DNA from: Methanotrichaceae archaeon
GTDB taxonomy: Archaea > Halobacteriota > Methanosarcinia > Methanotrichales > Methanotrichaceae
Direction: 5' to 3'
Length of the DNA stretch: 64,000 nt
NCBI GenBank assembly: GCA_963754945.1
Contig: CAVWIG010000007.1
Span: 1 to 64,000, forward strand
Part shown: piece by piece, positions 1 to 64,000 of the stretch
Position numbering within the stretch: position 1 is the stretch's first letter
How the letters are laid out: each line of letters starts with the position of its first letter
The notes under the pieces: generated by a model
The model's input: only the letters and a program-made list of their open reading frames with translations
Told to the model about the DNA's origin: nothing
The model's database searches: none
Made by a program: the position numbers and the translations under genes

Positions 1-29
1 ATTATTGCAAAATTGTTAAAGGTGGTCTC

Positions 30-1026
30 ATGAAGAGCTTCATTTTCGTGGCTTTACTGGCAGTGGTAGTGCTGTTCTCTTTGGGCTGCATATCGTCACC
101 CTAGAAAAAAACAGATAACATCACGACTCTGCACATCGGCTACCAGCCGAGCACCCATCACATTGCAGAGATGGTGGCAGACGAAAAAGGCTGGTGGCTC
201 GCCGACCTAAAGCCCTTCGGCATAACAGGCATTAAGGAGTTCCAATTCCAGAATGGGCCGCCTGAGATGCAGGCTATGCTCGCGGGAGACCTCGACGTTG
301 CCTACGTTGGAGTGGCTCCGCCGATCTCCGCAATTGCCCAGGGCCTGGACGCCAAGATCGTAGCTGGCGTGAGCGTAAACGGGTCGAACCTCGTCTTCAG
401 GTCCGGCCTTAACTACAGCGGACCTCAGTCCCTGATGGGATTGAGCGGTAGGCACGTTCCCGCCAGGCTCCATCCAGGATATCACCCTGAAGAAGTGGCT
501 CAAGGAGAACGGCGTGGACGTTTCAAAGGTTAAGATACTCCCAATGGGACCAGGAGATGCTGTCACGGCTATAACAGCCGGCAAAGTGGACGCTGTCTTC
601 CTGCCCCAGTCGTCGCCCGCTATAATAGAAAGGGAGGACAAGGGCAGGTCCGTTGTGGCTGCCGGCCAGATGTGGCCCAATGCTGCAGCGAACTGCATAG
701 TCGTCAGCGGGAAGCTGATCAGGACCCAGCCTGACCTGGCCGAGCAGATAATCCGGACCCATATCAAGGCCACAGAATATGCCAACGCAAATCCAATGGA
801 AGCCGCCAAGATCTACTCCAACAGGACGCACCAGGATCTTCAGACCATCGAGTATTCTCTGCAGACCTGGGACGGGAGGTTGATCAGCGATCCTAAGGTG
901 GAGATACCCTCTGTTGAGGAGTACGCCCGTGTCAACTACGAGCTGAACTACACATCCAAGCTGCTGACAGCGAACGACCTATTCGACACTAACCTTTACG
1001 AACGGGTAATGTCAAAGAACAGCTGA
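30..1026 (+). pseudogene. ABC transporter substrate-binding lipoprotein, NitT/TauT (SsuA-like) family, disrupted
   Basis: ATG at 30 gives a lipoprotein signal MKSFIFVALLAVVVLFSLGC. There is an in-frame TAG at 102-104, after which the frame continues into ORF 171..533 (IGYQPSTHH, GPPEMQAMLAGDLDVAY). A +1 shift near 448 (agcggtaggc) leads into VGTFPPGSIQD and ORF 514..1026. Confidence 0.8.
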
Positions 1027-1164
1027 GATAAGATCCGTGGAGGGTGCTGCCAGGTATCGTACATCCTTCTTGCTCCCTCCTGCGGAACCTGGCGGTCGCT
1101 CTGGGCCATTTTTTTGGCGTACTCCAAAGTAAGGCCCCACTTGATCGCGAAATGGCCAATTCTA

Positions 1165-1321
1165 CTGCTACTACACGAAATGTTCTTGACGATTGCAACA
1201 AGTCCTTCATCTTACGATTTATCAACGTGCCCTTAATGTAATTGGCTACTCTATAACCGATAGCCGATCCAGGGCAAACGTGCTCATGAAATTCAACTGC
1301 ATTATTAAATTCCTCGCCCAC
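1165..1321 (-). pseudogene. FmdE-family (formylmethanofuran dehydrogenase subunit E-like) N-terminal remnant
   Basis: EFHEHVCPGSAIGYR resembles the FmdE FHGHxCPG motif. A shifted frame gives S*DEGLVAIVKNISCS (compare SEDEELVAIVENDSC), with a stop codon. Confidence 0.65.
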
Positions 1322-1397
1322 TTAACATCACTGCTCAGGATGATTTCACTATTATCAATCAAAATCACTATCAATTCAAATCGACTTTATATTCGCT

Positions 1398-1849
1398 TCA
1401 CTTTGACACGTCACCCTCGATGATCATGTTCAGGACGTAATCATAATCCAGAGTTTGGCACCATCCTGCCTTCTCGAAGATCGACATGAAGCAGACACCG
1501 ATGAGCTTCTTGTATTTTATCGTGGTTAGGAAATCCTTCATTTCTTCCGGCTTTACGCCAATCTTGGGCATGGCCATGCCACCCAAGACTACGACCACAT
1601 CAGCATCAGCGCTGCTCTTGTCCCCGAGCTCCAATCCGTACTCAGTGGAGATTATCTTGCGCGCTTTTTCTTTATTTAAGCCTGGAACAAAGGCCAGCTC
1701 TTTGTCTCTCACCGGATAACCCAGGAAGAGCGCGAAGGGAGTACAGAAGCCCGGAGAGCCCACGAAGGTTATTTTCTTCTCATCTTTCACAAGTTCTCTG
1801 AAGCCGTTCAGCATGCCGCCAAGGCCTTCACGTCTTGAACTTTTTCCAT
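1398..1849 (-). CDS. DUF2124-family methanogen protein (probable 1-nt frameshift near the 5' end)
   Basis: GSPGFCTPFALFLGY, LGGMAMPK and GVCFMSIFEKAGW motifs in ORF 1398..1814. ATG at 1849 (MEKVQDVK) joins GLGGMLNG only if one G is restored near 1823. Confidence 0.75.
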
Positions 1850-1994
1850 TGAAGATCGGTCTAAAGTATGTGGTTCTCAGGCTTTAACTTTGGGGAGACA
1901 AAAGTGATGAAATCCGAATAGGTGATTTACTCCTGAAAGTTTCAGGATAGGGTGCATAGCCAAGGTATATGATTTTTCAGTCCAATCCCCTATG

Positions 1995-3166
1995 GGTCGT
2001 GAGTCAACTATAGGCTGTTATAAATAGCCCCTGTCTACTATGCTGTATGGGGTGTAGCAAATGGGATTAAGAGGTCCAAAACCTCGATTTTTGGATGTAG
2101 CATGTCCAAATGAAAAGTGTGCACTATTTGGAATTGCTGGAAAAGGAAACGTTACAGTTTACGGAACCTATGAGAGAAGTTCCGGCAAGGGTAGAAAATT
2201 CGTCTGCCATTCATGCGCAACTAGGTTCTGCGATAGAACTAACACGCCATTATATGACCTACGGACAGATGAAGATAAAGTCAAGCTGGCTTTAAAAATG
2301 TCTATGCGCGGAATGAGCATTTTAGGTATCGCAGAAACTCTTGAGGTACAGCCGTCTACTGTAAGCACCTGGGTCTCAAGAGCTGGAGAGCATTGTGAAC
2401 GGGTAAACGAGGTTATTTTGAAAGACATCGAGACACCAAAAGTAGAGATGGACGAACTCTGGACTTTTGTGGGAAAAAAACGTTGCCCAGAAAAGATGAA
2501 TTCGAAGACTCCGGGAATTGGATCTGGATAAGCATGGCTACTGAATGTCGTCTGGTGCTTTCCCATGTAGTTGGTGAGCGGTCTCAGAAAATCGCAGATA
2601 AGCTCGTTGCAAATACCGCGAAAATGCTGAGATCAATACCATTATTTGTAACTGATGGATTAAAATTATATACAATAGCTCTCCGAAAGCAATATGGAAA
2701 GTTACAACTGTTTGCACCAACTGGCAAACGAGGACGACCTCGAAGTCCTAAATTAATAGTAGACGAACTGTTAAACTACGCGAAGGTTATTAAGATTCGG
2801 GCAGAAGGCAGACTTAAAAAAGTTGTTAAAAGGATCATATTTGGGGCGAATATAAAACTCAAGATGATATCTACTAGCTATATAGAACGACATAATCTAA
2901 CATGCAGACAAGATAATAACCGCATATCCAGGAAAACAATAGGCTTTTCTAAGAAAAATATGGAATTAGATCATCAAATGACCCTCTATTTCGCAAACTT
3001 CAATTACTGCAGAAAGCATCGCTCTCTGAAATACAGGGACGAGCGAGGGATAACAAGGCTCAATTGTCCTGCGAAGCAAGCCGGCTTAATTGATCACATC
3101 TGGAGCTTGCATGAACTATTGACCTTCTCCTATATCAAAATTAAAACCTATTAACAATTCGCGACC
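1995..3166 (+). mobile_element. IS1-family insertion sequence (archaeal type)
   Basis: Imperfect terminal inverted repeats GGTCGTGAGT (1995) and ATTCGCGACC (3166) enclose a two-ORF transposase. No target duplication is evident. Confidence 0.8.
2061..3154 (+). CDS. IS1-family transposase, InsA/InsB joined by a -1 programmed frameshift
   Basis: ORF1 (2061..2531) has a Zn-finger (CPNEKC..CHSC), an HTH and EMDELWTFVGKK. A slippery GGGAAAAAAA lies at 2471-2480. ORF2 in the -1 frame has FVTDGL and STSYIERHNLTCRQ...RKTIGFSK. Confidence 0.88.
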
Positions 3167-3482
3167 CATACTTCAGGCTCATTTTATAATGCTTTTGCGC
3201 CTGAAGAGGCGTTTGAGCTGGCTAAGGAGTTCGAATATTATTATACGCCAAAGAAAGGTAGCTGGCTCAACATGGCTGAGATAGAACTCTCAGCCCTATC
3301 GAAGCAATGCCTCGATCGTCGGATTGGAGACATCGATACTTTAACCAAAGAGGCTTCGGTGTGGGCACAAGAACGTAACGCAAAAAAAAACTACTGTAAG
3401 ATGGAAATTCACGAAGAATGATGCAAGATTAAAGCTAAACAGGCATTATATTAATTTGCAAAATTAATGTTATGGTGCACTA
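3167..3482 (+). mobile_element. IS630-family transposase 3' remnant with right end
   Basis: Translates HTSGSFYNAFAPEEAF...YTPKKGSWLNMAEIELSAL.KQCLDRRI, the IS630 DDE C-terminus. An A-run frameshift lies near 3383-3390. The element ends in TTAATGTTATGGTGCAC-TA. Confidence 0.85.
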
Positions 3483-3794
3483 GTTCAGTTCCATCCTATA
3501 GGTTTTCTCGAAAAAAGATTCATAACTCTTTTTTTCAACTTCAGGCATTTCCGGATTCATAAATAATGGATAATTAGAATTTTGTAAAGTATATCTCGCA
3601 TCAATTTCCCTGAACTCTTCTTTGAGCTTTGACCATAAATCAGACTCTTCAAATTGTTGTTTCATAACTTGCGCAGCTTTATTATAGGTCTCCTTGGAAA
3701 GGATTTCCCTACTAAATCCTTTTTCAATAATTAGCCAATCCTCATATTGCTTAAGATCTCCTGGTTTGGCTTTTTCTATGTTAGCCCCTCCCAC
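3480..3794 (-). pseudogene. Hypothetical protein N-terminus truncated by the IS630 end
   Basis: AT-rich 104-aa ORF whose TAG stop coincides with the CTAG at the IS630 junction. It ends just after KSYESFFEKTYR. Confidence 0.55.
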
Positions 3795-4136
3795 ACGAAT
3801 TCCAAATAATCATATCAATCCATTATGTATTTGAGTTTTTGCCTGTATACATTGGAAGCAATAAACTAATAACCTCCGATTTGGGCTCGATTTTTTTAAA
3901 GTATATACGATATTTAACGTAATATTTAGTCATCTTACATGGCGAGGTCTATTAGCTATGTGTCCAAAAGTCAAGCAAAGGAGGAGCAATGGCACAATCA
4001 TTGTATTTGTCCATCCTCTTCTTTTCTAAGGAGGACCTTGTAGCGAAGAGTTGTCAATTGTTCTCAAATCACTTTTTCAACGGATAGACTTTGTGGCCTC
4101 TGGGCCATTCCCAAAAGCCAATAGCACATTTCTTTA

Positions 4137-4793
4137 CTAAACCCTTCTCGCATTCCTGACGATCGCTCTGTAAATATAAGTAACCGTATTCCCAATGAAG
4201 AACTTCGGCGGCGTCCTCTTACCCAAAATCTTGGTCCGCCCGGCCCGTATTGCCTCCAGCACTCCATCCACATCCTCTGCTTCTATCTCCGTCACCCCTA
4301 GCCCCACGGTGTCGGCGAAATGCGAATCACTCCCCGCCACCATCGACATTCCGCGCCTCTTGGCCTCGAACTTTGCCCTGCCGTTGGCCAGTCCGAAAAG
4401 ATGCTTGGAGTTGTAAACCTCCACAGCATCAGCATCCGGAATCCTGCCTATGGCGTGTCTGAAGGGGTGGTAAGGATGTGGGACATCGGCAATCCCGCCA
4501 AGGTCGTGAGCACTCTCGATGGTCTTTTCGGGGCTTTTATTCCTCTCAGGAGCCTTATCAACCCCTAGAACCAAGAGATGGCCTTCCGAAGTTGTGACCT
4601 CGATCCCGGGTATTAGAATTAAATCGAGCTTCAGCTCCTTTATGTATCTCCTGGCAGCAGGTATTCCCCGCATGGTATCGTGATCGGTAATGGCAATGCC
4701 GTCCAGGCCTCTTCTCTTCGCAGCCTTGATTATATCTTTTACATCGGCATGGCCGTCTGAGTAAGTAGAATGAATGTGCAGGTCGAACTTCAT
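4137..4793 (-). CDS. PHP-family metal-dependent phosphoesterase
   Basis: DLHIHSTYSDG, AITDHD, GIEVTT, HPYH and AGSDSH motifs. Confidence 0.92.
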   Translation of the reverse strand: MKFDLHIHSTYSDGHADVKDIIKAAKRRGLDGIAITDHDTMRGIPAARRYIKELKLDLILIPGIEVTTSEGHLLVLGVDKAPERNKSPEKTIESAHDLGGIADVPHPYHPFRHAIGRIPDADAVEVYNSKHLFGLANGRAKFEAKRRGMSMVAGSDSHFADTVGLGVTEIEAEDVDGVLEAIRAGRTKILGKRTPPKFFIGNTVTYIYRAIVRNARRV

Positions 4794-4805
4794 GTCTGTC
4801 TTCCG

Positions 4806-6050
4806 CTAATTTTTCCCCGGCTGAGTTATATAGCCTTTGATGGCCCCGAAAGCGGCAGTAGCAGGCGACGCCAGATAAACCGACCCGCCCTTTCCCATCC
4901 TTCCGGGGAAGTTGCGGTTGGAGGTTGACAGGCAGACCTCTCCATCTCCGAGAACGCCCATATGAGCCCCAAGGCACGGCCCGCATCCGGGCGGACCGAT
5001 CATCGCTCCTGCTTCGACCAGGATCTCGATTATGCCCTGTTGGAGTGCTTTGAGCAGGACCTCTCTCGATGCCGGTATGATCAGAGTCCTGACTGCTACC
5101 TTGTGGCCCTTGATGATCCTCGCCGCTGCCTCCAGGTCTTCGAGCCTGCCGTTGGTGCATGTGCCTATGAACACCTGGTCAATCTTTGTGCCCTCGAACT
5201 CAGAAACTGGACGGACATTGTCCACCCGGCAGGGGAAGGCGATCTGGGGCTCCAGATCGGTGACGTCGTACTCAAGCTCGGTGTCATAGGAACCGGGGTC
5301 TGAAAATACAGGACTGTACTCCGCTCTGGCCCTTCCTTTGAGATATGAATCTGTTTTTTCATCAGGAGGGACGATGGTCGCTTTTGCACCCATCTCAACA
5401 CCCATATTGCACAGGGTCATCCTTCCTGAGATGCTCATCTTCTCGATTGTTGGGCCGAAGTACTCGATGGCCTTGTAGGTTGCACCGTCAGCGCCTAGGT
5501 CGCCGATGATCTTCAGGGCAAGGTCCTTGGCTGCAACATTGGGCCCTAGATTTCCCGTGATCTTAATTCCTGTTGTCTCGGGCACCTTGAACCACAGCCT
5601 ACCACGCGAATAGATTTCGGCCATGTCCGTTGCGCCTACACCGGTGGCGAAGGCTCCAAAAGCTCCGTAGGTGCAGGAGTGCGAGTCAGCGCCAACAATT
5701 AACTTACCGGGCATTGCGAACCCCTGCTCAGGAAAGACCTGATGGCAGACACCGGAGCCGCAATCAAAAAAGTTGGAGATACCCTGCTCTATTGCCCACT
5801 CTCGAACCTCCTTCTGCAGTGTGGCGGCGACATCGTTATTGGCCGGGATCTGGTGGTCGAAGGGTATTACGATCCTCTCGGGGTCCCACACCCTCTCCGA
5901 TCCCATATCCTGGAATGCCTTGATAGCAAGGACGGAGGTCCCGTCGTGGGACATGGCGTAGTCCACGTCCGCCTCGACGATCTCCCCTGGCTCAATGATA
6001 CTTTCGGACCCAGAGGCCCGGGTGAGGATCTTCTGGCTAATGGTAGGCAT
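4806..6050 (-). CDS. hacA: Homoaconitase / isopropylmalate dehydratase-family large subunit (methanogen HacA/AksD-like)
   Basis: [28 protein letters not shown] and the [4Fe-4S] ligands in [11 protein letters not shown] and GCGPCLG. The N-terminus resembles Methanosarcinales HacA as recalled; LeuC is not excluded. Confidence 0.8.
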
Positions 6051-6063
6051 ATCTTACGTTATC

Positions 6064-7962
6064 TCAACGCTTGCACTCGATGTCCTCAGATCTAGGCAGC
6101 ATGTAGGCGATGTCCTCCGCCGGATGTCTGTAGAGCCTGGCTCCCAGGCGCTTCTGATCCAGGATGTGACCGATGAGGCCGATGCTCCTGCCCAGAGCAA
6201 AGAGTCCGTTCAGATAGCCGAGCTTTACAACCTCGTCTATCTCTGCCTTTGTGAAAGCATCGCAGGAAGACATCAGGTCTAAGAATAGGATGCCTATGCA
6301 GCCATCGACGTTCAGGATCAGATTGCCCTTCTTGGCTGTGGTCAGCCTCTCCACTTCTAAGGCATAGTCCAGCAGCTCAGTTCGCGCGAAGTTCTTCCTG
6401 GCGTACTCAATCAGGAGCTGTACTCTCACGTCCGGGTTCTTTACGCTCTTGACCCTGTGACCTATTCCTGGGATGTTTATGCCCTTGCGCTTCATCTCGC
6501 CGACGAACTGCTCTGGAGACAGACTGGTCTCCTTTGCCCTCTTGAACTCCCTGGCGGCGTCGTCTATGGCTCCGCCAAACCTCGGCCCGATGGTCAGCAA
6601 GCCGCTGCATAACGAGGATATCAGGTCCTTTCCCGCACATGACGCCACTATGGAGTTGTGGGCAGCAGACACAGCCGGGCCGTGATCCGCTACTATCTGG
6701 AGAACAAGCTCTATGAAATTAGCAGCATAGTCGGGAAGCTGCTTCTTGAACCACAAGAGGCCAATCACTCCACCGATGCCCACCCGATGTTCCAGGACGT
6801 CGCTGATCTTCTTGCCGGCGTACAGGAGTTCTTCACCGCTATCGTCCGAGATGGAGCAGATGAAGGTGGTTGGCTTGCGGATCAGTCCTGAGGAGAGGGC
6901 CTTGCTGTAGTCCGCGGGCAGCCTTGGCACCTCTGGCTCGACTACGTCCGCGACTTTTCCCTGAGATTTTAGCATCTCGTAAACTTGTTTTACCTTCTCT
7001 CCATAATCATCAAAAGAGTCGGGGACGTATGCGCCTGCGTTCTTGAAGGCCTCATTCTTGGCCTGAGCTGTCTCTTTTTGGCTGTCCGCTTTCGCTCCAG
7101 CGTGGCCGAACTGAACGGAGGATGGAAGCACGGGCCCGCAGGTCCCGGTGACCCAGGCCACAAGTGGCTTTGTGATCTTTCCGGCCTTCAGGGCCTCTAT
7201 TATCCTGTACTCGTCCGTCCCGCCCAGCTCTCCGAGGCATGCTATCATCTCGATCTCCGGGTTGGCCTCGTACCTCATTATGTGATCGAGCATGGTGCTT
7301 CCAGGGTAACGGTCCCCGCCGATGGCAACACCCTCGTAGATCCCGTTGGAGTTCCTGGATATTATGTTGAATGCCTCGTTGAGCATGCCCCCAGATTTAG
7401 AGACAAACCCGACTGATCCGGGCCGATACAGCTTTGAGGCGATGATGTTCTCTATGGTTCCAGCGGTGTTCCCAATCCGGAAGGCTCCTGCCGTCATCCC
7501 GCCAACGGTTGCCGGTCCTATGACAGTCTTGCCAAGCTTTCTGGCCGTTGCAGCCAAGATCCTGGCCTTCCTCTCTGGCACACCCTCGGCGATGACTGCG
7601 ATTGTCCGGATGGTATTCTGCTCCAGGGCTTCCATTGTAGTCTCGAAGGCAGAGCGGTGAGATGCGAAGTTCACCATAACATCTGCCTCCGGGTGCGCTA
7701 TGGCGGCTTCGTGTATGGTCTTGAACATCGGGAGAATGATCTCCTTGGTCCCCCAGAATGCCTTGTGAATGCCCGCGCGGTTGGAGTTGATGATTGCCGA
7801 AATGCTTGGGCTATCTCGCTTGCAGATGTAGTCGAAGTCCAGCATCCTCTGGATGGCATTGGTCTGGTAGCCGTAAACGAAGGCTTTGGTGCTCCGATCG
7901 AAGAGCACATGATCATTTTTTGTCGAAACGGATTCCGATTTTGTAGCTGTGGCCGAAGTCAT
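6064..7962 (-). CDS. aclA: ATP-citrate lyase large subunit (CoA-binding, phospho-His and citryl-CoA lyase domains)
   Basis: QRMLDFDYIC, IGPATVGG, phospho-His QFGHAGA, ADHGPAVS, GIGHRVKSVKNPDVRV and LILNVDG. Confidence 0.93.
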   Translation of the reverse strand: MTSATATKSESVSTKNDHVLFDRSTKAFVYGYQTNAIQRMLDFDYICKRDSPSISAIINSNRAGIHKAFWGTKEIILPMFKTIHEAAIAHPEADVMVNFASHRSAFETTMEALEQNTIRTIAVIAEGVPERKARILAATARKLGKTVIGPATVGGMTAGAFRIGNTAGTIENIIASKLYRPGSVGFVSKSGGMLNEAFNIISRNSNGIYEGVAIGGDRYPGSTMLDHIMRYEANPEIEMIACLGELGGTDEYRIIEALKAGKITKPLVAWVTGTCGPVLPSSVQFGHAGAKADSQKETAQAKNEAFKNAGAYVPDSFDDYGEKVKQVYEMLKSQGKVADVVEPEVPRLPADYSKALSSGLIRKPTTFICSISDDSGEELLYAGKKISDVLEHRVGIGGVIGLLWFKKQLPDYAANFIELVLQIVADHGPAVSAAHNSIVASCAGKDLISSLCSGLLTIGPRFGGAIDDAAREFKRAKETSLSPEQFVGEMKRKGINIPGIGHRVKSVKNPDVRVQLLIEYARKNFARTELLDYALEVERLTTAKKGNLILNVDGCIGILFLDLMSSCDAFTKAEIDEVVKLGYLNGLFALGRSIGLIGHILDQKRLGARLYRHPAEDIAYMLPRSEDIECKR

Positions 7963-9230
7963 TGTCGCTCACCACCGCCAAGGGCCAGTGGAACTATTCG
8001 AGTCATGTGGGTATCAGGACCGTACACCTCGATCGGAACCCCCAGCATTTCTCCCAGCTCGCGCATGAGCTTGAGGCCTACCTCATAGTTGGGCCCTCCC
8101 CTGCGCACGTAAATCTTCACCCCAGCATCGTGAAGAATGTCCTGGTACTCCTTGAGGGCCATCACGATTCCCTTGAAGGTTTTGGCCACGTCGGTGAAGT
8201 TGGCTATGGCCCCTCCGATCATGAGCACCTTTCCTTCAGGGTCCTTCTCCCGGGTCATGAGGTCAAGGATGGTCTTGCAGTACAGGTAGGTCTCCTCGGT
8301 GTTGGGGTCGCCGCTGTACTCGCCGTAGTTGGCCAGCTCTCCCGCGTGACCCAGATCACAGATTGTGTCGGCATAGATGACGCTGGCCCCGCCTCCGGCC
8401 ACCATCGTCCACACCCTTCCCTTGGGGTTTAGAACTGTCAGCTTCAGGGAGGCTCCGGTCTTCGAGTCCAGATCTTTTATGAATAGCTCCTCCTCGCACA
8501 TAGTCCTTCCGAAGGGCTCCGGGAAGATCAGTCCATCCCACTTTTTGCTCTGCCAATATTCTTCGGCGTCGTCAAGCTTCGCTACGAGATCGAGGGGGAC
8601 TATCGATCCATCGTCGAAGGTGAAGGGGTTGATCTCCAGATAAGCGAATCCCAAATCGACATAGAAACGGTAAAGGGCTTTGATGAAGGATTCTACGGCG
8701 GGTTGCCTGTCTCCGAGAGAAGACGGCAGCTTGGAGTGCAGATCGACTCTGTCTATGCCCTCCAGGACGTCAACCCGAACCTGGGCAACTTCGTCCCACT
8801 TTTCCTCAACACAGATACCTCCTTCAGTAGAGAAAAAAATATTGTCGCCATCATAGTCTGAGCTTATGGCCACGTAGAGTTCCTCGCGATGGGGCACAAA
8901 GGGCTCCACAAGGAAATGGGTCAACTTTCCTGCCATGCCTCCGACTACCGCCTCGGACCCCATGTTCTCCTTAAGGTATGCTAGTGCCTCGTTCCAGGTC
9001 GCATCCAGAAGGACCAGGCCAAGCTTCCCTCTTTTGCCAAAGAGCTGATCCGGCTTAACGACGAGCTTTTTGGCCTCCAGCCAGGGATTCTCGGCCGCGA
9101 GACTGTCCAAATCCGTGTCCGGGCTCACAAGGGCGATTTCCCCTCTATAAGAGAAATCCGTGAGGTAATCGGGAAGGTATTTGGCCAGCATGCGTTTCGC
9201 ATCGTATTCCCTTATGCCTCTCTGTGCCAT
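7959..9230 (-). CDS. aclB: ATP-citrate lyase small subunit (ATP-grasp and citrate-binding domains)
   Basis: Likely start MAQRGIREYDAK at 9230. Motifs VVKPDQLFGKRGK, LEINP, MVAGGGASVIY, NYGEYSG, IANFTDV and VRRGGPNY. Overlaps aclA by 4 bp. Confidence 0.93.
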   Translation of the reverse strand: MAQRGIREYDAKRMLAKYLPDYLTDFSYRGEIALVSPDTDLDSLAAENPWLEAKKLVVKPDQLFGKRGKLGLVLLDATWNEALAYLKENMGSEAVVGGMAGKLTHFLVEPFVPHREELYVAISSDYDGDNIFFSTEGGICVEEKWDEVAQVRVDVLEGIDRVDLHSKLPSSLGDRQPAVESFIKALYRFYVDLGFAYLEINPFTFDDGSIVPLDLVAKLDDAEEYWQSKKWDGLIFPEPFGRTMCEEELFIKDLDSKTGASLKLTVLNPKGRVWTMVAGGGASVIYADTICDLGHAGELANYGEYSGDPNTEETYLYCKTILDLMTREKDPEGKVLMIGGAIANFTDVAKTFKGIVMALKEYQDILHDAGVKIYVRRGGPNYEVGLKLMRELGEMLGVPIEVYGPDTHMTRIVPLALGGGERQ

Positions 9231-9352
9231 GTCCAAAACCACCTTCGCCGTCCTAACGTCATTCCCATTTACAAACCTTTCTAAAGGATTGGGCTTTCCG
9301 CAATGGATCTTCTTTGGAAAAGCTGAAATATTTACCTGCAATCCAGAGGATC

Positions 9353-10351
9353 ATGGACTGCCCCTGCTGCGGAAAAGATTGTGTCCGACCTGCACAAGAG
9401 GTCTTGGCAAGCATCGACACAATGTACATGGCCTGCCCTGACTGCGCGGCAGATCCCAATTTAGACAAAAGCAGCCCTTTTAAGGATCTGCCGGAGCGCA
9501 TAGACCGGTGCAATTCATGCGGCAGAGCACCCCTGGATGTCGTCATGCTGGATGCGTTGAACATCCTCGTAGAGATGGGCCTTCGCGACAAGGGAGACAA
9601 CTTGCGCAGTGTGGGCTCACCACTCATCGCCGTCGGCTACAAGTTGGCTTATCCTCCCCGCCTTGGACCAAAGTCCCTTATCATCGCAGGAGAGCGTCTG
9701 AACAAAGATGCTGCAGAGGCAATTTTGAGGCGCATTCCCGAGGTCAAAGGCGTCATCCTGAGCGGCGGAGTGCCTGGAGTGGTTGATTCTGAGATGGGTC
9801 CCAGGGCGTGGAGCCTTCTGGCCGGGTGTGACATGCGAGGTGACGTCGTCCAGAGCCTGTTTGGAGAGCTGGTCATCTACAGGAGCCAGTCCAAAATACA
9901 CATCGAGTTTCCAAGATCGGGCTCACCGAAGATGAAGATCCTGGAGAGCCTGTACTTTAAGGGCAAATTGACAGATGTGGTGGACGGTCTTTGCGGCCCG
10001 GGAACCCTCGGGCTGATGTGTGTTCTGGCCGATGCCAGGCGCGTCGTGCTGAACGACATCTGGCTTCCTGCGGTGGAGAACATCATGCTGAACCTGGAGG
10101 CTAACAAGGTCCTTCTGGGGATAGAGAATATAGAGCGCCTGAAGCATCCAACGGACGTGGTGGCTGGCGAGCCTGTCCTTGTCGGGCGAGCATCGGGGGC
10201 TTGTGAGATAGAAGTATATCACGGCGACCTGAAAAGGCTTTTCTCGAAGGCAAGGCCCGCGAGCCTCTGCCTCATCGACCATTTCCCCGGCTCGGATACG
10301 CGTCAACTGGAAGAGGTCTGTCGCTGCTGCGTAGAGACAGTGATAGTGTAG
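9353..10351 (+). CDS. Cys-rich putative SAM-dependent methyltransferase-like protein
   Basis: Start MDCPCCGK after an AGAGGA RBS. It has CxxC pairs and a motif-I-like VVDGLCGPGTLGL followed by VVLNDIW. Confidence 0.7.
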   Translation: MDCPCCGKDCVRPAQEVLASIDTMYMACPDCAADPNLDKSSPFKDLPERIDRCNSCGRAPLDVVMLDALNILVEMGLRDKGDNLRSVGSPLIAVGYKLAYPPRLGPKSLIIAGERLNKDAAEAILRRIPEVKGVILSGGVPGVVDSEMGPRAWSLLAGCDMRGDVVQSLFGELVIYRSQSKIHIEFPRSGSPKMKILESLYFKGKLTDVVDGLCGPGTLGLMCVLADARRVVLNDIWLPAVENIMLNLEANKVLLGIENIERLKHPTDVVAGEPVLVGRASGACEIEVYHGDLKRLFSKARPASLCLIDHFPGSDTRQLEEVCRCCVETVIV

Positions 10352-10434
10352 ACGATAATAGTGTAGACTTGTGTATGCGCAGATGCGAATGGATGTAGCA
10401 TACACACAGGGACGGAAAACAAAAGAAAATTAAG

Positions 10435-10509
10435 TGGGACAGCGCGGATTCGAACCGCGGTCCAAGAGTCCCAAACCCTCGAGGATAGACCAGGCTACCC
10501 CACTGTCCC
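10435..10509 (-). tRNA. tRNA-Pro(TGG), intron-less
   Basis: Minus strand reads GGGACAGTGGGGTAGCCTGGTCTATCCTCGAGGGTTTGGGACTCTTGGACCGCGGTTCGAATCCGCGCTGTCCCA: a cloverleaf with a TTCGAAT T-loop and TGG anticodon. Confidence 0.95.
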
Positions 10510-10540
10510 ATGGATAGCGACCTCTAGTGTAGCTGAAGTC

Positions 10541-10556
10541 CTTAAAAGCTTTTTGC
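10541..10556 (-). promoter_or_regulatory. BRE/TATA promoter of tRNA-Pro
   Basis: Minus strand GCAAAAAGCTTTTAAG about 30 nt upstream of the tRNA. It overlaps the upstream gene's stop codon. Confidence 0.55.
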
Positions 10557-11624
10557 CACGCCCTCGTTCAACCGAGACCTGACTGCGTCGCGGTTGATCT
10601 TCCTGATTAGGTAGGCCATGGACGCTCCGCCTAGAGCAGTCAGGAACCAGAGCTGAATTAGCCGGATCAAGATTGTGGCCGCCACGGCTGCGTGCATCGG
10701 CACGCCTATGGCGTTGAAGAGGGTGATCATAACTATGTCCACAAGCCCCAGACCTCCGGGCAGGAAAAGAGGCAGCATCTGCAAGAAGATCATGACCGCA
10801 TAAACGGCGAATACCGCCCTTACAGGCACCTCCAGGCCCATGGACCTGAAGGTAAGAAAGGCTACCAGAGTCATGGAGAACCATCCCGCGATGGCCCAAA
10901 AAGTGCTGATGAAGAGCGTTCTCTTGTGGTTTATCAGCATCATCATGGATTCATGGAACTGGCCCATTATCCCTTGACACTTCGGCCTATCTACATGGAC
11001 GCGAAATATCCTTTCAACCTGGTCTATGAGAGCGAAGGTGATCCTCTCAAGCCAGCCATCCACATAACAGACTCCGAAGAAGCCTACATTTATCAACAGG
11101 AGAAAAGCGGCTATGCCTGTACAGGCTGCCAGGGCCCATTCAGGCACGTCCGTGGAAAGAGAGAGAAATATCAAGCCTATGATCGTTCCAAGGATGAAGG
11201 GAATGAAGGCGATTATCCTGCTAGCAGCAACAGTGGCCGAGGTCTTATCGATTCTCGAGCTGCCGGCGAGCTTGTCCAGAAAGTAGATCCTAGCAGTCTC
11301 GCCCGAGAAGCTTCCTGAGGGGATGATGTTGTTCATGAAGATGCAGGACATGTAAATTAGAAAGATATCCCTGGTGGGCACCTTGTAGTCGAACTTCCTG
11401 ACTATCACCTGCCAGGCCATAGAGTCGAAAAGAATGCCTAAAACAGCCAGCACAAACCCCACTGAAAAAACGGCCAGATCTACATTTCCGAGGCTCCTCA
11501 TGACCTCCTGGAATCCCACGTGATAGAGGTACACGAAATAGACGCCCATGCCCAGAAGTATCAGAACCAGGGACTTGCCGGGACGTAGGGTAGGAAGCTC
11601 TATCTCGTGGTTCACAAAGATCAA
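10542..11624 (-). CDS. Flippase-like (UPF0104 / lysylphosphatidylglycerol synthase TM) membrane protein
   Basis: Multi-TM protein with NNIIPSGSFSGETAR, LPGGLGLVD and AATILIRLIQLW motifs. Start is uncertain. Confidence 0.85.
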   Translation of the reverse strand: MIFVNHEIELPTLRPGKSLVLILLGMGVYFVYLYHVGFQEVMRSLGNVDLAVFSVGFVLAVLGILFDSMAWQVIVRKFDYKVPTRDIFLIYMSCIFMNNIIPSGSFSGETARIYFLDKLAGSSRIDKTSATVAASRIIAFIPFILGTIIGLIFLSLSTDVPEWALAACTGIAAFLLLINVGFFGVCYVDGWLERITFALIDQVERIFRVHVDRPKCQGIMGQFHESMMMLINHKRTLFISTFWAIAGWFSMTLVAFLTFRSMGLEVPVRAVFAVYAVMIFLQMLPLFLPGGLGLVDIVMITLFNAIGVPMHAAVAATILIRLIQLWFLTALGGASMAYLIRKINRDAVRSRLNEGVAKSF

Positions 11625-11748
11625 AGAGGATGGCGGTGGTTAAAAGTCTTCCCTTTGATCAACATTCGTATTTCCTGGTCTTCTCAGTGATCTCTCTATG
11701 GTCCTTCTTAGAAAGCTATTTAATGCAGGCTAATCTTAGATCAGCCTT

Positions 11749-11928
11749 ATGGGAAAGACAGGAAGCATAGAATGGGTTAAGATTAAAGGTAGAAAAGGAC
11801 AGGTAAGGCAGGTAGCCAAGTCAGAGACGATTTATAAGAAGCCCGGTCCTAGCCAAAGATACACTGCGTCAGGCTCAAGGGTCAAGAAAATAAAGAGATC
11901 GGCCAAGGCTACTCAGGTCAGAACGTGA
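11749..11928 (+). CDS. Small basic protein, DUF5350-like (59 aa, absent from the ORF track)
   Basis: MGKTGSIEWVKIKGRKGQVRQVAKSETIYKKPGPSQRYTASGSRVKKIKRSAKATQVRT. An upstream GAAAGCTATTTAAT looks like BRE/TATA. Confidence 0.8.
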   Translation: MGKTGSIEWVKIKGRKGQVRQVAKSETIYKKPGPSQRYTASGSRVKKIKRSAKATQVRT

Positions 11929-12488
11929 TCGTTTCTGGCCAATTTTGTAAATTTATCGAGATAGTCTGGTAGCTTATCCCGGTGGCGTTCTACTCCTGAA
12001 ACAAAAAAAATATACAGGGCAAACTAGAATTATATTAGCAGCCTTATAGCTTTAACTTCACAGACCAGGTTGACGCAAAGGATCTACTAAATAGCGGCAG
12101 GAGAATCAACTTGCCGCGAATCCAGCTATTGAAATTGTCAAAGTAAGCGTTAGTGTGATTGTGGGCGCAGAGCTGCCATTCAAACATATATTGAATGAGT
12201 CAAAGAGTAACTGGATTGAATTCTTTTCTCGTACGTCAAAAGTGTGAATTATTCCTATATCTTCCCAAAAAATGAACACTAGTGATCACCTAAAGCATCT
12301 ATATGTAGGGCCTGAAACATGACATTAGCTAAAGAGGTTTAGCTCGGTGGCAGTTCAACCTCGACCATAACAGCTCAATCTAACCTCAAGACGATGGTGA
12401 CCCAGCGTGGTTGGACCAATATCGCAGTAGATGATCTTTGCCCAACCAAGGCCAAGAACGGCGAAGCATTAACCGGAGTTCAAGGAAG

Positions 12489-12680
12489 ATGGAGATCGAT
12501 AGAACCAGCAGCATGTATTTGATGATGCTCTATGTCTACCTGAAATCGTATCAAGAAGCCATTGACGATTTTGAGGTGGCAATAAAGAACATCGGTTACC
12601 CAGACGAAGCCCTGATGGCCATCAAGCAGAAGTTCAGAGAGAGGGTGGACAGGGTATCAAAAGAACTTGTTGAAGGCTAA
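12489..12680 (+). CDS. Small hypothetical helical protein
   Basis: ATG after AAGGAAG gives the 63-aa MEIDRTSSMYLMMLYVYLKSYQEAIDD..., with protein-like composition. Confidence 0.55.
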   Translation: MEIDRTSSMYLMMLYVYLKSYQEAIDDFEVAIKNIGYPDEALMAIKQKFRERVDRVSKELVEG

Positions 12681-12921
12681 AGGACAGTAAGCCGATCGTG
12701 AGATGCTCAGTAAGAAATTCTGTATTCAGAAAGCCTCTTTCGGGTGCTATGAAACTCATTTTTTAGGACTAACGATCAGAGCATAGGCTAATTACATCAC
12801 CTGGAAGAGCATGGCTTGGAGCTACATAGCTTGTATATATACGGCTTTTTGCAGAAGCTCTGATCTAGATATCCATAAAGACTCTTTCTTTCAATAGTAT
12901 TAAATAGTTTCAGATGTAAGT

Positions 12922-13027
12922 GGTATTGAAGTCCAGGGAAAGCTTAGCCGTCACCCGTTTAAGCGGGCGTTAGGTTATTCCCTTTAAAAAGGGGCCATAC
13001 CTTATGCAACTTCCCTTGGGCTTCACC
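12922..13027 (+). ncRNA. Candidate structured small RNA of unknown family
   Basis: Long closing stem TGAAGTCCAGGGAA / TTCCCTTGGGCTTCA with internal hairpins CCCGT-TTAA-GCGGG and TCCCTT-TAAA-AAGGGG. TTAAATA lies about 20-25 nt upstream and a T-rich tract follows. No ORF. Confidence 0.55.
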
Positions 13028-13216
13028 TTGTTTTGTCTTATCTATTTCATCTAATCTATTGGGTAATCCTATTTTGCCTCCTGTCTAGAGCTTTGAGAAG
13101 TTAATCCCTAGTTAGTCTACTTTGATTGATATTTTATATACAATTATTGAAGTGTACTGTACTGCGAACAAGCTGCAAAAATTTCTACAAAAAAGAAAAT
13201 AGCCCATAAAAAAGTT

Positions 13217-13918
13217 TTAGATTAAATGACACCATCCCATCCATGAGATCTGAGATGGGGTATAGCCCAAGTCTGTCCACTCACGCATACAATTCTGGTC
13301 AACAAAAGGCTTAGCAATGTTGGGCTTTTGGGCACCATTTGGACTGATGGTCGTGGTTGCAGTCGAGGGTTGCATAGGCGCCTTTATGTTAAGGGTGTTG
13401 AGCAGGTTATCGTCCAAATCCTTTGGCAGATTGCTGATGAGCTCAACTTTGTTCTTGCCGACCAAGACCTGTCCATAACCTGAGTTCTTGCTGTCCTTCC
13501 AGTATTCTGCGTCTGTGACGCTGGAGTTCGTCATGGTGGATACGTAGGATTCAACTTCAGCATTGCTGTCGTCTATTGTTCTCTTTATCAGAGAAGGATC
13601 CCGGATCTCCCCAGACTCATTTACCGCATCCAGTAGGAGCACTTTCGCCCTGGTGCTCGAGAAGGTGGCATCCTGCCAATCATTGTAACTAATTATACCT
13701 ATGCTAGCCACAGTTTTGTTGTCAAAATTTACGTTGGCATAGTACCAGATAGATTCATTATCGCTTTCTGAACCCGTTACGACGGTCGGCTGAGTCGGCG
13801 CCTTCAGGTCAAAAGAAATGCTGTACGGTCCCGCAGACGCAACTGTAGGTTTTGCTGAGGCTGAGGCTGATAACATCAGCACCACGATCAGTGCAAGTAG
13901 TATCTTCATTATATCCAT
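13217..13918 (-). CDS. Secreted hypothetical protein
   Basis: Signal peptide MKILLALIVVLMLSASASA, then AGPYSISFDL, a Pro/Thr linker and a small C-terminal module with two Cys. Confidence 0.75.
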   Translation of the reverse strand: MDIMKILLALIVVLMLSASASAKPTVASAGPYSISFDLKAPTQPTVVTGSESDNESIWYYANVNFDNKTVASIGIISYNDWQDATFSSTRAKVLLLDAVNESGEIRDPSLIKRTIDDSNAEVESYVSTMTNSSVTDAEYWKDSKNSGYGQVLVGKNKVELISNLPKDLDDNLLNTLNIKAPMQPSTATTTISPNGAQKPNIAKPFVDQNCMREWTDLGYTPSQISWMGWCHLI

Positions 13919-14022
13919 CCCTTTTATTTCGATTCATCGATCAGAACTTCTTGATCTGACTTGTACCACGAATTCTGAGAGTTATATATCTATTTTTCTC
14001 AAGAAATTCGACCCCCTCGTGT

Positions 14023-14787
14023 TCAGCTTGGATGCAGGGAGGGTATGATCCCGACGAGAAACAGAGTTGCCACTATGACCGGCTGGTGGACCAGGTAGAC
14101 CGCCAACGAGTTTCTTCCCAGAGTGCCAAGGAGGTTAACCATAAAAGAGCCTGATAAGTCAGGCAGCTCGAAACCCCTCTTGCCATCCTGGTAAAATCTA
14201 TTCCCCAGATACATTCCTATCAGGACGAGTCCAAACCAGGGGAAGATCGGAAAGTAATCCAGGGTATAAAAGTTGTCAGGAACAAATCCCAGCCATAACA
14301 GCCAGGGGAAGTTAAAAGTGAGCCCCTGGAGATAAATGCCTATCAAAATGAAAATCGATCCCGCAAAAAGATTGAAGGTGCGCAGCCTGAGGAAGGGATA
14401 GGCTAGAACTATTGAGACTCCAATGAAGTGGAGCACTCCGAATAGAATGAATCCCCTGCCGATCAACAGATAAGTGGCCAGGGTAACGACCAACCCCAAC
14501 GAGAATATTCTCAAACCTCTTTTGAAGAACCGGGCGAAGAGATTCTCAGAAGCTCCTTCCTTCCTTGCTCTCGATGAGCTGAGAGTCAAAGATGCTCCCA
14601 CCAGCACTATGAATATAGCCGCGGTAGCCTCTGCAAAGTACAGCCAGGGTCCCGAACGTACATTCAAAGGATAGCCACCGAAATAGTCCAGGTCGTAGAG
14701 AAAGTGATAGAGGACCATCATAACCACGGCCAGCCCTCTAATGAAATCCAGCTCCCAGAACCTGAAATGCGGGGAAAAGTCCATCAA
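14023..14787 (-). CDS. DUF1624 / HGSNAT catalytic-domain membrane acyltransferase
   Basis: RFWELDFIRGLAVVMMVLYH, FGVLHFIG, DYFPIFPWFG and GRNSLAVYLVHQP. Confidence 0.9.
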   Translation of the reverse strand: MMDFSPHFRFWELDFIRGLAVVMMVLYHFLYDLDYFGGYPLNVRSGPWLYFAEATAAIFIVLVGASLTLSSSRARKEGASENLFARFFKRGLRIFSLGLVVTLATYLLIGRGFILFGVLHFIGVSIVLAYPFLRLRTFNLFAGSIFILIGIYLQGLTFNFPWLLWLGFVPDNFYTLDYFPIFPWFGLVLIGMYLGNRFYQDGKRGFELPDLSGSFMVNLLGTLGRNSLAVYLVHQPVIVATLFLVGIIPSLHPS

Positions 14788-14918
14788 ATGCAGTTGATAT
14801 TAAACCTATAAAACCCATACCAAAAAAAAACTCCATGGAACTGCTGGACCGAGCACCTTCACGGCTTGATCCAGCCCTCGAGCCCAGAATAACAATAACA
14901 ACCAAAAAGATTAAAAAA

Positions 14919-15275
14919 TTATTTTGCTCCCTGATCCGTCTCCCAGATACCAAAGGCATTGTTCTCGGTGTCCATGCAGATGACAAAATAACCCATTCTG
15001 GGTACGGCCTTCTTTGGAACAATGATCTTGCCGCCTAGCTTCTCGACTTTGGCGGCGTATTCGTCCACGGAAGGGACACCGATGTAGTCTGTTATCTGCT
15101 GGTCAGGGTGCATTCTCTTCATCATGCCTCCGCCTAAGCCATAGGTGTCAACCATCATGTATTCCATATCCATACCCTTCACATCTTCGATCTTCCATCC
15201 AAAGAGCTTGGTGTAAAATGTTTTTGCCCTCTGGAGATCATCGGCTGGTATCTCAAAGTGGACTATGCTGGACAT
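14919..15275 (-). CDS. VOC/glyoxalase family protein
   Basis: IVHFEIPADDLQRAKTFY...GYFVICMDTENNAFGIW. Confidence 0.9.
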   Translation of the reverse strand: MSSIVHFEIPADDLQRAKTFYTKLFGWKIEDVKGMDMEYMMVDTYGLGGGMMKRMHPDQQITDYIGVPSVDEYAAKVEKLGGKIIVPKKAVPRMGYFVICMDTENNAFGIWETDQGAK

Positions 15276-15384
15276 TTTTTTTCTCCTCGCTTAATAGTAC
15301 TCTATCTTTAATGGTACTACATCCTTAATTAGTTTTTCATCTGTCGCGAGGGATATGCATTGCTTCATCTGTAAAAGTCACTAG

Positions 15385-16350
15385 TCAAGTAAGGTAATTC
15401 TTAAAATCCATTTCCAGATACTTCTTTACGTCACCGAGATTATCCGTCTTTCCAAAAGCGATGGAGAATGCAGGATACCTATCAGTGTCCAACTTACAGT
15501 AGCCGACAAGGTTCCGGAAAGTGTCAGCGAACGCTTCGTGATCCGGTTTCTTGCCCGCTGGAACTGCAATAGGTAGCCTGCTTAGAACCCTGAAGAAGAT
15601 ATCGCTTTCGGCGGATGACAGTGCACTGTTCCAATCCGGCTTTAGACCACTGAAGTATTGCTTGTACGGGTTCATGCCGAAAGCGAAGAAAAGCAGATCG
15701 GGGAGGCTAAAACTGCCGAACCTACATGGATCGACCCCGATTGGCACAAGGTCGTCCTTATGCTGCCTGAACTCCGCATGAAGCGGGAGGTTCTCCAAAT
15801 CCAATCGAGAAGAAAGATCTTTTAGGGAATCCTCCATTCGGCGGAGATACTTTCTCACGATATCCCGGCTCGTGTAATAGATGATGTCCCTGGAATCTTT
15901 TCCATCCAGGAAGGGATGGGCATAAATGCCCAGGACAGCAGGCTCTCCTTTTGAGTTGAAGTATGTATCGCAAGCGAACTCATCCCTTCTGACACTTTCC
16001 GTTTCAGCGCCTGGAAGTCCCAAATCCGGAAGAGCTTTGGACAGAAGTCTTCCAAAATCCGATTTGTCTTTGAATGAGTTGTGGACTTCTATTTCAGATG
16101 GGTTGGTCAAGAACTCTCTTATAGCTGACAGTCCTTCATCTGCGTTTGTGAACAAGAATGAATCAGGCCTGGTTATTATATTTGCCGCCTCCGTCTCGTC
16201 TAGTAGAATCAAATCAGGGCAGTATCTTCTCAGTTCCGTCTTCAGCCTCTCGCTTTTAGTATAGACTGGAACTCCTTCACTAATGAGGGTATTTATCAGC
16301 AGGGGCGAAGTGTAGGCGTCTGTCAGCAACGTTATCGAGTTCTTTTTCAC
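15385..16350 (-). CDS. ATP-grasp-like protein, apparently shortened
   Basis: FKDKSDF, EFACDTYFN, PLHAEFR and VPIGVDPCRFGS resemble the ATP-grasp C-domain (E-x-N-P-x-R-F-G). Confidence 0.55.
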   Translation of the reverse strand: MKKNSITLLTDAYTSPLLINTLISEGVPVYTKSERLKTELRRYCPDLILLDETEAANIITRPDSFLFTNADEGLSAIREFLTNPSEIEVHNSFKDKSDFGRLLSKALPDLGLPGAETESVRRDEFACDTYFNSKGEPAVLGIYAHPFLDGKDSRDIIYYTSRDIVRKYLRRMEDSLKDLSSRLDLENLPLHAEFRQHKDDLVPIGVDPCRFGSFSLPDLLFFAFGMNPYKQYFSGLKPDWNSALSSAESDIFFRVLSRLPIAVPAGKKPDHEAFADTFRNLVGYCKLDTDRYPAFSIAFGKTDNLGDVKKYLEMDFKNYLT

Positions 16351-16487
16351 ACTAACTTCTTTGCCTTTTTGGTTAGAAATACTATTCGTTCCCGTTCTAG
16401 GCCCATTCTAGGAGTGATTAAGGAAGGGCTAAAGATCATCCCGCTCAGAATTTACATGAGGCTCATCGTTGGCTCTTGGCTTTTAGA

Positions 16488-16583
16488 CGAAGGTTGGGAA
16501 ACTCCTAACTCCAAATCCGAGATTCAGGCATGTCTGAACGGCTTTCCGCTTAGGATCCGCTTTTGAGTTGTTCCCAAACTTCG
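16488..16583. repeat. Intergenic 96-nt inverted-repeat / multi-stem element
   Basis: CGAAGGTTGGGAA ... TTCCCAAACTTCG terminal pairing, an AACTC/GAGTT stem, and inner hairpins TTCAGGCATGTCTGAA and CGG-CTTT-CCG. Confidence 0.5.
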
Positions 16584-16593
16584 GACAGAACCT

Positions 16594-17208
16594 TCATCTA
16601 GTGCCGCAGCTGCTGTCAGCGTAGCTCTTTTCGAGTATCTCTCTCTCTGGAGCCACCTCTGCAAATATCTGGGCCTGGTAGTGCTGGACCTCGGTATCCT
16701 CGTCGATCCAGGCGTCTGCCTGAAGACCGGCCTTGATACATGTCTGGCTCAAGAACTCCATGGAATTGAATCCCCATTCCGGAGCTACCTGGGGAAGCAG
16801 AAGGCCGGAGAAGATGCCTTTGGTCACTATCAGCCCATCAATCCCGATCCTTACCAGTTCAGGAAGGCTAGACTTAGGTGCGTTATAAGGCTCTGGTTTC
16901 GTGAGGATCGTTACCTCAAACTCAATCCTGGCAAGCTCTTTTGCTTTAACTTGCGGAAACCTGGGATCACCCATGCCGGCATTTATGGCCGAATCCACAA
17001 TGGCCTTTCCAAGAGGCATTACCGGCTGGGGATAACCTATGCAGCCTCTGAGATCTCCATCTTCGTGAAGGGTTACAAAGACTCCTTGCATCTCATCAAA
17101 TATCTTTGGAAGGCCTTCCGGCTTGATCCTGATTTTTTTCTCAGCGAAATCGGTGAGGGCCTTTCTGGCCAGCTTTACGGCAACTTTTCCTTCATCCTCG
17201 GTAAGCAT
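16594..17208 (-). CDS. AMMECR1-domain protein (TIGR00296-like)
   Basis: GVFVTL..GDLRGCIG, DPRFP, GLLLPQVAPE and CIKAGL. Confidence 0.92.
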   Translation of the reverse strand: MLTEDEGKVAVKLARKALTDFAEKKIRIKPEGLPKIFDEMQGVFVTLHEDGDLRGCIGYPQPVMPLGKAIVDSAINAGMGDPRFPQVKAKELARIEFEVTILTKPEPYNAPKSSLPELVRIGIDGLIVTKGIFSGLLLPQVAPEWGFNSMEFLSQTCIKAGLQADAWIDEDTEVQHYQAQIFAEVAPEREILEKSYADSSCGTR

Positions 17209-18005
17209 AATATTTAGTGGACCTGTGAGATAATAAAATATGCGGTGTTAGGCCCAACTTCAACAGAACAAAAGCGATAATGGCAATCGCCCATTTTCAA
17301 AATACCGCACCAGAAAGAATTCGATGGGAAATACCTGATGGAAATCTTGGGTTTTACTAGGTGTGATCAAAAGTAAGGCATGGTCAGGCGGCGACAGAAG
17401 GGAGACCGCTTTGCACCTCGTTGGTGGTACCATGTTTTTATATACGTTGAATGCCGAACCGAACTTAGGCAAGAGTCAGATTGTATCTTTTGTTTACATC
17501 CCTCCTTCCAACAACTGACTTTTGCCTCCCTCCTTTCTTTTCCGAATGACAATGTAATTTCAACATTGATGAGATATCGACTTATAACATCTTTTGGTCG
17601 CCTTGAAGTGCTTACGGACATGGATTATTCGGATTAAGTTCCTGAAGAATGACTTATCCCCCAAACAGATCTATGGACTGATCAGTTGAACGCGATTCGC
17701 CTCATTGGTGGGGTTTATTACTAATTTTTCGCGGAGCATCCGGTTGGAAAAATTATGTCGAGATCATCCCATTCAAATCCTCAGGGGACCGAATGGTTTC
17801 ATCGACTCAAATGGTCCCATCAATGCGACTTAAGTCGATTCAAGATCAGGTTTATAAATGTAAAGTGCAACCCAGATGACCAGGACAATTAGATATAACG
17901 CGATTAAGTATAGTCAAGATGATATAGTAGCGTTGCGAAACAGAAAATATATATAGGATCGATCAGTGGTCAATATATTAAGACTGTAATCGCGAGAGGA
18001 GAGTT

Positions 18006-21000
18006 ATGGATTACTTCAGGGCTGGTGGAGTTTGCCTGCTTATCATATTGATAGCTGCAGCTCTGCCGATGGGGGGGTTGGCGGCGACCCAAACTGGTGC
18101 AGCGAATTCTGGAATTGATTCAGTCAACCCGAGTGCCAGTGGGGCAACACCGGTCGTTGGTGCAAACTCTTTTTCCAACGGCATCGGCGCTCAAGGGTTT
18201 GGTCAGGCTTCGGCGCCCATAAAAGTTCAAAGACCAAGCAGCGGGATAAGGCCTGGAGCTGCTGCTACAGGAATCAATGTGCCGGTCGCCGTTGCAGCCA
18301 CCGAGACGACGACAAAATCAGAGACATCCAATACAGGGCCACAAGGTCAATCAACGCCTACTAGTCCGCCAATGCAGGCCGTAACAACGACGGCTGTGAA
18401 AGCGGAACAGAGCACAGCGACACCAGCACCAGCCACTATACCCGAGACTCTGAAGACTTCCACCACGACTTCTGCGCCAAAGAACCCTACACCTTCTAGC
18501 AACCAAACGGCAAACAATAATGTCACTTTGCCATCAACCAAAGCTGCAGTCGTTGGGAGTATGATGGCAACTACTACTGCAGTAAATTCAACCGTGACAA
18601 ATCCAACCAAGGTAGACGAAAACAAATCGATGGCATCCAGCAGCGCATCCAATAATACAACACCCTCCGTGACAGCAATATCTGAGAACAAGACGGGACA
18701 GAATATCACGCCCGCCGAGATCTCCCCCGTTGTCACGCCAGCCCTGACGGATAGGATCTGGAGGCAAGGCATAAGTTCGTTGGACTACACTTGGACCCCA
18801 TTGATCTTCTCAGGATTCTTCTACGACATGGACGACAAAGTTGGGACGGAAAACCTGACAGTACACCTGACATCGGAGACCTCTAGGTCCATAGCCGAAC
18901 ACAACCTGAAGTACGATACAAAAGTCCAGCCGATTAATTTCAAGTTCAAGGATTGGGGTAAGTATCAGGTAATCGGCTTCATGGCTGACAAGTACTTTGC
19001 CGGCTACAGCGGAACTAATGTTTTGGACAAGGACCTCAGCCTGATAAATGACGGCCAATTGAGACAAGTTCTGATTGATAACAACGACGAGAAGACTATA
19101 GTCCAAGGTTCTGTAATGCCTCTTGAAGAAGGCTATGAGCTTCGCATCAAACAAATCGATGTAAACGGAAACAAGGTCTACCTGGCTTTAGCCAAAGACG
19201 GTAAGGAGATAGACAGTAAGGTCGTATCGCCAGGCACTCTCAAGAGCTCAACTTATCAGTACAAGGTGACCATAAGCGGAGAGGACACTCCAATAATTAT
19301 GGCCCACATACCCAGCGTCTTTGCAGGCAGCGAATCAGGAATAGTCACTGTAGACGGGTTGTTCCAGGTATCGGACACTTACAAATCGGTCGAGGATGGA
19401 GACAAATACGGAAAGATGAAAGTGGTCGGAGTTTCTGATACCGGTGTGACTATGGACAACACCGACTCCGTCAGCTTGGGGAAGGGAAAGACGGTAAACA
19501 TCTTCGGAAACGTCAGTTTCCAGATCGCGGATGCCGATGTTCTCAGATTTGCTCCTATCGTAGAGCACACTGGACCGTATGAGATCAGAGGAACGATCGT
19601 GGACCCGTCTGTGACCAAGGAGTTCACCTGGACCCCATACAACTTCGAGGGATTCTACTACGACATAGACGACGATACTGGGACGGAGAACCTTACTGCC
19701 AAGATATCCGGCTCGAGCATAGCCGACGGAGATCTGACCTACTCGACTAGCCCAAGCCCGGTGAAGTTCCAGTTCGAGGACTGGGGAAAATACGACGTCA
19801 TAGGCTTCATGGCCGACAAGTACTTCGCTGGCTACAATAACGCCACGCAGTTCGCAGATCAGTTCAGCGACATAAACGACGGCGAGCTTCGGAAGATTCT
19901 GGTGGACAGCAAAGATGAGAAGACCATAACCACCGGGTCTGTGCTGCCCCTGGAAGAAGGCTACGAGCTTCGCATCAAGCAGGTGGACATAAACGGTAAC
20001 AAGGTGTACCTGGCTCTGGCCAAGGACGGCAAAGAGATCGACAGCAAAGTAGTAGCGCCTTCTTCGGGAGAGTTCAAGACTTCGAACTACCTCTACAAGA
20101 TAACGATGGGCTCTAAAAAGGACGTGCCTATGATTGCGGCGCACGTTCAGAGCGTCTTCAAGGGAACTGAGGCGGACCTCGCAACCATAGACGGCCTCTT
20201 CCAATTGTCGGACAGTCCTGCCAACGTGCAAGAAGGAGAGATGCAGGGCAAGATGAAGGTCCAGACTCTGACGGACACCGGCATTAGCATGAAGAACGAT
20301 GGCTCCATCAGCCTCGGACGGGGCCGGACAGTTGACATCATGGGCAACTTGAAGTTCATAGTAGCCGACAACGCCGATAGGAATTTCGCTCCAGTTGCCG
20401 AGAGATCGGGCGCAACGAAGGCGCTCGACCTCAGCATCACACAGCCAGTTGTGGTCAACAGTGCTATGAACATGCATGTCACTTCGGCCGGAGAGGCTAT
20501 AAGCGGGGTAACTGTGCTAGTTAATGGCGACACCATAGGCAACACGGACGCCTCGGGTTCCATAAGCTATGTTCCCAAGAGCGTTGGCTCTATAGATGTG
20601 GTTGCCAGTAAGATCCCCTACGCTGAAAACCGAACCACCGTTGTTGTGAGGTCCACGGCCGCTGCTGCTGCGATATCCGAAAACGTGACCAACAAGCTGG
20701 CCCTTAGCGTGCCCTCCGATGCCCTGAAGAACCAGACCTTCCTGATAACAGTAACAGGAGGCGTAAACCAGACCGCCATCGAAAATGCAAGCATTTCCTT
20801 CGACAATACCGGCATAGGCAATACCAGCGCTCAGGGTACTCTGAAGTACGCGTCGAATGTCCTGGGAGAGCACAGAATAACTGCTCAGGCAACCGGTTAC
20901 GATAAGGCCTCTAGAAATATCACAGTGATGACTCCAATCCAGGTGCAGAGCTTCAACGTCAGCAGCACCACAGCAAAGACCGGCCAGACGATTACCGTAA

Positions 21001-21329
21001 AGGCCAACGTCCAAAACGTCGGAGCATTCAATGATACCCGTAAGCTGGAGCTGCTGGTCAACGGCAACAAGACGGTGGACGCCCAGAACGTGACCCTGAA
21101 GCCAGGCGAGAACAAGACGATGAGCTTTAGCTTCAAGCCAACCGATGCGGGAACTTACAGGCTGAGCCTGGACGACAAGGAGACACCAGTGACTGTGGAG
21201 AAGTCTACGACCAACTGGGCCTTGATAGCGATCATATTGGTACTGCTCATAGCCATCGGTGCCGGAGCCTACCTCTACCATACCGGAGAGCTGGAGACTC
21301 TGAGGAAGCGCCTGCAAAAGCGCAAGTAA
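18006..21329 (+). CDS. S-layer protein with two Methanosarcinales S-layer (DUF1608) domains, Ig/CARDB-like domains and a C-terminal TM anchor
   Basis: Signal peptide, a Thr/Ser/Ala-rich linker, duplicated WTP..F.GFFYD.DD..GTENL and VIGFMADKYFAGY, a CARDB-like VKANVQNVG, and a C-terminal TM helix with a basic tail. Confidence 0.9.
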   Translation: MDYFRAGGVCLLIILIAAALPMGGLAATQTGAANSGIDSVNPSASGATPVVGANSFSNGIGAQGFGQASAPIKVQRPSSGIRPGAAATGINVPVAVAATETTTKSETSNTGPQGQSTPTSPPMQAVTTTAVKAEQSTATPAPATIPETLKTSTTTSAPKNPTPSSNQTANNNVTLPSTKAAVVGSMMATTTAVNSTVTNPTKVDENKSMASSSASNNTTPSVTAISENKTGQNITPAEISPVVTPALTDRIWRQGISSLDYTWTPLIFSGFFYDMDDKVGTENLTVHLTSETSRSIAEHNLKYDTKVQPINFKFKDWGKYQVIGFMADKYFAGYSGTNVLDKDLSLINDGQLRQVLIDNNDEKTIVQGSVMPLEEGYELRIKQIDVNGNKVYLALAKDGKEIDSKVVSPGTLKSSTYQYKVTISGEDTPIIMAHIPSVFAGSESGIVTVDGLFQVSDTYKSVEDGDKYGKMKVVGVSDTGVTMDNTDSVSLGKGKTVNIFGNVSFQIADADVLRFAPIVEHTGPYEIRGTIVDPSVTKEFTWTPYNFEGFYYDIDDDTGTENLTAKISGSSIADGDLTYSTSPSPVKFQFEDWGKYDVIGFMADKYFAGYNNATQFADQFSDINDGELRKILVDSKDEKTITTGSVLPLEEGYELRIKQVDINGNKVYLALAKDGKEIDSKVVAPSSGEFKTSNYLYKITMGSKKDVPMIAAHVQSVFKGTEADLATIDGLFQLSDSPANVQEGEMQGKMKVQTLTDTGISMKNDGSISLGRGRTVDIMGNLKFIVADNADRNFAPVAERSGATKALDLSITQPVVVNSAMNMHVTSAGEAISGVTVLVNGDTIGNTDASGSISYVPKSVGSIDVVASKIPYAENRTTVVVRSTAAAAAISENVTNKLALSVPSDALKNQTFLITVTGGVNQTAIENASISFDNTGIGNTSAQGTLKYASNVLGEHRITAQATGYDKASRNITVMTPIQVQSFNVSSTTAKTGQTITVKANVQNVGAFNDTRKLELLVNGNKTVDAQNVTLKPGENKTMSFSFKPTDAGTYRLSLDDKETPVTVEKSTTNWALIAIILVLLIAIGAGAYLYHTGELETLRKRLQKRK

Positions 21330-21350
21330 TGCGTTCGCAAATAGAGAACT

Positions 21351-21370
21351 GAGGGCCTGATGGGGCCCTC
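21351..21370 (+). terminator. Hairpin downstream of the S-layer gene
   Basis: GAGGGCC-TGATGG-GGCCCTC followed by a pyrimidine tract. Confidence 0.5.
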
Positions 21371-21383
21371 TTCACTTTCGTTC

Positions 21384-22771
21384 CTGTACTTTCCAACTTT
21401 TTCGTATATTTATAATATCATCAGATTAAATTAGAATATAAATTTAATAAAAAAAATAAAAAGTAAGGGTTTTATACTAGGATCAAATTCTCTCATAATA
21501 AAGGTACCATTACAATTAGAGCCGTTCTTGAATGAATTTCAGGATCTTTTTACGAAACCGAGTTATGGATCGTTTCGAGATTTGTGTGGAGCGTTAAGCG
21601 TGTGTGATAAATCCAAGACCGTTTCCAACCTTTGTGATACTATGGCCGAATGTAGGAAAGGAAAAAAAGCACGCTCTTCGTACAATTGGTTCTTTAGCGA
21701 TGCGAATTGGGACGAGGATGAAGTTGCTCAACGCAAAGTGGACCTTTTTATTGAGAAATTATGTTTAAAAGAAAATGATAGAATGTTGTTAATAATTGAT
21801 GACACATACAATGAGAAGGAAGGAACTCAAACGGAAGGTGTAGGAAAATTTTATGATCATAGTAAAGAAACCTACATTTGGGGTAACAATTTTGTTACCT
21901 CTGTTATCCAATCCAAAGGATTATTCATACCACATAAAGCTAAGATGTATATCAAGAATGATGACGAAAATGAGAATTTTAGAACAAAAATGGAGATTGC
22001 CTTGGACGAGATCATTGAACCATTAGAAGTACCAAAAAGCATGGACCTTTATATCGTTTTCGATAGCTGGTGGTTTTCTTCTGATCTCTTTAACAAGTGT
22101 CTCAAATTAGGGCATAATATAGTCTGCCAAATCAAATCTGATAAGAAAATCAGGATAAATAAGGACATGTGTTTTCAGGTTAGAGACTTAGCAAACCAAA
22201 TTGAGGATAAGTATTTTATTAAGACAACTATTAGTGTTCGGGGCAAAAAGAAGACCTACTATGCATTTGAAAAGAAGGTAGTCATAGACAAGGTAGGCGA
22301 AGTTAAACTTGTAGTCTCAAAGAGAAAAAAGGAGAGCACTACAAAATATTTTATAAGCACTAATGAATCGCTTTCGTCGAAAGAAATACTCTCAATTTAC
22401 GAGGATAGATGGGATATCGAGACGGCCCACAGAGAGACAAATCAAAAATTAGGATTCAAAGATTACCAATTAAGAGAAAAACAATCAATTGAAAGATTTA
22501 TTCAGCTAGTCTTCTCAGTATGGACTGCGATTCTCTTATGGGAAATAGACAATCCGCCATCTGGGGACGGTTCAAATCCAAGAACTATGGGCGACATGAT
22601 CGACCTAGTAAAAATGCAAGCATTAGGTGAAACATTTGAATATGTGCTGATGTATTTTAATATACCCGTACCGGAAGGCGGATTGCTTTATATACTCAGA
22701 AGCATGGGATTGAAAATATAATTTGATATAATTTAGAAAATATAAATAAAGGAGAAACTTGGAAAGTACAG
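21384..22771 (+). mobile_element. IS701-like insertion sequence with an 8-bp target duplication
   Basis: TIRs CTGTACTTTCCAACTTTTTC / GAGAAACTTGGAAAGTACAG. Direct repeat TTTCGTTC at 21376-21383 and 22772-22779. AT-rich. Confidence 0.9.
21528..22721 (+). CDS. DDE transposase (IS701-like)
   Basis: LIIDDTYNEK, VFDSWW and YEDRWDIETAHRETNQKLG (Y-x2-R-x3-E). Confidence 0.88.
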   Translation: MNEFQDLFTKPSYGSFRDLCGALSVCDKSKTVSNLCDTMAECRKGKKARSSYNWFFSDANWDEDEVAQRKVDLFIEKLCLKENDRMLLIIDDTYNEKEGTQTEGVGKFYDHSKETYIWGNNFVTSVIQSKGLFIPHKAKMYIKNDDENENFRTKMEIALDEIIEPLEVPKSMDLYIVFDSWWFSSDLFNKCLKLGHNIVCQIKSDKKIRINKDMCFQVRDLANQIEDKYFIKTTISVRGKKKTYYAFEKKVVIDKVGEVKLVVSKRKKESTTKYFISTNESLSSKEILSIYEDRWDIETAHRETNQKLGFKDYQLREKQSIERFIQLVFSVWTAILLWEIDNPPSGDGSNPRTMGDMIDLVKMQALGETFEYVLMYFNIPVPEGGLLYILRSMGLKI

Positions 22772-22944
22772 TTTCGTTCGATCATTTTTTTTAATATATT
22801 ATCTATAATCTAGAATAATATTAATTTTTTTATTTATCCTATCCGTACATGCAATGAACGAGCAGGATATGAGCACTTTATTAACAAGACCTACACAATG
22901 GTATTGATTGAAGAATTTGTCTTATTACACAATACAGGATCGGT

Positions 22945-23616
22945 ATGAAAATTAGATGTGTCTGCCAATTAGTGCTACTCACCTTGATGTTGGTTACAGT
23001 TTTCCAGAACGTATTGGCAGCTTCGGCCCAGAATTCATCAGAGAACACGACCCCTGCCTCCGGGAATAACACTTCAACGCAGGCGGCCCACCTCCTTAAC
23101 GCACAAGGGATCTGGAATATCTCCCTGGCTGGGACAGGGATAACTGCGGCTATGAACCAGTCGGACGATTTCATCTATGGAATGTGCAAGTTCGAAGGAG
23201 ATGAACCCTGGAACGGTGTAATCGCAGGATCGCTCTCTGGAAATTCAGTAAACATGGCCATCGAAGCAATGCAGGGCAAGGTTCTCGTCTCTACCGATAT
23301 AACCGGAACAATCTCCAATGATGTCCTTTCGGGACGATATGTTAGCTGTGACAGCGATGGAAATGAAGCGAACGGCGAAGTTACGGGAACGAGGATTAGC
23401 CCAGACGTCGCTGATTACACCCCTGTGAAGATCGAGGTAGCCGCTGAACCAGCCCCGGCATCAACACCAGCCGTAGTCCAACAGCCTCAGGCAGTACAGC
23501 TTAGCCAGCCTAACGCGGCGCAGGATAATCAGACCACCAAGAGCAGATTCAAGGATGTAACGCAAATGGCCAGGGGAATTAACGCAAACGTATTGCCGTG
23601 GTCGTTTCCTCTCTGA
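22945..23616 (+). CDS. Secreted hypothetical protein
   Basis: Signal peptide, a beta-rich core (GIWNISL..WNGVIAGSLSG) and a Pro/Gln linker. Confidence 0.75.
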   Translation: MKIRCVCQLVLLTLMLVTVFQNVLAASAQNSSENTTPASGNNTSTQAAHLLNAQGIWNISLAGTGITAAMNQSDDFIYGMCKFEGDEPWNGVIAGSLSGNSVNMAIEAMQGKVLVSTDITGTISNDVLSGRYVSCDSDGNEANGEVTGTRISPDVADYTPVKIEVAAEPAPASTPAVVQQPQAVQLSQPNAAQDNQTTKSRFKDVTQMARGINANVLPWSFPL

Positions 23617-23795
23617 TCTTGGTTGATGGCTATCGACATTAAGCACTATCGACAAGTAAGGAACTTGCAGAATATGTCCTGTTTTGTTGCTTGTATGAGA
23701 TGATAGAAAAACAGTAAGAAATCACCCCCTGGATGACTTCTGGAAGCTCATGGTTGTTCTATTCTATAGCTTGTTTGTTTGTGGATGCATTTGCT

Positions 23796-24602
23796 CTACA
23801 GATAGATTTGATGCGAATATCCTGGTGGCTGACTGCTTGGCGTTTGATAACTTGATCGCTGCGGATAAATCTGCTGTGGATAGCTCGGAGGTTGGTTGTA
23901 GCTGGGAGGTTGATTTGCTAGCACATTTATCACAATCGAGTTGCTCACCTGATCACCAATGGCGAAGAGAAGAATGTGCTGTCCAACTGTATCTGCATAG
24001 AAGTTGATCTGGTTGTACCCTGGGAAGAAGCTGTAGTAGTTTTTCGAAAGCTTGCCTCCAGGCATTATCTCATAGAGGTAGCCATTACCTCCTGCGGAAG
24101 AGGTCGCCAGAATTGATAAGCTTGCACCCTGAGGTATGGCAGCGTACTGAGTCCAGCTTGTCGAACCCTGTATCCACAATGAGTTCCCACCTGTGTAAGT
24201 GGCGTAAGTCTGGTACTGTGAATATGGCACTGCATGCATTTGGTAGCTAAAGTATACTGTAGTTGGGGTCTTCCCTTTTATGTCATGCCTTTTTGGAGCG
24301 TCGATGTGTATCTTAGGGTCACTTCCTTTGGACATCGTGTAATACTGAGAATATTGAGAAAAAGTAGCACTAGTAGTACCAGTAGCGCTGTATGTGGAAG
24401 AATATCCGCCTGAAGAAGCCTGGTCAAGTCCAGATTGACCGGGTGGATTACCTCCGACCCACGGTTGACCTATGCCATGATTGTATAGTTGCTCAAATGC
24501 AGCCTCACCTGGCCGCATTTCTACTTTGCTATCCACATCTAGAGCTGCAACACACCCCATCAGGGATATGATGAGGACCATCGATACTAAGATTTTATTC
24601 AT
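23796..24602 (-). CDS. Secreted hypothetical protein sharing a domain with 60234..61367
   Basis: Signal peptide with LMGC, the domain SLWIQGSTSWTQYA..P.G...YLYEIMPGG...FYADTVGQH...SNSIVINV, and a QPPSY-rich tail. Confidence 0.75.
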   Translation of the reverse strand: MNKILVSMVLIISLMGCVAALDVDSKVEMRPGEAAFEQLYNHGIGQPWVGGNPPGQSGLDQASSGGYSSTYSATGTTSATFSQYSQYYTMSKGSDPKIHIDAPKRHDIKGKTPTTVYFSYQMHAVPYSQYQTYATYTGGNSLWIQGSTSWTQYAAIPQGASLSILATSSAGGNGYLYEIMPGGKLSKNYYSFFPGYNQINFYADTVGQHILLFAIGDQVSNSIVINVLANQPPSYNQPPSYPQQIYPQRSSYQTPSSQPPGYSHQIYL

Positions 24603-25491
24603 ATTTTCTCTTGGGTTGTTGTATGTCTTGAACCACTAATCATTCAGCTATTCGATCGATTCAGCGATAAGATGCTGGCTCGCTTGATTTGCAATTTCAA
24701 ATAACCTCATATGTTATCTCAGGAGGTCCCTCTAAACCTTCAGGAGCAACTCCTTTTATAGATGATTCATCGTATAATGAAATAAAGAGCATCAGGCAAT
24801 CCTTTATGTGCCTCGTAATAAGGAAGTTATTCTTGACATTCGCTTTACCATTTATTCCAAGTCTCCTTGCGTAATCCGGTTCTAGGAGGAGCTTTTTCAA
24901 ATAGTAGACTGTGTCCTCTAAAGAATTTGTAAGAATGCCCGATTGATTGTGGTTTATCTGTAGCGGGATTCCTCCAACTGCAGAGGCTATGACAGGTTTA
25001 GCTTTCCATAGTGCTTCAGTAACGGTCAATCCAAATCCTTCCCTTAGCGAATTTTGAAGGACGACTGTGGATGCTCTTTGAAGTGCATTGACCTCCAGAT
25101 CACTTGAAGGAGGAAGATCTATTACATGAATATCCGTATCATTCTCAGCTTCTCTATTGACCCGCTCTAAAATACCCGGGCCTTCTGGGTCGTCTGTGGC
25201 TCCACCACCAGCGAGGACAAGTTGACAATCAATGTCTTTTTTGACCTCCTTATAAGCATCTATTACGCCACAGGGGTTCTTCAATTTATCAAACCGAGAG
25301 ATTTGAGTCACTATTGGCCGATCGGAATCGATTTCGAAGCGATTGAGAACTGACGTAATCGTGCTGTCAGACAGCTCTTTATTCTTTTCGCTCAATGGAT
25401 CAATTGATGGCGCGATAATCCTTTGTTTAGTGCCCAGAGTTCTTTGAAGATACTTTTTGTTAGAAAAGATTGCACAGTCATATTGTCCAAT

Positions 25492-26776
25492 GAGGGTTTC
25501 GATTTAGTGTTGGTTAATGAAGCCTTAAATTCTTGCGTTAATATTTTCAATCTTTATAGTGGTTTTTTAGCATATTTCACCCCTAAATTGGCTTATTAGA
25601 TTTCAATTTACCTTGTTGTTTCTAATTTTTGCGCTTTTTTAGAGAGCTTCCGCTAGGCTGTTTGTTTATGCACTAAATATTTCAACTGTTCCAGGTTGTA
25701 AACGACCGAATTCATCATGAATTTTACTCCAGCTCTTGCGACAGTTGTTACATAAACATGTGCTCCCTTATGCCCCCGCTTCATAACAGCGAAGCATCTT
25801 TCGATGTGCGATCGCGTTTTACTGATTCTCTTATTCCTCAGAAGATCTATGATTCCAAGCTTGTGACCTCTTGTAGCTTTTTTCATGGCTGCATCATATC
25901 CTCGAGTTTTTGCACCATCATATCCCTTATCGGCGTAACGTGGTAGCCCTTCAATTCCAAGATCTACCTGACTATCGTGTACAGAAGCAGTTGTAGTCTC
26001 AAAATATCTGATAAGGTGGTAATTGGTATCGATTGAGATATGACCTTTATATCCGAAAAAGGATTTGACACCCTTTTTTGCCCAACTTCCCTCATTTATT
26101 GGCTCTTCTTCGAGTCTCTGTGGTTTGGCCTTGTCATCAATAATATTATTTGAAATACCAATTAGCTCTTTATCAAACTCCTGATTCAGGCTCGTACTGG
26201 TGGCTTCGGAATCTTGACCTTCCTTTTTGTCCCCGCCTTGCTCGTCTTTCTTGTTCCTCTTCCGACCTGGGTCCGAAGTTATGAAGGTTGCATCCTGGAT
26301 AGTGCCATTCTTTACAGTAAACCCCATCTCATCGAGCTGCCTTTGAAGCTCATTCCAAAGATCATCGTATACGTCGCACTTAATCAAACGTTCACGGAAT
26401 AGCCAAACTGTGCTGAAATCAGGAATTACTTCAGTGGTGCCAAGGAAAATACGAAAAGAGATCCTATCCGCAACCTGTCGCTCCAGTTCTGGATCTGTTA
26501 GACCAAACCAATGCTGAATTACGAGAGCTTTCACCATAATCACGATGTCAATGTTCGGACGACCTCCGCGGCTAGTTTTATTTTTGTATATCAATGGTTC
26601 CAAAAATCTGAAACGCTCCCAATTGATCAACGATCCGATCTCGGATAGATCATCTCCGAGGGCTTTTACTCGAGCATATTCTGCTCGAATGGCAAAATCA
26701 ATGAGAGTCCTCATGCATTATATTATAGTATTAATAGTATATAAGTATTTCGATTGATTAGTTTTTCGAAACTCTC
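25492..26776 (-). mobile_element. IS5-family element, copy 1 (1285 bp)
   Basis: Ends GAGGGTTTCG...CGAAACTCTC, with a 4-bp TSD CAAT at 25488-25491 and 26777-26780. Confidence 0.92.
25653..26714 (-). CDS. IS5-family transposase
   Basis: GGRP..D...M.K, DRISFRIFLG..PDFST, IQDAT, FGYKGH, YADKGY and RSHIERCF. Confidence 0.92.
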   Translation of the reverse strand: MRTLIDFAIRAEYARVKALGDDLSEIGSLINWERFRFLEPLIYKNKTSRGGRPNIDIVIMVKALVIQHWFGLTDPELERQVADRISFRIFLGTTEVIPDFSTVWLFRERLIKCDVYDDLWNELQRQLDEMGFTVKNGTIQDATFITSDPGRKRNKKDEQGGDKKEGQDSEATSTSLNQEFDKELIGISNNIIDDKAKPQRLEEEPINEGSWAKKGVKSFFGYKGHISIDTNYHLIRYFETTTASVHDSQVDLGIEGLPRYADKGYDGAKTRGYDAAMKKATRGHKLGIIDLLRNKRISKTRSHIERCFAVMKRGHKGAHVYVTTVARAGVKFMMNSVVYNLEQLKYLVHKQTA

Positions 26777-27249
26777 CAATATAATGTTTAAGAAAATTCA
26801 ATGGGCGCATCTGAGGCTCAGTTAAATCTATATGACATCTCCAAACCCATTTTGACCCATTATTACCTTTCTTTTCGATTAGAGCAATTGGTTGAGGATC
26901 ATGAATGAATGTGATGTCTCCATAAAAATCGGTCATTTCTGCATTCATCTGATTTATCTCTAAGAAATAGGCCAAATCTTCATCTGTTATATTTACGTCA
27001 AACCCCTGTAAAGCGTTGTGAAATTTCTTAGTGATTCCGAAAAATCTTTCGTCACCCTTTATCACATCCCAATTCACATCTACTCCTAGCTGTTTGAAGA
27101 GGGGTATTAACCTTGAAAGCAACTCAGCGACACCTCCGCCTACGGAGGTCGAATTTATATTTTGCACACATTTGTCCTGAGATCTTTCGGCCAATGAATA
27201 CAGTTCGTTTATAGCATCTTGACCAACAATTGACGCATAATCCACAATG

Positions 27250-28534
27250 GAGAGTTTCGAAAAACTAATCAATCGAAATACTTATATACTATTAATATTA
27301 TAATATAATGCATGAGGACTCTCATTGATTTTGCCATTCGAGCAGAATATGCTCGAGTAAAAGCCCTCGGAGATGATCTATCCGAGATCGGATCGTTGAT
27401 CAATTGGGAGCGTTTCAGATTTTTGGAACCATTGATATACAAAAATAAAACTAGCCGCGGAGGTCGTCCGAACATTGACATCGTGATTATGGTGAAAGCT
27501 CTCGTAATTCAGCATTGGTTTGGTCTAACAGATCCAGAACTGGAGCGACAGGTTGCGGATAGGATCTCTTTTCGTATTTTCCTTGGCACCACTGAAGTAA
27601 TTCCTGATTTCAGCACAGTTTGGCTATTCCGTGAACGTTTGATTAAGTGCGACGTATACGATGATCTTTGGAATGAGCTTCAAAGGCAGCTCGATGAGAT
27701 GGGGTTTACTGTAAAGAATGGCACTATCCAGGATGCAACCTTCATAACTTCGGACCCAGGTCGGAAGAGGAACAAGAAAGACGAGCAAGGCGGGGACAAA
27801 AAGGAAGGTCAAGATTCCGAAGCCACCAGTACGAGCCTGAATCAGGAGTTTGATAAAGAGCTAATTGGTATTTCAAATAATATTATTGATGACAAGGCCA
27901 AACCACAGAGACTCGAAGAAGAGCCAATAAATGAGGGAAGTTGGGCAAAAAAGGGTGTCAAATCCTTTTTCGGATATAAAGGTCATATCTCAATCGATAC
28001 CAATTACCACCTTATCAGATATTTTGAGACTACAACTGCTTCTGTACACGATAGTCAGGTAGATCTTGGAATTGAAGGGCTACCACGTTACGCCGATAAG
28101 GGATATGATGGTGCAAAAACTCGAGGATATGATGCAGCCATGAAAAAAGCTACAAGAGGTCACAAGCTTGGAATCATAGATCTTCTGAGGAATAAGAGAA
28201 TCAGTAAAACGCGATCGCACATCGAAAGATGCTTCGCTGTTATGAAGCGGGGGCATAAGGGAGCACATGTTTATGTAACAACTGTCGCAAGAGCTGGAGT
28301 AAAATTCATGATGAATTCGGTCGTTTACAACCTGGAACAGTTGAAATATTTAGTGCATAAACAAACAGCCTAGCGGAAGCTCTCTAAAAAAGCGCAAAAA
28401 TTAGAAACAACAAGGTAAATTGAAATCTAATAAGCCAATTTAGGGGTGAAATATGCTAAAAAACCACTATAAAGATTGAAAATATTAACGCAAGAATTTA
28501 AGGCTTCATTAACCAACACTAAATCGAAACCCTC
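27250..28534 (+). mobile_element. IS5-family element, copy 2 (inverted relative to copy 1)
   Basis: Same 1285-bp element, GAGAGTTTCG...CGAAACCCTC. The flanks AATG and ACTA differ, so there is no TSD. At least one SNP relative to copy 1 lies upstream of the transposase. Confidence 0.92.
27312..28373 (+). CDS. IS5-family transposase
   Basis: Protein identical to 25653..26714 in the ORF track. Confidence 0.92.
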   Translation: MRTLIDFAIRAEYARVKALGDDLSEIGSLINWERFRFLEPLIYKNKTSRGGRPNIDIVIMVKALVIQHWFGLTDPELERQVADRISFRIFLGTTEVIPDFSTVWLFRERLIKCDVYDDLWNELQRQLDEMGFTVKNGTIQDATFITSDPGRKRNKKDEQGGDKKEGQDSEATSTSLNQEFDKELIGISNNIIDDKAKPQRLEEEPINEGSWAKKGVKSFFGYKGHISIDTNYHLIRYFETTTASVHDSQVDLGIEGLPRYADKGYDGAKTRGYDAAMKKATRGHKLGIIDLLRNKRISKTRSHIERCFAVMKRGHKGAHVYVTTVARAGVKFMMNSVVYNLEQLKYLVHKQTA

Positions 28535-29630
28535 ACTAGATATTAAAGGCAAGACCGTGGAGTTCGAGTCATTCCCGGTAGAGTATGCCGAAGTTTACGG
28601 GGTGCCCTTCTCTTTTATTCCGTGTGCGGGTACCACCGAGCAATTCATGCAGAAGGACGTTCATCGAGTGCGAGCCCTGGAGGAGCGAATTTCCTGTGAG
28701 ATTACTTTCCCACGGTTGCAGGGATACCGCTACGACCTGCCTAGTGAACATCTCACCGCTAAGTTTACTGAAGACTCGAATATGGCGATTTCAACGGAGA
28801 TGGTACCGAGCTGGACTGAGAACAAACCCATAATAGGTGAGTCGAGCCGTCATAATCTGGATGATCTGAAGAAACGAAGGCAACAGGAAGTAGCCTTCAA
28901 GCTGGCCAAGCTGATTTCAGAGAAATATTTCAAGGACGAAGAAGGGAGCACAAAGCCCTGGATATTCCCACAGCTCCTCAAGATAGCGAAGCAATGGTTG
29001 GAGGAGTGTGTGACCTGTAAGGATAACGCATTTCCTCAAATGCTCATGCTGGCAGAGCTGGCGTATGATGCGGCAGATAAGATCTACCAATCCATTGTGC
29101 GATCTGAGGAAGGCGAGAAGATGCTTAAGCCGATTCTTCGACCCTATGACTCCATCGGATCTACAAGATATGTGGACTTCGATACTACCAAGCCGGTTTA
29201 TGCAACAGACCCTAAGAAGTGCCATATTTCTCATGTGGTAGCGGATACGGAATCCTGGGAGCAAAGGACTGCCCAATCCCTGGAAGGGATGAATGAAGTT
29301 GTCTGCTATGTCAAGAACCAAAATCTTGGCTTCGCAATCCCTTATATCATCGGAGGAGATGAGAGGAACTACATCCCGGACTTCATTGTTAGAGTGAATG
29401 ACGGAAAAGAAGACCTGCTCAGCCTGATACTAGAAGTGAGTGGAGAGCAACGAAGAGACAAGGCTGCGAAGGTGGCCACCTCTAGGAACTTGTGGATTCC
29501 TGCGGTGAATAATGATGGTAGTTTTGGACGATGGGCTTTTCTAGAAATCTCAGATCCTTGGGATGTTCAGAATACTATCCGAGGAGAGCTGGATAGGATC
29601 AAGATAATTAGGGAGGAGGCGAGGGCATAA
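28535..29630 (+). pseudogene. Type III-like restriction endonuclease (BPTD_3080-like) C-terminal fragment
   Basis: EYAEVYGVPFSF, CHISHVVADTESWE, YVKNQNLGF, YIPDF...LILEVSG (PD-(D/E)xK-like) and WIPAVNN..GRWAF. The helicase half is missing and the ORF start lies inside IS5. Confidence 0.8.
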
Positions 29631-32488
29631 TGGCCAAGAGAAGAAGTGCAAGCTCGGTCAGTGATGCAACTCCTATAGAAAGCATCAAGCATAACGATAA
29701 GAGAACCAACATCCCAACAGAGGAGCTTCGCGGCTTCGTGGATGAGCAGGAAAAGAATCCTAAGAAGATCCTCTATCCACGAGACACCTCTTTAGATCCT
29801 CAGCTCGTCTGGAAAGGAAAGGATGAGCAGGACTTAAAGGATTTGGAGGTTCCTGCTGTTCCTATCTATATCCAAGAAAAGATACAGCCTCAAGCGATCA
29901 TTGAAGATGTACGGGCTGAGGCCAAGAAAGGTGCTCCTTCGCAGGCCACACTGTTCTCTGACTTCAACGGTATTAAGTTCGAGGATCTGGTGGATTTCTA
30001 TCGGCATGAGCAGAACTGGTCTAACCGAATGATTTTAGGGGATAGTCTACTGGTGACGACATCTCTTGCTGAAAAGGAAGGGATGAAGGGCAAAGTGCAG
30101 ATGATATATGTCGATCCACCTTATGGCATTAAGTTTGGGTCGAATTGGCAAGTCAGCACCAAGAGACGAGATATAAGGGATGGTAAGGCTGAGGATGTTA
30201 CACGACAACCAGAGCAGATAAAAGCCTTTAGAGATACATGGCGGCTTGGCATTCACTCTTATCTGAGCTACCTTCGTGATCGCTTAGTGGTAGCGCGAGA
30301 TCTATTATCCGAAAGTGGCTCGATTTTCATCCAAATAGGCGATGAGAACGTTCATTTGGTGCGTTGCATATTAGATGAAATATTTGGGTCTGAAAATTTC
30401 GCTAATGCCATCGCTGTTGAAAAGACAGGAGGAAAAAGCAGCGATTTATTAGATTCAATTTATGATACGATACTTTGGTATGCAAAGGATCTATCATCAG
30501 TCAAGTTTCGTCCGATTTTTACAGATAGAATCGGTTCAGAAACGCTAAAGAGATATAATCATTTGCAATTAGAATCCGGAGAAAATATAAAATTAACTAA
30601 GAAACAGATGCAAAACGAACAATCAATATCCGCGGGGAAAAGATGTGGAGATTACCCTTTACATTCTCAAGGAGAAACAAATACTGAAACCTCGAAAGTT
30701 TTTGTCTTCCAAAATAAGCAGTATTCCCCAAAGGCCGGACGACATTGGACTACATCAACAGATAGGATGCTAAGATTAGATCTTGCGGGACGAATAGTCC
30801 CGATTGTAACTGAAATACGGTATAAGCGGTTTGCTGATGATTTTCCCGTTGTACCTATAGACAATATATGGACGGGCATGATGATTGGCGTCGAACCGAT
30901 CTACATAGTTCAAACCGCAACCAAGGTCATCGAACGTTGCCTCTTAATGACCACAGATCCAGGCGACTTAGTTCTTGATCCCACCTGTGGCAGCGGAACG
31001 ACTGCCTATGTAGCTGAGCAATGGGGTCGTCGTTGGATTACAATTGATACGAGCAGAGTGGCTCTAGCCTTGGCTCGTACCCGACTTATGGCAGCGCGAT
31101 ATCCTTACTATCTCCTTGCGGACTCGCCAGAAGGCATAAAGAAAGTGGCAGAGATCACTGGACATGATCAGCATATCACTAAGACCGAGAGGGATATCAA
31201 GAAAGGTTTCGTTTACGAGCAAGTTCCTCATATCACATTAAAGTCAATCGCCAATAATCCCGAAATTGATGAGATCCACGAAAGATGGCAGGAAAGGCTA
31301 GAGCCCGTTCGCCAGGAGCTTAACTCTTTATTGATGCTGTCTTGGGCGGAATGGCAGATTCCAAGAGAAGCCGAGAATGACTGGCCAGAGACAGCCAAGG
31401 CTCTGCTCAAAGAATGGTGGCAACTAAGACAGGATAGACAGAAGGAGATAGATGCGGCCATAGCTCGCAATGCCGATACAGAACTGCTCTACGATCAACC
31501 ATATGAGGACAACAAGCGCATCCGGGTCACAGGTCCTTTCACCGTGGAAAGTTTATCACCACATCGTGTTCTTTCAACCGATGAGGCGCTACCAGCCTCA
31601 GAAGCAGAAGGACAGAAGGAGACTGCTGGCCATTTCGAAGCTATGGTTTCGGAGAACCTCAGGAAGGCAGGAATTCAGAATACCAAGAAAGGTGAGCGGC
31701 TTATATTCGATATCCTGGAACCTTACGCCGGCGCATGGATTCAGGCTGCAGGAGAGTACACAGCATCCGATGGACAAGTTAGAAAGGTTGCGGTCTCAAT
31801 AGGACCTGAGCATGGAACCGTAGGGCCGGATCAGGTCAAGGAAGCAGCCAAAGAAGCCGTTCAAGGAATGGGATTCGCTCTCCTAGTAGTCTGTGGCTTC
31901 GCCTTCGATCCTCACGTCTCAGAGGAGGCCAAACATTACGGCAAGCTGGATGTGCTGGTTACAAGGATGAACCCTGATCTAGCGATGGGCGAAGAGCTGC
32001 TCAAGAAGACAGGAGCTGGAAATCTGTTCATGGTCTTTGGCGAGCCGGATATTACCATCCATAGGATAAAGCCAGAGTCTCCAAAGGTCAAGCAGCCCAA
32101 ATGGCCGCCGCAAGAGGCTAAAGAGCCAGGAGAGCAGATTGTTGTCGAGATCAATGGCCTAGATATCTACGATCCTACAACAGGCGAGATAAGGAGCAGT
32201 TCGACAGATGACATAGCCTGCTGGTTCATTGATACCAACTACAATGAGGAGAGCTTCTTTGTGCGGCAGGCATATTTCACAGGAGCTGATGAGCCTTATG
32301 AGAAGCTTAAGAGAGCCTTGAGGGCCGAAATTGACGAGGAAGCTTGGTCAGCTCTTTATTCCACGAAAAGCATGCTGTTCGATATTCCCGAGACTGGGAA
32401 GATCGCGGTGAAGGTCATAAACCACTATGGCGATGAAGTGTTGAAGGTGTTTGAGGTCGGAAATCTTGACATAGGAGATCGGGGATGA
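29630..32488 (+). CDS. mod: Type III-like Mod adenine DNA methyltransferase
   Basis: VQMIYVDPPYG precedes VLDPTCGSGTT (beta class). It has an AT-rich central TRD and a C-terminal IAVKVINHYGDEV, and is coupled to the res fragment by a TAATG overlap. Confidence 0.9.
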   Translation: MAKRRSASSVSDATPIESIKHNDKRTNIPTEELRGFVDEQEKNPKKILYPRDTSLDPQLVWKGKDEQDLKDLEVPAVPIYIQEKIQPQAIIEDVRAEAKKGAPSQATLFSDFNGIKFEDLVDFYRHEQNWSNRMILGDSLLVTTSLAEKEGMKGKVQMIYVDPPYGIKFGSNWQVSTKRRDIRDGKAEDVTRQPEQIKAFRDTWRLGIHSYLSYLRDRLVVARDLLSESGSIFIQIGDENVHLVRCILDEIFGSENFANAIAVEKTGGKSSDLLDSIYDTILWYAKDLSSVKFRPIFTDRIGSETLKRYNHLQLESGENIKLTKKQMQNEQSISAGKRCGDYPLHSQGETNTETSKVFVFQNKQYSPKAGRHWTTSTDRMLRLDLAGRIVPIVTEIRYKRFADDFPVVPIDNIWTGMMIGVEPIYIVQTATKVIERCLLMTTDPGDLVLDPTCGSGTTAYVAEQWGRRWITIDTSRVALALARTRLMAARYPYYLLADSPEGIKKVAEITGHDQHITKTERDIKKGFVYEQVPHITLKSIANNPEIDEIHERWQERLEPVRQELNSLLMLSWAEWQIPREAENDWPETAKALLKEWWQLRQDRQKEIDAAIARNADTELLYDQPYEDNKRIRVTGPFTVESLSPHRVLSTDEALPASEAEGQKETAGHFEAMVSENLRKAGIQNTKKGERLIFDILEPYAGAWIQAAGEYTASDGQVRKVAVSIGPEHGTVGPDQVKEAAKEAVQGMGFALLVVCGFAFDPHVSEEAKHYGKLDVLVTRMNPDLAMGEELLKKTGAGNLFMVFGEPDITIHRIKPESPKVKQPKWPPQEAKEPGEQIVVEINGLDIYDPTTGEIRSSSTDDIACWFIDTNYNEESFFVRQAYFTGADEPYEKLKRALRAEIDEEAWSALYSTKSMLFDIPETGKIAVKVINHYGDEVLKVFEVGNLDIGDRG

Positions 32489-32832
32489 GGCCGTATGGTA
32501 GAAAAATCGGAAATCATGAAAGAGATCCTCTGGTTACATAATCAGATCTCAGGCTATAAGACTTTTTGAAGCGCTTTACTCTTTCATAAGCCGAGGAAAA
32601 TATTAGAGGAAGATTGCTGAGTCATTTCCGATGAGTCGCCCCTGGATAAACAAGGTATGTTAGAGCAAGCTGATGTATGTATCTCAAACGCTGAAACGGG
32701 CGCGAATCGAGGACTTTTCGCTTATCTGAGTCCATCCGGATGAAAATATGCAGTGGATCTCTGTTCCCGTTACAGAAATACCAATCATATAATCACATTC
32801 CCTCATTCGAAGCAGGATGTCTTCGAGTCCAC

Positions 32833-33193
32833 TTGGTGAAGCTAGAGGGGTGTTGAGGAGCTGCAATTGATGGAGCCCAAAGCTCGGGAGGGAGGTAGTC
32901 AAGAGGTACATGACGAGCTGGGCGGTGCAGATGTTAAGGAGCTGGCAATCCATCGCAGGGTTAGCAGGCTGAACTACTCCCGTAGATGTGCCGAGGCTTC
33001 GGCAGTGCAGGCACATATGAAGCAAGGTATCCCACTGGCTCCAGGGATGGAGATAGGCTACGTGATTAGAGATGCCCGGAAGTGGGAAGTTGATCCAGAG
33101 AGAACAGCATCAAAGTTCGATGCAGTGTACTATCGAGGGCTGCTGGAGAAGGCTTGGACGGAGGCGGCGTTTGTTTTTGGGCCTCGACTTTAA
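32833..33193 (+). pseudogene. Family-B DNA polymerase C-terminal remnant
   Basis: ELAIHRRVSRLNYSRRCAEASAV...PGMEIGYVIRDARKW...FDAVYYRGLLEKAW resembles a PolB thumb region. The 5' part is frameshifted and there is no catalytic core. Confidence 0.7.
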
Positions 33194-33207
33194 AACAGTA
33201 ACTATGT

Positions 33208-34242
33208 TCACAGTGAACTAGTTCCAAAGCATTTTCCCTTTGAGGCGAATTCGGCTATGCCTGTGAAATTCGATTCGGTCTCCATCCAGGTCTCTTTCTT
33301 ATGAATTCCCGCACTGCTGCTCAAATCAAGAGCTTTCGCGTGCAGATATTTCTCTCTAAGCGTTGCTTTTGTGATGTGATTCTCGCAAACACGGTTTGCA
33401 TACCAACTGCTATTGTAATTCAAAGGATGGCTGGATATGTTGACCAAAGCAACGATGCCCTTTGCCCGCAGGTTCTGTTCAGCGGACAACCTCGAAGGAG
33501 AGAGGCTGAGTTTTTCATTCGAACTGTATTCCCCGGAGCCGTGTTCGCTGAAGTCGATATTGGCACCGTCCACTGGTTTGATTGTCGTGGTTATCAATAA
33601 TGTCTTTTTGATGGCTTCGTACGACAGAGTGACCTTATTGGTTATCTTGTAGCTGGGGCGATTCGTTGACAGCGTCCCGTGTACGGATGAGTAACCAATC
33701 CCAGAAACGCTCCCTTCGATATCTGCTTCGCATGTCGATTTAGGGACCTTTACAGTGATCTTTATCTTTATCCACGTACTGGAAGGATGTAACCCTTTAA
33801 TGGTCCACGTGTTGTCTGTTCCGCTATCCGGCTCTGGATCAGCCTTCATGAAAACTGTTCCCGGACCGTAATCCTCGGTTATTACCAAGTCTACGTCCCT
33901 TTTCAGGTTGTTTTTGTACTTTATAGTGTAAGTTATTTGGCTCCCCGGACTAACTGCTTTTGAACCAGTCAATGAGAAATCTAGGGATGGAGGCTTCTTC
34001 TTGGATGCCTTTGCTGGTTTGGCATCCATGAGCGAAGAATTAATTGAATGCGATTCATCGAGGACGCTATTGGAATTGTTTTCCTCTGATACAATAGCGT
34101 TATTGTCCGAGATCGATCCTTCGGCTGTAATGCTGCTATCGAGATCGTCAAGAGAGTTGCTCGACAAAACCAAGGTCGCAAGAATGGACCATATCATAAA
34201 TACGGCGAGGTTATTCATCAATATAGGTCTAATGCGCTGCAC
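33208..34242 (-). CDS. Secreted DUF11-like (Ig-fold) protein, possibly truncated at the C-terminus
   Basis: Signal/TM segment followed by VSPGSQITYTIKYKN...VITEDY..GTVF..A.PEP. Confidence 0.65.
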   Translation of the reverse strand: MQRIRPILMNNLAVFMIWSILATLVLSSNSLDDLDSSITAEGSISDNNAIVSEENNSNSVLDESHSINSSLMDAKPAKASKKKPPSLDFSLTGSKAVSPGSQITYTIKYKNNLKRDVDLVITEDYGPGTVFMKADPEPDSGTDNTWTIKGLHPSSTWIKIKITVKVPKSTCEADIEGSVSGIGYSSVHGTLSTNRPSYKITNKVTLSYEAIKKTLLITTTIKPVDGANIDFSEHGSGEYSSNEKLSLSPSRLSAEQNLRAKGIVALVNISSHPLNYNSSWYANRVCENHITKATLREKYLHAKALDLSSSAGIHKKETWMETESNFTGIAEFASKGKCFGTSSL

Positions 34243-34498
34243 AAAAACCTTTCTGACACAGAAAATTAATTAATAATGTAGCATTGAAACGATGCTATAC
34301 AGCAAAATGTATCAAACTATCCCATTTGATATGCCATATCGCTGCTGTACGAAAAGTTGAAATCCAAGGCTTTGGCCAAACAGTAATGTTGTCGCGAGGG
34401 GAATACGATCGCACAGTGAACTCAAAATAAAGAAACAGTGAGAAAAATCCCTTCTTTCAAGCTTTTCTAACTCTGGAGCTTGTCACTCAAAAGCTCTG

Positions 34499-35602
34499 TT
34501 ATCTCCTCCTGGTTATGATAGACAGCACGTCGCCGTCGACTAGAGTGTGGTTGAGTCCTACTGATTGACCGGGGAACTTGGCGCTCTTCCCCCACACGAG
34601 AGAGTACCTGAATAGATCCACAAAATCCCTGTGAAGATGCTCGCAGACCGTTCTGACGGTCGAGCCATCAAGAATCACAAGGGGTTCGTCAAGATCTGCC
34701 TTTTCTCCCTTGGGTTTTAGGTAGACCCTTATGAAGCCAAGAGTGTCGTATATTGTCTCCTTCAGCTCTTCTATACCTTCTAAAGTTACTGCCGATACCC
34801 GGAGATAATCTCTGCCGATGGTTTCTTTGATCTTCTCTTCCACTCCGGTGTACCTCAGGTCGAACTTGTTTATGGCCACAACGCTTGGAATATAGACCCT
34901 GTTTCCTGCCAGGAAGTCGACTAGGCTGTCAGTGTCGATGTCCTCCCGAACGGTAACGTTGGCATTGACTATCCCGTATACGCGGATGATCTCTGCGATC
35001 TCATTCACCGTCATTTTTGTGAGCTGAACTGTGCTTCTGATGATTATGCCGCCCTTGGTCGCCTGGGTGATTGAGATGTCCGGAGGCTGCTTGTCCAGCC
35101 TGATGCCGGCGTCATAGAGTTCCCGCATTAGAATATCGAGTCGGTAGTTGAAGACGTCTCCCAGAAGAAGGATTATATCGGCAGCTCGAGCAGCGGTTAT
35201 GACTTCTCTCCCTCGGCCCTTCCCTCTGGCTGCTCCCTTGATCAACCCTGGCATGTCCAGGATCTGGATCTCGGCGCTCTTGTACTCCATGATTCCGGGT
35301 ATGACCTCTAGAGTAGTGAAATGGTACTCAGCCACCGCAGAATTCGCGCCTGTGAGGAGGTTGAGGAGGCTCGATTTTCCCGTGGAGGGGAAGCCTACCA
35401 GGGCTACGGTGGCATCACCTGACTTTTTGATGTAGAACCTTCTGCCCGTCCCGCCGCCTTTTACCTTCTGGAGCTCCTGCTGTGCCTTCAGTTTTGCGAT
35501 CTTGGCCTTCAGCTTTCCTATGTGGTGCTCAGTGGCCTTGTTCTTCTGAGTTTTGAGGATCTCCTCTTCTATCTCCTTGATCTGTTCCTCGATGGTTGCC
35601 AT
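34499..35602 (-). CDS. drg: DRG/OBG-family GTPase with TGS domain
   Basis: KTQKNKATEHHIG, GFPSTGKS, YHFTTLE, DMPG, NKFD and WGKSAKFPGQ.VG. Confidence 0.95.
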   Translation of the reverse strand: MATIEEQIKEIEEEILKTQKNKATEHHIGKLKAKIAKLKAQQELQKVKGGGTGRRFYIKKSGDATVALVGFPSTGKSSLLNLLTGANSAVAEYHFTTLEVIPGIMEYKSAEIQILDMPGLIKGAARGKGRGREVITAARAADIILLLGDVFNYRLDILMRELYDAGIRLDKQPPDISITQATKGGIIIRSTVQLTKMTVNEIAEIIRVYGIVNANVTVREDIDTDSLVDFLAGNRVYIPSVVAINKFDLRYTGVEEKIKETIGRDYLRVSAVTLEGIEELKETIYDTLGFIRVYLKPKGEKADLDEPLVILDGSTVRTVCEHLHRDFVDLFRYSLVWGKSAKFPGQSVGLNHTLVDGDVLSIITRRR

Positions 35603-35865
35603 TTATCATCCTGCTCTATCCTGGAGCCGTTTTATTGGATTGGCTTGCGATCCAGGTATCAGAAGCTCTAATTGGGGGAGGATCTTTTGAGTTTTCACCT
35701 TTATAAGGTGATGCTTTTCCGGATGCCTTTCGGATTTAGGATTACGTTTCCAGAGCGGGTGCAAGACATAGATAGGGCCGATATTAGCTCTACATGAAAA
35801 AAACAGCTTTATTCTAGGGTAGATTAGCGGAATGTGGCGGTATGAGAGTCGGTTTATCGCCCGTA

Positions 35866-35914
35866 CCGGGCAGGTTTGGGGGACTTATCCCTCCTTCCTC
35901 CTCACCTGCCCTGG
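35866..35914 (+). promoter_or_regulatory. GC-rich hairpin in the probable 5' leader of the curli-like gene
   Basis: GGGCAGGT (35868-35875) pairs with ACCTGCCC (35904-35911). A BRE/TATA-like AAAAAAAACAGCTTTTATT lies at about 35797-35813. Confidence 0.45.
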
Positions 35915-35964
35915 GATCTGAAACAGAAAATCAACTGAACGGTGAACTTAGTGGAGAGTGAAAG

Positions 35965-36687
35965 ATGAGAATTACAGCAATTACAATAATGGTGATGCTC
36001 TTACTGGCATCCTCAGCATCAGCAGGAAACGTTGTAAAGCAGAGCATCGATATGTCAGCCCGCGGCGGCCAGATCAGCCAGAGCGCGGCCAACGCTGCGG
36101 TAGTTTCCGGCAACAATAATTACGTGAGCCAGGGTGTCTCCCAGGCCGCCAGGGGAAGCCAGATCACTCAGAGCGGAGCTAACGCTGTGGTTGTAGTAGG
36201 AAGCGGTAACACAATAATACAGGGAGTGGATCAGAAGGCCAGAGGCAACAACATCGCCCAGAGCGGAGCCAATGCCTTGGCTGTGCTTGGCAACGATAAC
36301 TACGCCAACCAGCAGGTCGCTCAGGGAGCCTACGGGAGCAACATCTTCCAGAACGGCTGGAACACGGGCTCGATTACCGGAGACGGGAACACTCTTGTCC
36401 AGGGATTGCTGTCCATTGCAAAGACCTACACCAACAATACCAGTCAGACCATGAGAAACACAGCATACATCACCGGCTCCTACAATCAGGTTAATCAGCA
36501 GGTCTCGGGCGTCGTGCTCACAGGCACTAGCAACGCGCCAGTAATTCAAACGGGCAGCAACTTCGGTCAGACCCTTGATCGTAACTCCAATCAATTCGAA
36601 CAAAACACGAAGCTGAAGGCCAAGGGCGGACACAAGGGAAATGTTTTGCAGCACGGCGCGAATGAGGTGAGAATTGGGCCAATATGA
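35965..36687 (+). CDS. Secreted Q/N/G-rich beta-repeat (curli/Fap-like) protein
   Basis: Signal peptide ending ASA-G, then six full repeats of about 30 aa with consensus Q-x3-N-x5-G-x2-N-x3-Q. The DNA period is 90 bp (36079, 36169, 36259, 36349). Confidence 0.8.
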   Translation: MRITAITIMVMLLLASSASAGNVVKQSIDMSARGGQISQSAANAAVVSGNNNYVSQGVSQAARGSQITQSGANAVVVVGSGNTIIQGVDQKARGNNIAQSGANALAVLGNDNYANQQVAQGAYGSNIFQNGWNTGSITGDGNTLVQGLLSIAKTYTNNTSQTMRNTAYITGSYNQVNQQVSGVVLTGTSNAPVIQTGSNFGQTLDRNSNQFEQNTKLKAKGGHKGNVLQHGANEVRIGPI

Positions 36688-36698
36688 ATGTATTTAAT

Positions 36699-36727
36699 GG
36701 GCATCCACGACTTTTTTTAGGGTGCCC
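36699..36727. terminator. Hairpin between convergent genes
   Basis: GGGCATCC...GGGTGCCC enclosing a T7 tract. Confidence 0.4.
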
Positions 36728-36761
36728 TATCGCTGCTTGGTTATCAGCACCATTTTGGGTG

Positions 36762-38099
36762 TCAGCCTAATCTTCCCCATGTTTTTCCCGAAGAATCGAT
36801 TCCGTAATCGCCTTCATCGATGTCTCCTTGAACATCAGTGGCCACCCTGACGTGATACACCTTATCCCGAGCAGCTCCTGTGGTTGTTATTAGTATAACC
36901 TTACTTCCACCCGCCAGTACTTTACGATCCTGCTTCTCGAAATCATCTTTTGATTTCGGATCGACTATATCCGTTTTGTCGTCCTTTCCTTCTATGGAAA
37001 TCTTTTCAACTGTGACATTATATTTCTTGTTTGCATTTAATACGTTTATCTTCACCTCGGTATCGGTATTAAGCTTAGGAAAATCAACACCAAGTATTCT
37101 AATCCCGCCAGTTATTCCCATCATGTTGGTCATCATGCGCCTGTACTCTCTATCGCCTATATCTCCCAAGGCGTACCTTAAACTAACAATCTCTTCGGCT
37201 TTGAGCGGTGTGGGGGAGCCATCTTTGGTAGGATTCATCAGATTCTTCAAATAATCCTTCACTTTATCATCGGTCTTGTTATTCTCCCAGGCGCGGCTGC
37301 CAAAGTAGAAGAGGATAATGACGACGAAAACGTAGAGGAAGTTATTTGTGAAACTCGCCAGGGCACTCTCGGGAATAACATCAACATTGCCTGCCGTAGA
37401 ATTTCCGCCTAGGGAAATCTTACCTGAAGACCCATTAATAATCAGGGGTGTGAACTTGAAAGTGAATCCAGAGACGTTGGTCGCCTCAAATCCTCCATTT
37501 GTGCCCGTCAGGTTGAACGTGAATATATGTTCTCTTTCTACAGAATTCTTTTCTGTTAATTTCTCGTGAAGAGATACACTGCTAAATGCTGCGCTGGTCT
37601 TGTTATCCTTGGGTCCCAGGATGGAAGGACTGTTAAAGGAGACCACTAGGAGGATTATGTACACTATCGTCAGGGATATGACTATGGCTTTTCTGATCTC
37701 ACCGCTATCAAGCCTCGATCCAAGGTTGACTTTGGACGAAATAGCCAGGACCAATGGCACAGAGAGGCCTATGATGCCCGCCAGAGATACGATCAGGAAG
37801 TCGGCCTTTTGCCCATGAAAGGCAAGGGCGAATGCTATCGCGATCATCGCTATTAATACCATCAAAATATCGCTGTTGCTGAAATCGCTGTTGTCGTCGT
37901 CCGCCTTTTCCTTAATGGCTGCAAAAATTGAGATGATCATGCTCCCTAATATTATAAACCCGAAAGGAGTCCAATCCTTCCACTCCTCTACGTTAAGGAG
38001 GTGTCTATAGCTAATAGCAATAATTGCAGAACTAAGAACAAGCCATATCCAAAGAGACTTTGTTTTCAATAAGCTAAGATCTAGAGACATTTCGGCCAT
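36762..38099 (-). CDS. Multi-pass membrane protein with a SHOCT-like motif
   Basis: About six TM helices, GEIRKAIVISL, VIILFYFGSR and a SHOCT-like EEIVSLRYALGDIGDREYRRMM. Confidence 0.7.
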   Translation of the reverse strand: MAEMSLDLSLLKTKSLWIWLVLSSAIIAISYRHLLNVEEWKDWTPFGFIILGSMIISIFAAIKEKADDDNSDFSNSDILMVLIAMIAIAFALAFHGQKADFLIVSLAGIIGLSVPLVLAISSKVNLGSRLDSGEIRKAIVISLTIVYIILLVVSFNSPSILGPKDNKTSAAFSSVSLHEKLTEKNSVEREHIFTFNLTGTNGGFEATNVSGFTFKFTPLIINGSSGKISLGGNSTAGNVDVIPESALASFTNNFLYVFVVIILFYFGSRAWENNKTDDKVKDYLKNLMNPTKDGSPTPLKAEEIVSLRYALGDIGDREYRRMMTNMMGITGGIRILGVDFPKLNTDTEVKINVLNANKKYNVTVEKISIEGKDDKTDIVDPKSKDDFEKQDRKVLAGGSKVILITTTGAARDKVYHVRVATDVQGDIDEGDYGIDSSGKTWGRLG

Positions 38100-38630
38100 A
38101 CATCCTCAATTTATCCTAAGATCACCTGTGATATAAACTTAGTTATAGTCAATTGCTGATATATTACAGATAATTGATAGATAATACAATACCTAATTGA
38201 ATATGCTAATGACACATAGAATAATTGCCAACAATATTGCCAGACGATCAACCATATCTCCGATAATATTTGCAATTCCAGTTCGAGGACTCCTAAAAAT
38301 CCGCTAAATAACGCTTTGATTTATATACTGCTTATAAAGCCGTGCCAAAAATCAGAGGTTATTAGGAATCCTCAGTTCTCTTGATTACATATTAATTTTT
38401 AAATAAAAATTAACGGCTGTGCTTAAAAATCCTGGAAATCTATGATCTTTAGCTTCATTCATTTTCTAATTGCATCAACGATTGTCTTACTGAGACTGAT
38501 CCTATTTTGGAGGCAAGCACAGGCTTAAACTATCTTTTGCATACAACTTAGCCGTGCTTAGATTTCAGTAGCATTTAAAATAGGTGGACCGAGCTACGAC
38601 GTCTATTATCTTAAAATTCGTTCTTGAGGG

Positions 38631-39215
38631 CTAATCTCCTTCCCAGCAGCTGCTTTTCTTGATCCTCTCCAGAAGGTCGCACAGCTTGTTGGCGCTGGCT
38701 ATGACCGTCGTCCTTCCTATTCTGTCCTCGGCGGCGGGTCTAACGGCAATGCCACCAAAATGTTTGTCGTCTCCAACGACTATCATCCCTTGGATGTGCA
38801 TCCAGGCATGGATGGCTTCAATGGCCTTCTCCTGGCCGCCATTTCTTGATCCCCCAACAGTTAGTGCGCACCCAACCTTGTCTTTCAGCTTGAATCCCTG
38901 CCTTCTCAACAGGATGGTTCGGTCGAACACGGCTTTAATCTGAGCAGTGACTGTGCCGAAGTAAACAGGGGATGAGATGATCATTCCATCTGCCACCTCC
39001 ATAAGCTCGTAAAACTCGTCCATATCATCCTTTATCGGACATGGCTTGCCTCGCGCGCAATCACCACAATCGTCGCAGTACCTCACCTCATGGGATGAAC
39101 ACAGAAGCTGTTGTGTTTTAAACCCTCTCTCCGATGCAACTTTCAAGGCTTCATCTAGTATGTACTCTGTGTTTCCCCCCTTCTTTGGGCTGCCCGAGAC
39201 GCCAAGGATCAACAT
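38631..39215 (-). CDS. Iron-sulfur flavoprotein (Isf / multimeric flavodoxin)
   Basis: GSPKKGGNT, CxxCxxC-x5-C, SPVYFG and GGSRNGGQE. Confidence 0.92.
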   Translation of the reverse strand: MLILGVSGSPKKGGNTEYILDEALKVASERGFKTQQLLCSSHEVRYCDDCGDCARGKPCPIKDDMDEFYELMEVADGMIISSPVYFGTVTAQIKAVFDRTILLRRQGFKLKDKVGCALTVGGSRNGGQEKAIEAIHAWMHIQGMIVVGDDKHFGGIAVRPAAEDRIGRTTVIASANKLCDLLERIKKSSCWEGD

Positions 39216-39344
39216 AACTCGCTACCTCAAATGTTCCTCTGTCCTTGAAGTGTACAGGAATGTATATGACACAGGAAGAGATATAACGCTTTTCGGGATC
39301 ACAAACTTAATATCTTAAAACATAATTTATATTGAGGACTTGAT

Positions 39345-39590
39345 ATGCACGCAGAGATCACATCGCTCCTGGGGCTGGAGGTCTACACTCAGAAAGGTGT
39401 CTACGTGGGCAAGGTGGATGACGCGGTTTTGGACACAGATCAGAGGATGGTCAGTGGTCTTGCCCTAGGGAGTGTGAACAAGAACCTCTTCGACCAGAAA
39501 GGAAAAGGGGTTGTAGTACCCTACCGCTGGGTTACAGTCGTTGGCGATATAATCCTCATGAAGCATCTGACCATAAATGCAAAGGAATAG
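39345..39590 (+). CDS. PRC-barrel protein (CdpB1-like)
   Basis: EITSLLGLEVYTQKGVYVGKVDD...GVVVPYRWV..VGDIIL. Confidence 0.85.
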   Translation: MHAEITSLLGLEVYTQKGVYVGKVDDAVLDTDQRMVSGLALGSVNKNLFDQKGKGVVVPYRWVTVVGDIILMKHLTINAKE

Positions 39591-40263
39591 CGCAAAGACG
39601 GCTAGCTGGGAGATCTATTCGAACCTGAAGGCTCGATCTCCCATAGTAGCACGGGCGGACGGCCGTGGCTTCAAGAAAATCCTGGAGAGCTGCGAAAAAC
39701 CGTACGATATGGATTTTGCCCGTTCGATGGTAGATGCGACAGTCAAGCTCTTCGAAGATTCTGGATTGGCGCCATCCTTTGCCTTCACGTTCTCAGATGA
39801 GATCAGCCTGATCTTTCTAGAGGCGCCCTTTGCTGGGAGGGTGGAAAAGATAGACTCCGTCATAGCGGGTCTCCTCTCAGGCGCGCTCTCGATGGCATTG
39901 GGGCGCGTGGTCTCCTTGGACTGCAGGGTTGTATCAGTTTGTGGGGCTGAGATCGTCGAGTACCTCACAGACCGACAAGATGAGACGTGGAGGAATCACG
40001 TCTTTTCCTACGGGTTCTACACGCTATTGAAGGATGGGTTGACCAACACACAGGCCATGGAGCAACTCAGGAATATGCGGGAGTTCGAGATCCACGAGCT
40101 TGTTTTCAAAAAAGGAGTCAACTTGGCCAAGACTCCTGCCTGGGAGCGTCGAGGAGTGCTGGTTTATAGAATGAGCGATGAGCTTGTCCAGAACTGGGAC
40201 CTGCCGCTTTTCAAGTCGGAGGAAGGCCGTATATTAATCGATCGATTAATCATAGGCAACTAG
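39577..40263 (+). CDS. thg1: tRNA(His) guanylyltransferase Thg1
   Basis: ARADGRGF, FTFSDEISL, GRVEKIDS, DCRVV, RQDETWRN and PAWERRG. Confidence 0.92.
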   Translation: MQRNSAKTASWEIYSNLKARSPIVARADGRGFKKILESCEKPYDMDFARSMVDATVKLFEDSGLAPSFAFTFSDEISLIFLEAPFAGRVEKIDSVIAGLLSGALSMALGRVVSLDCRVVSVCGAEIVEYLTDRQDETWRNHVFSYGFYTLLKDGLTNTQAMEQLRNMREFEIHELVFKKGVNLAKTPAWERRGVLVYRMSDELVQNWDLPLFKSEEGRILIDRLIIGN

Positions 40264-40284
40264 ACTTCTTGTACTGCACGGCAG

Positions 40285-40926
40285 TTAACCTTTCAGTTCA
40301 TCCCGTGCAATGTGGTGCTCTCCCTCGCTGTCGTGGACAATGCAGGCTCCACTCTTCGTAGGACTGCCTCTCTCGAAATCCGTGTACCTTTCCAGAAGGG
40401 CAATGGCCTCCTGGATCTCAGTTATGCTTCTATTTATCACCTGGGCTGCAATCCTCTCCGCCTCGTCTGAGTCGATCTTCTTGCCCAAGCCTCTGCATTC
40501 CGAGCAGCGTAGTGTTCCTTCATCGAGATAAAAGGGATAAGTCTTGCATAGCATTGGCCGTGACTGATAGATTTTGCATCCCTTTATGGAGTGGAACTTG
40601 CATGATTCTCCATCCTTTTTTATTCGCCACTCCAGGGTATGGAAATTTCCCCGGCTATCCCATTCACCGATTTTGGGAGGCTCTACGGCATCCAGCCAAC
40701 CCATGACCGTTGCGGCTAGAATTTTCCTGATCTCAAAGGGGAAGAGGACCACACTGTTATCCGCTCCGGCACAGCAATCTCCACAGCGGAGACACTCAAA
40801 ACCGATGGCCCTGATCTGAGAGGCTACATGCTCGATCGAGACCCTTTTTGCTGCTTCTAGGCTTTTGCGTAGTTCTTCTTGCCGCTCATCCCTCAGCTTT
40901 TTTGAGTTCTGCTTTTCGCCGATCAT
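40285..40926 (-). CDS. YkgJ/FliB-family Cys-cluster protein
   Basis: FECLRCGDCC and CKIYQSRPMLCKTYPF. ATG at 40926 overlaps the guaAA stop codon. Confidence 0.88.
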   Translation of the reverse strand: MIGEKQNSKKLRDERQEELRKSLEAAKRVSIEHVASQIRAIGFECLRCGDCCAGADNSVVLFPFEIRKILAATVMGWLDAVEPPKIGEWDSRGNFHTLEWRIKKDGESCKFHSIKGCKIYQSRPMLCKTYPFYLDEGTLRCSECRGLGKKIDSDEAERIAAQVINRSITEIQEAIALLERYTDFERGSPTKSGACIVHDSEGEHHIARDELKG

Positions 40927-41480
40927 TTTTTGCACAGCTCGATGAAATTGCCGAGAAGCTTCTGTCCGTGCTCGGTGTGGACGACCTCGGGATGCCACTG
41001 GACGCCGTACAAAGGTCTATTGACATGCTTCATGGCCTCAATCTTGCAGACATTGGACCTGGCTAGAACTTCGAAATCCAATGGCAACTCCACAACCTGA
41101 TCTGCGTGGGATGCCCAGGTCTTGAAGGTCTTGGGCAGGCCCTTGAGTATGTCATTCTCTTTGACAACCTCGACCTGAACCTCTGCGTATCCTCCTATGG
41201 CTCCGGGAGCGACCCGGCCTCCGAAGGTTGTTCCCATGAGCTGCAAGCCCAGACAGATGCCCATTACGGGAATGTCAAGCTCTTTAAGATAATCGGCACA
41301 CCTGCCTGCACGCTCTAGGGTTGGTCCGCCGCCGAGGATGAGGCCGTCTGCTTCGATATCCTCCGGCGGGGTCTGATTTGAGATCAGCTTGCTCTCCACA
41401 AAGTCCCTGATGCTCCTGACTATAAGATGGTTGAACTGCCCGTAGTTGTTGACCACAAGTATGCGCATTAGCACCTTCAT
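40923..41480 (-). CDS. guaAA: GMP synthase subunit A (glutamine amidotransferase)
   Basis: NNYGQFNHLI, GICLGLQ, SHADQV and GVQWHPEV. Confidence 0.93.
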   Translation of the reverse strand: MKVLMRILVVNNYGQFNHLIVRSIRDFVESKLISNQTPPEDIEADGLILGGGPTLERAGRCADYLKELDIPVMGICLGLQLMGTTFGGRVAPGAIGGYAEVQVEVVKENDILKGLPKTFKTWASHADQVVELPLDFEVLARSNVCKIEAMKHVNRPLYGVQWHPEVVHTEHGQKLLGNFIELCKK

Positions 41481-41857
41481 GCCCGTTATGAAGATATATT
41501 TTATGGCTCTGTGGCAGGTATCAGATTACTCCTCGGTCCGGAGACGTCAGTGTATATCGCTTCAAGATGTAGCAGTAAGTCTTCACAAGAAGGCTAAGTC
41601 CTACAAAGGGCAAAGTTTTATACGAAACAGAGTCTATTATTTAGTTATGAAATTAGTTATGATCTAAGCCAGACTAGTACTCAAGGTACGGCTATCGATG
41701 TCTTCCTAAATAGTCAATCTGTGATTGACAAAAATAATGCAGAGCTAAGTCAAGATCGTTTCCTATGAAGGAGTACTACGACCAGGTTCCACACAAGACC
41801 TAGAAAGAATTCACATGAACCACTTAGCTGAAAAAGCAGTTGATAAGGCTTCAACGT

Positions 41858-42946
41858 TAGGACTTACGCAGTTGAATCTTTCGACAATGAATAATAAGGA
41901 TATTTTATATATTCGCGAATTGACTCGCGAATAATTCTTCGCTTAGATTCGAACCAACTTATTCCTATTCTAAGCCTTTCTACTTCTAATCTGAGAAACG
42001 CTCTCAGGGAGAACATTATGTGTGCTCTCTGGGACTGACTTTTTCTTGCTTGACAGCTTTCGACTCCACAGAATTGCTTTATGCCTCTGTGATATTCCTC
42101 AATCTTCCAGGAATATCCACCAAATTTTTCGCGTTTAGCTTCGTCTATCTCCAGCACGTCAGTTGCCCAGTATCCTATGTCACCGTCATTAGAGACTATC
42201 CGGAATACTTTTATAAAACCATAAGCTTTTAAATGCACTTCCCTGCCTTGCAGCGGTATCTCTATCTCCTGAATTTGCATATTTTTGGTGTTATTCGGAT
42301 TCACTAGCCTATTTTTCTTCAATCGGGTCAGCCAGTGCCATCCAGACTTTCGTATGGTTTTGAGATTATCTACACTGGCATACCAGCTATCGAAGAGAAC
42401 AATACAGGGCTGAAAACGCCGTTCTTTTGCTTTGGCAAGCATATCTCGAAAATGATCATTTTTTGTCTTGCCGTCGACATCTATATCGTAGATTCGGAAA
42501 TCAACGGGAATTATAGCGTTTCCATCTGTCCACAGCAACGTACAAATATTGATTCCATTCACCAATCGATGCTGTTTTCCACTCCATTGATGATAGACTA
42601 GGCTCATATTTTTAGCATATGGCTTGTCCAACGTCGTATCGTCAATAACCAAGAAACCATTTTGAGGCTGAACAATATCCTTTACCTCATTCCACAACGT
42701 ATCCGTATCTGGAGGCTGTCTTTGTAGAAGACGGGTAAATGCATCATGCGATGGACTATTTTCTCCTACTGGCTGGCACCTTGCAGCCTCAGTACAGGTA
42801 AAAACATCTACTGATGCTATCAGAAAGTGAATATAATCAAGATCATCGCACTTGGAAGGATTCAAGTTCAGCCCTATCCCATTTATTTGTTGGTATTAAT
42901 ATAGCATATGCAATATAAGAAGATTCTGCCAAGTGCGTAAGTCCTA
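41858..42946 (-). mobile_element. IS701-family insertion sequence (1089 bp)
   Basis: Perfect 13-bp TIRs TAGGACTTACGCA / TGCGTAAGTCCTA, with a 5-bp TSD AACGT at 41853-41857 and 42947-42951. Confidence 0.92.
41864..42865 (-). CDS. IS701-family transposase
   Basis: SHDAFTRLL, VIDDTTLDKPYA, LFDSWYAS and WKIEEYHRGIKQ. The stop codon lies inside the TIR. Confidence 0.92.
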   Translation of the reverse strand: MNPSKCDDLDYIHFLIASVDVFTCTEAARCQPVGENSPSHDAFTRLLQRQPPDTDTLWNEVKDIVQPQNGFLVIDDTTLDKPYAKNMSLVYHQWSGKQHRLVNGINICTLLWTDGNAIIPVDFRIYDIDVDGKTKNDHFRDMLAKAKERRFQPCIVLFDSWYASVDNLKTIRKSGWHWLTRLKKNRLVNPNNTKNMQIQEIEIPLQGREVHLKAYGFIKVFRIVSNDGDIGYWATDVLEIDEAKREKFGGYSWKIEEYHRGIKQFCGVESCQARKSQSQRAHIMFSLRAFLRLEVERLRIGISWFESKRRIIRESIREYIKYPYYSLSKDSTA

Positions 42947-43036
42947 AACGTGAAAAAAAGCTACTTAAATCCTGGTTGTTAAGTCAGTGGTATGGATCTG
43001 TTGAGTGTAACCGGAATAGTGAAAGGAGAGTGAGGT

Positions 43037-46000
43037 ATGTCAAATCCTAAAGAGAGGACTCTATTTAATAAAGACTATAAAAAATTAAATATGCATAGGT
43101 ATAACGATTTATTGCTTCTATCATCCGTGATAGCTATTTTTGGGATTCTGCTAGCCCTATCTGTCTCGGCTCAGCCGGCACTCGATAACTTATCATTGCC
43201 CGGTTCTGCCGCCTCTGTTGGGGGACCAACCAACTTGCCGCCGATAGCCGAGAGCTTGACGCCTGACAAGCCAAGCGGACAGGGTGTGGCCGGAGATGCG
43301 ATAACATGGACCGCTAAGGCAACCGATCCAGAACCGGAGGATCAGCTGCTGTACATGTTCAGACTCAATGGGCCATCGACGGATAATACTTGGAAGGATG
43401 TAACAAAATGGGGAGACAATAATAGCTGGGTATGGCAGACTTCCGATGTGGGCGCAGGCCAATACCAGATAGAGGTCTGGGTAAGGGATGGAAAGCACGC
43501 CGGAAGCGAAGGCTACGACGCCAAGATGTCCGCGAGCTACACGCTATCGGCTCCTGAAAAGAAAATCTCCCAGGCACCACAGCAGATTGCCCCTCCCGGA
43601 CAGGTTACGCAGCAACCCAGCACACCAACTCAACCAACAAATGCGCCGCAGGTAGAGAACAAGCCACCGAAATTGACTGATCTGCGACCCGACAAGGCCA
43701 GCGCACAGGCCGGTCAAGTAATAACCTGGACTGCCATGGCAACCGATCCGGAACCGGCAGACCAGTTGCTCTACAAGTTCTGGCTGACTGGGCCTTCGAC
43801 CAGCGGCCAGATTGTGGATAAAACCGGCTGGATACCTGACAATACCTGGACTTGGACTACAACATCAGACGACGTGGGAAACAACCAGGTCGAGGTCTGG
43901 GTGAGGGATGGAAATAATGCTGGCGAGAATAGCTTCGACGATAAATTATCTAGGACGTTTGTTGTAGAATCCGCTCCTTCAGAGATACCAGTTAAGGTTC
44001 CCCCTGGAATACCTGCACCCGGCCCGGTGGTCCCAGCACCAGCAACGCCGACACCCGGACCAATTGTCAACAACATGCCGCCTGTTTTGAGCGGCCTAGC
44101 TCCCGATAAATCCAGTGTGGAGGCTGGAGCCAATGTGATCTGGACGGCTACAGCCTCCGATCCGGAGAGCGACCCGTTGGTCTACAAGTTCTTCTTGAAG
44201 GGTCCAGCAACCGGCGGCCAACTGGCTGAAAAGACTGCCTGGGTATCAGACAACACCTGGACATGGACTACCACGCCAGCCGATGCCGGCCAAAACCAGG
44301 TTGAAGTCTGGGTGAGAGACAACAAGCACGCCGGACCAGATAGCAAGGACGACAGCGCGGACGCATCCGTCGCTGTGACCAAACCGAATCAAAAGCCCAC
44401 CATAACAGGGCTGTCTCCAGACAAAGCTAGCGCAGAGGCAGGCTCTACTGTGACCTGGACTGCAGTCGCAACAGATCCCGAGAACGACCCGTTGGTCTAC
44501 AAGTTCTTCTTGAAGGGACCAGCAACCGGCGGCCAACTTGCCGAAAAGACTGCCTGGATATCCGACAACACCTGGACATGGACTACCACGCCAGCCGATG
44601 CCGGCCAAAACCAGGTTGAAGTCTGGGTGAGAGACAACAAGCACGCCGGACCAGATAGCAAGGACGACAGCGCGGACGCATCCGTCGCTGTGACCAAACC
44701 GAATCAAAAGCCCACCATAACAGGGCTGTCTCCAGACAAAGCTAGTGCAGAGGCAGGCTCTACTGTGACCTGGACGGCTACAGCCTCCGATCCGGAGAAC
44801 GACCCGTTGGTCTACAAGTTCTTCTTGAAGGGTCCTGCAACCGGCGGCCAACTGGCTGAAAAGACTGCCTGGGTATCAGACAACACCTGGACCTGGACTA
44901 CCACACCAGCCGATGCCGGCCAAAACCAGGTCGAGGTCTGGGTAAGGGACGGCAATCATGCAGGGACAGAAGGGTTCGACGCCAACTTGGTCGTCAACTA
45001 TGAGTTAACTCAGCCAGCCCCCAAACCAACGACCCTCGTTTTGCCAGTCCAGGCACCAACTAATATCACTCCCGCTGGAAATGCGATTCCAACGCCGGCG
45101 GTCGTCAACAAGCCTCCAGTGGTGAACAGCCTAACACCAGACAAAACCAGTCCTCAGCTTGCCGGAACAGCAATAACCTGGACCGCAGTCGCAACCGATC
45201 CTGAAAAAGAAGACACAATCCTCTACAAGTTCTTCCTGAAGGGACCCAGCACCGGAGACCAGTGGTCTCAAGTAGCCGATTGGGGAACTGACAGCTTCTG
45301 GGCCTGGAACACTTCTGCAAAGGACATTGGCGATAACCAGGTACAGGTATGGGTAAGAGACGGAAAGAACGCTGGTCCCGATGGCGAGGACGCTAGTTTG
45401 GTCTCGAACGTCTTCGTCATAAATGCGCCGAAACCAAAGCCTCCAGTACAGCCTCTTGTGCCCGAGGTCCAACCTGTAACAATACACGCTAACATAACGC
45501 CTGCGGAGAACAAGCCGCCGGTGATCAACAGCCTGACGCCCGATCAACCCAGCCCGCAGTACGCAGGAGCGGTAGTAACCTGGACGGCTGCAGCAACGGA
45601 CCCTGAGAACGATCCGTTGCTCTACAAGTTCTTCTTAAACGGACCCGCGACAGGAAATCAGTGGAAGGAGCAGACCGGTTGGGTCTCTGAAAACATCTGG
45701 CGCTGGACAACATCTTCGAAGGATGTAGGTAGCAACCAGGTTATGGCGTCAGTCAGGGACAACAAACACGCCGGTCCAGAGGGTTCAGCCGGCAACGTCA
45801 CTGTGGATTACGTCATCAATGCTACAGCTCCGGCGCCATTGCCAAAGCCCATCGAGGTTGACAAGCCACCAGTTGTGAACAGCATAACGCCAGACAAAAC
45901 CAGCCCACAGTATGCAGGGACGGTAGTTACCTGGACTACTACAGCATTCGATCCGGAGAACGATCCTCTGGTTTACAAGTTCTTCCTAAAGGGGCCCAGC

Positions 46001-49000
46001 ACCGGCAATAATTGGGCACAGAAGACAGAGTGGGGCCCAGACAGCACCTGGATATGGAATACTACCTCCAAGGACGTTGGCGCTAACCAGGTAAGAATCT
46101 GGGTCAGGGACGGCAAACACGCTGGCCCGGAGGGTTCGGACAGCAACGCCACAGCGGATTATACCATAAATGCAACCGCGCCAACGCCAAAGCCCATCGA
46201 GGTTAACAAGCCACCGGTGGTGGACAGCCTCACGCCAGACAAAACCGGCCCACAGTTCGCAGGAACGGTAGTAACCTGGAAGGCTGTCGCAACCGATCCA
46301 GAGAATGATCCTCTGCTCTACAAGTTCTTCCTGAGCGGACCTGTCACGGGGGATAAGTGGACAGAGGAGACAAAATGGGTCTCCGGCAACACATGGGTCT
46401 GGCCGACTTCTGCTAAGGACGTGGGGCCCAACCAGGTAAGAGTCTGGGTAAGAGACGGTAAGCACGCTGGTACGGACAGCTCGGACAGCAACGCTACGGC
46501 GAATTATACCATCAACGCCACAGCACCGGCACCATTGCCAAAACCAGCACCTATCGAGGTCAATAAACCTCCAGCAGTGACCAGTCTGGCACCAGACAAA
46601 ACCAGTCCTCAATATGCAGGCACTGTCGTGACCTGGAAGACCATCGCAACCGACCCAGAGAACGACCCCCTGGTCTACAAGTTCTTCCTAAAGGGGCCCA
46701 ACACCGGCAACAATTGGGCGCAGAAGACAGAGTGGATCCCAGAGAGCACCTGGATATGGAATACTACGACTAAGGACGTTGGCGCTAACCAGGCAAGGGT
46801 CTGGGTCAGAGATGGTAAACACGCTGGACCAGAAGGCTCGGACAGCAACGCCACAGTCGATTACACCATAAATGCAACCGTGCCGGCGCCGAAGCCCAAA
46901 CCGCCTGTCATCAATGAGACTAAACCGCCTGCAGTCAACGAGACAAAGCCAGCGCCAATCAATGTGACGCCAGCGATCAACGTTACTCCGGCAAAGCCTG
47001 CTCTGGCCCCTACAGCAACGGTCAACCTTCCTCCTGTGGCGAATAGCATCGTTCCGGACAAGCTCAGCCCACAGACTCCGGGCACATCCATAATCTGGAC
47101 TGCCAATGCCACCGACCCGGAGAAGGACAAAATACTCTACAGGTTCTTCCTCAACGGGCCCTCAACTGGGGGGTCCTGGAAGGCCGAGACTGATTGGTCG
47201 AATGCTGGCTCCTGGACGTGGACCACTTCCAAATCCGACGTGGGCTCCAACCAGGTCAGAGTGTGGGTGAGGGACGGCAATCACTCCAAGGAGGACAGCT
47301 TCGACGGCGAACAGGTCGCCTTGTTCACCATCAAGGAGGTTTCGAGGAACATCTCAGGAGTGAAGTTCAACGACTTAAACGGTAACGGTGTAAAGGATTC
47401 GGGCGAGCCAGGGCTGGTTGGCTGGACGATCAAGCTGACCATGCCAAGCGGCAGCGAAGTCAGCACCCTCTCCGGTCAGGACGGATCTTACAGGTTCGAG
47501 AACCTAGCGCCAGGAGCTTACACTGTGAGTGAGGTCTCGCAGGCAGGCTGGTCGGCCACAGCTCCCGTGGGCGGATCACAAAAAGTCACCTTGGCAAGCT
47601 CCGATGTGAGCGACATGAACTTTGGAAACAAAGCTGTCACGTTCTCAATTTCAGGAAAGAAGTTCAACGACCTGAACGACAATGGAATAAATGACGGAGA
47701 ACCTGGGCTTGCCGGCTGGACTATCAACCTGGAGCAGCCCGCCGGAAAAGTGATCAAGACCGTGATCACTGCCGCGGACGGCTCGTATAAATTCGAGAAC
47801 CTGACTCCAGGAGATTACGCATTGAGCGAGGTTGCCCAGAAAGGATGGACGCAGACAGCACCATCCGGTGGGTCCTACTCCGTCAGCGTGAAAGACGCTG
47901 ATGTAACAGGTAAGGACTTCGGCAACAACGCCGGTTCCTGGTCGATCACTGGTACGGCATTCCAGGATCTTAACGGCAACGGAAAGAAGGATGCTGGTGA
48001 CCCAGGCTTGGTAGGATGGAAGATCCAGCTATCCCAGAACGGCAATGTGGTCAACGTCACCGACACAGGAGCCGACGGCTCTTATGCCTTCAGAAAACTG
48101 GCTCAGGGAACGTACACCCTCAGCGAGGTGCCCCAGAGCGGCTGGGTCCAGACCCTCCCTGCCAGCGGCTCTTACTCGGTGAATCTGAAGAACGCCGACG
48201 TTTCAGGCATGGACTTCGGCAACAAGGGCAACCTGTCCATCTCGGGCATGAAGTACTACGATCTGAACGGCAACGGAGTGCAGGACAAGGACGAACCCGG
48301 AATCCCGGGACAGACCGTTACTCTGCTTGAGAATGGCAAAGAGATAGCCACTACCACCACAGGGCAGGATGGAGGATACACCTTCAACAACTTGGTACAG
48401 GGAACCTACACCGTCAACGATCCACCATCGGGTGGCTTCGTCCTAACAACTACATCATCGATTACGGTGACCGTCACGACGTCGGTGGTACTACACGCTA
48501 GCTTTGGACTGACGGGAACCCACTCCATATCAGGGGTGAAGTTCAACGATGTCAACGGCAACGGCGTGATGGATTCGGGTGAGCCCGGCGTACCCGGATG
48601 GGGCATGGTGCTGGACGGGACCACGGCCCTCTTTGGGATCCACATTACCCGCACCGTCAACACAGCCTCCGACGGCTCGTACATCTTCGACCACCTCGTC
48701 CCTGGCACGTACAAGATCAGCGAGCTATCGAGGCCAGGATGGACACAGACGCTTCCATCCGGTACTGGAACCTACACTGTCAACCTCGGAGGTAGCGATG
48801 TTGCCAACAAGAACTTCGGCAACCGGGTTGTGAATCCGCCCGGCACGGCTTCCATCTGGGGCATGAAGTTCAATGACCTAGACAACAATGGGGTAAACAA
48901 TGGCGATCCCGGCTTGCCGGGATGGACCATAGTTCTGAAAAACACCATCACGACCGCGACCAGCACCACGACCACCGACGCCCAGGGCTGGTACAGCTTC

Positions 49001-51658
49001 ACGAACCTGGCCCCGGGAAGTTACACTGTGAGCGAGCTAGCTCAACCCACATGGACTCGGACACTTCCCGGAGGCAGCGGCGTTTATACCCTGACTTTGG
49101 CATCAGGTGAAAGCAGAGTGGGGACCGACTTCGGCAATTACAACCCACCGCCGATCAACCCCACCCTGACCCCATTCCCGGCCAGCCCGCAGCGGGTTGG
49201 CACTGTGGTTACATGGACTGCGGGTGCCACGGATCCTGACGGTGATTCCCTTAAGTTCAGGTTCATCCTCAGGGATCCGTATGGCAGCCTTCTGACGGAC
49301 ACCGGTTACACCAACAACAACGTGTGGACGTGGTACAGCGGATCTACGGGTGGATTGCCAGGAACCTATCAGGTTGAGGTCAGAATAACCGACGGAAAGC
49401 ATCCCTCCAGCTCGGACGCTCGTGCGACAGCAAGCTACACCCTCACTCAGGCCAACAGGCGGCCAGAGGTCGACTTCCTCTTCGCTGATCGGCCAGATCC
49501 CCAGTATGCAGGAAGCTGGATCAAATGGACTGCTGTGGCCCATGACCCCGACGGTGACCAGCTCCTGTACAGGTACTTCCTCCGAGGACCAGCTACCGGC
49601 GGGTTCTGGGAGGATATGACTGGATGGACCAGGAACAACAGATGGATCTGGAGAACATCGCCCTTTGACATTGGCGCTAGCGAGATCCTTGTGGTAGTCA
49701 GGGATGGTAACCATGCCGGTCCCAACGGCTGGGACGACTTTGCTGTTGCCAACTACCTGATTATAGGATTGAACCAACCGCCCGCGATAACCAGCATAGG
49801 AACGACAACTCCAAGCCCGCAGCCAGCCGGAGCCACAGTCAGGTGGGTGGCCAATGCAGTCGATCCGAATGGTGACCCGGTCTTTTACAGGTACTGGTTG
49901 AAGGGACCATCAACGGGAGGGTTCTGGAGACTGGCACGCGACTGGTCCACAGACAATACCTGGACCTGGGCGACGTCCCTGGCAGATGCGGGCACCAGCC
50001 AGGTCGATGTACAGGTACGGGACGGGTTCCACGCCGGTCCTGACGGATTTGACGACGACGCAGCATCGCTCTTCACCATCCTGCCTCCAGACCTGCCGCC
50101 TCAGCTAACCAGCCTCGTTACGGACAAACCCGGCCCACTGCCGGGAGGATTGCCCGCAAGGTGGACCGCCACAGCCATCGATCCGGACGGAGATCCAACC
50201 CTGTACAGGTTCTGGCTGAAGGGCCCGTCCACCGGAAACAACTGGAAGATAGTCCAGGACTGGTCTCTTAGCAACACCTGGATCTGGGCCACCAGTCCCG
50301 CTAATGCCGGTGACTATACGGTGTACGTCTATGCCAGGGATGGCAAGCATGCCGGTCCTAATGGTTACGATAGCTCCCTTGGAGAAGCTTACACTGTGCT
50401 TCAGTCCAACAAGCCTCCTCAAATCAGAGGATTGACTCCCGACCTTCCCAGCCCCCAGTACGCAGGGACACCCATAAGATGGACTGCCATCGCATCGGAC
50501 CCGGAGCCTGAACCCATTCTCTACCGGTTCTGGCTTAAGGGTCCGTCTACGGGAAATGCTTGGAAGAACGTCCAGGACTGGTCCAACAACAACGTATGGA
50601 TCTGGACGGACAAGCCTTCCGATGCTGGGAACTACACAGTTTATGTGTACGCAAGGGATGGGTGGAATGCCGGCCCGAACGGGTACGATAGTGCCCTTGG
50701 CCGGACTTTCTCTCTTTCCAACCCAGCAACAGTGAAACAGGTAACCTCTGGTCCAGCACCAAAGGATAAGCCTTCCTTGATACACACGGGCGAAGGCTAT
50801 CTCATGGCCTACCAGTCGTGGGATCTAGGCAACAGCAACAATGGAGACATCTTCCTCCAGAAGTTTGATCCACTGTGGGGCGCGATTGGAAATGCTTGGG
50901 CAACCAATGATACGGCCTTCCAGGACTCACCTTCGGTGATCTCCTCTGGCGGAAACTACTATGTTGCATACGTCTCCAACGAGACCGGCAACATGAACAT
51001 TTTCTTGAAGAAGTTCGACGCCAACCTGAACCTGATCGATACCAAACAGCTTACCGACTCACCGGTAGATCAGGACTCGCCCTCGCTCATCCAGGCGGGC
51101 AACGAGTTCTATCTGGCCTACCAGTCCTGGGACACAGGATCGGATAACGGCGGCGACATCTTCGTATCGAGGTTTGATCAGAACTGGAACCCTATCGACA
51201 GGGTCCAGGTAACGGATCTAACAACGTACCAGGATCATCCATCGATAACCTTCGATGGCGTGAACTTCTACGTGGCCTATGTCTCCAGGGAGACTGGCAA
51301 TCTGGAAATCTTCGTCAAGAGGTTTGACGAGAACCTTAACCCCTTGGATACGAAACAGATTACAACAGACACTTCGGATCAGGACTACCCATCGCTGAAC
51401 TACACAAGTGGTGTGTTCAATCTCCTGTACAGCTCGAAGAAGGGCGGGAACTACGACGTTTACATCAACAGGTTCGACAGCAACTGGAAACCCATAGACC
51501 GCGCAGATGTAGTGACGGCTACAGGAGACATGACCTCAGCAACCTTTGCCTACAGCCCCTCCGACGGACTGTACTGGCTGGCCTATGTCTCTAAGGATGT
51601 CACAGGCCAGAACATCTACGTCAAATCCGTGAAACTGCCGAGCATACCCATACGTTAG
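43037..51658 (+). CDS. Giant 2873-aa secreted repeat protein: 11 Y_Y_Y/PKD-like repeats, 6 SdrD-B-like domains, 5 more repeats and a C-terminal beta-propeller
   Basis: Signal peptide. The repeat reads N.PP....L.PDK...WTA.ATDPE.D.L.YKFFL.GP...W.W.T...G..QVEVWVRDG.HAG. SdrD-B-like units read ISG.KFNDLNGNG..D.GEPGL.GW. The six blades read D.PS(L/I/V)...Y.AY.S...IF..FD. Confidence 0.9.
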   Translation: MSNPKERTLFNKDYKKLNMHRYNDLLLLSSVIAIFGILLALSVSAQPALDNLSLPGSAASVGGPTNLPPIAESLTPDKPSGQGVAGDAITWTAKATDPEPEDQLLYMFRLNGPSTDNTWKDVTKWGDNNSWVWQTSDVGAGQYQIEVWVRDGKHAGSEGYDAKMSASYTLSAPEKKISQAPQQIAPPGQVTQQPSTPTQPTNAPQVENKPPKLTDLRPDKASAQAGQVITWTAMATDPEPADQLLYKFWLTGPSTSGQIVDKTGWIPDNTWTWTTTSDDVGNNQVEVWVRDGNNAGENSFDDKLSRTFVVESAPSEIPVKVPPGIPAPGPVVPAPATPTPGPIVNNMPPVLSGLAPDKSSVEAGANVIWTATASDPESDPLVYKFFLKGPATGGQLAEKTAWVSDNTWTWTTTPADAGQNQVEVWVRDNKHAGPDSKDDSADASVAVTKPNQKPTITGLSPDKASAEAGSTVTWTAVATDPENDPLVYKFFLKGPATGGQLAEKTAWISDNTWTWTTTPADAGQNQVEVWVRDNKHAGPDSKDDSADASVAVTKPNQKPTITGLSPDKASAEAGSTVTWTATASDPENDPLVYKFFLKGPATGGQLAEKTAWVSDNTWTWTTTPADAGQNQVEVWVRDGNHAGTEGFDANLVVNYELTQPAPKPTTLVLPVQAPTNITPAGNAIPTPAVVNKPPVVNSLTPDKTSPQLAGTAITWTAVATDPEKEDTILYKFFLKGPSTGDQWSQVADWGTDSFWAWNTSAKDIGDNQVQVWVRDGKNAGPDGEDASLVSNVFVINAPKPKPPVQPLVPEVQPVTIHANITPAENKPPVINSLTPDQPSPQYAGAVVTWTAAATDPENDPLLYKFFLNGPATGNQWKEQTGWVSENIWRWTTSSKDVGSNQVMASVRDNKHAGPEGSAGNVTVDYVINATAPAPLPKPIEVDKPPVVNSITPDKTSPQYAGTVVTWTTTAFDPENDPLVYKFFLKGPSTGNNWAQKTEWGPDSTWIWNTTSKDVGANQVRIWVRDGKHAGPEGSDSNATADYTINATAPTPKPIEVNKPPVVDSLTPDKTGPQFAGTVVTWKAVATDPENDPLLYKFFLSGPVTGDKWTEETKWVSGNTWVWPTSAKDVGPNQVRVWVRDGKHAGTDSSDSNATANYTINATAPAPLPKPAPIEVNKPPAVTSLAPDKTSPQYAGTVVTWKTIATDPENDPLVYKFFLKGPNTGNNWAQKTEWIPESTWIWNTTTKDVGANQARVWVRDGKHAGPEGSDSNATVDYTINATVPAPKPKPPVINETKPPAVNETKPAPINVTPAINVTPAKPALAPTATVNLPPVANSIVPDKLSPQTPGTSIIWTANATDPEKDKILYRFFLNGPSTGGSWKAETDWSNAGSWTWTTSKSDVGSNQVRVWVRDGNHSKEDSFDGEQVALFTIKEVSRNISGVKFNDLNGNGVKDSGEPGLVGWTIKLTMPSGSEVSTLSGQDGSYRFENLAPGAYTVSEVSQAGWSATAPVGGSQKVTLASSDVSDMNFGNKAVTFSISGKKFNDLNDNGINDGEPGLAGWTINLEQPAGKVIKTVITAADGSYKFENLTPGDYALSEVAQKGWTQTAPSGGSYSVSVKDADVTGKDFGNNAGSWSITGTAFQDLNGNGKKDAGDPGLVGWKIQLSQNGNVVNVTDTGADGSYAFRKLAQGTYTLSEVPQSGWVQTLPASGSYSVNLKNADVSGMDFGNKGNLSISGMKYYDLNGNGVQDKDEPGIPGQTVTLLENGKEIATTTTGQDGGYTFNNLVQGTYTVNDPPSGGFVLTTTSSITVTVTTSVVLHASFGLTGTHSISGVKFNDVNGNGVMDSGEPGVPGWGMVLDGTTALFGIHITRTVNTASDGSYIFDHLVPGTYKISELSRPGWTQTLPSGTGTYTVNLGGSDVANKNFGNRVVNPPGTASIWGMKFNDLDNNGVNNGDPGLPGWTIVLKNTITTATSTTTTDAQGWYSFTNLAPGSYTVSELAQPTWTRTLPGGSGVYTLTLASGESRVGTDFGNYNPPPINPTLTPFPASPQRVGTVVTWTAGATDPDGDSLKFRFILRDPYGSLLTDTGYTNNNVWTWYSGSTGGLPGTYQVEVRITDGKHPSSSDARATASYTLTQANRRPEVDFLFADRPDPQYAGSWIKWTAVAHDPDGDQLLYRYFLRGPATGGFWEDMTGWTRNNRWIWRTSPFDIGASEILVVVRDGNHAGPNGWDDFAVANYLIIGLNQPPAITSIGTTTPSPQPAGATVRWVANAVDPNGDPVFYRYWLKGPSTGGFWRLARDWSTDNTWTWATSLADAGTSQVDVQVRDGFHAGPDGFDDDAASLFTILPPDLPPQLTSLVTDKPGPLPGGLPARWTATAIDPDGDPTLYRFWLKGPSTGNNWKIVQDWSLSNTWIWATSPANAGDYTVYVYARDGKHAGPNGYDSSLGEAYTVLQSNKPPQIRGLTPDLPSPQYAGTPIRWTAIASDPEPEPILYRFWLKGPSTGNAWKNVQDWSNNNVWIWTDKPSDAGNYTVYVYARDGWNAGPNGYDSALGRTFSLSNPATVKQVTSGPAPKDKPSLIHTGEGYLMAYQSWDLGNSNNGDIFLQKFDPLWGAIGNAWATNDTAFQDSPSVISSGGNYYVAYVSNETGNMNIFLKKFDANLNLIDTKQLTDSPVDQDSPSLIQAGNEFYLAYQSWDTGSDNGGDIFVSRFDQNWNPIDRVQVTDLTTYQDHPSITFDGVNFYVAYVSRETGNLEIFVKRFDENLNPLDTKQITTDTSDQDYPSLNYTSGVFNLLYSSKKGGNYDVYINRFDSNWKPIDRADVVTATGDMTSATFAYSPSDGLYWLAYVSKDVTGQNIYVKSVKLPSIPIR
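44150..44945 (+). repeat. Near-identical 315-bp intragenic tandem repeats (about 2.5 copies)
   Basis: GACCCGTTGGTCTACAAGTTCTTCTTGAAGGG recurs at 44171, 44486 and 44801. The antisense shadow ORFs at 44182 and 44497 are almost identical. Confidence 0.9.
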
Positions 51659-51700
51659 CGTAGATGCACGTCGGCAGAAAAAGTGCCTGCAAAGTGAGTA

Positions 51701-51739
51701 AAAATAGAGATGGCATGACTGTGCCATCTCGACTTTTTT
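51701..51739. terminator. Probable bidirectional terminator
   Basis: GAGATGGCA-TGACTG-TGCCATCTC hairpin with an A-tract before and a T-tract after, between convergent genes. Confidence 0.6.
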
Positions 51740-51848
51740 CGGCCTGAAGCCAAATTATATAAGTGGACGAAGTAATTAACCTATTTAGTCTTGTTAACCT
51801 GCGTATATTTGCTGATTCGCCGAATATCATTTTCCAGGAGTTCTTCAT

Positions 51849-52562
51849 TTACCTGGTCTTCTTGAGAATAGTGCCTCCAAACATGGCAGTGCTCGCTCCT
51901 TTATTTATCTCCGTGTGATTGATTAAGGCGGAAACCGGCGAGGCAATGCTGGTCTTCAGGTTCTCCTCAAATGGGTACGGCATTACCAAGAGACAAGGTC
52001 TTGCGTCGCTGTTTATCGACTTGAACTCGACGCTGTAGTTTTTATCGCTGAAGGTCATCAGAAGGAATGATACCTTATCGCCTTTTGTTTTAGCTTCCTT
52101 GAGTATCTTGGATACGTCGAACACTTGGCCGTCGTTTGTGCTAACTTCCATCTGGCTTATGTCATTCTTCTGAATCAAGTTCAATATTGGCTCCATGTTG
52201 GCAATGAAACTCAAGTAACCTGAGTTCTCGTCCCAGTTAGATCCCATGGGCATCAGCACGACCAAATTGGTTGCATTTGAGCTCTTCGTTACGTTTGCTA
52301 CCCTGAGGACGAGAATTCCTATGTCGGTACCCGAAATATTCAGACTGGAGATATTGAACTGTATAATAGATGCAGTTATATTGCTTGCATTCTCACCCGT
52401 CTGCATATTGCATTTAAGGATACTGGTGTTGTTTTGCACCTGCAGGGTTTTCATGTCAATATAAATTGCCTTCGAGGCAGGAATTTTTGTGGTATCTCCA
52501 AAACCAGTGCTCGTCAAACCGACGAGGAACACCAAAATCAGCAAGATCGGCGTTTTATGCAT
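51849..52562 (-). CDS. Secreted protein with a DNRLRE/CBM96-like domain
   Basis: Signal peptide and the pattern IIQFNISSL..ILVLRV..SNWDEN..FDVS..VSFLL..FKS....RPCLLV. Confidence 0.55.
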   Translation of the reverse strand: MHKTPILLILVFLVGLTSTGFGDTTKIPASKAIYIDMKTLQVQNNTSILKCNMQTGENASNITASIIQFNISSLNISGTDIGILVLRVANVTKSSNATNLVVLMPMGSNWDENSGYLSFIANMEPILNLIQKNDISQMEVSTNDGQVFDVSKILKEAKTKGDKVSFLLMTFSDKNYSVEFKSINSDARPCLLVMPYPFEENLKTSIASPVSALINHTEINKGASTAMFGGTILKKTR

Positions 52563-52664
52563 CCTTCATCTCTCCCAAACGGTTGATCAATTTAAAGCCA
52601 TAATATTTAAAATTATAGATCCTACAGTTTTGATCATATCCGGCAAATTTATTTTTAAATGAAT

Positions 52665-52686
52665 ACCCCGCTGCTTGCAGCGGGGT
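52665..52686. repeat. Perfect GC-rich palindrome (IS200/IS605-end or REP-like)
   Basis: ACCCCGCTGC-TT-GCAGCGGGGT in an AT-rich intergenic region. Confidence 0.55.
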
Positions 52687-52842
52687 GCGCTTTTTGACTT
52701 TTCTATAACGATTTTTATTCTCCCATCCAATTTGATTGTCTCGAGTGGTCGATGAAATTATAGTTCAAAAAATGTCAATCATTGTCGTTGCCACTGGGTT
52801 GGTCTTGATGCCGAACGATCCATCGCTTCAAAAAAAATAGCC

Positions 52843-55800
52843 TTACATGAAGTCTGCCAGCCCCGTCTGCTTGGCTTTGTCGCTCTTGAAGAGCGAATCT
52901 ATCTCCAGCTTTAGAAGCTGTAGCCTCTGCTTGGTGTAGCTGCTGACACCGTACTCCTCAGCCACTTTTATTGAGACTTCCAGGTACTTCCGGACGCTTC
53001 CTTCGTGCACAGTAAGGATCATCCTGCCGGCGCACTTCGGGCAGACCTCCTTGAGCGGAGGTCGGCGATACTTGGTGCCGCACTTGACGCACCTCACCTT
53101 CTGTTTCGAGAAGGCGTGCAGGTTTCCTATCAGATCCGGCAGGAAGTGGGAGTTTATGACCCTCTCGGCAACGTCAGTCTCGTCCACAGCTCGGATCATC
53201 CTGGCTAGTTCGAGCTGAGCATCCATCTTGTCGACCATGGTCTCCAGGGTCTTGTAAGAGCTGTTTTTCGGTCCTGATGCGATGTTCGTCGTGTCGAAGG
53301 AGAATCCAAAGCCCTCGTACTGGGCGTCGGAACCGAGCCGCTTGGAGACCAAATCGATCTTGCTTTCCAGATCTTTGGGGTTTGCATTGTTCATCGTGGC
53401 CGTGTAAAACTCCAGAGGGTAGGAGTACGAAAGGTCCAGGTTGTGGGCTTCTTTATCGACCTCGGCTGGGTTCAGTCTGGTAGTCATGACTAGGGGGGCA
53501 TCCATCCTGCCGCCCCTCCGTGCTGGCAGGTATGACATTGAGAAGTTGATCAGGGCGTCCATTAGCAGCATGACGCAGTCTTCGTCGCCGTCGCAATTCC
53601 TGCGCTTGGCTGCATGGAAGAAGGGATGGCCAAAGCCAGCCGAGGCCGTTGTGTAGCCGATGAGCCTGCAGAGGACTCCTGCGGATGTGTGTGGGGCCAG
53701 GCCGACGAACAGTTCACCCAAGAGATCCTCAGACGATCCGGCTTTGTAGAAAGGGGCGAGATTGTAGAACTTAACAAGAAGATCGTCTACGAACTGTGCG
53801 ACCTTGAGCAGATAACCGCCAGCGTCCTTGGACAGGATTATGTCCTGGACTTTCAGCTCGCATGTCTGGTCGGCACTTGTCAAAAGCTTTCCCTTGAAGT
53901 CTTCGGTGTACCCGATCTCCTTTAGCTTCTCCAGGCTGGTGCCTATCTCGGATGGCCGGAAGTGGGTTAGTGGGAGATCGGTCAGGTCGTATCTGATTGT
54001 GCCGTCCTTGAAGATGTTGATCCCGTGCTTGGCCCGAAGAATGCCCTTCTCCAGGGGCTCAGGGGTTTTGTCCCGCGAGGTCAGACCAATGACGCCCTTA
54101 AGGGCGTTCGGCTCGCGTTCGTTGAGGTTGGCCAAGGCCTCTGAATAGAGCTTCTTTACATCGATGTGCATCTTAGACGCTGCCGAGGTTTCTTCGCCGC
54201 ATCTCGGGCAACGCTCAACGGCTGGAATGTTGCATTTCGGACAGACTCTTTTTTTGTCAGTGTGTCCACCGCATTTGCACAGGAAGGAAAATCCTTCCTT
54301 GCCGCAGCTCCTGCAAACCCGCCGCTCGATCTCAACGTCGATGAATCCTGTTGTGTTCCCTAGGGTTCGCTTGGCCGCATCCTGGATGGACCTGGACTTG
54401 CCCCCGGCGTCGGACGTTGGAAACAGCACGTGGGGTGGTGGCTTCATCAGGCGCTTATCGGACTTTTCCGGCCTTCCCATGCGGCATCCTATCCTGGTCA
54501 GGGCTCTAGGCATGATGGGGATGCCTGCGAACCTGTTCGCTCCCTCCAGGGGAGTGCAGTCTAAAATCTCCCAGGTCTTTTTCAACCCGTCAGGATCGAT
54601 TCCCAAGCAGAGCAGCAGAGGATCGGGATCTTCGATGATGATCTTGCCTTCTCTGACCTTGTGAAGAACCAACAGTGTCTCCAGGGTATCCTTCACCGTT
54701 GTTGGAAGGATCAGCCTTCCCGAGTCCATTGCTCCATCGGAAGAGACCGCAGCAGCAAGGTGTTCGAACTTCTCGGTCGAGATGTCGTGCCAGAGGTAGG
54801 TGTGGGCAGGGTGGAGGGGAACGTTGTACTTTCTGGACAGATCTATAGCTTCCTTGCTGCTGATCTTTTCAAGGCCGACAGGATCTCCTCCTGCCTGGAC
54901 AAGCTCGGCTGCCCACCACTCGTAGCAGTAGGAAGCCGGTGCCAGGGGTCGGTTGTTCTCCAGGAACTCACCATAGCTTATTAGAATCTCGCCGAGGTCG
55001 ATTATCTTTGACACGTGTGCCCTGATGGCGGTGGCCACAGTCCTCGGGTCTTTGCTGACCGGCATCCAGGAGAGAACTTCCTCCGCCGAGTCGATCCTGA
55101 CCAGATCGCCGTTGATGAGTCGGACTGTGGGGCCCTCTATGGAGGTTACCGGAGCGACGGCAGCCGCCTTGCCGGGCTGCTCGACTTTGATCTGGGTACC
55201 TGCAGCCATGAACTGTCCCAAGAGGACCATAGAAGCGGGGTTGATGCCAGCGGCGGCCAGACCGGTGTTCCTTGCCCTGCCGTACCTTAGTCGGAAGCCC
55301 CCTGGCCTGGACGGGTGTGAGAAAACGGGCCTTCCAGCGATCAGATCTCGCAGAAACTTGGGGCTTGCATCGCCGCTCTCTTTCTTGCTTCCTGCCAGGT
55401 CGTCGAGCCACTCCCAGCCCGTCAACCCTAATTTGGAGACGTGCTTTTTCAGCTTGGGCCTCTTGAGGGCTATGCCTTCAGCAGACACCAGGGCGATTCC
55501 ACCCCGAACTCGGTTTGTCTCTATCCTTGCAAGGTCGCGAAAGCCTGAGACCTCTTCCTCCTCGGTAGGCTCGCCTTCTATACAGATGGGGCAGTTTTTG
55601 ACTATTGTCCTGATCTCGTCGTCTGTTGGGTTGTACTGCAGGCCGGCCACTCTCTTGTACAGGCCGATCTCCTCGACGTAGCGTTCCACCTCTTCTGGCC
55701 TGGCCTTGTAGGCTGCGATCCCCACGCTTCTGCGGACGTAGTCGGCAACGAGAACGGACAGAGCCTGGGCAGTGCCTCCCGCGCTTCGGATGGGCCCAGC

Positions 55801-56214
55801 GTAGTAGACTTTGAGGTAGTCCGTTCCATCGTCGTTCTTTCCAAGTGCGACTTTGGCAATCCCCTCGATGGGCGCAGCCACAACGCCCTCTGTGAGCAGG
55901 GCAACCGCGGTTCTGATGGCGTTCTCAACGGCTTCGATCTTGGATTTGTTTGTTCCCAGCTTACCCTGAGCAAAATCTACGCCGATTGCAAGGGCCGCTT
56001 CCTCTCTGCTCAGGCCTTCCTCCTCAAGCTGCCTGATCCTGGCTGCAATGCCGGGTATGCCGATCAGCTTCTCTACCCTTTCCGCTAAGTCTACTGCTAG
56101 GGGAATCTCCACTTCAGTTGACGGGTCCTTTCCTTCCGACCTGGCCTTTTTGGCGATATCAAGGGCTTGGTCAAGACCGAGTTCTAGGGATTCGAAGTAC
56201 TCGAAAGTCTTCAT
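52843..56214 (-). CDS. polC: DNA polymerase D large subunit DP2, intein-free
   Basis: [55 protein letters not shown] and Zn ribbons. ATG at 56214 sits in a TGATG overlap with the upstream gene. Confidence 0.97.
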
Positions 56215-56645
56215 CAACCACTCCAAAGATAAAGGCCGGTCGTTTGATCACTCTCTCTTACCATTGGCTCGCCCAAGAGCTCAATCAAGAACAGCTCTGC
56301 TGCGAATATATTTCCATGAAGCAGGTGGCCACCTATTGTTTTGCCGTCGGAGTCGGCGAGAACGACATGGGCATGTACAAAGGGCTTCCCTTCTCTGATG
56401 GATACGTTGCCAGCGCACGAGACAAGCTCTGCATTCTCTTCAACTAGGAGCGAGCTATATTCACGAAATTCCTGATCATAGAACGCTATCTCTGCTTGTG
56501 TCAGTGCACCTATTACGCTGAACGTACCAGTACGGATGCCTTCATCGGCTGCAAGCTTGGAAATCTGGTCCACTAAGTCAGCACCATGGTCAAGCCTCAC
56601 AAGCAGGGACCTGCCGCGTTTGAACTCTCTTACAAGCAATCCCAT
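56214..56645 (-). CDS. PPC/DUF296 domain protein
   Basis: [24 protein letters not shown] and HAHVVL..GGHL. Confidence 0.9.
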
Positions 56646-57130
56646 CCCTCGCTTCATCTTCGATCTCAAGAGGTAGGGCCACTTAGCTATCAATTTGGCG
56701 GATCGGGTTGATGTAATGCTTGACCGTCAAGGTTTTCTAATTGGTAGAATGCCAGTTGGACGGATCTTGAAGCATATTAAGGATCACATCTTGGAAATGA
56801 TACTAAGGAAGAAAAGCTCGTAACTGGGAGAAGATAAATTTCTGTGTTTCTCACTGTCGATTTTGGACATCTTCGTATAATTTATAACATTTTAACCCCT
56901 CCTCTTCCTGTGTGCATGTGGCTCCAATGTTTCTGATTCTCTCCAGGATAGAAGTATGAATGCTATATTATTATTTATACTGTTAATATCTTTCGATATC
57001 CGTAAAAACAGTCAAACTTTTATTAGTTAACATTTCCACTGGAGATCTCGAATTATATAGATCGACTTTGGGAAACCACATCGAGATCCAAAGCGTTATC
57101 TATTTTTGGTCGAAGATTTACCTTAAAACG

Positions 57131-58094
57131 ATGAATCTAGAGTCTCTGGTGGCCGAGCTTCGAGGTTTTGTGGGAATAACCCGAAAGAAGCAGATAGGAG
57201 ATCTCATAGAGCATTTTCCTGTTCTCTCAGAGCAGATAATCGCGGACTTCGGAGAGGATGCCGCTGTTATAGACGATGGCGATGATGTTTTGCTCTTCGC
57301 GGCGGACGGGATCTGGTCAAAGCTCATGGAAGCGGACCCGGAATGGTCCGGGTACTGCTCTGTTCTCGTTAACGTGCACGACATCGCCGCTATGGGCGGA
57401 TGGCCGATAGCCATGGTGGACGTGCTTTCCGTCAGCTCTCCCCGGATAGCCGAGGCTGTCTTGCGAGGCATGAGGAATGGCATAGAGAAGTTCAACGTGC
57501 CCATAATCGGAGGTCATCTCCACCCGGACACGCCTTACAGCGCTCTTGACGTGGCCATCCTCGGCAAGGCCAGAAAGGATTCGGTCATCCTCAGCAGCAC
57601 GGCCCGTCCGGGCGATGCCATATTAGCCGCTGCGGATTTGGATGGAGCACCCCATCCGAAGTTCGCGATCAACTTCGACTCCACCAGCTTCAAGGAAGGG
57701 GAGACGCTTGCCAGGCAGCTAGGGTCCATGAGGGAGCTGGGCGAGCGGCATCTAGTCACTGCTGGAAAGGACATAAGCAACCCCGGCCTGCTGGGAACGC
57801 TGGGGATGCTGCTGGAGACGAGCGGGGTAGGGGCAGTTGTGGATCTGGATTTCATACCAGTTCCCGCAGGGTTGCAGCTCTCCGACTGGCTGAAGATGTA
57901 CCCCGGCATGGGGTTTGTTGTCACCGCCAAGCCGGAAAACGTGCACGACGTCATCGACGTTTTCAGAGATCGTGGTCTAACGGCGGCCAGGATAGGCAGC
58001 ACAACGGCAGATCGGAGACTGGTCATCCGACAGGGCACGAAGGAGGCAGTGCTCTTCGATTTTGCCAAAGGACACTGTAACAGGGATCAGGTGA
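57131..58094 (+). CDS. Methanogenesis marker protein 2 (PurM/ThiL-like); natural stop in the +1 frame
   Basis: GITRKK, FGEDAA, LVNVHDIAAMGG, GGHLHPD and GKDISNPG. Removing one A at 58067-58069 gives ...FDFAKDTVTGIR* with TGA at 58092-58094. Confidence 0.85.
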
Positions 58095-58099
58095 GGGTT

Positions 58100-58897
58100 G
58101 TGGATTCAGATTTCGTCAAATCGCTTCAAGATCGTGCCAGGTCGCGCCACGCCAGTATTGGAATAGGGATAAAGAACCTAGATGCCGACCTTATAAGCGG
58201 CCTTGAGGCAGCCACAGAGTACGCTGACCTCCTGCTTGTTGGCGATCCATGCTGCGACTGTGCCCTGGACTACATAACGCCCGAAGATCCCGCAACCGAG
58301 CTTGTGGACCTGTTAGCACGGGGAGAGATCGATGGGGCGGTTAGGGGGAACATCTCTGCCTCCAAGGCGATGATGGCGCTGTCCAGGAAGTTCAACATCA
58401 AGGTCCGCAGGATGGCCCTCCTAGATCTGAATGGTTGGGCGTTCTTCCTAGCCCCTGTGGGAATCGACGAGGGAGAGACGCTGTCAGATAAGCTAAACCT
58501 GGTCCTGGATGGGGCGAAGTTCCTGCAGAGGATGGGCATTTCGCCTACGATCTCTGTACTCTCTGGTGGCAGGGTGGAGGATGTGGGTCGCAACGAGCGC
58601 GTGGATAGAAGCCTGGCAGAAGGCGAGTTCGTAGCCGCCAGGGCGGCCGCCGCGGGCATAAACGCCCGGCACAGGGGAATACTGATTGAGGATTGTAGAG
58701 GAGATGACTTGATCCTGGCACCCGACGGGATCTCGGGAAACCTGATATTCAGGACGCTCATGCTGCTGTGCGGGGCTAAATCCTTAGGTGCGCCGGTTTT
58801 AATGGACCAGATCTTTGTGGACTCCAGCAGGGCACGGACCGACTTCACTGGGCCGGTGATGCTGGCGAGTGCGATGGTCGGTATGAAGGAGAGTTAG
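58100..58897 (+). CDS. mtxX: Methanogenesis marker 4 / MtxX-like protein
   Basis: GTG after a GTGAGG RBS. Motifs IDGAVRG, FLAPVGIDEG, VLSGGR.ED.GR, APDGISGNLIFRTL and VDSSR. Confidence 0.88.
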   Translation: MDSDFVKSLQDRARSRHASIGIGIKNLDADLISGLEAATEYADLLLVGDPCCDCALDYITPEDPATELVDLLARGEIDGAVRGNISASKAMMALSRKFNIKVRRMALLDLNGWAFFLAPVGIDEGETLSDKLNLVLDGAKFLQRMGISPTISVLSGGRVEDVGRNERVDRSLAEGEFVAARAAAAGINARHRGILIEDCRGDDLILAPDGISGNLIFRTLMLLCGAKSLGAPVLMDQIFVDSSRARTDFTGPVMLASAMVGMKES

Positions 58898-58932
58898 GAT
58901 CGATCCGATACTCTGAATCTCAAAAAGAAGAC

Positions 58933-59904
58933 ATGATGAAATTCTCACCGCGATTGGCAGCCAAAGCCCTGTGGCAGCTACGGGTCAGAAGAAGGCCCTA
59001 CGTCCTTTCTCATGGCATTACCTCTCGGTGCAATCTGCAGTGCAAATTCTGCGAATATTGGGAGAACCCTGGGAAAGAGATGAGCACTCCCGAGATATTC
59101 CGAATGCTCGACGATGCCAAGTCTTTTGGGATTGGCGTCTACAACGCCTGGACTGCCGAGCCCCTCATGAAGGAGGATTTGCAGGAGATCTTGCACCATG
59201 CAAAAAGACTCGGGCTGATCACATCGCTCATAACCAACGGAAAGCTGCTGGCCCGCCGCGTTCACGAGCTTGGTGACCTGGACTACCTCTCGGTATCAGT
59301 GGATGGTATTGACTGCTACAAAGAGCTTCGCGGGATCGACCTTCAAGATGTGCTTGGCGGCATAAGAGCAGCTAAGACCGACGGCCACGAGATCCTCATG
59401 AACTGTATCATAAGCGGCAAAAACGTTGATGAGCTCGAAGATCTCGTCAATTTGGCAGAAGTGCTGGGCGTGCGGATCTCCTTTGAGCCTATAAATGAGT
59501 CTTCGGGAATCGCCAAAGAGGTCTGGGAAGAGCTTGGCATCAGGGACTTACCCAGATACCAGAAGGCAATAGACAGGCTGGTCGAGCTGAAGAAATCCGG
59601 AGCACCCATAATCAACTCCATCACCTACCTCAAGATGATCCGGTCCCTAAAGCCGGAGTTCAGGTGCCATGCCAGCGACATAATCCTGCACGTTACAGCA
59701 GACGGCACAATAGAGTGCTGCAGGTCCCAGAAGGCTACCCTGGGCCAGGTATCCGAAGGTTTATTAAATGTCTGGAAGGCGTCCGAGGAGACGCGCAAGA
59801 AGACCGCAGGTGAGTGCAAGGGATGTCTCTTCTTCGGGTATGTCGAAAACAGCCTACTATACGATATGGTTCCAGAGGTAATGTCTCATTACGAGTGGAT
59901 GTGA
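58933..59904 (+). CDS. Radical SAM protein with a C-terminal SPASM/twitch-like Cys cluster
   Basis: CNLQCKFC, AEPL, ITNG, SVSVDG and a C-terminal C...CC...CKGC. Confidence 0.9.
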   Translation: MMKFSPRLAAKALWQLRVRRRPYVLSHGITSRCNLQCKFCEYWENPGKEMSTPEIFRMLDDAKSFGIGVYNAWTAEPLMKEDLQEILHHAKRLGLITSLITNGKLLARRVHELGDLDYLSVSVDGIDCYKELRGIDLQDVLGGIRAAKTDGHEILMNCIISGKNVDELEDLVNLAEVLGVRISFEPINESSGIAKEVWEELGIRDLPRYQKAIDRLVELKKSGAPIINSITYLKMIRSLKPEFRCHASDIILHVTADGTIECCRSQKATLGQVSEGLLNVWKASEETRKKTAGECKGCLFFGYVENSLLYDMVPEVMSHYEWM

Positions 59905-60233
59905 TGCTGGGCTATTGCGCCTGTGCACCACGATGCCACCGTGTTAGAAAGTAGAGCTTTCCTGTCAGGAGGTCGTTTGGACGTTATATGAAAAGCACGT
60001 AGGTCGATGCAGGTTGTACACACTACTATCCGTTCAATATACCACTATTCTTTTCAATCCTCTGCGTTCAATTTTGAGAGATAACTGATTTTATAAGTAA
60101 GCTATTTAAGAATCAAAAATAGGAGGGTAATTACGAGATTAACCGGTTGTTCAATACCGGGGACACTCATCTCTGTGTTTCAGCAGACACTGGCAGAACA
60201 GCACAGAAAAAGAAAAACTATGAGGTGTAAATC

Positions 60234-61367
60234 GTGGCCAATCGAAATTTTGTCTGGATCTTGATACCCTTCTTCTTTTTCACAGGTATAGCCTTGGGAG
60301 GGTATGATCTATCCGGAACCACTGGAACAGAGAACTTGACCGCGGCCGACCCCATCGTGCAGAGTCTGGAGACCGATACAGGAAGTGCTCTTGCTAATGC
60401 TATGGCACCGCAGGTGTCTGCAACAGAATCCGGAACCGAGATTGCATTTTACACGACGCAATCTCCGACTAAGACTGAGCTGAAAGGGTTGATGCCCTTC
60501 AATGCTCAGTCTAGCCCGTCCACATACGTATTCTACAAAGGCAGCTACCTGGGGTGGAATGGGTTTACCTCCCAGTTCCCCAGCACTTCGCCGGGCTTAT
60601 GGATTGAAAGATCTGTGAGTTGGTCGTTGTACGCTACGATGCCCCTGGGAGGTTGGGCGCGAGAACTTCTCTATGTGCCCGTTCCCTCGCCCATTACCCT
60701 GTACGAAGTCTATCCCAGCGGGTTTGTGATGAAATACAATCTGGGATTTGTTCAGCCTGGCTACTACTATATCTGGTACTATGCCGACGCTCCAGGGAGA
60801 CATCTCGATATATTCAGCGTCACCAGTGGTTACAGCAATATGGTAGTCATCGATGTGTACTCTGTTCAGCAACCTAAGCCGGTTCCACCCAAACCAGTTC
60901 CACCAACCCCTAAGCAGCAATGCGAGAAGAACCCTACGTGCAACTGGGTGAATGGCCAGTGCCTGTGTACCGGCTTACTTCCAGAGAATCCGGAGAAGTT
61001 GAAATGTGAGCAGAATCCCAACTGCAACTGGGTAAACGGCCAGTGTCTCTGCACAATGCCGAATCCCGATGATCAGGAGAGAATTAGTTGTGAGCAGAAC
61101 CCTGATTGTGATTGGGTAAATGGCCAGTGTCTCTGTCGAGGTGTTCGTCCTGAGGACCCCGAGAAGGTGAAGTGTGAGCAAAACCCCGACTGCAACTGGG
61201 TAAACGGCCAATGTCTATGTACCGGACTAAACCCTCCTGCCCCCGAACCTCAGCCCTCACCTATGCCGGGACCTGTGCCTAATCCCAACCCAGGGCCTGA
61301 TAATGATGCGGGAGGCGACAATTCAGGTGGGCTCTTGGGCAGCAATGCAGGAGCAGTGCCTAGCTGA
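60234..61367 (+). CDS. Secreted protein with a conserved beta domain and four Cys-rich repeats
   Basis: Signal peptide, the GLWIERSVSWSLYA domain, four copies of CE(Q/K)NPxC(N/D)WVNGQCLC and Pro-rich linkers. Confidence 0.82.
   Translation: MANRNFVWILIPFFFFTGIALGGYDLSGTTGTENLTAADPIVQSLETDTGSALANAMAPQVSATESGTEIAFYTTQSPTKTELKGLMPFNAQSSPSTYVFYKGSYLGWNGFTSQFPSTSPGLWIERSVSWSLYATMPLGGWARELLYVPVPSPITLYEVYPSGFVMKYNLGFVQPGYYYIWYYADAPGRHLDIFSVTSGYSNMVVIDVYSVQQPKPVPPKPVPPTPKQQCEKNPTCNWVNGQCLCTGLLPENPEKLKCEQNPNCNWVNGQCLCTMPNPDDQERISCEQNPDCDWVNGQCLCRGVRPEDPEKVKCEQNPDCNWVNGQCLCTGLNPPAPEPQPSPMPGPVPNPNPGPDNDAGGDNSGGLLGSNAGAVPS
60921..61220 (+). repeat. Four coding tandem repeats with an 84-bp period
   Basis: Units start at 60921, 61005, 61089 and 61173, each a 48-bp conserved core plus a 36-bp variable linker. 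Confidence 0.9.
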
Positions 61368-61598
61368 GAATCAACATTGGTGAAATGGACGGAAAATGCC
61401 CGTCGATACCGGGATCACTTCTGATCCTGGTATCGATTTATACAGCTCAACTGTGATGGGATGTAAAGAGCTCCCTGTCTTGAGGGCCGATATAGAGCTG
61501 GCGACAAAAAAAACATGTCATTCTGCTATGTTCGTCGATCATCTCGATATCAATCTGTCAGTGCTCGGAGTCCAAACGCGGTCACGATGAAGGCGGAT

Positions 61599-62381
61599 TT
61601 ATCCTGTCTTCTGCAGAGCTGTAACAACATCGCGGGTTGCGAGGATGCCTTTCAGCGCTGCCGGGAAGCCCGCGTAGACGGAGACCAGCAGCATGATCTC
61701 GACGATCTCTGCCTCGGAAAGGCCAGCTCGAAGCCCGCCACCGATGTGGAACTGGAGCTGCGCTGGGGCTGTGCCAATTGCCGCAAGCGCTGCAATGGTC
61801 GCCACCTGCCTGTTCCGGATCGGCAGAATGCCCCGAGCGTAGATGTCCCCGTATCCGAACTCAATAACATACCGCGTGATATCCGGGTTTATCTTGTCAT
61901 ACGTTTCCTTGAGCACCTGCTCCTGATTGGGTGCGATCCGCATGAGCCACTCCTTCCCGCGCTCGTACCTGCTCTCTGAACCGGCATGGACTGAGGCTTT
62001 TGAGAGCGTCTGTCCGGTCTCTTTTAAGACCTCAACGAGCGTCCCCATGGCTTTCAACATTGCCGGGAAACCCGCGTACCCGCTCATCTGTATGCTGATC
62101 TCGCGGATCTCCTCTGGAGTGCAGCCTACATGGAGCGCGGCGTGGATATGAACCTTCAACTGAGGTGCCGCTGTTCCCATTGAAGTCAGGACCGCCACAA
62201 CTGCCTGCTCTTTTGTCCGGTTGTCAAGGGTCTCCCGCGCATAGATCTCTCCGAAAGAATATTCGATGAGGTATCTGGCAAGGTCCGGGCAGATATCATT
62301 GAGAGCCTCTTCGACCTTTAGACCGGCTTCTCCATCAATTTCAAGCAATTTTCTTCTTCCGATAGCTGCGTAATCTGTCAT
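61599..62381 (-). CDS. Carboxymuconolactone decarboxylase (CMD) family protein with tandem domains
   Basis: Duplicated FGEIYAR/YGDIYAR, QLKVHI/QLQFHI and YAGFPA. Confidence 0.9.
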   Translation of the reverse strand: MTDYAAIGRRKLLEIDGEAGLKVEEALNDICPDLARYLIEYSFGEIYARETLDNRTKEQAVVAVLTSMGTAAPQLKVHIHAALHVGCTPEEIREISIQMSGYAGFPAMLKAMGTLVEVLKETGQTLSKASVHAGSESRYERGKEWLMRIAPNQEQVLKETYDKINPDITRYVIEFGYGDIYARGILPIRNRQVATIAALAAIGTAPAQLQFHIGGGLRAGLSEAEIVEIMLLVSVYAGFPAALKGILATRDVVTALQKTG

Positions 62382-62450
62382 GACTTCACCCGATAATTCG
62401 TCTCTGTAACATCACGGTACAGGCGTGGCCACACCCGAAAGGGATAGGTG

Positions 62451-63269
62451 TTACCGCCATGTTACCGCGATCGGATTGCGCCGGGGGATCCCATACGCCT
62501 TGTACTGCGGATAGCCGAACATCATTGCATAGGCGCATTTCCGTCCGGCTGGCAGGCCGAGTTCCTTCTGGAGCGGTTCATAGGAGGCGGCAGCCATTGC
62601 CACAAAGCCCGCCCAGCAGGTGCCGATACCGAATGCAGGCGCAGCGACATCGAAATGCGTGAGCGCTATGATTGCATCTACGGATGCAACCGGGTTGCCC
62701 TCCGGGATATGGGCAAAGAGCAGGTGAGGCGCGTCGCGGCAGATGACATCGTGTCCGCTTTCCCATGCTCCGATAAGCACCGGCACGTATCCGCTCATCG
62801 GATGGTTCGTGCCTATCATTGTTTTCATCCATTCGACGGTCAGTCCGGCGATCTTTTTCACTCTCTCTTGATCGTGGACGATAATCCACTGCACCGGCTG
62901 CCCGTTGCCTCCCGAGGCTGCGTACCTGGCAATATCAAGGATTTCAAGGATCTTCTCCTTTGGCACAGGATCTTTGGTGAAGTGCCGCACGGACCGTCGT
63001 TTCTTGAGGTAGAATGCTATGTCCTCGGGAGAGATGGTGCCTGCACCGGCTGGTAGGGGCACCTTACCATCCGGGCGGACATTCAGGAGGAGAGCCTGCG
63101 ACGGACAGGAGACCTCGCAGTGCCCGCACTGGATACACATGCCTGCGACGGCATCTTTTACAGTCGGCAGTGTGTTATCATCAGCGGGGGTGACAATTGC
63201 TATCGGGCAGACAATAGAGCAGATCCCGCACCGGGTGCAGAGATCCTGATCAACAAGTATCACGGTCAT
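62451..63269 (-). CDS. Nitroreductase family protein with an N-terminal 2x[4Fe-4S] domain
   Basis: CTRCGICSIVCP, CIQCGHCEVSCP, KRRSVR, YAASGGNGQP and GIGTCWAG. Confidence 0.92.
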   Translation of the reverse strand: MTVILVDQDLCTRCGICSIVCPIAIVTPADDNTLPTVKDAVAGMCIQCGHCEVSCPSQALLLNVRPDGKVPLPAGAGTISPEDIAFYLKKRRSVRHFTKDPVPKEKILEILDIARYAASGGNGQPVQWIIVHDQERVKKIAGLTVEWMKTMIGTNHPMSGYVPVLIGAWESGHDVICRDAPHLLFAHIPEGNPVASVDAIIALTHFDVAAPAFGIGTCWAGFVAMAAASYEPLQKELGLPAGRKCAYAMMFGYPQYKAYGIPRRNPIAVTWR

Positions 63270-63308
63270 GTTCTTTTCTTTCCTCAGGTAATTCAACTCA
63301 TCCTGCAA

Positions 63309-63914
63309 TCAACAAGCACCGGTATTTCTGGATGTGTTTTTGGAGTGGTTCATCGTCTTTAAGAGCCAAACCATATTCTGCCCGACTCTCTTCGTCTGTT
63401 CTATTCCTTCCCTATCCCGTTCAACATCGCCGATATCTCTCCCTACACCAATACCGGGAAGCCCGGGAACGATCATGTCGTTCGCCAGAAAAAAATGGAG
63501 CATCGAATCAATGGTACGGCTGGCTCCGGTACGCCGCACGGCAACAACGGCGTTCCCGACCTTGTGACTGAAGGGACGGTCGTTGGCATACGAGACAAAT
63601 CCGGTCCGGTCGATGAGTGCCTTCATCTCCGGTGTGACATCGAGGAAGTATACAGGTGAACCCAGGATAATCCCGTCAGCCTCAGCCATCTTCGCAATAC
63701 ACTCGTTCACGATGTCGTCATCGAAGATGCAGCGCCGGTCACGGTTCTCAAAACATTTCATGCACGCGATGCAGCCGTGGATCTTTTTCCCGCCGACCTG
63801 CACGACTTCCGTGGTAATACCGGCTTTTTCGAGTTCATGCAGCACCAGGCGTATTAGGAGACTGGTGTTTCCTTTCGGCCGCGGGCTCCCGTTGAATGCA
63901 ACAACCTTTGTCGT
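63309..63914 (-). CDS. Iron-sulfur flavoprotein (Isf/flavodoxin) with ACG at the expected start
   Basis: The frame extends upstream of the ORF call to (ACG)TKVVAFNGSPRPKGNT. It has CIACMKC and GSPVYF, and a GGGGTGA RBS precedes the ACG. Confidence 0.85.
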   Translation of the reverse strand, partial: TTKVVAFNGSPRPKGNTSLLIRLVLHELEKAGITTEVVQVGGKKIHGCIACMKCFENRDRRCIFDDDIVNECIAKMAEADGIILGSPVYFLDVTPEMKALIDRTGFVSYANDRPFSHKVGNAVVAVRRTGASRTIDSMLHFFLANDMIVPGLPGIGVGRDIGDVERDREGIEQTKRVGQNMVWLLKTMNHSKNTSRNTGAC

Positions 63915-64000
63915 ACCATCACCCCTTAATCAGATTTTTCCCGTCACTCCAAGCATTCCCGGCATACTTCCCTAGTGTCCAGTAGCGGTTGTCGGGCATC

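Follow-up and report, generated by a model that had tools for sequence, protein, structure and literature searches.

The window, a stretch of 64,000 nucleotides from contig CAVWIG010000007.1 of a Methanotrichaceae archaeon, carries on its plus strand a gene for a protein of 240 amino acids at 35965-36687 (stop codon included), as delimited by translation, homologue search and an alignment of 31 sequences. The stop codon at 36685-36687 (plus strand) is followed after 25 nt by a run of seven T (36712-36718, plus strand), which, judged by its sequence, is likely an archaeal oligo-T terminator. The span 35797-36727 given in the earlier note corresponds approximately to the stretch from the promoter (TATA-like motif at 35792-35812) through this T-run. 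The gene is real: 33 homologues of the protein were found at E <= 0.01, the family alignment (31 sequences) has 49 invariant columns, and contigs from RNA libraries match the locus. The latter, found in four peat metatranscriptome runs, cover 35847-36167 and 36379-36681, i.e., the leader and parts of the coding sequence. These contigs start at 35847, 35875 and 35884, and 35688-35828 is not covered by any RNA-library contig; the uncovered stretch fits a transcription start near 35835-35845, but proves nothing in this respect. The depth of these contigs cannot be used to rank expression.

Residues 1-20 (35965-36024, plus strand) form a Sec-type signal peptide, MRITAITIMVMLLLASSASA, which is cut after ASA and followed by GN, according to a reading of the sequence and the alignment. 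By eye, it has the n-, h- and c-regions of a Sec/SPase I signal, namely a basic n-region, a hydrophobic h-region and an A-x-A cleavage motif (here A-S-A), and inspection revealed no lipobox, twin-arginine or class III motif in it. The signal peptide is kept across the 31-sequence alignment and appears as a helix with low pLDDT in the first of the two structure models described below. At the other end of the protein, the C-terminus (...NEVRIGPI) has no transmembrane segment and no sorting motif. The earlier note had described a stand-alone secreted gene with a mature part made up almost wholly of Q/N/G repeats, and the translated ORF indeed contains the exact repeat strings quoted there.

Conservation across loci reveals a BRE/TATA-like promoter motif, ACATGAAAAAAACAGCTTTAT (pattern AYRTGARRAAWANNNNTTTAW), at 35792-35812 on the plus strand. 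A looser motif, TGA[AG][AG]AA..TTTA[ATG], precedes the gene both in the window and in all 18 related loci whose upstream DNA is long enough (L015 was left out as too short). Across 105 genomes of the family, the promoter pattern has 102 sites in 58 genomes, compared to 8 sites for a reversed-pattern control. Among 32 sampled sites, seven are located ahead of genes of the solenoid family and another seven ahead of a gene for a secreted protein with three Ig-like repeats. Within the window, a site with one mismatch is present 69 nt upstream of a gene for a surface protein of 2873 aa. The promoter also occurs, together with the 5′ hairpin of the leader, at many sites without any ORF downstream.

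This 5′-proximal hairpin (GGCGGUA..loop GAGAGUCGG..UAUCGCC) lies at 35834-35862 (plus strand) in the minimum free energy (MFE) structure. The six closest loci retain its stem, all changes there being one-sided, and a motif GGCGG..AGGnGAGTGGG..TCGCC is common to the leader and to orphan copies elsewhere. A second, GC-rich leader hairpin (GGGCAGG..GGGGGA..CCCUCC..CCUGCCC) is placed at 35866-35914 (plus strand) by MFE and centroid structures in agreement, and analogous GGGAGGG/CCCTCC hairpins exist in other loci at positions which cannot be aligned. Just ahead of the gene, a Shine-Dalgarno-like element, GGAGAGTGA, can be read from the sequence at 35953-35961 (plus strand), ending 3 nt before the ATG; elements of the GGGG/GGTGAT type are found at the same place in all aligned leaders. 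RNAalifold runs on the leaders yielded just 12 and 5 pairs, all weak, no more than one compensatory change and no conserved global structure, and no Rfam family was detected in 35500-36900 of the window or in five loci with the module. The leader had been described before as structured. Of this, what stands is a leader about 125 nt long in which a 5′ hairpin is conserved; however, the leader in the window folds no better than its shuffles (z of −0.40). Its conserved element is a shared promoter/5′-RNA module and not a gene-specific switch. The occurrence of the module at surface-protein genes suggests a co-regulation with the cell envelope.

The mature chain is composed of seven turns of a Q/N/G repeat of 30-34 aa. 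An autocorrelation analysis of the mature part revealed just two peaks, at lag 30 (identity 0.29) and at lag 60 (0.26), with values of at most 0.15 at every other lag; over lags of 5 to 79, the top value among 5000 shuffles was 0.205, none of them reaching 0.289. The register extends over the whole mature chain, from a half turn (residues 21-39) through full repeats at 40-69, 70-99, 100-129, 130-161, 162-195 and 196-229 (30, 30, 30, 32, 34 and 34 aa, in this order) to another half turn (230-240). N, G, N, Q and Q columns are present in all repeat units, and neighbouring repeats have by eye 17 of 30 residues in common. The mature composition amounts to 13.6% G, 13.2% N and 10.9% Q, with no Cys and two Pro.

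According to model and register, the mature chain begins directly on a strand in the opening half-turn (N-x-V-x-Q-x-I-x-M-x-A-x-G..I-x-Q; residues 21-39, 36025-36081, plus strand). Autocorrelation, register and shuffles define three canonical turns of 30 aa with the consensus SGANAxxVxGxxNxxxQxxxQxAxGxxIxQ (residues 40-129, 36082-36351, plus strand). They are followed by three turns recognized as degenerate from alignment and register (residues 130-229, 36352-36651, plus strand; 32, 34 and 34 aa), which have longer arcs, the conserved residues W132, Y168, Y173 and P192, and KLKAKGGHKG as a basic loop; 20 of the 31 family members possess the N-x-T sequon located near 157-160. The closing half-turn, HGANEVRIGPI (residues 230-240, 36652-36684, plus strand), is a final canonical strand without cap or anchor, as supported by alignment, model and register.

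Two AF2 models were used to assess the fold. Model 1, based on the 31-sequence alignment (A1), has a pLDDT of 91.3 and a pTM of 0.83 and is all beta except for the signal helix; model 2, for a Methanocrinis orthologue of 47% identity and from an alignment of 37 rows, has a pLDDT of 90.5. Both show two strands per turn, and the signal peptide is the only helix in either of them. In model 2, each turn comprises strands of 11 and 13 residues, the first followed by an arc of 2 residues and the second by one of 4; model 1 has residues 53-78 as one unbroken strand in its DSSP line. The mature N-terminus and the C-terminus are both in the repeat register, and no helix or loop caps them in either model. 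From these models, the mature chain of 220 residues is predicted with confidence to be a flattened two-sheet beta-solenoid of seven turns. Each turn is predicted, with the same confidence, to run from a strand of 11 residues over an arc containing G to a strand of 13 residues and on to a G-x-x-N arc. The uncapped two-sheet solenoid with 30-aa repeats that the earlier note had proposed was thus recovered for the monomer in both models; its further points, i.e., near-invariant Q/N columns, absence of Cys, little Pro, and neither an anchor nor a capping domain, agree with register, composition and models alike. In the 31-sequence alignment, only alternate positions of strand A are conserved (N, Q, Q, A, G), and nearly all positions of strand B (ITQSGANAVVVVG) are. 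We infer a core formed by a Q/N ladder and small A/V/I residues, as the conservation pattern alternates. For repeats of this kind, a shallow alignment is described as making the handedness of AF2 models unreliable (PMC10192328).

In structure comparisons, the best matches of both models were the helix cores of SufB, SufD and SmsB (Z of 16.7-17.6, rmsd of 2.5-2.9 Å over 199-204 residues). The models have the flattened beta-helix with two strands per turn known from SufB/SufD, which is a similarity of fold only. CsgA structures matched models 1 and 2 with Z of 14.3 and 15.3 (8c50_A) and of 12.2 and 12.4 (8enq_A), at an rmsd of about 8 Å. The predicted geometry is, therefore, closer to the SufB/SufD beta-helix than to CsgA. 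Foldseek found no match in PDB at E <= 0.001, the FapC chain 9u4u_A being an insignificant hit at rank 5 (E of 0.19, TM of 0.08-0.11), and no look-alike scoring 0.8 or above was present in the ESM Atlas.

Family members were detected in 35 of 105 Methanotrichaceae genomes, representing 14 of 16 genera, and in none of 388 genomes sampled from 35 other families of the phylum. The gene is usually single-copy and has no accessory genes. It is absent from 70 of the 105 genomes, including 38 of 64 high-quality ones, and, therefore, cannot encode an essential sheath component. In this it differs from the sheath protein MspA of Methanothrix thermoacetophila and Methanospirillum, as the solenoid gene is missing from most Methanotrichaceae genomes. 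MspA is described as an extracellular and amyloid-like structural protein, with a signal peptide and a gene outside of any operon (PMC6242892, PMC10470525). It is set apart from the solenoid protein, MspA having 40-61 kDa, imperfect repeats of about 80 aa and a place in the sheath hoops, compared to 22 kDa for the mature solenoid protein and a 30-aa repeat. According to PMC6242892, the proteins of the spacer plugs in Methanospirillum, a related sheathed methanogen, have yet to be identified. Regarding the genomic context, a DRG GTPase gene adjoins the solenoid gene in 9 of 19 loci in a stable position. In 8 of 19 loci, the neighbours include a gene for a weakly DUF11-like surface protein, four of these loci (L006, L009, L012, L014) having it in directly divergent orientation. 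An ORF for a 445-aa membrane protein on the minus strand (36762-38099) was rejected as a partner, since it has no counterpart in the 19 related loci.

We tentatively favour, at not quite an even chance, a Sec-exported and unanchored solenoid specific to Methanotrichaceae, which self-associates outside the cell into fibres or a layer of the envelope or sheath. The gene would be transcribed from its strongly conserved promoter into a message with a long leader that opens with a hairpin. After removal of the signal peptide, the chain of 220 residues would fold into an open-ended solenoid, and such solenoids would associate end to end by beta-strand augmentation, perhaps also side by side, outside the cell, with fibres or a layer at the sheath or envelope as the result. 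The case for self-association comes from the two open helix ends and from the outer face of strand B (T/S/A/A/V/V), which is as conserved as the core. The geometry can stack end to end, because SufD, by homodimerisation, makes its helix twice as long (PMC6006206); the helices of the SufD dimer are stacked in this way. Without an outer membrane to cross, an archaeon would not need dedicated machinery for secretion or nucleation. Several observations count against fibres. The domain that matches best in structure is cytoplasmic, soluble and non-fibrillar, and geometry alone is no proof of amyloid. The three degenerate C-terminal turns could function as an end specialised for binding or as a soft cap, and conservation on both faces of strand B would fit a specific partner equally well. 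Further, the net charge is +6 as opposed to −6 in CsgA, the gene is single-copy in its source genome with no nucleator-like paralogue, and the presence of the gene within the family is patchy.

The same data can be read, with a good deal of plausibility although we would not expect it to be the case, as a secreted beta-helix that does not polymerise. As a monomer or small oligomer, it would act as an adhesin or scaffold instead of a fibre subunit, binding via its flat T/S/A/V face or the aromatic C-terminal turns to the sheath, the S-layer, a polysaccharide, a mineral surface or a partner cell. The conservation of both strand B faces and of the aromatic residues W132, Y168 and Y173 is in line with such a role, and the best structural match is a stable, non-fibrillar helix. 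Other structural matches, at Z of 8-10, are passengers of adhesins and autotransporters as well as the S-layer protein RsaA. In addition, the DUF11-like neighbour speaks for this reading, and the patchy distribution suits an accessory surface factor. On the other hand, neither end of the protein is capped and no anchor is present, and a Q/N-ladder composition as found here is what self-stacking repeats typically show. Regular solenoids that lack caps generally aggregate end to end.

Besides function, the origin of the helix has to be considered. Flattened helices with two strands and about 30 residues per turn are common to SufB/SufD and the solenoid protein (PMC6006206). Descent of an exported protein from the beta-helix core of SufB/SufD, i.e., homology in place of convergence, could explain the high Z, the low rmsd and the matching turn length in two independent models, with archaeal SufB and SmsB chains among the top structural matches. 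Nevertheless, we consider it very unlikely. The structural alignments have an identity of just 7-13%, and the SUFBD Pfam family was not among the matches of the query (E <= 10) or of the 31 members (E <= 1). The identity of neighbouring repeats points to a recent internal duplication of a single unit, and AF2 may have borrowed a geometry learned from solved structures. SufB and SufD are cytoplasmic proteins of Fe-S assembly with N- and C-terminal helical domains and SufC as partner; in contrast, the solenoid protein is exported, consists of the helix only, is rich in Q/N with recently duplicated repeats, and has neither a SufC context nor any sequence signal of this kind.

Like curlins, the protein is Sec-exported and consists nearly entirely of repeats rich in Q, N, G, S and A, and it is predicted to form a two-sheet strand-arc-strand solenoid with G-containing arcs, Q/N columns and two open ends. 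In mature E. coli CsgA and the solenoid protein, N accounts for 12.2 and 13.2%, Q for 8.4 and 10.9%, and S for 9.2 and 9.1%, respectively, and Cys is absent from both; the net charges differ, the solenoid protein being basic and CsgA acidic. The curlin repeat is described as about 23 aa long with the kernel N-$-Psi-$-Psi-$-Q-X-G-X-X occurring twice (PMC10192328), compared to 30-34 aa with strands of 11 and 13 residues in the solenoid protein, which has six core positions per strand in place of the N-$-Psi-$-Psi-$-Q kernel. One half of its repeat (N-x-Psi-x-Psi-x-G-x-x-N) resembles curlin motif a without the closing Q. Also unlike curli, the solenoid protein lacks a CsgB-like nucleator as well as CsgG/E/F, it comes from an archaeon without outer membrane, and its fibres are only putative.

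A true but very distant member of the curlin family (CsgA/CsgB), transferred to or retained in archaea, could be suspected from this composition and the G-x-x-N arcs, from the position of CsgA structures just after the SufB/SufD chains in the structure search, and from the UniRef name of the homologue P0031, which starts with “Curlin associated repeat-c...”. However, Curlin_rpt (PF07012) matched neither the query (E <= 10) nor any of the 31 members (E <= 1), a repeat scan of P0031, P0033 and P0030 at E <= 10 gave no match, and the solenoid gene was not among the matches of a six-frame scan of the genome. Further, hhalign of A1 against E. coli CsgA and CsgB returned probabilities of 0.76% and 0.48%, BLASTP against CsgA/CsgB yielded an E of 5.1, and a PDB sequence search with protein and profile found no CsgA or FapC chain, the only hit at E <= 10 being 3ult. 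The repeat length differs as well (PMC10192328), and no csg genes are found near the solenoid gene, whose neighbours encode a DRG GTPase, the unconserved membrane protein, an FMN reductase and Thg1. A curlin homologue is, therefore, close to refuted and even a little less probable than descent from SufB/SufD, and a family relation to curli or Fap is not supported. The expectation of the earlier note that csg/fap machinery is absent nearby was confirmed: FapC of Pseudomonas is likewise a secreted repeat protein and an amyloid of beta-solenoid type, but no fap operon is present here, and CsgG (PF03783) was not found in the 87.7%-complete genome. We conclude that the solenoid protein has arrived at curli-like chemistry by convergence, with a helix geometry like that of SufD, and is no curlin homologue.

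An extended version of the self-associating solenoid would make it the first curli-type functional amyloid of Archaea, independently evolved with 30-residue turns and working without nucleator, chaperone or channel. It would form fibres or a coat on the envelope of Methanotrichaceae and belong to an envelope regulon of the lineage-specific promoter and 5′-hairpin RNA module, with free-standing, possibly non-coding copies. This speculative combination appears unlikely at present.

An ice-binding or antifreeze-like beta-roll is hardly conceivable, as the sub-threshold matches to LbR_Ice_bind (PF21300) in 8 of 31 members (E <= 1, best E of 0.0053), the hits to 3ult in sequence (E of 4.4 in the PDB search) and structure (Z of 8.5-8.7), and the flat T/S/A/V face are opposed by a query score of 8.6 bits versus a gathering score of 30, a structural rmsd of 7.6-7.8 Å, and the occurrence of the family in 14 of 16 genera, with members from a variety of habitats, among them alkaliphilic Methanocrinis cultures, which makes a cold-specific role unlikely. 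The ice-recrystallisation-inhibition beta-roll of Lolium perenne (PF21300, 3ult) is likewise small and uncapped with flat faces of small residues, but its repeat length differs from that of the solenoid protein.

Methanothrix and its relatives rank among the major acetoclastic producers of methane, and filaments, aggregates and syntrophic contacts are governed by the structures at their surface. In the literature cited here, the sheath protein MspA is the sole known envelope amyloid of this group (PMC6242892). The solenoid protein, to judge from its predicted structure, is a good candidate for an archaeal extracellular fibre or envelope protein. Its family is small, easily expressed and lineage-specific, and combines curli-like chemistry with a different, wider helix geometry. 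If it polymerises, solenoid amyloids with Q/N ladders arose independently in archaea, assembly is possible without accessory genes, and a new scaffold for engineered protein materials would be at hand. If it does not, it still represents an unannotated family, covered by no Pfam or NCBIfam model, with a confidently predicted fold and an unusually conserved promoter/leader module. A word-indexed search, which is weak evidence in this regard, found no fused or longer forms; in an exhaustive search, P0038, P0044 and P0054 (441-462 aa) appeared as longer distant relatives. A non-repeat middle domain that matches no Pfam family is present in P0038, P0041, P0042 and P0050. The sequencing runs in which the sequence was found are labelled as peat, freshwater, soil and bioreactor metagenomes.

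The sole long, conserved open reading frame in the span of interest is 35965..36687 (+), encoding 240 aa; an opposite-strand ORF of 199 aa nested inside it arises from the composition of the repeats and was rejected. The N-terminus of the encoded protein (MRITAITIMVMLLLASSASA|GN) carries Sec/SPase I signal features, as judged by eye, and in the alignment the signal region is kept in all full-length relatives. The mature chain contains 13.6% G, 13.2% N, 10.9% Q, 10.0% A and 9.5% V, no Cys and two Pro. Autocorrelation of this chain gave an identity of 0.29 at lag 30 and 0.26 at lag 60, with all other lags at or below 0.15; the lag-30 value was reached by 0 of 5000 shuffles at any lag (shuffle maximum 0.205). 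The repeat register starts with an opening half turn (residues 21-39), followed by three turns of 30 aa each (residues 40-129). Three looser turns, which measure 32, 34 and 34 aa, span residues 130-229, and residues 230-240 form a half turn that closes the chain. The repeat consensus reads SGANAxxVxGxxNxxxQxxxQxAxGxxIxQ. Since half turns stand at both ends of the register, the mature chain begins and ends on regular repeat strands. An extra domain, a transmembrane segment and a sorting motif are all absent from it. Thus, the protein is indeed, as the earlier note had described it, secreted and almost entirely made of repeats, free of Cys, poor in Pro and devoid of an anchor or capping domain.

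The fold was predicted with AlphaFold2 for two family members. Model 1, based on a 31-row alignment, reached a mean pLDDT of 91.3 and a pTM of 0.83; everything in it but the helical signal peptide is beta. Model 2, of a 47%-identical Methanocrinis orthologue (37-row alignment, pLDDT 90.5, pTM 0.82), has in each turn two strands, the first of 11 residues and followed by a 2-residue arc, the second of 13 residues and followed by a 4-residue G-x-x-N arc. The two-sheet beta-solenoid anticipated for the monomer was therefore recovered, as a prediction, in both cases. According to PMC10192328, shallow alignments can lead AF2 to invert the handedness of repeats of this kind; the handedness of the models and the exact state of their end rungs are provisional. 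Strand A is conserved at alternate positions only (N, Q, Q, A, G). Nearly all positions are conserved in strand B (ITQSGANAVVVVG), which points to another conserved surface, formed by small residues (T/S/A/V). At the level of sequence, this conservation supports the solenoid model independently.

Foldseek returned no significant match to the solenoid model. An exhaustive structural aligner ranked the matches identically for both models. The SufB/SufD/SmsB beta-helix cores (9h78_B, 4dn7_B, 1vh4_A, 5awf_A) came first, with Z 16.7-17.6 and an rmsd of 2.5-2.9 A over 199-204 residues. They were followed by Pontibacter CsgA (8c50_A; Z 14.3/15.3, rmsd 8.2/7.8 A, 155/159 residues), the E. coli CsgA fibril (8enq_A; Z 12.2/12.4, rmsd about 8 A, 109 residues) and other beta-helices, i.e., adhesins, RTX blocks, RsaA and antifreeze proteins (Z <= 10.5, rmsd and lengths various).

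Membership in the curlin or SufBD families was rejected on profile, hhalign, BLASTP, repeat length, Pfam and PDB results, and membership in the Fap family is not supported by the PDB sequence search. Curlin_rpt matched neither the solenoid protein at E <= 10 nor any of the 31 members at E <= 1, including P0031, whose UniRef name starts with 'Curlin associated repeat-c...', and a six-frame genome scan with PF07012 left the solenoid gene untouched. Comparison with E. coli K-12 gave hhalign probabilities of 0.76% (CsgA) and 0.48% (CsgB) and a BLASTP E of 5.1. SUFBD was not among the Pfam matches for the protein or the 31 members, and the only PDB sequence match was one ice-binding protein at chance level. 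PMC10192328 describes for curlin the kernel N-$-Psi-$-Psi-$-Q-X-G-X-X, which occurs twice per about 23 aa; the solenoid-protein repeats do not contain it. Further, the curlin repeat unit measures about 23 aa, whereas that of the solenoid protein measures 30-34 aa and has some six core positions in each strand. Hence, a family relation behind the curli/Fap-like label of the earlier note is not supported. On the other hand, N (13.2 vs. 12.2% in mature CsgA), Q (10.9 vs. 8.4%) and S (9.1 vs. 9.2%) contents are alike, both lack Cys, and both are open-ended two-sheet solenoids, the protein studied here by prediction. The protein thus resembles curli in its chemistry and its architecture; its net charge, +6, is opposite to that of CsgA, -6.

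Among 5.8 billion proteins searched, 33 relatives were detected at E <= 0.01, most of 226-279 aa, whose named sources are Methanotrichaceae, Methanosarcinales or Methanocrinis. When 1.84 billion cluster representatives were scanned exhaustively with HMMER, only 24 matches reached E <= 0.001, the distant ones sharing the signal peptide and repeat style. In four distant relatives (P0038, P0041, P0042, P0050), Q/N/G-repeat blocks of similar style lie on either side of a ~150-aa non-repeat domain with the motif ..YNDxxQxLxxxExYPxG..HKLRAEGSxSG.., for which Pfam has no family; likewise, no NCBIfam model matches the solenoid family. In whole-genome scans with the family profile, 35 of 105 Methanotrichaceae genomes (14 of 16 genera) had a match, as did 26 of the 64 high-quality ones; a full-length orthologue at E < 1e-60 is present in 24 genomes. 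A phylum sample yielded matches in 11 of 12 genomes of the same family (source genome excluded) and in 0 of 388 genomes from 35 other families. The source genome holds one copy. Relative P0021 has an additional 30-aa repeat in the alignment; one copy is apparently frameshifted (MAG locus L013) and another is split (genome G003).

Export, the repeat anatomy, the open-ended two-sheet solenoid, the restriction to this lineage and the lack of a curlin relation are direct results or confident predictions. Beyond these, we infer that the protein would self-associate end to end, and possibly laterally, outside the cell, and that the product may be fibres or a layer associated with the envelope. The main rival explanation is a non-polymerising helix that binds a surface, which is made plausible by the soluble nature of the domain that forms the best structural match, the specialised C-terminal turns, the conservation of both strand B faces and the absence of the gene from 70 of the 105 Methanotrichaceae genomes. 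In the literature on Methanothrix and archaeal amyloid, curli-like repeats, MspA and the granule matrix (most subscription journals lay outside the search), the solenoid family is not described.

Gene context was compared across 19 related loci, each of which stems from either a Methanotrichaceae-type MAG or a Methanocrinis culture. As the earlier note had stated, no csg- or fap-like genes lie near the solenoid gene in the window, and CsgG was not found in the source genome (87.7% complete). A divergent DRG-family GTPase gene lies upstream in 9/19 loci; a palindrome at 35695-35711 (TCACCTTTATAAGGTGA, kept as CCCTTTATAAG in L002, L004, L005 and L013) is probably its TATA element. The downstream block FMN reductase - Thg1 - CxxCxxCC - GATase is found in 5/19 loci. 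A convergent ORF for a 445-aa multi-pass membrane protein without a Pfam family (36762-38099 (-)) has a counterpart in 0/19 loci and is therefore an insertion in the window's lineage. P0057 (33208-34242 (-), 344 aa) begins with a hydrophobic anchor at its N-terminus, contains an S/N-rich linker and matches DUF11 below threshold (E 0.0016). Such DUF11-like genes, encoding a secreted or membrane protein, are neighbours of the solenoid gene in 8/19 loci and are directly divergent from it in L006, L009 (487 aa), L012 and L014, and P0057 is a possible functional partner. Two DDE transposase genes flank the region (27312-28373 (+), 41864-42865 (-); DUF772/DDE_Tnp_1 and DDE_5), and 29630-32488 encodes a 952-aa N6_N4 DNA methylase.

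Both in the window (at 35792-35812) and in 18/18 loci with enough upstream sequence, the gene is preceded by the conserved promoter motif ACATGAAAAAAACAGCTTTAT, even where the orthologues share no more than 45-50% protein identity. The TATA element and the ATG are about 97-185 nt apart, although the ATG chosen automatically was in some cases too far upstream. Folding of 12 of the 20 leaders gave negative z-scores in 12/12 (<= -2 in 7/12); the window's own leader has a z of -0.40, and 62 of 200 shuffles fold at least as well. RNAalifold supported the first hairpin only (GGCGGUA...UAUCGCC), without double compensatory changes, and Rfam had no match for the leader. Contigs from four peat metatranscriptome runs span 35847-36167 and 36379-36681 at 90-99% identity, which indicates presence in RNA libraries rather than a mapped transcript or an expression level.

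The promoter pattern is not confined to this gene: 102 sites were found in 58 of the 105 genomes (1-4 per genome), against 8 sites in 5 genomes for the reversed pattern. The window carries a one-mismatch copy at 42948-42968 (+); by chance, 0.32 matches per window would be expected with up to 2 mismatches allowed. This copy precedes, by 69 nt, the gene for a 2873-aa surface protein (43037-51658 (+)) with SdrD_B, CarboxypepD_reg, SpaA and Big_9 domains. The Shine-Dalgarno element of that gene, GGAGAGTGAGG, resembles that of the solenoid gene. Among 32 sites surveyed in 31 loci, 7 lie upstream of solenoid-family genes, 7 upstream of a gene for a secreted ~445-aa protein with three Ig-like repeats, 17 are 'orphans' that lack a downstream ORF of at least about 100 aa, and 1 is of another kind. 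The Ig-like protein (L045, L049, L051, L053-L056; genus g12) has repeats of ~110 aa (..DPDGDQIxYRFWLKGPSTG..WTASNRWTW..), and its gene is divergent from a DUF11-like gene. Solenoid-family and orphan sites have in common, after the TATA, a GGCGG..AGGnGAGTGGG..TCGCC motif and then GGGAGGG/CCCTCC hairpins, a module for which Rfam has no family. Thus, the leader of the solenoid gene belongs to a wider module of promoter and 5' RNA that is linked to genes for surface proteins. The structured leader seen in the earlier note is a real conserved element, but, as a shared module, it is no evidence of a gene-specific switch. The orphans comprise a second exact copy in the source genome (contig 8, 40615-40635 (+); 1501-1521 of locus L030), with no ORF downstream, and 16 similar sites in L031-L059. 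Many face the 3' end of a DUF11-like or DRG GTPase gene in convergent orientation, and the orphan copies could form a Methanotrichaceae-specific family of small or antisense RNAs.
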